Source of the DNA: Hydrurus foetidus
Lineage: Eukaryota
Assembly: GCA_900617105.1 (NCBI GenBank)
Contig: UYFQ01000173.1
Span: 62,001-95,517 of the forward strand
DNA length: 33,517 bases
Reading direction: 5' to 3'
Shown here: positions 1-33,517 of the stretch, piece by piece
Layout of the letters: each line of letters opens with the position of its first letter
How positions within the stretch are numbered: position 1 is the first letter of the stretch
The notes under the pieces: model-generated
What the model was told of the DNA's origin: nothing
The model's input: the letters and a program-made list of their open reading frames with translations, nothing else
Databases searched by the model: none
Position numbers and translations under genes: made by a program

Positions 1-1166
1 TGCGTATGTTATTTATAAGAACAACCTCTTCATTGGTAAGGTGTAAACCAAATCCTCGCCACTCATCGAAGAAGCCACTGACCATAATACCCATACCCTC
101 TGATTTCTGTCGTAAGTTTATCATGCCTTTTACATTCCAGCAGCTTGATAGCATCGCGAACTGCTTGAAGATTGCTTCATCTTGACCAACGTGGTATAGC
201 GGTAGACGGCATTTGCACAATGCTGGATCATGCCTGTGACGACAAGGTAATGCATTCCATTCATCAGCACCGAGATTGTAGTAATACTCTCCTGGCCTTC
301 CTGTTCTAGTGATCATCTCTTTTCTATACATTTCGTGAACCTCTTCATCTAAGTAGTCCACATGAATTTTTACTCTTGGATTAGGGTTGTCAGCCGTGAT
401 AGATGGAAGGGTGGGATCAATCGAGCATGCCCTCAAAACCTTTTCCCTGTTATCTAAAGCCATTTGTGTTGCACTTGACAAGGAACTGTCAATCCAGACA
501 GGCAGTCGGAGTGATGCCTGTAATTGAGCTGATCCGTATCTAGTAATTGTCATAAGGTAGACACGTTATTGCCATTGGATTAATAGAAGCTTTCATCGAA
601 GCAAGTCACCTTTCTTTCAAGTCTTTCTTCGTGCTCTCAGCCTCGTGTGAATCTGTGTAGTATGATATAGTTGACTTTTCGTACTTGCATCCACATCTCA
701 ACATCCATCTGTGAACTGTCGATCTTCGGAATGGCCTCAATTTGTTGAACGCCTGCAAACCAATAGCAGATTTCGGTGGGTCCTTCGCAATGAGAGCTTC
801 TAAATCTCTTGTCGCAACGTCAACGGTTAGTTTCCTCTGATTCTTCAGATATATCTCGAACCTTAGCTTATAGCCATACTCCTCTAAGAATGAATCTCGA
901 TCCCAAACACCCCTTGTGTCTTCCTTGAAACCTCCATTCTCAATGAATTCATTATACCACACAAGAGCAGTCTTCGGGCTTATCTTCTTGCAAGTCTGTC
1001 CTGCGACTTCCTCAGCTAAGCTTGCCATTGAATACAGTGTTCGAAACTTGTTCTTTTCAATTTCATGATCTTTTAGTCTCTCAAGTACTTGGTGTTTGTC
1101 ATTAATTTTCATCTTAAGATTAGCATCATTTAAATCCTCTGTCACAAGGCACCTCTCCAGTGCCAT
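1..1166 (-). CDS. Tc1/mariner (IS630-like) superfamily DDE transposase, partial; exons 1166-610 and 539-<1, intron 609-540; runs off the window
   Basis: ORF 1166-606 has HTH-type segments and RRSTVHRWMLRCGCKY...YYTDSHE, resembling the 'RWL..LGF.Y....Y.DGHE' motif of protist/fungal Tc1-like transposases. A donor AG|GTGACT at 609 and acceptor TACTAG at 540 join it in frame to a stop-free exon I translated by hand. That exon contains HVGQDEAIFKQF (first catalytic Asp) and LRQKSEGMGIMVSGFFDE. The true start is uncertain. Confidence 0.75.
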
Positions 1167-1581
1167 CTTTTTTATTGATCTCGCGCAGAAATGCTGTGAC
1201 TACTAGACACTGTGACATGACCCTTGTGAGCTGCGTCTCGCTTGTCGACTCCAGCGTCATATCTTCTTTTGTAAGATCAATCAAGGTGTCTTAAAGCGTT
1301 TGCTGTGCTGAAGATGTTGATCCAGTCGCACAGTGTCAGCCAATGCAGCTTCAGACGACTGGTAGCCACCAACATACTGCACTGCAACCCTCTTCGAAAG
1401 ATTCTTCGCAGCGATGCGGTAGGAATCTTTGTCCTTCTGTACAACGCTGTAAGACCACTTCGGCATGAGAAATTTTACACTGCTTTATTTCTGTAACGAT
1501 TTGAGTCGAAGTAAATAGGTCAAAAGATGCATCACACTTGCAGCAACTATGTGGCGCTCTTCGCTTAGCAAGGAACATCAT
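1167..1581 (-). pseudogene. Frame-disrupted probable N-terminal part of the transposase
   Basis: Successive coding-like segments in different frames (ORF 1466-1281, then LIDLTKEDMTLESTSETQLTRVMSQCLVVTAFLREINKK) lead into the 1166 ORF across an A-rich stretch. The breaks may be decay or sequencing indels. Confidence 0.35.
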
Positions 1582-1803
1582 CTACAGATAGTTAAGCAGC
1601 ATCGCAATAGCCCTCAAATAAAGCAATGAGCAATAAAATTTGAATTTCAAAAATTTTGAGAAGCGAAAAGCACTGTGAGGACCGGACAGTGATTTCGGTT
1701 CTTTTGAGCTGTCGCAAATGAGAAACCGTTCGCCAGAAAAAAAGCAAAGTCAAAACGAATTTTTCTTCCGTCTCTTGGTGACACCAGCCTGTAGCTGGGT
1801 CCG

Positions 1804-2249
1804 CAGGGCGGCGGAGTGTTGTCTAAGATAATCACGTACCCCCTCCCCCCTCTCGTCAAACCAGAAAACTTTTTACAATACACGAATTTTACGGAAAGTA
1901 GATGAAATCCGTAGATTAAAACCGGATTCACCGACTATAAATACGGAAACAGTCTGACGAAAACAGATTTCGTTATTTTATATTCCAAATTATTTTACCG
2001 ATTTATGGTGTCACGGATTTTTTGAGTCACGGATTTTTTGGTTTACCGATTTTTCGATTTTCCGTTTCACCGAAAAGTTTTTCGAGGTCGTTTTTACCGA
2101 TTTACTTCACGGAAATTGAATAAAAACCGTAATTTAGAGAGCTTTTAAGTTTCGCGAAAACGAAAAAGTTTCGTGAAAATCCCCCCCCCCCTCCCCCTAT
2201 CGGGTTTTGACCATGACGTGATTATTTTAGACAATACTCCGCCGCCCAG
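1804..2249. mobile_element. Non-autonomous hAT-like element (MITE), 446 bp, 34-bp TIRs, 8-bp TSD
   Basis: 1804-1837 (CAGGGCGGCGGAGTGTTGTCTAAGATAATCACGT) matches the reverse complement of 2216-2249 at 31/34. Flanks are TGGGTCCG (1796-1803) and, after removing the Copia insertion, TGGGCCCG (8300-8307), a 7/8 match. The interior has many short TACCGATTT/CACGGATTT/ACGGAAA motifs like transposase-binding subterminal repeats. Confidence 0.75.
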
Positions 2250-2528
2250 TGTTGGAATTCTGGGCGAATTACACGGAATTTCTTCCGAGTTCCCAAACGA
2301 TCCCTGCACTTCCGACTGCTAGCAACGCTCGCTCAAAAGAGAAGAAGACGTTCTATTCGGTAAGTTGGATTAAACGACAGTGACATGCTGTCGATTACAT
2401 CTAGCTAGCATAACATGAGTGCGAGGGTTGCGGTCAATGTTATCGCTGAATGTACGTACACCCGTGCATGAAAACAATCATACATCACACAGGGTACAAG
2501 ATCCTAGTCTAATCCGGATATCCCAACA
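2250..2528 (-). repeat. 3' LTR (279 bp)
   Basis: Direct repeat of 8015-8294. The only difference I could see is A4 versus A5 after GCATG. Confidence 0.96.
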
Positions 2529-2536
2529 CACCCCCA
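2529..2536 (-). promoter_or_regulatory. Short polypurine tract (TGGGGGTG) abutting the 3' LTR
   Basis: G-run on the minus strand immediately upstream of the 3' LTR, the expected plus-strand primer position. Confidence 0.6.
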
Positions 2537-3039
2537 TGATGGTTATTGTTTGAATAAGTGAATATGTTAATTAGCATATGCTTATATAGTATACTTATTG
2601 GTTATTGTTCATAATGTTTCACACAACACTCAGATAGGGAACTTAGTGTTAGGGTATGGTAAACAGTAAATTTTCTTAAAAATATTTTTCACGGAATTTT
2701 TTAATATTGACAAGTTGCGTCGTGATGTGGTGTAAAATAAAACATGGGTGGTTGGATTAGTAAATGGGTATTGCTCGAGAAAAACTATTTGTAAACCGTC
2801 AAAAAAGCCTCAGCTGGTGACCGGTCTCGAGTTCGATCCAACCGATGTTGGTGCCCTTAAATCCGCTAAAACGTCGACATTCGATGTCGCAAAAGCGGTG
2901 TATCGATGTCCCTCGCGGTCCTATCAAACAAATGTTGATTTAAAGCGAAATCAGATTTTTATTTTTATTTTGTAATTTATCTGGAAAAAGCGCTATAAGT
3001 GGGTAAGTCAAAATCAATAAATAACTCCCCTGAATTTCT

Positions 3040-6000
3040 TTATACATTGAGCACTTGGTCGCGTAGCTCTTGGAATAGCTTCCCCTGCAGTGGCTTGGTC
3101 AGCAAATCTGCAATCATTTCTTTAGTACTCTTGTAGGTTACAATAATATGGTCTGATTTAATTCGGTCATGCAGGAAGAAAAACTTGATGTCTATGTGTC
3201 TAGTTCTTTCACTGTTGGACCTACCGTTCTTAACTAACTGAATTGTGGATAGGTTATCTTGGTAAATTAAAGCTGGACCTACCTCATACTCTTGATGGAT
3301 AAGGAAATTCCTAGTCCATAAAACCTGATTACCTGCTTCAGTCATAGCTACTAGTTCTGCCTCTGTGCTAGACGTAGTATTTAATTTCTGAGTGGAACTC
3401 TTACCATATATTGCTCCCTTACCTAGTGTTATAATACAGCCAGTGTGACTCTTCTTATCTGCATGTACAGCGTATGATGCATCTATATAGGCTATAACCT
3501 TAACCGGAGTATCTACCTCTAGGGTCAGCGGCGTAGCTCTGGTCTCTCTGATATACCGTATAGTATGCGCTAACTTATTCCAGTCGTCGGTTCTAGGTTC
3601 TAAGACTCTTTTAGTTAGATATGCTATACATGTCAGTATGTCTGGTCTGGTTCTCTTACTTAAATATAACAACTTAGCTGTTAGTGAGTGGAATCTCTCA
3701 CGTTCTTTATCTTTCAATAAAGGACTGTTAAGATCGATCTTGAATAGATTATCGTCGGCAGGTGTTCTAGACACCCCCACAATCTCTATGCAATCGTCTA
3801 ACAAGTCTTTTATGAAACCTTCCATGGATATGACAACTCTGCCTAACTGCTCAAAGTTAAAAGTCATACCTATATAATTCAACACTCTGCCTCTACTCTT
3901 AGTCAGGCCTGGGTATAGGTTTTCTATCTCTGAAATTATACTATCTATACGCTTCTCATCCCTACTGCTGATCATCATATCATCAACATGGATAACTAAA
4001 GTAGTCTGAGTGGAATCTAGCTCAGTCCTATTGAATACACATATGTCTGATGGATTTACCTTATAGCCTAACTGTGTTAAGTCTGATGATATTTTATCGT
4101 ACCATAACTTAGCTGACTCTACACATCCATATAATGCTTTCTTAAGCTTAACTACTACTGTTCCTTTCTCATTTACATACTTCTGATAGGACTTGTCAAT
4201 GCTAACTAATATGTTAGTCAAATATTTATTCAGTCTCATCAGCACTGCATGGTCACCGTCTAGTGGCATATCACTGTTGAGGAATGCACCAGGAAAATCG
4301 ATCGTAGCGACCGCTCGATTTTCACTAGCAGCAATTGCAGCAACAATAAATACGCTAGTGGTGCTAACAGTTGGTGATGAACCGTTATCATATATATTTC
4401 TATCTTGTAAGTGACCTCCTGCTACAAGTCTAGATTTTAGCTTATCAAATTTACCATCTGCTGTATACTTATCTTTCAAGAACATACTGCTGGTTATGAT
4501 ACTTTTCCTCTGATTGTAACTAAGACTGTTGAGGTGAACTGCCTCCCACACATTCTTATCACACATCTGTTGTAACTCTTTTTTAATGGAATCTACGGCT
4601 ATCTCGCCTAATTTCTGTACTCCTTCTGTTACGGTCATGTTCATCATGTACTTACACATGACTGAATCTTTGTAGCTAGGTATACTTAAACCTACTAATC
4701 TCTTGTTCCATCTGCCTGGCTGATGGTTTCTAGCACTACGTCTGGGTTGTTTATCTAGAATTTCCTCTGACTTGCTATTTTCTGTGGTGGGGGTATCTAC
4801 CTCATCATCACTGTCTACACCAAATATATCATTCATTAATGCATCGGGGTCAGTTGGTGTATCGTCATACACTACATCCACTCCTTCATTAACGTATATA
4901 TCATTTGGTATGTATTCTGTTAATTGTTCAAACTCTGATTCGTAAGCTACGTCAGAATTGACATCGTATGAGTCAAAATTATTTGCTATCTCATGATGCA
5001 CAAATTCGTCTGCTGTGGGGTAACTATACGGTGTTATCATGTCAGGTGTCTGCAACTCAAATTCATCGTTGGAGTAATCATTTCCGTCGTCTTCGAGGAT
5101 TTGATTACTCTGTTCGAAAATAGGTTGCTTGACATTCACTGACATATTTAATTTCCTCTCAGATGCTAACTTATCGAGGTAACTGATCACATCATCTGTC
5201 ATGGGTAGGCTAGTGGCCTTTGTCCTCTTGACTACTTTTAAGTTACTTAACAGCAGATAATACCATGACCCTTCTAAGTTGCCTGCACTAACTAATGCTA
5301 TCGCTGCCTGTGATCTGGGCTTAGTCGAGTTGTCCACGGAGTCGGTATGTACTTGTACGTAATCACCGAAACCGTGTTTCAACTCCTTATCTACGTTAAT
5401 CTTTCTACCGTATAATTTCTCTCTGGGGCTGACGTAAGCTACACTGTTTCTAGTTGGTACTAAATTTAATCTGTTAACAACATATCTAAGTAACCAACTT
5501 TCTAGTAGCTCACTCAGTGAAAAAGGTACCGTGTTGATGATGGCACGAACACGTTCCTTGATCACTCTGATCTTCCTCTCAACTACAGCTACTGCTTCTC
5601 CTGCTCCAGTACTGTCTAATATAATACCTAGTGCGGCTAGCTTACTCTCAAAACTTATAGTGTTAACTGCCGACTCTCCGTCTATTCTTATCATAGTTAT
5701 CTTAAATCCATACTTAGTGATGTGATGTATGTTGCTCTCTAAGTTCATCCATAAGGAAGACTTGTTTTTACGTGAGAGTTTACATATCATCACATATTCT
5801 AAGGGATTTGTAACAGTGACTAGATAGGGTATCGAGTTGACAAACATCAGATCTATGTACATAACCTGGTTCAGGAACTGCCTATCTACAACTGGCATCT
5901 CTTCCTCTAACTCAGTTTTGTGACTAGTTGTTTTCCCCTTAAGGGAACCCAAATCTGGTCCAAAAATATCTAATGCTCTGACTACATCTTGTGCTGTTAT

Positions 6001-6822
6001 GTCGCTCTTATCTAATTTCCCCTGACCTATTAATTTAATTAACTGTCCTGGGCTGGCGTAACCTAACTTTCTCTGATACTCTCTAGCTAACTCTGCTGAC
6101 TTAACTTGTCTAGCTGTATACAGTTTCTTCTTATCCTTAACTGTCATGACCATGATCGATTTATCGAACGATACATTCTTGTAACTGACATTTCTGTCTA
6201 AGTCGCATAGATATATGTTCGTAGACTGATCATGGACAAATCTATATACAGGTCCTAACTTAATCATCCTAACTTTGTAACAATCCTGGTCACTGTCATA
6301 GCTAACTGACTCGCTCGAGCTGACTATGTTACCGAAGGATAATATATTTGCTATACAATTTCTATCGTAGTAAACTGTTCCGAAGTCCGTCTCGCCACAC
6401 TCCGTGATTATCAAGGGTTCCCCCTGAGGGTTCACTCCATTAATAATCATCGGGGTAGCGGACGGCGTGATACTATAAAATAAATCTCCACTACAAAATA
6501 CTGACTCTGCTGCACATGTATCTAACAACACTTGTCTATCTGTAAATGTGGAACTGTGTGTATATACATTCGCACTAAAAATCACAGGGTCACCCCCACA
6601 ATTTTTACTGTTCAGTGGACAAAAATTCTCCAAGCTGCATGCTTTATCTAACAAAGGCACAAACGCAGGGTAACCGGTCGACGTTGCAAATACGTCATGC
6701 AGTCCGGTTTCCCCACACGGAACATTTACATCCTTAGCTAGTGAATCAGGTAAAAAAACATATAAGGGACTTACTTTTCCGAGGAAGTGTGACGCGCAGG
6801 TGCGTTCTTCCTCGGCGGCTTC
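3040..6822 (-). CDS. pol: Pol polyprotein (aspartic protease, integrase, reverse transcriptase, RNase H); frame open from 6822, ORF-track GTG start at 6660
   Basis: PR: VLLDTCA. IN D-D-E: YIDLMF / RIDGE / VVERKIR. RT: TIDFPGAFLN, KALYGCVESAKLWY, IHVDDMMI. Copia-type RNase H: YIDASYA, STEAELVA, YQDNLS, RTRHIDIKFFF, MIADLLTKPL. No internal stops. Confidence 0.96.
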   Translation of the reverse strand, partial: EAAEEERTCASHFLGKVSPLYVFLPDSLAKDVNVPCGETGLHDVFATSTGYPAFVPLLDKACSLENFCPLNSKNCGGDPVIFSANVYTHSSTFTDRQVLLDTCAAESVFCSGDLFYSITPSATPMIINGVNPQGEPLIITECGETDFGTVYYDRNCIANILSFGNIVSSSESVSYDSDQDCYKVRMIKLGPVYRFVHDQSTNIYLCDLDRNVSYKNVSFDKSIMVMTVKDKKKLYTARQVKSAELAREYQRKLGYASPGQLIKLIGQGKLDKSDITAQDVVRALDIFGPDLGSLKGKTTSHKTELEEEMPVVDRQFLNQVMYIDLMFVNSIPYLVTVTNPLEYVMICKLSRKNKSSLWMNLESNIHHITKYGFKITMIRIDGESAVNTISFESKLAALGIILDSTGAGEAVAVVERKIRVIKERVRAIINTVPFSLSELLESWLLRYVVNRLNLVPTRNSVAYVSPREKLYGRKINVDKELKHGFGDYVQVHTDSVDNSTKPRSQAAIALVSAGNLEGSWYYLLLSNLKVVKRTKATSLPMTDDVISYLDKLASERKLNMSVNVKQPIFEQSNQILEDDGNDYSNDEFELQTPDMITPYSYPTADEFVHHEIANNFDSYDVNSDVAYESEFEQLTEYIPNDIYVNEGVDVVYDDTPTDPDALMNDIFGVDSDDEVDTPTTENSKSEEILDKQPRRSARNHQPGRWNKRLVGLSIPSYKDSVMCKYMMNMTVTEGVQKLGEIAVDSIKKELQQMCDKNVWEAVHLNSLSYNQRKSIITSSMFLKDKYTADGKFDKLKSRLVAGGHLQDRNIYDNGSSPTVSTTSVFIVAAIAASENRAVATIDFPGAFLNSDMPLDGDHAVLMRLNKYLTNILVSIDKSYQKYVNEKGTVVVKLKKALYGCVESAKLWYDKISSDLTQLGYKVNPSDICVFNRTELDSTQTTLVIHVDDMMISSRDEKRIDSIISEIENLYPGLTKSRGRVLNYIGMTFNFEQLGRVVISMEGFIKDLLDDCIEIVGVSRTPADDNLFKIDLNSPLLKDKERERFHSLTAKLLYLSKRTRPDILTCIAYLTKRVLEPRTDDWNKLAHTIRYIRETRATPLTLEVDTPVKVIAYIDASYAVHADKKSHTGCIITLGKGAIYGKSSTQKLNTTSSTEAELVAMTEAGNQVLWTRNFLIHQEYEVGPALIYQDNLSTIQLVKNGRSNSERTRHIDIKFFFLHDRIKSDHIIVTYKSTKEMIADLLTKPLQGKLFQELRDQVLNV

Positions 6823-7958
6823 TTACACTCGTACGCGTAGTGCCCCTCCTCCCCGCAGTTGTTGCAAGCTCCGTAACGGGTACCGTACTCCTGTACGGCA
6901 CCAACTCTCTCTCTATGCGGGGTGGCCTCCCTATCCCTATAGGGAGTGCCTGCCCTCGCCGTACTCTCGCTGCCGGGGGTATCGTACCCTCCCTTCTCAG
7001 CTCCGCTGTAGCTGCTTCCTCCGCGGCCTCTGCCGCCTCTGCCTCCGGAACCCGCTCTCCCACCCCGACTGGCCGCGAAAACGTTTCGCCTTTCCGAGTT
7101 CGGGGGAGCTCCTCCGTGGACGGGCCTTCCCATAAGGAAGTTGGCCGCGTCCTGGTTGGCCTCAGCCATGGTCTGCGGCCATGACCGAACCTTATTTTTA
7201 AACGTATTAATATAATCTGAATAGTTTGAATTCAATCCAGTTATAAATAATACAGAATAGAACTCATCTGTGTGTTCTGGGGCTTCTTCGTCCGCCATCC
7301 TGTAGGCTTCGTTCTTCACGAACAGCAGCGTCCTACACCTACTATAATAAGCAGCTAGGTCCTCGTGTGCAGTCATTTTATTTGTATAGAAATTTCTAAC
7401 TGCAGTTATAGTGTTAAATGTTTCTCCATACCTTTTGTTGCTCATGTGTGTTGCAATCACACATGTCAACAGACCTAGTGGATCACACTCCTCCATAGCT
7501 CTCTTCCCAGACGGCATCTCGTTGACCCTGGTCTGTGAAGCCTCTGACATTTGACCTAATAATACACCATACAATTTCGCGCAGTCTTTTGTAAGTAAAT
7601 CATCAGCAGCATCATATTTCTTACGTGCAGTTTTCCATCGTTCTATCGCGACAAGACCGGCTCCCTCCGGCGGGTCTTCAGGTTCCATCTGCTCCACGTA
7701 ATCGTAGAGGATGCCGTCTATACCTATAATCTCTTTACTAGAAGATTCATAAGTACTGTACATATATACTCTAAAACATTCGAGCCATTTCAACACGGCT
7801 TCCGGATCTGCCGCTTGGCCTCGTGGCAGATCCAGGTAAGCACCTACCTCGGGCTTCCTACCTTTTACTATGGGTTTATGGGGCTCGCCTTGCCCCCTAC
7901 CATATCGACCCCTGCCCCCGCCACGGGACTGGAATCTCCCATCGCCTCGTCCTCTCAT
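6771..7958 (-). CDS. gag: Gag protein, 395 aa, with RGG-rich ends and a CCHC zinc knuckle
   Basis: ATG 57 nt after the 5' LTR; CNNCGEEGHYAYEC matches CX2CX4HX4C; capsid-like core (FITGLNSNYSDY); lies upstream of pol. Confidence 0.92.
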   Translation of the reverse strand: MRGRGDGRFQSRGGGRGRYGRGQGEPHKPIVKGRKPEVGAYLDLPRGQAADPEAVLKWLECFRVYMYSTYESSSKEIIGIDGILYDYVEQMEPEDPPEGAGLVAIERWKTARKKYDAADDLLTKDCAKLYGVLLGQMSEASQTRVNEMPSGKRAMEECDPLGLLTCVIATHMSNKRYGETFNTITAVRNFYTNKMTAHEDLAAYYSRCRTLLFVKNEAYRMADEEAPEHTDEFYSVLFITGLNSNYSDYINTFKNKVRSWPQTMAEANQDAANFLMGRPVHGGAPPNSERRNVFAASRGGRAGSGGRGGRGRGGSSYSGAEKGGYDTPGSESTARAGTPYRDREATPHRERVGAVQEYGTRYGACNNCGEEGHYAYECKKPPRKNAPARHTSSEK

Positions 7959-8003
7959 CCTTGCAAGATTTTTGCAACTTTCTAGCTAATCTATCTAAGG
8001 ATG

Positions 8004-8014
8004 ACTGTCGTTTA
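8004..8014 (-). promoter_or_regulatory. Non-canonical primer-binding site TAAACGACAGT, complementary to LTR-internal 8146-8136 (candidate self-priming PBS)
   Basis: Directly abuts the 5' LTR, lacks the TGG of tRNA 3'-end PBSs, and is an 11/11 complement of ACTGTCGTTTA in the LTR on the same RNA strand. Confidence 0.7.
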
Positions 8015-8294
8015 TGTTGGAATTCTGGGCGAATTACACGGAATTTCTTCCGAGTTCCCAAACGATCCCTGCACTTCCGACTGCTAGCAACGCTCGCTCA
8101 AAAGAGAAGAAGACGTTCTATTCGGTAAGTTGGATTAAACGACAGTGACATGCTGTCGATTACATCTAGCTAGCATAACATGAGTGCGAGGGTTGCGGTC
8201 AATGTTATCGCTGAATGTACGTACACCCGTGCATGAAAAACAATCATACATCACACAGGGTACAAGATCCTAGTCTAATCCGGATATCCCAACA
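8015..8294 (-). repeat. 5' LTR (280 bp)
   Basis: Direct repeat of 2250-2528 with TG...CA ends, followed by TSD CCCAG. Confidence 0.96.
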
Positions 8295-8485
8295 CCCAGT
8301 GGGCCCGCAGACTGCCGAGCCCAACCCCCACTGCTTGAAATTTTGGATGACGTTCTATCCCACAAAGCCCATAGCCACAGCTAAATCGAATCGCTCATCT
8401 CTCGTCTCATACTTGCTATGTGTGTATAGTGCATAGTGCATAGTGCAGTACAAAGTGATTACGTCTGTCACCAATTCATTTCGAC

Positions 8486-11400
8486 ATGGAGATACGTCTC
8501 TATATAATGATAAATATCCTTCTCGGACTTCTAGTACTCAGTACGAAACTGGAGAGTTGTCTATCTGGATGTTCGGATTCATCACCGAAGTGCACTGAGG
8601 CACAGCTAGCTCAGAATCATTCCTCAAGTCATACTCATGTTTTCAAGGCTGGGATGCCATTATTGGCATCACGCTCCGATCTAATCAAGAAAGGACGACC
8701 TGATGACGATTATATTCATGAAGTTGTGTTTGCAACCCAGTCGAGGAACATGGACAAATTAACCCGAATAGTTGACGACGTCTCAGATCCGCAAAGTGTC
8801 AACTACGGCCAGCACATGACGAGGGAGCATGTCATAGAGATGACATCTAGCCCAGAATCTTCTGCCGCAGTGAGCGCATATTTGCATTCAAATGGTGCAT
8901 CGGTGGTATCGGTAACTTTAGGCGAAGAGTACATCACAGCTCAGGCACCGATATCTGTGTGGGAGCGGCTCCTCAATACCAGATTCCACATCTTTCAGCA
9001 GACGCATCGCAATGGACATGTGACTGAGTCAGTCAGAGCCGAAGAGTACTGGATATCAAAGGAAATCGACTCGCATGTGCTTTGTGCGACAAATACTGTC
9101 GAAATGCCTGTCATTCAGCAATGGGGAAAGTCAGATGTTGTTGAAGCCGAGAGCACCAGAAACAGAAGGCTTCAAATACCTGGGCTGTTACACGAACAAC
9201 TGATTACTCCCGCAAGACTGAGAATTTATTACAATATTAGTAACAGTAAAGGTAGCAGTTTATCTACCCAGGTGGTCTTCGGGAACCCGGATAGTTATTT
9301 CAGTCAACTACGTCTACGCTGGTTTCAAGGGAATGTGTCAATGCAACCGTATCAAGCAGCTATCATACAGTTCCCAGATGATGGTCACACGAAAGATGAC
9401 GCAGGTGATACTTCTGAGGATAAATTCAGCGAGATCAACCTGGACATACAGTACATAATGGCGATGTCACCTGGGTCACCCACTACATACTGGCGTTACA
9501 ATGATCTGGGCATATCTAGATTTCTCAGAGATATGGCATCGTCACCAAAACCATCGCTAGTGGTAAGTATCAGCTACGCTCTCGTAGAAAGATATAACTC
9601 GCCAGCGGAGTGGTACATTTTTGATGAATGGGTACTGAAGGCGAGTGCGATGGGTATCACGGTATTCAGTGCAACCGGCGACAATGGTGCAGTCGACGGT
9701 GGCATCGATGGGGTATTGAGTCGGTGCAGTTATGCGCCATGTTATCCTAGCTCAAGCCCGTATGTCGTTGCAGTCGGAGGCACCACGGTAAGCACACTCA
9801 AACTTCAACACGTTAACACGATGGACATGTGCAGTATTATCATGGACTCACCAATGCTGTTCCTCTTGCATGCAGGGTGCGTTGGAGTACACCGAGGAAG
9901 TCGTGTGCGCGTGGAGTACAGGCCAAAAAATAACTGGTGGTGGAGGATTCTCAACTCAGTATCTTCGACCAGCGTATCAGGACGCGGCGGTAAAGAGATA
10001 CTTCACAGAAGTGGATCGTTCAACGAATAAGCCTGCACCTGGATACAATGCTGGGGGCAGAGGATTTCCAGACGTGTCTTTCGAAGCGAACATGTACAGA
10101 GTGCAGAAAATGAACGAGCTGGCAACACACTGGAGCGGAACGTCAGGTACCTCCGCGTCTTGTCCTGTCGCAGCAGGCATGTTCTCCAATATCAATGCTG
10201 CTCGCCTAGCTATAGGAAAGGGATCTCTCGGCTGGGTCAACCCTGTGCTGTACACATACTTTTCTCGCTTTGGGAACGATGTAGTGAAGGGAAACAACAA
10301 GGACGGTCCGACATGCCCTCAGGGCTTCTACGCTACACCAGGGTGGGACCCCGCATCAGGTCTCGGATCAATCAATTACGGGAAGTTTGAAGAAGTCATG
10401 CTTTCACTCGGAAACGTCAACTCTGCTTTAGCGGATCCGTTACCTCAGCCAACACAATATCCGACTAAACTTGCAAAAACTCCATTCAACAACGAAGGAT
10501 CGGAAGAATACAAAGAGCCCGATTATATAATTGCTATGCCGACCACCATACCTACAAATGCCCCGAGCATCAAGCCATCAAAAATTCCAACTATGATACC
10601 TACGTCAACGCCCACGCTATCGCCGACGTCACGACCCAGCAGCTGTCCCAGTATGGTGCCGTCAGACATGCCAACTATGATACCTGCGTCAACGCCTACG
10701 TCAACGCCCACGCTATCGCCGACGTCACGACCCAGCAGCTGTCCCAGTATGGTGCCGTCAGACATGCCAACTATGATACCTGCGTCAACGCCCACGCTAT
10801 CGCCGACGTCACGACCCAGCAGCTGTCCCAGTATGGTGCCGTCAGACATGCCAACTATGATACCTGCGTCAACGCCTACGTCAACGCCCACGCTATCGCC
10901 GACGTCACGACCCAGCAGCTGTCCCAGTATGGTGCCGTCAGACATGCCAACTATGATACCTGCGTCAACGCCTACGTCAACGCCCACGCTATCGCCGACG
11001 TCACGACCCAGCAGCTGTCCCAGTATGGTGCCGTCAGACATGCCAACTATGATACCTACGTCAACGCCCACGCTATCGCCGACGTCACGACCCAGCAGCT
11101 GTCCCAGTATGGTGCCGTCAGACATGCCAACTATGATACCTGCGTCAACGCCTACGTCAACGCCCACGCTATCGCCGACGTCACGACCCAGCAGCTGTCC
11201 CAGTATGGTGCCGTCAGACATGCCAACTATGATACCTGCGTCAACGCCTACGTCAACGCCCACGCTATCGCCGACGTCACGACCCAGCAGCTGTCCCAGT
11301 ATGGTGCCGTCAGACATGCCAACTATGATACCTGCGTCAACGCCTACGTCAACGCCCACGCTATCGCCGACGTCACGACCCAGCAGCTGTCCCAGTATGG

Positions 11401-14400
11401 TGCCGTCAGACATGCCAACTATGATACCTGCGTCAACGCCTACGTCAACGCCCACGCTATCGCCGACGTCACGACCCAGCAGCTGTCCCAGTATGGTGCC
11501 GTCAGACATGCCAACTATGATACCTGCGTCAACGCCTACGTCAACGCCCACGCTATCGCCGACGTCACGACCCAGCAGCTGTCCCAGTATGGTGCCGTCA
11601 GACATGCCAACTATGATACCTGCGTCAACGCCTACGTCAACGCCCACGCTATCGCCGACGTCACGACCCAGCAGCTGTCCCAGTATGGTGCCGTCAGACA
11701 TGCCAACTATGATACCTGCGTCAACGCCTACGTCAACGCCCACGCTATCGCCGACGTCACGACCCAGCAGCTGTCCCAGTATGGTGCCGTCAGACATGCC
11801 AACTATGATACCTGCGTCAACGCCTACGTCAACGCCCACGCTATCGCCGACGTCACGACCCAGCAGCTGTCCCAGTATGGTGCCGTCAGACATGCCAACT
11901 ATGATACCTGCGTCAACGCCTACGTCAACGCCCACGCTATCGCCGACGTCACGACCCAGCAGCTGTCCCAGTATGGTGCCGTCAGACATGCCAACTATGA
12001 TACCTGCGTCAACGCCTACGTCAACGCCCACGCTATCGCCGACGTCACGACCCAGCAGCTGTCCCAGTATGGTGCCGTCAGACATGCCAACTATGATACC
12101 TGCGTCAACGCCTACGTCAACGCCCACGCTATCGCCGACGTCACGACCCAGCAGCTGTCCCAGTATGGTGCCGTCAGACATGCCAACTATGATACCTGCG
12201 TCAACGCCTCGTCAACGCCCACGCTATCGCCGACGTCACGACCCAGCAGCTGTCCCAGTATGGTGCCGTCAGACATGCCAACTATGATACCTACGTCAAC
12301 GCCCACGCTATCGCCGACGTCACGACCCAGCAGCTGTCCCAGTATGGTGCCGTCAGACATGCCAACTATGATACCTACGTCAACGCCCACGCTATCGCCG
12401 ACGTCACGACCCAGCAGCTGTCCCAGTATGGTGCCGTCAGACATGCCAACTATGATACCTACGTCAACGCCCACGCTATCGCCGACGTCACGACCCAGCA
12501 GCTGTCCCAGTATGGTGCCGTCAGACATGCCAACTATGATACCTGCGTCAACGCCTACGTCAACGCCCACGCTATCGCCGACGTCACGACCCAGCAGCTG
12601 TCCCAGTATGGTGCCGTCAGACATGCCAACTATGATACCTACGTCAACGCCCACGCTATCGCCGACGTCACGACCCAGCAGCTGTCCCAGTATGGTGCCG
12701 TCAGACATGCCAACTATGATACCTGCGTCAACGCCCGTCAACGCCCACGCTATCGCCGACGTCACGACCCAGCAGCTGTCCCAGTATGGTGCCGTCAGAC
12801 ATGCCAACTATGATACCTGCGTCAACGCCTACGTCAACGCCCACGCTATCGCCGACGTCACGACCCAGCAGCTGTCCCAGTATGGTGCCGTCAGACATGC
12901 CAACTATGATACCTACGTCAACGCCCACGCTATCGCCGACGTCACGACCCAGCAGCTGTCCCAGTATGGTGCCGTCAGACATGCCAACTATGATACCTAC
13001 GTCAACGCCCACGCTATCGCCGACGTCACGACCCAGCAGCTGTCCCAGTATGGTGCCGTCAGACATGCCAACTATGATACCTGCGTCAACGCCTACGTCA
13101 ACGCCCACGCTATCGCCGACGTCACGACCCAGCAGCTGTCCCAGTATGGTGCCGTCAGACATGCCAACTATGATACCTGCGTCAACGCCTCGTCAACGCC
13201 CACGCTATCGCCGACGTCACGACCCAGCAGCTGTCCCAGTATGGTGCCGTCAGACATGCCAACTATGATACCTGCGTCAACGCCTACGTCAACGCCCACG
13301 CTATCGCCGACGTCACGACCCAGCAGCTGTCCCAGTATGGTGCCGTCAGACATGCCAACTATGATACCTGCGTCAACGCCTACGTCAACGCCCACGCTAT
13401 CGCCGACGTCACGACCCAGCAGCTGTCCCAGTATGGTGCCGTCAGACATGCCAACTATGATACCTGCGTCAACGCCTACGTCAACGCCCACGCTATCGCC
13501 GACGTCACGACCCAGCAGCTGTCCCAGTATGGTGCCGTCAGACATGCCAACTATGATACCTGCGTCAACGCCTACGTCAACGCCCACGCTATCGCCGACG
13601 TCACGACCCAGCAGCTGTCCCAGTATGGTGCCGTCAGACATGCCAACTATGATACCTGCGTCAACGCCTACGTCAACGCCCACGCTATCGCCGACGTCAC
13701 GACCCAGCAGCTGTCCCAGTATGGTGCCGTCAGACATGCCAACTATGATACCTGCGTCAACGCCTACGTCAACGCCCACGCTATCGCCGACGTCACGACC
13801 CAGCAGCTGTCCCAGTATGGTGCCGTCAGACATGCCAACTATGATACCTGCGTCAACGCCTCGTCAACGCCCACGCTATCGCCGACGTCACGACCCAGCA
13901 GCTGTCCCAGTATGGTGCCGTCAGACATGCCAACTATGATACCTGCGTCAACGCCCACGCTATCGCCCACGCTATCGCCGTCGTCACGACCCAGCAGCTG
14001 TCCCAGTATGGTGCCGTCAGACATGCCAACTATGATACCTGCGTCAACGCCTACGTCAACGCCCACGCTATCGCCGACGTCACGACCCAGCAGCTGTCCC
14101 AGTATGGTGCCGTCAGACATGCCAACTATGATACCTGCGTCAACGCCTACGTCAACGCCCACGCTATCGCCGACGTCACGACCCAGCAGCTGTCCCAGTA
14201 TGGTGCCGTCAGACATGCCAACTATGATACCTGCGTCAACGCCTACGTCAACGCCCACGCTATCGCCGACGTCACGACCCAGCAGCTGTCCCAGTATGGT
14301 GCCGTCAGACATGCCAACTATGATACCTGCGTCAACGCCCACGCTATCGCCGACGTCACGACCCAGCAGCTGTCCCAGTATGGTGCCGTCAGACATGCCA

Positions 14401-17400
14401 ACTATGATACCTGCGTCAACGCCCGTCAACGCCCACGCTATCGCCGACGTCACGACCCAGCAGCTGTCCCAGTATGGTGCCGTCAGACATGCCAACTATG
14501 ATACCTGCGTCAACGCCTCAACGCCCACGCTATCGCCGACGTCACGACCCAGCAGCTGTCCCAGTATGGTGCCGTCAGACATGCCAACTATGATACCTGC
14601 GTCAACGCCTCGTCAACGCCCACGCTATCGCCGACGTCACGACCCAGCAGCTGTCCCAGTATGGTGCCGTCAGACATGCCAACTATGATACCTGCGTCAA
14701 CGCCTACGTCAACGCCCACGCTATCGCCGACGTCACGACCCAGCAGCTGTCCCAGTATGGTGCCGTCAGACATGCCAACTATGATACCTGCGTCAACGCC
14801 TACGTCAACGCCCACGCTATCGCCGACGTCACGACCCAGCAGCTGTCCCAGTATGGTGCCGTCAGACATGCCAACTATGATACCTGCGTCAACGCCTCGT
14901 CAACGCCCACGCTATCGCCGACGTCACGACCCAGCAGCTGTCCCAGTATGGTGCCGTCAGACATGCCAACTATGATACCTGCGTCAACGCCTACGTCAAC
15001 GCCCACGCTATCGCCGACGTCACGACCCAGCAGCTGTCCCAGTATGGTGCCGTCAGACATGCCAACTATGATACCTGCGTCAACGCCTACGTCAACGCCC
15101 ACGCTATCGCCGACGTCACGACCCAGCAGCTGTCCCAGTATGGTGCCGTCAGACATGCCAACTATGATACCTGCGTCAACGCCCACGCTATCGCCGACGT
15201 CACGACCCAGCAGCTGTCCCAGTATGGTGCCGTCAGACATGCCAACTATGATACCTACGTCAACGCCCACGCTATCGCCGACGTCACGACCCAGCAGCTG
15301 TCCCAGTATGGTGCCGTCAGACATGCCAACTATGATACCTGCGTCAACGCCCACGCTATCGCCGACGTCACGACCCAGCAGCTGTCCCAGTATGGTGCCG
15401 TCAGACATGCCAACTATGATACCTGCGTCAACGCCCACGCTATCGCCGACGTCACGACCCAGCAGCTGTCCCAGTATGGTGCCGTCAGACATGCCAACTA
15501 TGATACCTACGTCAACGCCCACGCTATCGCCGACGTCACGACCCAGCAGCTGTCCCAGTATGGTGCCGTCAGACATGCCAACTATGATACCTACGTCAAC
15601 GCCCACGCTATCGCCGACGTCACGACCCAGCAGCTGTCCCAGTATGGTGCCGTCAGACATGCCAACTATGATACCTACGTCAACGCCCACGCTATCGCCG
15701 ACGTCACGACCCAGCAGCTGTCCCAGTATGGTGCCGTCAGACATGCCAACTATGATACCTACGTCAACGCCCACGCTATCGCCGACGTCACGACCCAGCA
15801 GCTGTCCCAGTATGGTGCCGTCAGACATGCCAACTATGATACCTACGTCAACGCCCACGCTATCGCCGACGTCACGACCCAGCAGCTGTCCCAGTATGGT
15901 GCCGTCAGACATGCCAACTATGATACCTGCGTCAACGCCTACAACGCCCACGCTATCGCCGACGTCACGACCCAGCAGCTGTCCCAGTATGGTGCCGTCA
16001 GACATGCCAACTATGATACCTGCGTCAACGCCCACGCTATCGCCGACGTCACGACCCAGCAGCTGTCCCAGTATGGTGCCGTCAGACATGCCAACTATGA
16101 TACCTACGTCAACGCCCACGCTATCGCCGACGTCACGACCCAGCAGCTGTCCCAGTATGGTGCCGTCAGACATGCCAACTATGATACCTACGTCAACGCC
16201 CACGCTATCGCCGACGTCACGACCCAGCAGCTGTCCCAGTATGGTGCCGTCAGACATGCCAACTATGATACCTGCGTCAACGCCTACGTCAACGCCCACG
16301 CTATCGCCGACGTCACGACCCAGCAGCTGTCCCAGTATGGTGCCGTCAGACATGCCAACTATGATACCTGCGTCAACGCCCACGCTATCGCCGACGTCAC
16401 GACCCAGCAGCTGTCCCAGTATGGTGCCGTCAGACATGCCAACTATGATACCTGCGTCAACGCCTACGCAACGCCCACGCTATCGCCGACGTCACGACCC
16501 AGCAGCTGTCCCAGTATGGTGCCGTCAGACATGCCAACTATGATACCTACGTCAACGCCCACGCTATCGCCGACGTCACGACCCAGCAGCTGTCCCAGTA
16601 TGGTGCCGTCAGACATGCCAACTATGATACCTGCGTCAACGCCTACGTCAACGCCCACGCTATCGCCGACGTCACGACCCAGCAGCTGTCCCAGTATGGT
16701 GCCGTCAGACATGCCAACTATGATACCTACGTCAACGCCCACGCTATCGCCGACGTCACGACCCAGCAGCTGTCCCAGTATGGTGCCGTCAGACATGCCA
16801 ACTATGATACCTACGTCAACGCCCACGCTATCGCCGACGTCACGACCCAGCAGCTGTCCCAGTATGGTGCCGTCAGACATGCCAACTATGATACCTACGT
16901 CAACGCCCACGCTATCGCCGACGTCACGACCCAGCAGCTGTCCCAGTATGGTGCCGTCAGACATGCCAACTATGATACCTGCGTCAACGCCCACGCTATC
17001 GCCGACGTCACGACCCAGCAGCTGTCCCAGTATGGTGCCGTCAGACATGCCAACTATGATACCTACGTCAACGCCCACGCTATCGCCGACGTCACGACCC
17101 AGCAGCTGTCCCAGTATGGTGCCGTCAGACATGCCAACTATGATACCTACGTCAACGCCCACGCTATCGCCGACGTCACGACCCAGCAGCTGTCCCAGTA
17201 TGGTGCCGTCAGACATGCCAACTATGATACCTACGTCAACGCCCACGCTATCGCCGACGTCACGACCCAGCAGCTGTCCCAGTATGGTGCCGTCAGACAT
17301 GCCAACTATGATACCTGCGTCAACGCCCACGCTATCGCCGACGTCACGACCCAGCAGCTGTCCCAGTATGGTGCCGTCAGACATGCCAACTATGATACCT

Positions 17401-20400
17401 ACGTCAACGCCCACGCTATCGCCGACGTCACGACCCAGCAGCTGTCCCAGTATGGTGCCGTCAGACATGCCAACTATGATACCTACGTCAACGCCCACGC
17501 TATCGCCGACGTCACGACCCAGCAGCTGTCCCAGTATGGTGCCGTCAGACATGCCAACTATGATACCTACGTCAACGCCCACGCTATCGCCGACGTCACG
17601 ACCCAGCAGCTGTCCCAGTATGGTGCCGTCAGACATGCCAACTATGATACCTACGTCAACGCCCACGCTATCGCCGACGTCACGACCCAGCAGCTGTCCC
17701 AGTATGGTGCCGTCAGACATGCCAACTATGATACCTACGTCAACGCCCACGCTATCGCCGACGTCACGACCCAGCAGCTGTCCCAGTATGGTGCCGTCAG
17801 ACATGCCAACTATGATACCTACGTCAACGCCCACGCTATCGCCGACGTCACGACCCAGCAGCTGTCCCAGTATGGTGCCGTCAGACATGCCAACTATGAT
17901 ACCTGCGTCAACGCCCACGTCAACGCCCACGCTATCGCCGACGTCACGACCCAGCAGCTGTCCCAGTATGGTGCCGTCAGACATGCCAACTATGATACCT
18001 GCGTCAACGCCCACGCTATCGCCGACGTCACGACCCAGCAGCTGTCCCAGTATGGTGCCGTCAGACATGCCAACTATGATACCTACGTCAACGCCCACGC
18101 TATCGCCGACGTCACGACCCAGCAGCTGTCCCAGTATGGTGCCGTCAGACATGCCAACTATGATACCTGCGTCAACGCCTACGCAACGCCCACGCTATCG
18201 CCGACGTCACGACCCAGCAGCTGTCCCAGTATGGTGCCGTCAGACATGCCAACTATGATACCTGCGTCAACGCCCACGCAACGCCCACGCTATCGCCGAC
18301 GTCACGACCCAGCAGCTGTCCCAGTATGGTGCCGTCAGACATGCCAACTATGATACCTGCGTCAACGCCCACGCTATCGCCGACGTCACGACCCAGCAGC
18401 TGTCCCAGTATGGTGCCGTCAGACATGCCAACTATGATACCTGCGTCAACGCCCACGCTATCGCCGACGTCACGACCCAGCAGCTGTCCCAGTATGGTGC
18501 CGTCAGACATGCCAACTATGATACCTGCGTCAACGCCCACGCTATCGCCGACGTCACGACCCAGCAGCTGTCCCAGTATGGTGCCGTCAGACATGCCAAC
18601 TATGATACCTACGTCAACGCCCACGCTATCGCCGACGTCACGACCCAGCAGCTGTCCCAGTATGGTGCCGTCAGACATGCCAACTATGATACCTACGTCA
18701 ACGCCCACGCTATCGCCGACGTCACGACCCAGCAGCTGTCCCAGTATGGTGCCGTCAGACATGCCAACTATGATACCTACGTCAACGCCCACGCTATCGC
18801 CGACGTCACGACCCAGCAGCTGTCCCAGTATGGTGCCGTCAGACATGCCAACTATGATACCTACGTCAACGCCCACGCTATCGCCGACGTCACGACCCAG
18901 CAGCTGTCCCAGTATGGTGCCGTCAGACATGCCAACTATGATACCTACGTCAACGCCTACACGCCCACGCTATCGCCGACGTCACGACCCAGCAGCTGTC
19001 CCAGTATGGTGCCGTCAGACATGCCAACTATGATACCTACGTCAACGCCCACGCTATCGCCGACGTCACGACCCAGCAGCTGTCCCAGTATGGTGCCGTC
19101 AGACATGCCAACTATGATACCTACGTCAACGCCCACGCTATCGCCGACGTCACGACCCAGCAGCTGTCCCAGTATGGTGCCGTCAGACATGCCAACTATG
19201 ATACCTACGTCAACGCCCACGCTATCGCCGACGTCACGACCCAGCAGCTGTCCCAGTATGGTGCCGTCAGACATGCCAACTATGATACCTACGTCAACGC
19301 CCACGCTATCGCCGACGTCACGACCCAGCAGCTGTCCCAGTATGGTGCCGTCAGACATGCCAACTATGATACCTACGTCAACGCCCACGCTATCGCCGAC
19401 GTCACGACCCAGCAGCTGTCCCAGTATGGTGCCGTCAGACATGCCAACTATGATACCTACGTCAACGCCCACGCTATCGCCGACGTCACGACCCAGCAGC
19501 TGTCCCAGTATGGTGCCGTCAGACATGCCAACTATGATACCTACGTCAACGCCCACGCTATCGCCCACGCTATCGCCGACGTCACGACCCAGCAGCTGTC
19601 CCAGTATGGTGCCGTCAGACATGCCAACTATGATACCTACGTCAACGCCCACGCTATCGCCGCTATCGCCGACGTCACGACCCAGCAGCTGTCCCAGTAT
19701 GGTGCCGTCAGACATGCCAACTATGATACCTACGTCAACGCCCACGCTATCGCCGACGTCACGACCCAGCAGCTGTCCCAGTATGGTGCCGTCAGACATG
19801 CCAACTATGATACCTACGTCAACGCCTACGCTACGCCCACGCTATCGCCGACGTCACGACCCAGCAGCTGTCCCAGTATGGTGCCGTCAGACATGCCAAC
19901 TATGATACCTACGTCAACGCCCACGCTATCGCCGACGTCACGACCCAGCAGCTGTCCCAGTATGGTGCCGTCAGACATGCCAACTATGATACCTGCGTCA
20001 ACGCCCACGCTATCGCCCACGCTATCGCCGACGTCACGACCCAGCAGCTGTCCCAGTATGGTGCCGTCAGACATGCCAACTATGATACCTACGTCAACGC
20101 CCACGCTATCGCCGACGTCACGACCCAGCAGCTGTCCCAGTATGGTGCCGTCAGACATGCCAACTATGATACCTACGTCAACGCCCACGCTATCGCCGAC
20201 GTCACGACCCAGCAGCTGTCCCAGTATGGTGCCGTCAGACATGCCAACTATGATACCTACGTCAACGCCCACGCTATCGCCCACGCTATCGCCGACGTCA
20301 CGACCCAGCAGCTGTCCCAGTATGGTGCCGTCAGACATGCCAACTATGATACCTACGTCAACGCCCACGCTATCGCCGACGTCACGACCCAGCAGCTGTC

Positions 20401-21737
20401 CCAGTATGGTGCCGTCAGACATGCCAACTGTGATACCTACGTCAACGCCCACGCTATCGCCGATGTCACGACCCAGCAGCTGTCCCAGTATGGTGCCGTC
20501 AGACATACCAACTATGATAAATACAAGTCATTTAAGCTGCTTTCCAACCGCTTTGTCTTCGAGCTTATCTGCATTACCAACATCATCATCGTCACCATCA
20601 GGTAAAATGACAACAAAAACTCTTTCAGATTCTATTCATCTCATTATCTTTATAACAATTGATATTTTTCCCGAATGATTTCGCCACTGTAGGTACCATC
20701 GTCCCATCAAATTTCATTCCTGGGAGAGTGACAACGATATCAGCTTTTCAGGTGAGTGAGTGAGTGAGTGAGTGGGTGAGTGGGCGAGTGGCAAGACTCT
20801 TTCGAGAATTGCATAGCTCTACTACAGATTTGTAATTTCTTGTTTTCTCTTCTTTTGTCCTCTCTTCTTTTCTTCCCTCACCTCCTCTTCTCTGCTTTCT
20901 TCTCTTCGTCATTTCTCTTATTGTATCACATCTTTTCTCCTCTTTTTCTCTTTATCCTACCTCCTCTTCTTTCTCTCATTTCATCTCCTATTCGTTTACC
21001 TCCCCTTCTTCCTTCTGCTTTGTGGCGACTCTACAGGTGCTGTCCGGAGTAACACAACCCGAAGCATCAACTGCATCATTCTCGACAGCAGTGATAGAAA
21101 GCGTGTCAGAGGTGCTTGGCTTGCCGCCTGGAAATGTCACAGGAGATGTGGTCATCGGCAACAGGCGATCTCTCCTTGCCACCGTGAGTATGCTCTACAC
21201 TGTCCGCATAGTCAGCGACATGTCTAGTTCCAGCATCATCAGTAAGCTGCAGCAGGCTATGTCAAGCGGCGCCTTTGTCGCTTTGTTGCGCAAGAAATCT
21301 GGCCTGCCTATCGACAGCGCCACATCTGTGTCGATCACTGACGCAACTCCCACGAGCGCACCTGTTTCATCTCTCGAGATCCCTACCAAAACACGAGGTA
21401 CGATTGCAGGCCACATTATCTGTAGCTGTATCTGTATCTTTATCTCTGAATCTAGGAAACTAAGTGCTGCATTTCAATGTCCACAGACTCGTCTAATCAA
21501 TCGAGCGTCAACATTGGATCAATCGCTGGCGGCACTATCGGGGCGTTTCTGCTCATCCTGATTTGCTTTAGTGCCTATTACTGCATGCACTGGAAACAGA
21601 ATAAATTCTCACCGGTTCAATCAAAACTGGGACTGTTGTACGAGGAAGACATCATCGACATGATTCCAGAGACCGTAGGCAGGAACCCAGGGTTGGTGGA
21701 TTCGCACGATGTCATGGTGACGTCGTATGAGATATAA
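8486..21737 (+). CDS. Giant type-I membrane sedolisin (peptidase S53, TPP1/kumamolisin-like) with mucin-like stalk, SEA-like domain and TM helix; exons 8486-9787, 9876-20601, 20693-20751, 21037-21397, 21487-21737 (~4230 aa if array frameshifts are artefacts)
   Basis: Hydrophobic N-terminus and pro-domain (VSDPQSVNYGQHMTRE). Catalytic motifs: SEINLDIQY (Glu/Asp), ATGDNG (oxyanion Asp), PSSSPYVVAVGGT, GGGFS, GRGFPDVS, GTSASCP (Ser), GWDPASGLGSIN (Ca site). All four introns are GT-AG and phase-compatible (9788-9875, 20602-20692, 20752-21036, 21398-21486). TM segment IAGGTIGAFLLILICFSAYYC. Confidence 0.88.
10587..20519 (+). repeat. Coding minisatellite of roughly 110-115 near-identical 84-bp and 96-bp units ([ASTP]TSTPTLSPTSRPSSCPSMVPSDMPTMIP)
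   Basis: Direct reading. Units differ mainly by an optional 12-bp segment and GCG/ACG; 96-bp units dominate the 5' part and 84-bp units the 3' part. Copy number is estimated from length. Confidence 0.97.
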
Positions 21738-24411
21738 ACACACCATGATTAAATTAAGTTTTAATTTCATGATGTTCAATACAGAAGAGACAAGGAAAAA
21801 CTTGGAAGTCGTACTTCACTATGATCCCTAGATACTAAAATGATAATAAGTAATACAAACCATAAATTGAATTCACGGCATGAGAAAGACATTGCTTTTC
21901 AGCACTCTCACTTTTACACGAGGTTTTAATTTTTGTCCATACATTTTTGCCCTTCATTATATTGCCCGTAATTTCCTCCCCAAAATTTTCTAGAACGTAC
22001 AGTAAATCCTGTAGAGCAGTGACTGAATTTCAGCCATTTTTGCGATACATCTCCTATCTTGTTTCATCTGTAAGTGACTCGTATATTAAACATTCAAGCA
22101 CACCACTCGCTATTGATGACGCTATTCTGTAAGTGATGAAATAAAATATGATCGATGTAAAATATGACGTGTACGCGTCTTCTATTCTCTGTGTATGATG
22201 GTTCCCTCTCGTTCCCCACCAAGTAATTGATTGAGCTCCCCCCTCTGCCTTACGCAGCTAACACAACAACTTTATAAATGTCTTGAACTCCCACTCAATA
22301 CAATGAAATACATTTTGTCGTGCGTGCTTAATTGAATTACCCCTGGCTTCCCCTCGTTACGAAATAGATTTTCATCATCGTGTGCAGTAATGTAAATATG
22401 ATTCCCAACTCTCCTGTTACGACACGACATTTTTTTCTTGGTGAGGAACTTCCCTAACTCGCTGCTTAATTTCGCAGAAAAAACTTGCCAACGAAATCGA
22501 CTCGACGAGCGAAAATTTTCATCACAACTGCCAAGGATTTGATTTAAGACATTCTGTCAACTCGCAGCGTACCTTTCTATTTACCTCTCGTGAGGCGATT
22601 CAGGGGACACGATCGTTTTGACATTTCACAAGAAAGATCGCGAAGTGAACAAACGGTTTTATTTAAATTAATTTCCGTCTGTATAAAATCTGTAATTCGC
22701 AAGTACAAGTGTTTAATGGCATAGACAACTAGAGCATTATAGGGTTTATAAATCGAGTGTAACAGGGGACACGCGATCAATCGTTGGGAGCCAACATGTG
22801 GGCAAGGCACCCACTTGCTGGGAATCAGAAATGACTAAAATCATTTCTACCCTCAAAAAAGTAGGACGTCACAATGAGGTGCATTGGAAATAACGAAAAT
22901 TATAAAGATAAATTTCTAGTGAAGATCTATGACTGTGAACTATCTAGGGTAAAATCACGGCAAAGTAGACATCACGTTAAACATCGAACATAGAAGAGTA
23001 ATCATATTAAAAAAATGTAAATTTGCCCTAATTGAAGACAATTCATACGATAGCAACCGTGTAAGTGTAAGTGTTCTATCTCGGAGTATGAGAGTCAGTT
23101 CTACTTATTCTATCTAAATGTCTAGGATTTATTGAGTAGTAAAAGTGAGGAGAGAGAAAGAAAAGAAGGGAGAAGAAGAGATAGTATGTCGCAGGAAAGG
23201 ATCGAGAAGGAAGAAAAAAGGGGAGGAATTGTTTAGGTTGGTGAGAGACCTGCAAAGCAGTAAGGTCTTCTTGTTTACAAAAAACAAGAGGGGCTCTTGG
23301 ATTAAATCATGATCTGTCCGTTATTCATCACAGTAACGAGATCTGGAATGAGATCAGCTTCGTTAGTATGATCGTGTCTGGACTGCACTGGAGAGAACTT
23401 ACTCTGTTTCCAGTGAACACAGTACAAGGCAATAATGCATATAAAGACGACAAGCAATGCCCCGATAGTGCCGCCAGCGATTGATCCAATGTTGACGCTC
23501 GATTGATTAGACGAATCTGTCGACATTGAAATGCAGCACTTAGTTTCCTAGATTCAGAGATAAAGATACAGATACAGCTACAGCTACAGATAATGTGGCC
23601 TGTGATCGTACCTCGTGTTTTGGTAGGGATCTCGAGAGATGAAACAGGTGCGCTCGTGGGAGTTGCGTCAGTGATCGACACAGATGTGGCGCTGTCGATA
23701 GGCAGGCCAGATTTCTTGCGCAGCAAAGCGACAAAGGCGCCGCTTGACATAGCCTGCTGCAGCTTACTGATGATGCTGGAACTAGACATGTCGCTGACTA
23801 TGCGGACAGTGTAGAGCATACTCACGGTGGCAAGGAGAGATCGCCTGTTGCCGATGACCACATCTCCTGTGACATTTCCAGGCGGCAAGCCAAGCACCTC
23901 TGACACGCTTTCTATCACTGCTGTCGAGAATGATGCAGTTGATGCTTCGGGTTGCGTTACTCCGGACAGCACCTGTAGAGTCGCCACAAAGCAGAAGGAA
24001 GAAGGGGAGGTAAACGAATAGGAGATGAAATGAGAGAAAGAAGAGGAGGTAGGATAAAGAGAAAAAGAGGAGAAAAGATGTGATACAATAAGAGAAATGA
24101 CGAAGAGAAGAAAGCAGAGAAGAGGAGGTGAGGGAAGAAAAGAAGAGAGGACAAAAGAAGAGAAAACAAGAAATTACAAATCTGTAGTAGAGCTATGCAA
24201 TTCTCGAAAGAGTCTTGCCACTCGCCCACTCACCCACTCACCTGAAAAGCTGATATCGTTGTCACTCTCCCAGGAATGAAATTTGATGGGACGATGGTAC
24301 CTACAGTAGCGAAATCATTAAGGGACTATGATATAAGGACAACGAGATAGACAAAATCAAATCTGATGGTGTTTTTGTTGTCATTTTACCTGATGGTGAC
24401 GATGATGGTAC
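20580..24411. repeat. Large inverted duplication: arms ~20580-21620 and ~23385-24411, unique spacer ~1.75 kb, with homology continuing into the shared repeat units
   Basis: ORFs 21022+/23987-, 20780+/24229- and 21477+/23526- are mirror translations. Confidence 0.93.
20752..20789 (+). repeat. (GAGT)n microsatellite at the intron-3 donor
   Basis: GTGAGTGAGTGAGTGAGTGAGTGGGTGAGTGGGCGAGT; 16 nt longer than the equivalent in the paralog (24241-24220). Confidence 0.85.
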
Positions 24412-27400
24412 ACGGGTTGGACAGCTGCTGGGTTCAGAAGTAGGTATCACAGTTGGCATCTGTGACGGCACCATACTGGGGCAGCTGCTGGGTCGTGACG
24501 TCGGCGATAGCGTGGGCGTTGACGTAGGTATCATAGTTGGCATGTCTGACGGCACCATACTGGGACAGCTGCTGGGTCGTGACGTCGGCGATAGCGTGGG
24601 CGATAGCGTGGGCGTTGAGGTAGGTATCATAGTTGGCATGTCTGACGGCACCATACTGGGACAGCTGCTGGGTCGTGACGTCGGCGATAGCGTGGGCGTT
24701 GACGTAGGTATCATAGTTGGCATGTCTGACGGCACCATACTGGGACAGCTGCTGGGTCGTGACGTCGGCGATAGCGTGGGCGTTGACGTAGGTATCATAG
24801 TTGGCATGTCTGACGGCACCATACTGGGACAGCTGCTGGGTCGTGACGTCGGCGATAGCGTGGGCGATAGCGTGGGCGTTGACGTAGGTATCATAGTTGG
24901 CATGTCTGACGGCACCATACTGGGACAGCTGCTGGGTCGTGACGTCGGCGATAGCGTGGGCGTTGACGTAGGTATCATAGTTGGCATGTCTGACGGCGCC
25001 ATACTGGGACAGCTGCTGGGTCGTGACGTCGACGATAGCGTGGGCGTCGACGTAGGTATCATGGTAGGCATCTGTGACGGCGCCATACTAGGTTCACACG
25101 TAGGTATCATGGTAGGCATCTGTGACGGCGCCATACTAGGTTCACACGTAGGTATCATGGTAGGCATCTGTGACGGCGCCATACTAGGTTCACACGTAGG
25201 TATCATGGTAGGCATCTGTGACGGCGCCATACTAGGTTCACACGTAGGTATCATGGTAGGCATCTGTGACGGCGCCATACTAGGTTCACACGTAGGTATC
25301 ATGGTAGGCATCTGTGACGGCGCCATACTAGGTTCACACGTAGGTATCATGGTAGGCATCTGTGACGGCGCCATACTAGGTTCACACGTAGGTATCATGG
25401 TAGGCATCTGTGACGGCGCCATACTAGGTTCACACGTAGGTATCATGGTAGGCATCTGTGACGGCGCCATACTAGGTTCACACGTAGGTATCATGGTAGG
25501 CATCTGTGACGGCGCCATACTAGGTTCACACGTAGGTATCATGGTAGGCATCTGTGACGGCGCCATACTAGGTTCACACGTAGGTATCATGGTAGGCATC
25601 TGTGACGGCGCCATACTAGGTTCACACGTAGGTATCATGGTAGGCATCTGTGACGGCGCCATACTAGGTTCACACGTAGGTATCATGGTAGGCATCTGTG
25701 ACGGCGCCATACTAGGTTCACACGTAGGTATCATGGTAGGCATCTGTGACGGCGCCATACTAGGTTCACACGTAGGTATCATGGTAGGCATCTGTGACGG
25801 CGCCATACTAGGTTCACACGTAGGTATCATGGTAGGCATCTGTGACGGCGCCATACTAGGTTCACACGTAGGTATCATGGTAGGCATCTGTGACGGCGCC
25901 ATACTAGGTTCACACGTAGGTATCATGGTAGGCATCTGTGACGGCGCCATACTAGGTTCACACGTAGGTATCATGGTAGGCATCTGTGACGGCGCCATAC
26001 TAGGTTCACACGTAGGTATCATGGTAGGCATCTGTGACGGCGCCATACTAGGTTCACACGTAGGTATCATGGTAGGCATCTGTGACGGCGCCATACTAGG
26101 TTCACACGTAGGTATCATGGTAGGCATCTGTGACGGCGCCATACTAGGTTCACACGTAGGTATCATGGTAGGCATCTGTGACGGCGCCATACTAGGTTCA
26201 CACGTAGGTATCATGGTAGGCATCTGTGACGGCGCCATACTAGGTTCACACGTAGGTATCATGGTAGGCATCTGTGACGGCGCCATACTAGGTTCACACG
26301 TAGGTATCATGGTAGGCATCTGTGACGGCGCCATACTAGGTTCACACGTAGGTATCATGGTAGGCATCTGTGACGGCGCCATACTAGGTTCACACGTAGG
26401 TATCATGGTAGGCATCTGTGACGGCGCCATACTGGGACTGCTGACTGGTCGTGACGAAGGTGTCGCCATCGGTGGTACCGACGGTGTCGCTGACGGCGCC
26501 ATACTGGGACTGCTGACTGGTCGTGACGAAGGTATCGCCATCGGTGGTACCGACGGTGTCGCTGACGGCGCCATACTGGGACTGCTGACTGGTCGTGACG
26601 AAGGTGTCGCCATCGGTGGTACCGACGGTGTCGCTGACGGCGCCATACTGGGACTGCTGACTGGTCGTGACGAAGGCGTCGCCATCGGTGGTACCGACGG
26701 TGTCGCTGACGGCGCCATACTGGGACTGCTGACTGGTCGTGACGAAGGTATCGCCATCGGTGGTACCGACGGTGTCGCTGACGGCGCCATACTGGGACTG
26801 CTGACTGGTCGTGACGAAGGTATCGCCATCGGTGGTACCGACGGTGTCGCTGACGGCGCCATACTGGGACTGCTGACTGGTCGTGACGAAGGTATCGCCA
26901 TCGGTGGTACCGACGGTGTCGCTGACGGCGCCATACTGGGACAGCTGCTGGGTCGTGACGTCGGCGATAGCGTGGGCGTTGACGTAGGCGTTGACGCAGG
27001 TATCATAGTTGGCATGTCTGACGGCACCATACTGGGACAGCTGCTGGGTCGTGACGTCGGCGATAGCGTGGGCGTTGACGCAGGCGTTGACGCAGGTATC
27101 ATAGTTGGCATGTCTGACGGCACCATACTGGGACAGCTGCTGGGTCGTGACGTCGGCGATAGCGTGGGCGTTGACGCAGGCGTTGACGCAGGTATCATAG
27201 TTGGCATGTCTGACGGCACCATACTGGGACAGCTGCTGGGTCGTGACGTCGGCGATAGCGTGGGCGTTGACGCAGGCGTTGACGCAGGTATCATAGTTGG
27301 CATGTCTGACGGCACCATACTGGGACAGCTGCTGGGTCGTGACGTCGGCGATAGCGTGGGCGTTGACGCAGGCGTTGACGCAGGTATCATAGTTGGCATG

Positions 27401-30400
27401 TCTGACGGCACCATACTGGGACAGCTGCTGGGTCGTGACGTCGGCGATAGCGTGGGCGTTGACGTAGGCGTTGACGCAGGTATCATAGTTGGCATGTCTG
27501 ACGGCACCATACTGGGACAGCTGCTGGGTCGTGACGTCGGCGATAGCGTGGGCGTTGACGTAGGTATCATAGTTGGCATGTCTGACGGCACCATACTGGG
27601 ACAGCTGCTGGGTCGTGACGTCGGCGATAGCGTGGGCGTTGACGTAGGCGTTGACGCAGGTATCATAGTTGGCATGTCTGACGGCACCATACTGGGACAG
27701 CTGCTGGGTCGTGACGTCGGCGATAGCGTGGGCGTTGACGTAGGCGTTGACGCAGGTATCATAGTTGGCATGTCTGACGGCACCATACTGGGACAGCTGC
27801 TGGGTCGTGACGTCGGCGATAGCGTGGGCGTTGACGTAGGCGTTGACGCAGGTATCATAGTTGGCATGTCTGACGGCACCATACTGGGACAGCTGCTGGG
27901 TCGTGACGTCGGCGATAGCGTGGGCGTCGACGTAGGTATCATGGTAGGCATCTGTGCCGGCGCCATACTAGGTTCACACGTAGGTATCATGGTAGGCATC
28001 TGTGATGGCGCCATACTAGGTTCACACGTAGGTATCATGGTAGGCATCTGTGACGGCGCCATACTAGGTTCACACGTAGGTATCATGGTAGGCATCTGTG
28101 ACGGCGCCATACTAGGTTCACACGTAGGTATCATGGTAGGCATCTGTGACGGCGCCATACTAGGTTCACACGTAGGTATCATGGTAGGCATCTGTGACGG
28201 CGCCATACTAGGTTCACACGTAGGTATCATGGTAGGCATCTGTGACGGCGCCATACTAGGTTCACACGTAGGTATCATGGTAGGCATCTGTGACGGCGCC
28301 ATACTAGGTTCACACGTAGGTATCATGGTAGGCATCTGTGACGGCGCCATACTAGGTTCACACGTAGGTATCATGGTAGGCATCTGTGACGGCGCCATAC
28401 TAGGTTCACACGTAGGTATCATGGTAGGCATCTGTGACGGCGCCATACCAGGTTCACACGTAGGTATCATGGTAGGCATCTGTGACGGCGCCATACTAGG
28501 TTCACACGTAGGTATCATGGTAGGCATCTGTGACGGCGCCATACTAGGTTCACACGTAGGTATCATGGTAGGCATCTGTGACGGCGCCATACTAGGTTCA
28601 CACGTAGGTATCATGGTAGGCATCTGTGACGGCGCCATACTAGGTTCACACGTAGGTATCATGGTAGGCATCTGTGACGGCGCCATACTAGGTTCACACG
28701 TAGGTATCATGGTAGGCATCTGTGACGGCGCCATACCAGGTTCACACGTAGGTATCATGGTAGGCATCTGTGACGGCGCCATACTAGGTTCACACGTAGG
28801 TATCATGGTAGGCATCTGTGACGGCGCCATACTAGGTTCACACGTAGGTATCATGGTAGGCATCTGTGACGGCGCCATACTAGGTTCACACGTAGGTATC
28901 ATGGTAGGCATCTGTGACGGCGCCATACTAGGTTCACACGTAGGTATCATGGTAGGCATCTGTGACGGCGCCATACCAGGTTCACACGTAGGTATCATGG
29001 TAGGCATCTGTGACGGCGCCATACTAGGTTCACACGTAGGTATCATGGTAGGCATCTGTGACGGCGCCATACTAGGTTCACACGTAGGTATCATGGTAGG
29101 CATCTGTGACGGCGCCATACCAGGTTCACACGTAGGTATCATGGTAGGCATCTGTGACGGCGCCATACTAGGTTCACACGTAGGTATCATGGTAGGCATC
29201 TGTGACGGCGCCATACTAGGTTCACACGTAGGTATCATGGTAGGCATCTGTGACGGCGCCATACTAGGTTCACACGTAGGTATCATGGTAGGCATCTGTG
29301 ACGGCGCCATACTAGGTTCACACGTAGGTATCATGGTAGGCATCTGTGACGGCGCCATACTAGGTTCACACGTAGGTATCATGGTAGGCATCTGTGACGG
29401 CGCCATACTAGGTTCACACGTAGGTATCATGGTAGGCATCTGTGACGGCGCCATACTAGGTTCACACGTAGGTATCATGGTAGGCATCTGTGACGGCGCC
29501 ATACTAGGTTCACACGTAGGTATCATGGTAGGCATCTGTGACGGCGCCATACTAGGTTCACACGTAGGTATCATGGTAGGCATCTGTGACGGCGCCATAC
29601 TAGGTTCACACGTAGGTATCATGGTAGGCATCTGTGACGGCGCCATACTAGGTTCACACGTAGGTATCATGGTAGGCATCTGTGACGGCGCCATACTAGG
29701 TTCACACGTAGGTATCATGGTAGGCATCTGTGACGGCGCCATACTAGGTTCACACGTAGGTATCATGGTAGGCATCTGTGACGGCGCCATACTAGGTTCA
29801 CACGTAGGTATCATGGTAGGCATCTCTGACGGCGCCATACTAGGTTCACACGTAGGTATCATGGTAGGCATCTGTGACGGCGCCATACTAGGTTCACACG
29901 TAGGTATCATGGTAGGCATCTGTGACGGCGCCATACTAGGTTCACACGTAGGTATCATGGTAGGCATCTGTGACGGCGCCATACTAGGTTCACACGTAGG
30001 TATCATGGTAGGCATCTGTGACGGCGCCATACTAGGTTCACACGTAGGTATCATGGTAGGCATCTGTGACGGCGCCATACTAGGTTCACACGTAGGTATC
30101 ATGGTAGGCATCTGTGACGGCGCCATACTAGGTTCACACGTAGGTATCATGGTAGGCATCTGTGACGGCGCCATACTAGGTTCACACGTAGGTATCATGG
30201 TAGGCATCTGTGACGGCGCCATACTAGGTTCACACGTAGGTATCATGGTAGGCATCTGTGACGGCGCCATACTAGGTTCACACGTAGGTATCATGGTAGG
30301 CATCTGTGACGGCGCCATACTAGGTTCACACGTAGGTATCATGGTAGGCATCTGTGACGGCGCCATACTAGGTTCACACGTAGGTATCATGGTAGGCATC

Positions 30401-33400
30401 TGTGACGGCGCCATACTAGGTTCACACGTAGGTATCATGGTAGGCATCTGTGACGGCGCCATACTAGGTTCACACGTAGGTATCATGGTAGGCATCTGTG
30501 ACGGCGCCATACTAGGTTCACACGTAGGTATCATGGTAGGCATCTGTGACGGCGCCATACTAGGTTCACACGTAGGTATCATGGTAGGCATCTGTGACGG
30601 CGCCATACTAGGTTCACACGTAGGTATCATGGTAGGCATCTGTGACGGCGCCATACTAGGTTCACACGTAGGTATCATGGTAGGCATCTGTGACGGCGCC
30701 ATACTAGGTTCACACGTAGGTATCATGGTAGGCATCTGTGACGGCGCCATACTAGGTTCACACGTAGGTATCATGGTAGGCATCTGTGACGGCGCCATAC
30801 TAGGTTCACACGTAGGTATCATGGTAGGCATCTGTGACGGCGCCATACTAGGTTCACACGTAGGTATCATGGTAGGCATCTGTGACGGCGCCATACTAGG
30901 TTCACACGTAGGTATCATGGTAGGCATCTGTGACGGCGCCATACTAGGTTCACACGTAGGTATCATGGTAGGCATGTGTGACGGCGCCATACTAGGTTCA
31001 CACGTAGGTATCATGGTAGGCATCTGTGACGGCGCCATACTAGGTTCACACGTAGGTATCATGGTAGGCATCTGTGACGGCGCCATACTAGGTTCACACG
31101 TAGGTATCATGGTAGGCATCTGTGACGGCGCCATACTAGGTTCACACGTAGGTATCATGGTTGGCATGTCTGACGGCGCCATACTAGGTTCACACGTAGG
31201 TATCATGGTAGGCATCTGTGACGGCGCCATACTAGGTTCACACGTAGGTATCATGGTAGGCATCTCTGACGGCGCCATACTAGGTTCACACGTAGGTATC
31301 ATGGTAGGCATCTGTGACGGCGCCATACTAGGTTCACACGCAGGTATCATGGTAGGCATGTCTGACGGCGCCATACTAGGTTCACACGTAGGTATCATGG
31401 TAGGCATCTGTGACGGCGCCATACTAGGTTCACACGTAGGTATCATGGTAGGCATCTGTGACGGCGCCATACTAGGTTCACACGTAGGTATCATGGTAGG
31501 CATCTGTGACGGCGCCATACTAGGTTCACACGTAGGTATCATGGTAGGCATCTGTGACGGCGCCATACCAGGTTCACACGTAGGTATCATGGTAGGCATC
31601 TCTGACGGCGCCATACTAGGGACACGTAGGTATCATGGTAGGCATCTGTGACGGCGCCATACAGGGTTGACGTAGGTATCATGGTTGGCATGTCTGACGG
31701 CGCCATACTGGGACAGCTGCTGGGTCGTGGTCGGCATCTCTGACGGCGCCATACTAGGTTCACACGCAGGTATCATGGTTGGCATCGTGACGGCGCCATA
31801 CCTGGTTGACACGCTAGGTATCATGGTCGGCATCTGTGACGGCGCCATACTGGTTCACACGCAGGTATCATGGTTGGCATCTCTGACGGCGCCATACTGG
31901 TTCACACGTAGGTATCATGGTAGGCATCTGTGACGGCGCCATACCAGGTTGACGCAGGTATCATGGTTGGCATGTCTGACGGCGCCATACCAGGTTCACA
32001 CGTTGGTATCGTGACGTACGTGCGAAGCCTAGTATGGCGCCATACTAGGTTGACGTAGGTATCATAGTTGGCATGTGTGACGGCGCCATACTGGGACACT
32101 GCTGGGTCATGGTCGGCATCTGTGACGGCGCCATACTAGGTTCACACGTAGGTATCATAGTAGGCATGTGTGACGGCGCCATACCAGGTTCACACGTAGG
32201 TATCATCGTAGGCATCGTGACGGCGCCATACTAGCGTTGACACGCAGGTATCATAGTTGGCATGTCTGACGGCACCATACTGGGACACGCTGGGTCATGG
32301 TCGGCATCTGTGACGGCGCCATACCAGGTTGACGCAGGTATCATGGTTGGCATGTCTGACGGCGCCATACTAGGTTCACACGCTAGGTATCATGGTCGGC
32401 ATCTGTGACGGCGCCATACCAGGTTGACGCAGGTATCATAGTTGGCATGTCTGACGGCGCCATACTGGGACACGTGGGTCGTGACGTCGGCGATCTGTGA
32501 CGGCGCCATACCAGGTTGACGTAGGTATCATAGTTGGCATGTCTGACGGCGCCATACTGGGACACGTAGGTATCATGGTCGGCATCGTGACGGCGCCATA
32601 CTAGGTTCACACGTAGGTATCAGGGTAGGCATCTGTGACGGCGCCATACCAGGTTCACACGTAGGTATCATGGTAGGCATCTGTGACGGCGCCATACTGG
32701 TTCACACGTAGGTATCATAGTAGGCATCTGTGACGGCGCCATACCAGGTTCACGTAGGTATCATGGTTGGCATCTGTGACGGCGCCATACCAGGTTCACA
32801 CGTAGGTATCATGGTAGGCATCTGTGACGGCGCCATACCAGGTTCACACGTAGGTATCATGGTAGGCATGTCTGACGGCGCCATACTAGGTTCACTGTAG
32901 GTATCATGGTAGGCATCTGTGACGGCGCCATACTAGGTTCACACGTAGGTATCATGGTTGGCATGTCTGACGGCGCCATACTAGGTTCACACGCAGGTAT
33001 CATGGTCGGCATGTGTGACGGCGCCATACCAGGTTCACACGTAGGTATCATGGTAGGCATCTGTGACGGCGCCATACTAGGTTCACATGCTAGGCATCAT
33101 GGTAGGCATGCTGTGACGGCGCCATACCAGCGTTCACACGTAGGTATCATGGTTGGCATGTCTGACGGCGCCATACTAGGTTCACACGTAGGTATCATGG
33201 TAGGCATCTGTGACGGCGCCATACTAGGTTCACACGTAGGTATCATAGTTGGCATGTGTGACGGCGCCATACTAGGTTCACACGTAGGTATCATGGTAGG
33301 CATCTGTGACGGCGCCATACTAGGTTCACACGTAGGTATCATGGTTGGCATGTGTGACGGCGCCATACTAGGTTCACACGTAGGTATCATGGTTGGCATC

Positions 33401-33517
33401 TGTGACGGCGCCATACCAGGTTCACACGTAGGTATCAGGGTAGGCATGTGTGACGGCGCCATACTGGTTGACACGTAGGTATCATGGTAGGCATCTGTGA
33501 CGGCGCCATACCAGGTT
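23302..33517 (-). CDS. Convergent paralog, 3' part: mucin-like repeat stalk, SEA-like domain, TM and tail; exons >33517-24390, 24300-24242, 23972-23612, 23516-23302; N-terminus outside the window
   Basis: Same exon sizes (59 and 361 nt) and splice sites as the + gene; 2437-aa uninterrupted repeat ORF (31614-24301); TM segment IAGGTIGALLVVFICIIALYC. Confidence 0.85.
24440..33517 (-). repeat. Mosaic coding minisatellite: 84/96-bp block (~24460-25055), 48-bp TCEPSMAPSQMPTMIP block (~25056-26430, ~29 copies), 72-bp SRPVSSPSMAPSATPSVPPMA[IT]PS block (~26431-26934, 7 copies), 96/84-bp block (~26935-27935), 48-bp block (~27936 to end, degraded after ~31620)
   Basis: Direct reading of the DNA and of the 2437-aa translation. 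Confidence 0.95.

Follow-up and report, generated by a model that had tools for sequence, protein, structure and literature searches.

What primes reverse transcription in a long terminal repeat (LTR) retrotransposon whose 5' LTR is followed not by a tRNA-type primer-binding site (PBS), but by a sequence complementary to a stretch of the LTR itself? The question is raised by an element in 33,517 nt of Hydrurus foetidus DNA (contig UYFQ01000173.1 of assembly GCA_900617105.1, positions 62,001–95,517), the whole of which is hereafter called the window. The element is an intact Ty1/copia retrotransposon in which the 11-mer that follows the LTR complements a stretch inside it, and the sequence comparisons described here make it likely that its own RNA, by way of the 5' end, acts as the primer in place of a tRNA. 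The trait is probably common to a large clade of elements of aquatic, probably stramenopile, hosts, with perfect complements of 9–17 nt.

Structure and Coding Content of the Element

The window contains one LTR element, which lies on the minus strand (8294–2250) and is 6,045 nt long. Its two LTRs, of 280 nt (8294–8015) and 279 nt (2528–2250), differ solely by a 1-nt indel, and the copy looks young and intact. The hallmarks of Ty1/copia LTRs are present, namely TG...CA ends, a target-site duplication and a polypurine tract. The features of the element, all on the minus strand, are as follows.

8295..8299: target-site duplication, 5' side, CTGGG (window sequence)
8015..8294: 5' LTR, 280 nt, TGTTGG...CCAACA (window sequence)
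8136..8146: predicted self-primer ACTGTCGTTTA, with the predicted transcription start A8146 in a TCA context (sequence seen, role inferred from relatives)
8015..8135: part of the LTR between the self-primer arm and the LTR end; U5-end stem with p = 0.05 here, not clade-wide (sequence and stem test)
8004..8014: predicted primer-binding site TAAACGACAGT, abutting the LTR, complement of 8146–8136, no TGG (window sequence)
6771..7958: gag, 395 aa, with its ATG 56 nt past the LTR and a CCHC zinc knuckle (ORF and motif)
3040..6822: pol frame, 1260 aa from stop to stop, in the -1 frame and overlapping the end of gag (ORF)
Motifs within pol: protease D101; integrase D324, D381, E415; RT D947, D948; RNase H D1114, E1156, D1189, D1239
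2529..2535: polypurine-tract-like GGGGGTG, abutting the 3' LTR (window sequence; similar pre-LTR motif in relatives)
2250..2528: 3' LTR, 279 nt; the 11-mer recurs here, at 2381–2371 (window sequence)
2245..2249: target-site duplication, 3' side, CTGGG (window sequence)

The catalytic roles given to the pol residues, from D101 to D1239, are presumed. The only Pfam match in pol is RVT_2 (pol 758–1010, 76 bits). A structure model of pol 250–560, made with an alignment of 82 rows, has a pLDDT of 88, and its best matches are retroviral integrases (E = 1.5e-10). As this integrase fold lies ahead of RVT_2, the domain order is that of Ty1/copia, which bears out the assignment made in the initial annotation. 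The protease and RNase H were located by motif only, and a search of PDB sequences with the pol profile returned no match. In an alignment of the window pol with 59 homologues, the acidic residues checked in integrase, RT and RNase H are invariant (60/60 proteins). These include all four acidic residues of RNase H, for which cutting activity is predicted. The protease aspartate is kept in 58 of the 60 proteins, the other two having gaps at this position.

In the subclade to which the window element belongs, gag and pol occupy separate frames and are likely to be joined by a -1 ribosomal frameshift, as judged from sequence. Just ahead of the gag stop, the sister elements L001, L005 and L006 carry GGGAAAG or GGGAAAC, and the window carries GGAAAAG (6771–6785). 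Splicing at a GTAAGT that spans the gag stop was considered as another route to Gag-Pol, and was set aside because the sister elements carry the slippery heptamer. A single ORF is found in 27 of the 35 elements tested.

Several features adjoin the element. A 32-nt inverted repeat (1806–1837 and 2216–2247) lies just outside the 3' LTR, and broken ORFs at 2–1199, one piece of which was scanned with no Pfam match, presumably resemble a DDE transposase. The retrotransposon may have landed beside the end of a DNA transposon. On the other side, a tripeptidyl-peptidase-like gene (8459 to approximately 21700, plus strand), whose peptidase has matches among environmental proteins only, leads into Pro/Thr/Ser-rich tandem repeats that extend over approximately 10 kb. 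Opposite to it lies another repeat gene (23300–31650, minus strand), and an inverted 3' region is common to both, with arms at 20768–21445 and 23564–24241.

Complementarity Between the LTR and the Adjoining Site

On the minus strand, TAAACGACAGT (8014–8004) follows the 5' LTR with zero gap, and its exact complement, ACTGTCGTTTA, lies within that LTR at 8146–8136. Exactly 11 Watson–Crick pairs can be formed between them, with mismatches flanking the run on both sides, and the distance from 8136 to the LTR end is 121 nt. The 5' context of the arm is gtc[A]CTG, and the 11-mer has no occurrence in the window beyond those listed above. The initial annotation had described this arrangement, together with an initiator-like context at the first A of the complement and the lack of a TGG-type PBS after the LTR, and each of these was seen again here; because the 3' boundary of the LTR is fixed by the two LTRs and the CTGGG target-site duplication, it was set without any use of the complementarity. 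The chance expectation of 7e-5 that had been attached to the match holds for one fixed LTR end; with 24 candidate ends admitted, comparison with 300 dinucleotide shuffles gives p = 0.007.

In the mechanism proposed, transcription would start at A8146 and nucleotides 1–11 of the RNA would fold onto 8014–8004. The RNase H of the element itself would then cut after nucleotide 11, and the freed 3' end, placed exactly at the LTR boundary, would prime approximately 121 nt of strong-stop DNA. As the primer would in turn be copied in plus-strand synthesis, the two sites would stay complementary while drifting. When RNA is folded from 8146, the minimum-energy fold (-59.3 kcal/mol, z = -3.1) holds the primer helix with 10 of its 11 pairs closed. 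A search for tRNA genes within the window found none.

The 24 RNA runs matched to the window consist of assembled contigs, which cannot show a transcript start. Their variation is uninformative as to the pairing, with one of the 16 listed variable sites in 7960–8294 falling within the 22 paired bases where about one is expected; the base concerned is 8136, and the variant would form a G–U pair. Two of the contigs are of separate interest. One from run X19 (depth 4.7) joins 7835 to 7991 on the plus strand, antisense to the element. The part that it skips starts CAG/GTAAGC and ends GCTAAT in the window and GCTAAG in variants from runs X1 and X17, so that this is possibly a spliced antisense RNA across the primer site. 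In the other, from run X17 (window 7842–8287), a short spacer links 7842 to the start of a further LTR; this is a TRIM-like derivative with an internal deletion, in which the LTR and the primer site are retained.

Conservation of the Pairing Among Relatives

Relatives were sought with the alignment of the window pol and its 59 homologues, which gave 77 metagenome loci (out of the 80 best among 542 confirmed stretches) as well as 21 loci on contigs of metagenome-assembled genomes (MAGs), making 98; a search of viral contigs for relatives found none. The 21 MAG contigs (L078–L098) are assigned to bacteria or archaea and carry these eukaryotic retrotransposon genes, for which mis-binning is the most likely cause. 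A complete stretch from the end of pol to gag is present in 36 of the 98 loci, the other 62 being too short or lacking it, and the window brings the number to 37. L016 and L043, which have no gag ORF, were left out, leaving 35 elements to be tested; by eye, these two have complements of 12 and 10 nt, respectively. Most of the whole relatives are collapsed circles with one LTR, and the LTR ends come mostly from such single-LTR contigs. Every CA or CG up to 250 nt before gag was taken as a candidate LTR end, under a rule written after the sequences had been viewed, and the longest perfect upstream complement was scored against 300 shuffles given identical candidate ends.

A perfect complement of 9–17 nt starting from the inferred LTR end was found in 32 of the 35 elements, or 31 of the 34 relatives, and mostly in different letters. 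Covariation between post-LTR site and LTR-internal complement was a check proposed in the initial annotation. The test returned p <= 0.05 in 32/35 elements and p <= 0.01 in 28/35, values that overstate independence because the elements are related to one another. The median complement is 11 nt, compared with 6.6 nt in the shuffles, whilst reversed, complemented and direct controls have medians of 6–7 nt and reach at least 9 nt in 3, 5 and 3 of the 35 elements.

The position of the pairing can also be approached with no LTR end assumed, in which case the longest inverted repeat between the LTR start and gag starts no more than 2 nt from that inferred end in 28/35. A rule that relies on terminal repeats only gives at least 9 nt among the top-ranked ends in just 19/35, and is noisy, often picking sites inside gag. 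There is no independent LTR 3' end for L058, L031 and L040, and that of L052 is ambiguous. Among 14 loci without a located LTR start, mostly incomplete upstream, only three reach at least 9 nt, and in one of these (L050) the place is doubtful. The three failures among the 35 elements are L057, L046 and L053; in the latter two, inspection by eye shows a match broken by a single altered letter. L057 is the only tested relative with clean terminal repeats yet no complement to the post-LTR sequence, and it may be primed otherwise or be a dead copy.

It could be argued that the pairing is due to chance or to an assembly artefact, given that AT-rich stretches pair easily and that control matches of at least 9 nt do occur in 3–5 of the 35 elements. 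The arms in the window, however, are not AT-rich (4/11 G/C), and the arm is present in both LTRs. The shuffles, the comparisons between elements and the CA motif described below are all far beyond chance, and this explanation is refuted by the shuffle and control test on the 35 elements and by the low number of cross-matches, with a site matching the LTR of another element over at least 9 nt in 13 of 992 comparisons. Its likelihood is negligible.

The identity of the sites bears on a second explanation, in which the post-LTR site is bound by half of a host tRNA or by another small RNA, the complement in the LTR being no more than a decoy or a by-product. Priming by half-tRNAs is known in Copia, as in Osser and Bianca (PMC6317226) and FunCo1 (PMC5445492), and the sites in this clade do have a common YAAT start (T/C in 30, A in 28, A in 25 and T in 25 of 32). 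Against this, the 32 primer sites comprise 30 distinct 9-mers, each of which fits its own LTR and almost never that of another element, whereas the tRNA-primed lineages of plants mostly keep one dominant tRNA, according to the part of the survey available (PMC6317226). No TGG occurs 0–5 nt from the LTR end in any of the 35 elements. From these comparisons, a tRNA or other small RNA as primer is very unlikely. The YAAT start is nevertheless unexplained by self-priming alone, and a preference of the cut site or of integrase would be a guess.

The elements compared are diverse, with RT–RNase H identities of 33–71% among the 35 and 31 clusters at 60% identity. Paired changes are also seen between sisters in the well-supported subclade of the window element, with one between L003 and L067 and three between the window and L006. 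A search of viral contigs for tRNA-primed controls, using Met-PBS patterns, found Copia RT in 0 of 162 loci and no plant Copia; there is therefore no tRNA-primed control set, and the tree of the 35 elements has no outgroup.

Predicted Position of the RNA 5' End and Folding of the Leader

Across the clade, the A of a CA dinucleotide is the first paired base of the LTR arm in 16/32 elements (1.8 expected), and lies at the first paired base or the one before it in 23/32 (3.5 expected, p = 3.5e-16). TCA is found at the 5' edge of the arm in 17/32 (1.3 expected). The motif at this edge resembles the initiator consensus TCAKTY, as given in the part of that study available (PMC3601003), which would suit a transcription start. 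The LTR arm was found by complementarity alone, yet its edge falls on CA; among the indirect signs that this arm forms the RNA 5' end, none is better. A TATA box upstream of the predicted start was seen in 1/32.

The helix has a probability of at least 0.7 in 29/32 folds made from the predicted start, and in 15/32 when 80 nt of upstream sequence is added. The G+C content of the arms falls with their length (rho -0.43, p = 0.014), perhaps through compensation or chance extension. A crude test with 15-nt windows and no pseudoknot folding gave a leader duplex like that of Tf1 at p <= 0.05 in 1/32 (mean z -0.04). The same test gave a U5-end stem in 4/32 (mean z -0.48, Wilcoxon p = 0.07), with p = 0.05 in the window, so that any such stem across the clade would appear to be at most weak.

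The helix may be real and yet structural, acting in packaging, dimerisation or translation control, with some other primer in use. Priming by the helix is a prediction from sequence here, and the fungal GalEa elements, which are Copia without a PBS, carry at this position a hairpin whose role is unknown (PMC5445492). However, the helix has one arm that stops precisely at the LTR boundary, the point from which DNA synthesis has to proceed, and another that starts at the initiator-like CA. In GalEa, the hairpin is found downstream of the LTR, and in the available part of the source its authors found no LTR complement (PMC5445492). Moreover, runs of Watson–Crick pairs free of mismatches in 32/35 elements suggest templated copying. 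A purely structural role is therefore considered unlikely, and priming by the RNA 5' end is retained as the preferred reading.

Implications

A widespread protist clade with young and intact copies that primes itself in this way would show that escape from the tRNA primer has occurred repeatedly and that a Copia RNase H is able to cut an RNA–RNA duplex. The complementarity rule predicts the transcription start of each element from its sequence. LTR annotation that requires a tRNA PBS will miss or downgrade such elements.

Comparison With Known Systems

Self-priming in Copia is not new as an idea. In the part of Neumann et al. (2019) available (PMC6317226), it is predicted for 89% of 203 plant TAR elements, the criterion being that the 5' LTR holds a complementary stretch of 10 nt or more, and is cited for Houba and Osr-1. 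The novelty implied in the initial annotation was thus overstated. The TAR elements (Houba, Osr-1, Fourf) resemble the window element in being Ty1/copia with a 5-bp target duplication and predicted self-priming (PMC6317226), but they form a plant lineage with mostly a single ORF, whilst the window element is from an aquatic protist and has gag and pol in different frames. The window element and its relatives score 73–102 bits on RVT_2, with no matches to rve or to plant gag domains in Pfam. Plant Copia score far higher on RVT_2. These low scores, together with the lack of plant-type domains, suggest a lineage far from TAR and probably CoDi-like, and we infer an origin independent of TAR, for which the term 'convergent' is plausible.

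The CoDi-like elements (CoDi I and II of diatoms, in branch 1 with Ty1 and GalEa) are divergent Copia of aquatic protists, as is the window clade, and the RT motifs of the window element presumably resemble those of CoDi. The close homologues of pol include no named CoDi protein, all being environmental proteins, and the DNA is found in metagenomes labelled biofilm, sediment, air, freshwater and glacier and in one organism. That the host is a stramenopile is suggested by the types of gene present. The main texts on diatom CoDi do not contain 'primer binding' or 'tRNA' in one case (PMC2806351) and 'PBS' in the other (PMC2774666), although their supplements could bear on this. GalEa shares with the window element the lack of a tRNA PBS, but its inverted pair is wholly downstream of the LTR and conserved in sequence, according to the part of the report available (PMC5445492), whereas the window clade has its partner within the LTR, with letters that vary between families.

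The literature searched, which covered few subscription papers, yielded no account of a self-priming Copia from stramenopiles or other protists. Within that literature, what is new here is the protist clade, the variable length of the primer and the lack of any sign of the Tf1 leader duplex. The feature is probably functional and the mechanism is a known one, whilst the lineage has probably not yet been described in print. A further subclade (L082:62-5950, L052:153-6314, P0217 and P0220) has polyproteins of 1900–2050 aa with a SET domain ahead of RT, which is above the Pfam cut-off in P0217 and P0220 and just below it in L082 and L052. We know of no Copia element with a SET domain.

Experimental demonstration of self-priming is, to our knowledge, confined to fission yeast and its Ty3/gypsy elements. 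In Ty1/copia, self-priming has been predicted from sequence (PMC6317226). In Tf1, the RNA's initial 11 bases pair with a PBS next to the LTR, and the RNase H cut falls between bases 11 and 12 (PMC7175516); two flanking duplexes are also needed, giving a three-duplex 'pretzel' in the 5' UTR (PMC10085805), both statements being drawn from part of each source. The window element has the same 11-nt layout as Tf1 but belongs to another superfamily, with integrase before RT, whereas Tf1/sushi elements, including Tf1 and Tf2 of Schizosaccharomyces pombe, are Ty3/gypsy chromoviruses with the order RT, RNase H, integrase. The length of the perfect complement ranges between 9 and 17 nt in the window clade, unlike the 11 nt of Tf1, and the 'pretzel' leader duplex is not enriched in the crude test (1/32). 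The start and the cut are demonstrated for Tf1 and predicted for the window element. The Tf1-like priming put forward in the initial annotation is hence still a prediction, though one that gains from a pairing kept mostly in other letters and from the CA at its 5' edge. On balance, we lean towards the view that a large protist clade of Ty1/copia evolved self-priming independently, as a third origin after Tf1/sushi and plant TAR, using a simpler 5' end of 9–17 nt that would start at an initiator and be cut without a leader duplex.

Follow-up and report, generated by a model that had tools for sequence, protein, structure and literature searches.

What is the role of a 35-base imperfect inverted repeat that straddles the predicted transcription start site (TSS) of an LTR retrotransposon from Hydrurus foetidus? 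One arm of the repeat is likely the self-primer of the element, and the other arm, in the predicted U3, resembles the PBS. The sequence-only reading proposed that the second arm is a built-in switch that locks the primer copy at the RNA 3' end. The window analysed here is the whole stretch of 33,517 nucleotides (contig UYFQ01000173.1, positions 62,001 to 95,517), and all coordinates are given in it.

The element and its inverted repeat

The features discussed below are as follows.

8015..8294, minus strand: 5' LTR, 280 bp, TG...CA
2250..2528, minus strand: 3' LTR, 279 bp, differing from the 5' LTR by one indel
8295..8299, minus strand: target-site duplication (TSD), 5 bp, left copy
2245..2249, minus strand: target-site duplication, 5 bp, right copy
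2529..2535, minus strand: G-rich polypurine tract (PPT) before the 3' LTR
6771..7958, minus strand: gag, with CCHC zinc knuckle
3040..6822, minus strand: pol, 1260 open codons, in another frame than gag and overlapping it
8132..8166, minus strand: imperfect inverted repeat of the 5' LTR, lying across the predicted TSS; hairpin of 12 bp with 7-nt loop predicted
8153..8162, minus strand: left arm ("PBS mimic") in the predicted U3, a 9/10 inverted copy of the primer
8136..8146, minus strand: right arm, likely self-primer, 11 nt, beginning at the A of an initiator-like TCA
8004..8014, minus strand: PBS adjoining the 5' LTR, exact complement of 8146-8136, first letters not TGG
2367..2401, minus strand: identical hairpin in the 3' LTR, the one expected in the RNA 3' end

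The element is a Ty1/copia LTR retrotransposon, since its reverse transcriptase is of the copia type (RVT_2 domain, pol residues 758-1010); the TG..CA LTRs, the 5-bp TSD and the PPT are also present. Motifs preceding the reverse transcriptase, which by eye look protease- and integrase-like, have no Pfam match. No chromodomain was matched in the domain scan of the element proteins. The gag ATG is found at 7958, 46 nt past the PBS. The gag/pol overlap comprises 52 nt (6771-6822, minus strand) with pol in the -1 frame, and a classical slippery heptamer is not evident in it by eye. The near-identity of the LTRs, whose single indel is located outside the hairpin, suggests a recent insertion. Thousands of variant contigs of the family are found in single runs (7,404 and 9,607 aligned), which suggests that the family is multi-copy. 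Biofilm, sediment, air, freshwater and glacier metagenomes are among the runs that contain it.

The insertion is positioned at the very end of a 440-bp MITE-like element (1806-2247) with 32-bp terminal inverted repeats (30/32), and its TSD runs into the start of one of these repeats. On the opposite strand, about 190 bp from the 5' LTR, starts an S53 peptidase gene (8459-13939, plus strand) with a pro-kumamolisin domain and a long Pro/Thr/Ser tandem-repeat tail. Its relatives are named tripeptidyl-peptidase I, and its only organism-named matches are two EukProt algal proteins (33-34%). Very long tandem arrays occupy ~10500-32000, with a 48-bp period at 24.9-26.5 kb; some of them are present in both orientations at 97-100% identity, and they contain long open frames on both strands. 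Two open frames are found at 2-1199 (minus strand), one of 188 codons and one of 197, the latter without a Pfam match.

The layout of 8166-8132 read from the minus strand proved correct in every detail, including the 9/10 mimic and the 7-nt loop. The mimic (8162-8153) agrees with the first 10 bases of the PBS (8014-8005) at 9/10, and the PBS (8014-8004) is complementary to the LTR tract 8146-8136 at 11/11. The loop is formed by 8152-8146. It ends with A8146, which opens the 11-nt tract and is also the putative +1, so the loop does hold the predicted TSS. The second copy announced for the 3' LTR is likewise present at 2401-2367, with its core at 2397-2371 (mimic 2397-2388, primer copy 2381-2371).

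The 35-mer is predicted to fold into a stem of 3+3+6 bp with an energy of -9.1 kcal/mol (z -2.7; 2 of 200 shuffles were equally good). The 12 bp of the stem are interrupted by a U-U mismatch and a bulge, and in its 81-nt context the hairpin has a z of +0.5. When the proximal 40 nt were shuffled 20,000 times, an inverted copy of at least 9/10 came up 11 times, and 20,000 shuffles of the complete U3 (148 nt) gave 61; at arbitrary LTR positions in related elements such copies occur at a rate of 26/11,560. The mimic is thus beyond chance for a pre-chosen site (0.0006-0.003), yet it was spotted after the fact.

Self-priming layout in related elements

The relatives were retrieved as 101 loci starting from 39 aligned pol proteins; 88 loci contain the pol C-terminus, and 67 extend at least 350 nt beyond it. 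Many of the contigs are collapsed circles in which the LTR and PBS are found directly after pol or across the terminal overlap. Two loci (L004 1-12858 and L054 1-10776) carry the whole element head-to-tail at 100% identity, which may be an artefact of circle assembly or a real tandem as described for Tf1. A primer/PBS pair was found in 53 of the 67 loci, and some of the other 14 may simply end before the PBS. After removal of L021, L026, L031 and L042, which have no clear LTR end, 49 relatives were kept, with L008 and L066 re-anchored by hand. These 49 are mutually related and were used without dereplication. Their identity to the window element is 36-57% over the RT/RNase H region; proteins at 58-84% identity are available at the protein level only and stand outside the LTR/PBS comparison. 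In a tree of the quick kind the window element has no strongly supported sister, and the relatives in it are unnamed.

In 45 of the 67 relatives at least 9 bases directly after the LTR end are complementary to an LTR tract, against 0.7 in shuffles; complementarity of at least 12 bp is found in 27, against 0. In the 49 relatives and the window element the pairs are 9-25 nt long with a spacing of 52-213 nt, the primer starts with CA in 41 of 50, and the PBS 9-mers are almost all different (45 distinct among 50 elements), none of them beginning with TGG (0/50). Primer-PBS pairing modelled from +1 exceeds 0.5 in 41 of the 49 relatives and reaches 0.95 in the window element. The premise of the sequence-only reading, a putative self-primer in the LTR, is thereby supported by the 45 of 67 relatives. 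The 11-nt tract 8146-8136 is likely the self-primer. The layout is conserved across the lineage while its letters change, and the comparison argues strongly for self-priming.

Several further observations concern the PBS and its surroundings. The PBS starts with TAA in 23 and with CAA in 12 of the 50 elements, so the predicted cut site would have a preferred sequence context. Locus L015, a relative of the self-priming type, carries shortly after the pol end (2985-2996) the 12-nt tRNA-Met PBS described for metazoan GalEa. This match is the only one among the loci and is possibly due to chance. No tRNA gene was found in the window, and its single Rfam match (E 0.43) was rejected. The LTR region has no match in five genomes from which loci come (0/5). 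No relative was found in the viral contigs searched; ten matches to an LTR-end/PBS pattern have no separate primer copy and were taken as chance.

Conservation of the hairpin

The sequence-only reading implied that the hairpin should persist wherever the primer-PBS pairing does. At the level of the lineage the opposite is found: an inverted primer copy of at least 9/10 within 40 nt is present in none of the 49 relatives that keep the primer/PBS pair, and 8/10 is reached in 6. The elements closest along the tree (L001-L004, L013) lack the mimic as well. The mean energy of the U3-primer duplex in the 49 relatives is -3.5 kcal/mol vs -3.2 kcal/mol with shuffled U3 (p 0.48), and the mean pairing probability is 0.29 vs 0.27 (p 0.72). 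Taken singly, relatives with p<0.05 number 3 for the match, 3 for the duplex energy and 7 for the pairing probability; the last number is above the 2-3 expected, though the means equal those of the shuffles. Within 150 nt upstream a copy of at least 9/10 is found in 3 of 49 (mean best match 7.06 vs 6.96 shuffled). By the local-score test, z exceeds 2 at 3 of 49 primers, and control windows reach this in 9 of 147 cases (p 0.13). A conserved primer-masking switch in U3 is therefore not supported by this comparison: besides the missing mimic (0/49), both energy and pairing of the real U3 are those of the shuffled one. As the relatives are distant (36-57%), a function confined to the element's own family would escape such a comparison.

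In the relative L033 the primer region recurs as a perfect inverted copy of 15 nt about 100 nt upstream, in a U3 stretch composed of A and T only. This copy exceeds the 12-bp primer/PBS pair of the same element.

The family of the window element itself is nearly invariant at the hairpin. In the four runs aligned on 8105-8200 (96 nt) the only two variants listed at 1% or more lie in the loop (8150) and outside the stem (8170). The stem makes up about a quarter of this stretch, and variants sparing it would be expected about half the time by chance, though the pattern fits constraint. A single contig from runs recorded or guessed as RNA spans 8105-8200 in one piece, and it may be DNA. Diverged sister pieces with 5-12 differences (runs X1, X4 and X10) cover window positions 8134-8200. 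They are alignable around the start site and loose upstream of ~8177-8184 as well as just downstream of the primer.

Energetics of the proposed switch

The primer forms a duplex of -13.6 kcal/mol with the PBS vs -9.3 kcal/mol with the mimic. Four 3'-end RNAs were modelled, and pairing between their primer copy and the mimic has a probability of 0.45-0.70 at 37 C. Of the claim that the 3' copy is locked in the hairpin, the predicted pairing with the mimic stands: the hairpin probably forms at the RNA 3' end part of the time, in the models 45-70% of it.

It was further claimed that priming is confined to correctly initiated transcripts. The models speak against this claim: among 15 RNAs started far enough upstream to contain the mimic, primer-PBS pairing stays at 0.87 or above in 9, has values of 0.52-0.61 in 3 and drops below 0.5 in 3. 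One of the last three carries the whole U3 (0.17); when the whole LTR stands upstream, pairing with the mimic prevails in the model (0.59 vs 0.17 for primer-PBS). As a filter of start sites the hairpin would thus be unreliable. In models of the relatives the real U3 and shuffled U3 were compared, and the real one does not depress primer-PBS pairing any further.

In the Tf1 scheme R would have to pass +12 for strand transfer, and therefore a 3' copy of the primer is expected in every element of this kind, with the poly(A) site of any replicating RNA downstream of that copy. The 49 relatives have no dedicated proximal mask for it, so the lineage does not depend on one in the proximal U3.

Comparison with known systems

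Proof of self-priming exists for Tf1: its RNA pairs with the PBS through the first 11 bases, and RNase H cleaves behind base 11 (PMC7175516, in the part available). According to the accessible text of two further papers, self-priming is inferred for the Tf1/sushi group (PMC10085805, PMC4600332). As in Tf1, Tf2, Tj1 and the Tf1/sushi group of Ty3/gypsy, as far as the available parts of these sources describe them, an 11-nt LTR tract of the window element complements a PBS adjoining the 5' LTR, and there is no PBS of the tRNA type. Unlike the Tf1/sushi elements, which are Ty3/gypsy chromoviruses, it has a copia-type reverse transcriptase and no chromodomain match. In contrast to Tf1, the flanking "pretzel" duplexes were not detected in the window element or in the relatives: by a coarse duplex-energy test the leader-R and U5-end arms are no better than shuffles in the window (z -0.1 and -0.5), and in the 49 relatives the mean z against shuffles by the same coarse test is 0.19 and -0.04. 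The U3 hairpin over the primer is a feature of the window element that the available text on the Tf1 group does not mention; the titles and abstract openings returned by literature searches likewise contain nothing on such a hairpin. Judging from its layout (PBS abutting the LTR, complement in the LTR, no match to a tRNA 3' end), the element would work like Tf1 but is not a member of that group.

Among copia elements, self-priming was predicted for the plant TAR lineage (Houba, Osr-1) with a rule of at least 10 bp (PMC6317226, available part). The window element resembles these elements as a copia element with self-complementary PBS, and it satisfies the TAR rule of at least 10 bp as worded in that part. 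It differs from them in its host, which is likely a protist.

By resemblance, the element may stand close to the CoDi/GalEa branch (diatoms, fungi, aquatic animals). It has in common with this branch the copia pol and the aquatic relatives. The fungal GalEa elements share with it the lack of a tRNA PBS and differ by having, in the available part of their description (PMC5445492), a hairpin after the LTR and no LTR complement. The words "tRNA", "Tf1" and "self" are absent from the main text of the CoDi paper as available (PMC2806351), and priming is undiscussed there.

Interpretation of the left arm

The best explanation, to which we assign a probability of about 0.7, is that within the imperfect inverted repeat of 35 bases the left arm is a family-private by-product that priming does not need. 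By analogy with Tf1, transcription would start at A8146 and the first 11 nt would pair with the PBS at a distance of 121 nt; RNase H would cut after base 11, and the reverse transcriptase would extend the new end. At the RNA 3' end, partial folding of the repeated primer sequence onto the left arm is predicted. This pairing would matter little, because the 5' primer can already pair with the PBS when ~5.7 kb remain to be transcribed up to the 3' copy, because the PBS duplex is the stronger one and because the relatives retain the priming layout in the absence of such an arm.

The left arm may have arisen by chance or by local inverted duplication. Its left flank adds 3 matches to inverted R with one gap, and its right flank adds 3 to the PBS context, also with one gap. 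The flanks thus fit both contexts equally, and the alignment is equally consistent with chance, fold-back duplication and capture of PBS DNA. The cDNA of Tf1 often retains a single-stranded PBS end (PMC11042837, available part), which makes capture of PBS DNA a conceivable source of the mimic by analogy.

It is unlikely, though less so than the other alternatives, that the family of the window element alone evolved a U3 arm which hides the 3' copy of the primer or puts read-through RNAs containing the whole U3 out of action. The predicted 45-70% pairing in 3'-end RNAs and the dominance of the mimic in the whole-LTR read-through RNA agree with such an arm, as do its low site-specific chance and the lack of stem variants at 1% or more within the family; L033 may be a parallel. 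Against it stand the absence of the mimic from all 49 relatives, the 9 of 15 upstream starts that retain primer-PBS pairing and a stem which, with its U-U mismatch and bulge, is weaker than the PBS duplex.

Slightly less probable still is a core-promoter or 3'-end-processing element, for which the likeness to the PBS would be a mere result of symmetry with the primer. The repeat is centred near the predicted initiator, and the sister pieces are alignable at 80% or more across ~8135-8180 and loose further upstream. However, proximal promoters are in general more conserved than distal U3, and the repeat is not conserved in the relatives.

The least probable alternative is that the 11-nt tract is no primer, its pairing with the PBS being structural and the PBS binding a host RNA such as an internal tRNA fragment: half-tRNA priming in other copia lineages (PMC6317226, available part) and the undetected Tf1-type "pretzel" arms would suit it, but each of the 50 elements, with 45 distinct PBS 9-mers among them, has its own LTR match of 9-25 nt, the pairing begins at the first base past the LTR, and the primer mostly starts with CA (41/50).

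Significance for self-priming elements

A switch role of the left arm would, if real, explain how self-priming elements deal with the primer sequence that recurs at their RNA 3' end. A decoy specific to this family, if true, would be an undescribed layer of control on tRNA-independent priming, and a few self-priming families, perhaps including that of L033, would have reached such a solution separately. The negative result is useful as well: dozens of relatives keep the self-priming layout without the arm. The firmest result, a large copia lineage of aquatic origin whose primer/PBS pairs covary over 9-25 nt, extends the mechanism proven in Tf1, and the present family, being young, intact and apparently multi-copy, would be a good substrate for a first bench test of it in a copia element.

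Follow-up and report, generated by a model that had tools for sequence, protein, structure and literature searches.

The window considered here is a stretch of 33,517 nucleotides from a contig of the alga Hydrurus foetidus (UYFQ01000173.1), and it contains a five-exon gene, gene A, at 8486..21737 (start ATG at 8486, stop codon ending at 21737) together with an inverted paralog, gene B, on the opposite strand (Table 1). Gene A encodes, in this order, a signal peptide, the pro-domain and catalytic domain of an S53 protease, an array of repeats rich in proline, threonine and serine (PTS), a predicted SEA-like domain, a predicted membrane helix and a short tail. All four introns have GT-AG borders, and the feature as a whole is far beyond chance. 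The place of intron 1 matches the position at which the open frames of many relatives stop; its splice junction was not seen in the oligo-dT RNA runs X21 and X22. Exon 3 coincides with 58 letters that lie between the two aligned parts of X9 record 10, and comparison with relatives makes it the likely first strand of the SEA-like domain. The start codon lies about 190 nt downstream of the end of an LTR element whose two ends are 99.6% identical.

Table 1. Features of gene A and position of its inverted paralog in the window
Feature	Coordinates	Strand	Description
Exon 1	8486..9787	+	434 codons; signal peptide, pro-kumamolisin domain, first catalytic half
Intron 1	9788..9875	+	88 nt, GT-AG; inferred from sequence and homology
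Exon 2, first part	9876..10535	+	C-terminal half of S53 catalytic domain; S527, GWDP motif
Exon 2, stalk	10536..20601	+	110 units of 84/96 nt and short flanks
Intron 2	20602..20692	+	91 nt; splicing seen in X21 (6 reads), X22 (2 reads) and an X9 contig
Exon 3	20693..20751	+	59 nt; likely first strand of SEA-like domain
Intron 3	20752..21036	+	285 nt; skipped in X9 record 10
Exon 4	21037..21397	+	SEA-like (predicted) juxtamembrane domain, NRRSLL loop
Intron 4	21398..21486	+	89 nt; splicing seen in X21 (3 reads), X22 (5 reads) and an X9 contig
Exon 5	21487..21737	+	predicted membrane helix at about 21513-21584; cytoplasmic tail of 49 residues
Gene B (inverted paralog)	23302..33517	-	head beyond the window's end

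Gene B carries the same exons 3-4, an intron 3 of nearly identical sequence and a diverged helix and tail; the anchor cassettes of the two genes share 93% identity over 1,050 nt. At least three kb-scale PTS arrays are present in gene B (48-nt, 72-nt and A-type units), with one open frame of 2,443 codons. Its 7.3-kb array is unbroken and is followed by 14 breaks near the window's end.

Protease head and juxtamembrane domain

The N-terminus of gene A is hydrophobic (19-residue hydropathy of 1.83 at residue 1), as for a signal peptide, and is followed by a pro-kumamolisin domain at residues 67-200 (PF09286; E 1.1e-24, 87.7 bits, the cut-off being 23.5) and by an RNRRLQ junction at 9158 in exon 1. 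Both exon halves of the head match human TPP1 (E 5.5e-20 for exon 1, 1.8e-22 for exon 2). The full Glu-Asp-Ser triad, composed of E316 (9431) and D320 (9443) in exon 1 and the nucleophile S527 (10152), aligns with E272, D276 and S475 of TPP1, while the oxyanion residue D399 (9680), located within ATGDNG, aligns with D360; S363 is also among the S53 motifs found. Additionally, DVVKGNN and GWDPASGLGS, with the GWDP calcium motif at 10341, align with the C-terminal calcium-site region of TPP1 and include residues that we take to be the calcium ligands. The signal peptide, pro-domain and complete S53 motif set listed in a first-pass annotation of this DNA are thereby confirmed by hydropathy, Pfam and the TPP1 alignment. 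All three head differences at full depth in DNA run X1 are silent, and the head is predicted to be acid-active. The position of TPP1 Asp327 is occupied by Leu366 and that of Gly326 by Ala365, and the acid at the Asp327 position is absent in most relatives too. In TPP1, Asp327 is proposed to bind the substrate N-terminus (PMC2635056). Because this position is a leucine here, TPP1-type exopeptidase activity was dropped as the default and an endopeptidase mode is favoured.

The juxtamembrane domain is predicted to be SEA-like, a call of middling confidence. An AlphaFold model of exon 4, which lacks the first strand (exon 3), has a pLDDT of 63, and its best structural match is CELSR1 1227-1319 (Z 7.7, rmsd 2.7, 86 aligned). 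The same search brings up PCDH15, IA-2, TMPRSS6 and MUC16; the ranges matched in these proteins and in CELSR1 are presumably SEA-type. For this model without exon 3, other SEA-type domains score Z 4.2-5.9 versus Z 6.3 for RbfA, Foldseek gives no match at E 0.001 or better, and the atlas SEA cluster score of the exon 4 domain is only 0.78. No Pfam family, SEA included, was found for exon 4, for exon 5 or for two ORFs at 2-1199. The NRRSLL motif lies in a low-confidence loop between two strands of the model. In exon 5, hydropathy rises to 1.99, as for a membrane helix, and inspection of the tail by eye revealed no clear sorting signal of the tyrosine or dileucine type. The juxtamembrane domain, helix and tail of about 50 residues described in the first-pass annotation are thus all present. 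Six of six X9 differences checked in exons 4-5 are silent; in exon 5, all three of those listed are.

The stalk array and its transcription

The array is marked by 111 anchor motifs across 10635-20472, which delimit 110 units of 84 or 96 nt (28 or 32 residues), and is matched by the PT repeat PF04886 (E 3.9e-37). About 68% of a unit is Pro, Thr or Ser (19 of 28 residues); each unit has one Cys and three Met, and a gradient of unit types runs in order along the array. To judge from its sequence, the stalk is mucin-like in composition only, O-glycosylation and a rod shape being putative. Read through in frame, it would span about 3,300-3,360 residues of a protein of about 4,240, counting 13 frameshifting deletions (21 nt altogether) as assembly errors. 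The frame as assembled stops at 12285, after 1,237 residues, which the first-pass annotation does not mention. The PTS array of about 10 kb reported there is present, but a stalk of some 3,300 residues is broken in the assembled frame.

RNA on the unit is of the sense strand and shows that the array is transcribed; splicing joins its last unit to the membrane exons with the reading frame kept. X9 record 10, which runs from the last unit into exons 3-4, has a depth of 9.4 and the unit contig one of 816; the ratio of unit to membrane-exon RNA depth is 61-87, and the RNA depth of exon 5 is 1.5-6.5. Within the linker at 20532-20557, three of four X9 differences change residues. At the other end, an X1 DNA contig at 10448-10616 joins the end of the catalytic domain to the array start. 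The first-pass annotation had named separate transcripts or a spliced-out array as grounds against its model: the splice from the array end to the membrane exons is seen, while no read links head to tail. Summed X1 depth corresponds to no fewer than some 75-80 copies of the unit for each single-copy locus, although other genes could contribute to unit depth. X1 depth of about 270-360 for heads and 343 for anchor cassettes, versus about 175 for a single copy, suggests two near-identical heads and two anchor cassettes, copy numbers being derived from this DNA run only. Most head reads in X21 and X22 are 90-95% partial paralog matches and were discounted as evidence for this gene. Index shares of the head in RNA runs X9, X12 and X17 (0.30, 0.28 and 0.21), obtained without alignment, were not counted as expression, and smaller shares in X18-X20 were ignored.

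Relatives and comparable systems

Membrane-anchored S53 proteases, with or without a Pro/Thr stalk, are common among the closest relatives: 134 relatives with a complete catalytic domain include 34 with a C-terminal helix, 28 with a PTS stalk of at least 30 residues and 11 with both. Like gene A, the uncharacterised stramenopile proteins P0068 and P0091 (Epipyxis), P0177 (Ochromonas danica), P0190 and P0193 (Aphanomyces), P0055, P0087, P0096, P0107 and P0216 carry, after the S53 head, a PT stretch and/or SEA-like region, and most of them also a C-terminal helix and short tail (no helix called in P0091). By eye, P0087, P0096, P0107, P0216 and P0177 (Ochromonas danica) display head, PT stretch, SEA-like region and helix; the juxtamembrane profile of the window missed these five. 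P0168 has the same juxtamembrane domain after its S53 head, and a two-row profile of this domain retrieved only P0005, P0006 and P0168 among 275 proteins. A scan of JGI metagenome contigs gave only four distant loci (35-42% identity), and a search for longer proteins with exon 1 returned four matches only, which is weak evidence. The architecture, which the first-pass annotation did not recognise from characterised proteins, is not unique, since several chrysophyte-type proteins carry all modules; its tethered design is supported by the array-end splice in RNA, the head-array DNA contig and the single open frames that contain head, stalk and helix in relatives. What is exceptional here is the stalk length: PTS stretches of relatives add up to no more than 254 residues and are for the most part degenerate and Cys-poor, whereas the stalk of gene A has about 3,300 residues in near-identical, Cys-bearing units, a comparison in which long arrays are under-represented in databases.

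Several known systems share part of this design. Animal mucins of the MUC1/MUC16 type resemble it in their long PTS tandem array, SEA-like domain and single membrane helix; no sequence homology to animal membrane mucins or SEA surface proteins was found, and we know of no such mucin with a protease head. Toxoplasma TgSUB1, which has a proline-rich stalk, differs in belonging to family S8 and in its GPI anchor. What it shares is the anchoring of a protease, here one of the subtilisin clan, to the surface of a protist cell, and it processes other proteins there (PMC10470614). Proteases of Aphanomyces euteiches similarly run from a protease domain through a PF04886 PT linker to a further module, but these are secreted and belong to the C1A cysteine proteases, their extra modules being CBM1 or CAP, and the available portion of the source describes no anchor or giant stalk (PMC10084794). 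TPP1 (PDB 3edy, 3ee6) and kumamolisin share the pro-domain, triad, oxyanion Asp, conserved Ser324 equivalent and calcium motif (PMC2635056); unlike gene A, TPP1 has about 560 residues and neither stalk nor membrane anchor. A literature search, mostly at the level of abstracts, found no description of a membrane-anchored S53 protease with a PT stalk, nor did keyword queries of PMC6278154 and bioRxiv 10.64898/2026.10.27.762293 bring up a relevant passage.

Competing readings and biological meaning

Gene A probably encodes one type I membrane protein of about 4,240 residues, in which an S53 head is carried, probably far from the membrane, on a PTS stalk of about 3,300 residues above a predicted SEA-like domain and predicted helix. 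Such a protein would enter the secretory pathway and lose its pro-domain at low pH, in the manner of TPP1, or at the RRL site. Cutting as an endopeptidase, the head would work at low pH, the likeliest sites being the interior of a digestive vacuole and an acidified pocket within the cell coat, and the peptides freed would serve as food. The stalk would act as a spacer whose length shifts by unequal exchange among tandem units and with the neighbouring paralog, and cleavage at the RSL loop, within the SEA-like domain, could release the whole ectodomain. With one Cys per unit, the stalk could also be cross-linked or folded instead of extended to the hundreds of nm put forward in the first-pass annotation.

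It is very unlikely that the frameshifts are real and that the locus yields a secreted protease of 1,237 residues with a repeat tail of about 560, or is a copy decaying next to a fresh retrotransposon insertion. The assembled sequence does read so, expression is low and the LTR element with its almost identical ends lies close to the start codon. All 13 deletions, however, fall within the block of about 24 nt that tells 84- from 96-nt units, while the first 51 nt are indel-free in 110 of 110 units. The RNA repeat junctions listed (51 and 91 reads) all sum to 84 or 96 nt, and no out-of-frame junction is among those listed in any run, a weak test in that RNA alignments covered the block incompletely and the RNA runs may come from another strain. 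Because the deletions share one variable block and the listed junctions are in frame, the frameshifts are most likely assembly errors; spliced downstream exons with silent changes also argue for an intact gene. Head and tail could instead belong to separate transcripts, through an assembler join via repeats, a shorter array or a head transcript ending in the array, which we consider improbable. Head and tail are linked by the assembly only, since the array is not crossed by any single read or contig, and the unit type of gene A is found 19 times in gene B. Head RNA in X21 and X22 is sparse (depth 0-2 apart from paralog reads) and absent at the head-array junction (0 at 10468-10551), which a 3' bias in these oligo-dT runs, if present, would explain. 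Against separate transcripts stand the ordered unit gradient, the many tens of units implied by both RNA and DNA depth and the single open frames of relatives; with about two heads, two cassettes and a head-array contig at two-copy depth, either pairing gives the same design.

The stalk might also be mainly matrix material, its roughly 110 cysteines cross-linking into a coat or mucilage and the protease being released or embedded. The cysteine in every unit of gene A recurs in the 16-residue unit of gene B, RXL motifs occur at both flanks of the ectodomain, and the length seems beyond the need of a vacuole spacer. In diatom wall proteins, where PT repeats are likewise present, RXL is described as a site of proteolytic cleavage (PMC5501833). 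Against this stand the relatives, whose modules are the same but whose PT stretches are short and for the most part poor in Cys, as fits a spacer that has expanded; a matrix role is held to be unlikely. A broader version of the tethered-protease reading is doubtful: gene A would belong to an undescribed chrysophyte-type family of membrane-tethered acid proteases with a reach set by a variable array, here forming, with about 3,300 residues and about 110 cysteines, a cross-linked proteolytic brush that would cover the cell surface or the vacuole wall to a depth of at most about a micrometre; exchange between the two inverted copies would re-tune it, and it would be shed at the SEA-like domain.

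If the full length of the tethered protease holds, an enzyme would sit at the tip of a mucin-scale stalk. The locus shows that most assemblies break or truncate genes of this kind. It is also a test case for the role of stramenopile PT repeats, called little known in one diatom paper (PMC5501833). While TPP1 and kumamolisin are compact and anchorless, gene A and its relatives suggest that a membrane-anchored S53 branch is widespread in chrysophytes and other stramenopiles, and such a branch is a candidate for membrane-level protein digestion by bacteria-eating or biofilm-dwelling algae.

Gene structure and protease head

As read from the sequence, the protease gene (gene A) comprises five exons separated by four GT-AG introns of 88, 91, 285 and 89 nt. 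Exon 1 opens with a hydrophobic stretch and matches PF09286 in Pfam (E 1.1e-24), and human TPP1 is matched by both exon 1 (E 5.5e-20) and the start of exon 2 (E 1.8e-22). In the alignment, E316, D320, D399 and S527 correspond to TPP1 E272, D276, D360 and S475, whose roles are described in PMC2635056. The pro-domain and S53 motif set of the first-pass annotation are borne out by these matches, the hydrophobic start would fit its signal peptide, and all sequence features tested agree with membership of the predicted protein in S53 (sedolisins). Asp327 is the proposed source of the tripeptidyl specificity of TPP1 (PMC2635056); the window protein carries Leu366 at this position, which by this residue sets it apart from TPP1-type enzymes and makes an endopeptidase the more likely prediction.

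Features of the window
Feature	Coordinates	Strand	Remarks
Two open frames	2-565 and 609-1199	-	no Pfam match
Copia-like LTR retrotransposon	2250-8295	-	ORFs 7985-6774 and 6822-3043; Pfam and end comparison
LTR element ends	2250-2529 and 8015-8295		~280 nt, 99.6% identical
Gene A, exons 1-5	8486-9787, 9876-20601, 20693-20751, 21037-21397, 21487-21737	+	
Repeat array	10635-20472		111 anchor motifs
RNA contigs beyond stop codon	21738-22404		freshwater metatranscriptome (X9)
Gene B	beyond 33517 to 23302	-	part inside the window 23302-33517

The LTR element, which stops ~190 nt upstream of the protease start codon, contains zinc knuckle and RVT_2 matches (Pfam). Its gag and pol overlap by 49 nt and do not share a reading frame, which points to a programmed shift or to a fault in the assembly. 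The two open frames at the window start presumably resemble pieces of a DNA transposase.

Juxtamembrane domain, relatives and the inverted paralog

Exon 4 matched no Pfam family and has two close database relatives. Its AlphaFold model, built from a two-row alignment, reached a pLDDT of 63 and gave no clear match in Foldseek. In a wide structure search the top match was CELSR1 1227-1319 (Z 7.7, rmsd 2.7, 86 aligned), followed by RbfA (6.3), PCDH15 (5.9) and more SEA-type domains; the Atlas matches were unlabelled clusters of eukaryotic proteins and, weakly, one SEA cluster (0.78). With moderate confidence, the domain may be termed SEA-like. One RXL motif, RNRRLQ, marks the pro-domain junction, and another, NRRSLL, falls within the juxtamembrane domain; in PMC5501833, RXL is described as a site at which diatom proteins are cleaved.

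A representative search with exon 1 yielded 3,494 relatives at E <= 0.001, of which the best 150 were used together with the best 120 of 552 from the exon-2 search. After removal of 7 of the 275 proteins examined (three as cluster duplicates, two with the anchor only and two of apparently prokaryotic origin), a C-terminal calcium motif was present in 134 among these best matches. Extensions of >50 residues past this motif were found in 53 of the 134, at least 30 Pro/Thr/Ser-rich residues in 28 and at least 100 in 14, a hydrophobic helix in 34, and helix plus Pro/Thr/Ser stretch in 11; visual inspection attributed at least three of the helix calls (P0166, P0168, P0170) to intron read-through. 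The architecture, initially not recognised from characterised proteins, has counterparts with head, Pro/Thr/Ser (PT) stretch and helix among these relatives. The nearest relatives by catalytic half among the matches listed (P0160-P0170, 39-46% identity) mostly run on into PT stalks, and head, PT stretch, SEA-like region and helix were found together by eye in P0087, P0096, P0107, P0216 and P0177, whose domains were not recognised by a juxtamembrane profile built from the window. Named relatives include Epipyxis, Ochromonas danica and Aphanomyces, which suggests that the window comes from a chrysophyte, and P0003 is an archaeal S53 protein with a C-terminal helix. The longest Pro/Thr/Ser total among the 134 is 254 residues, a floor for the family because the exon-2 search and a further exon-1 search covered proteins up to ~2,000-2,170 residues and because arrays interrupt assemblies made from short reads. 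The membrane anchor runs in the family; it is the length of its stalk that makes the window protein exceptional.

Among the relatives, P0016 and P0169 (~1,980 residues) each have a C-terminal hydrophobic helix call, and the four matched stretches of P0016 represent tandem S53 modules. A Cys-rich module lies between head and anchor in P0068, P0087, P0091, P0096, P0102, P0125 and P0156, with additional long beta-repeat regions in P0091.

Gene B, the inverted neighbouring paralog, shares the array end, exons 3-4 and intron 3 with gene A (93% over 1,050 nt) and contains 19 A-type anchors; its helix and tail have diverged. Its repeat runs through 2,443 open codons, followed by 14 breaks close to the window end. 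The gene B stalk is a Met-rich mosaic of 48-, 72- and 84/96-nt units with one Cys per 48-nt unit, and its frameshifts are numerous past 31600, resembling a poorly covered contig end. In the DNA run X1, depth is ~175 over single-copy DNA, 343 over the shared juxtamembrane exons (cassette), 270-360 over most of the head and 166-194 over two head pieces; contig depth does not equal copy number, and two heads plus two cassettes is the simplest reading. On this reading gene B likely carries the other S53 head, with sequence likely exchanged between the two genes.

Repeat array, transcripts and proposed function

The array consists of 110 units, most of them 84 or 96 nt long, among which 17 distinct forms occur, and summed X1 depth sets a floor of ~75-80 unit copies per single-copy locus. 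The 28-residue unit contains 7 Pro, 5 Thr, 7 Ser, 3 Met and 1 Cys, and the protein is mucin-like in composition only. The head region is partly present in 20 runs (biofilm, sediment, freshwater and air samples and one organism run). The gene is real and expressed. Intron 2 splicing is supported by 6 + 2 and intron 4 splicing by 3 + 5 reads from the oligo-dT RNA runs, in which sense-strand depth is ~1-6.5 over the 3' exons and 36-67 over the unit. In X9, a single 491-nt contig leads from the last unit across exons 3 and 4 (depth 9.4), and the unit contig reaches a depth of 816, 87-fold over the junction contig or 61-fold with a second junction contig added. X9 depth is absent on 22460-23440, which makes DNA carry-over unlikely. 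The X9 contigs beyond the stop codon extend to ~22400, perhaps as a long 3' untranslated region. In the oligo-dT runs X21 and X22, expression of other S53 paralogs far exceeds that of gene A, with partial reads reaching a depth of 40-55 at the conserved motifs 9436-9532 and 10286-10397.

The ~3,300-residue stalk originally proposed is present as repeats, but the assembled frame stops at 12285, giving 1,237 residues, because 13 units of 92, 94 or 95 nt shift the frame, which the first-pass annotation did not mention; read-through gives a protein of ~4,240 residues with a ~3,300-residue stalk. A real truncation is highly improbable: all 13 frameshifts arise by partial deletion within the short block distinguishing 84- from 96-nt units, as do two units of 93 nt that stay in frame, and the first 51 nt are indel-free in 110 of 110 units. 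This pattern would be expected where polishing cannot choose between two unit types, and the frameshifts are probably not real. The tandem junctions listed in RNA (22 + 29 and 32 + 59 reads) each sum to 84 or 96 nt, a weak test since mapped stretches cover one unit only, a junction is listed from three reads upward and the RNA strain possibly differs. Sequence variation speaks for a working gene: among the differences listed, 3/3 in the head at full X1 depth and 6/6 of those from X9 that were checked in exons 4-5 are synonymous, while 3/4 X9 differences in the short linker alter residues.

A misjoin, or head and tail on separate transcripts, is unlikely. An X1 DNA contig (10448-10616) connects head and array, and of the single transcript first suggested, the splicing of the array end to the membrane exons stands, but no read or contig spanning the array was found. 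Head depth in X21 and X22 is just 0-2 once paralog reads are excluded (zero at 10468-10551), and no spliced intron 1 was seen in RNA reads over the head. At 0.25-0.38 nm per residue, the stalk contour would be 0.8-1.25 micrometres, which holds only if it is glycosylated and extended; that its ~110 cysteines loop or cross-link it instead is doubtful.

Tethered proteases are known from protists (TgSUB1, PMC10470614), as are PT linkers in the modular proteases of Aphanomyces (PMC10084794); for a membrane-anchored S53 with PT stalk, no published description was found in a literature search limited to openly accessible articles. The gene would probably encode a single type I membrane zymogen. Low pH or a cut at the RRL site would activate it, and it would break down protein in an acidic vacuole or in a pocket of the coat, the stalk serving as a spacer of adjustable length. 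In PMC5310065, whose accessible part names no S53, prey and light elicit a response from the lysosomal proteases of Ochromonas, which would fit a digestive role of the window protein.
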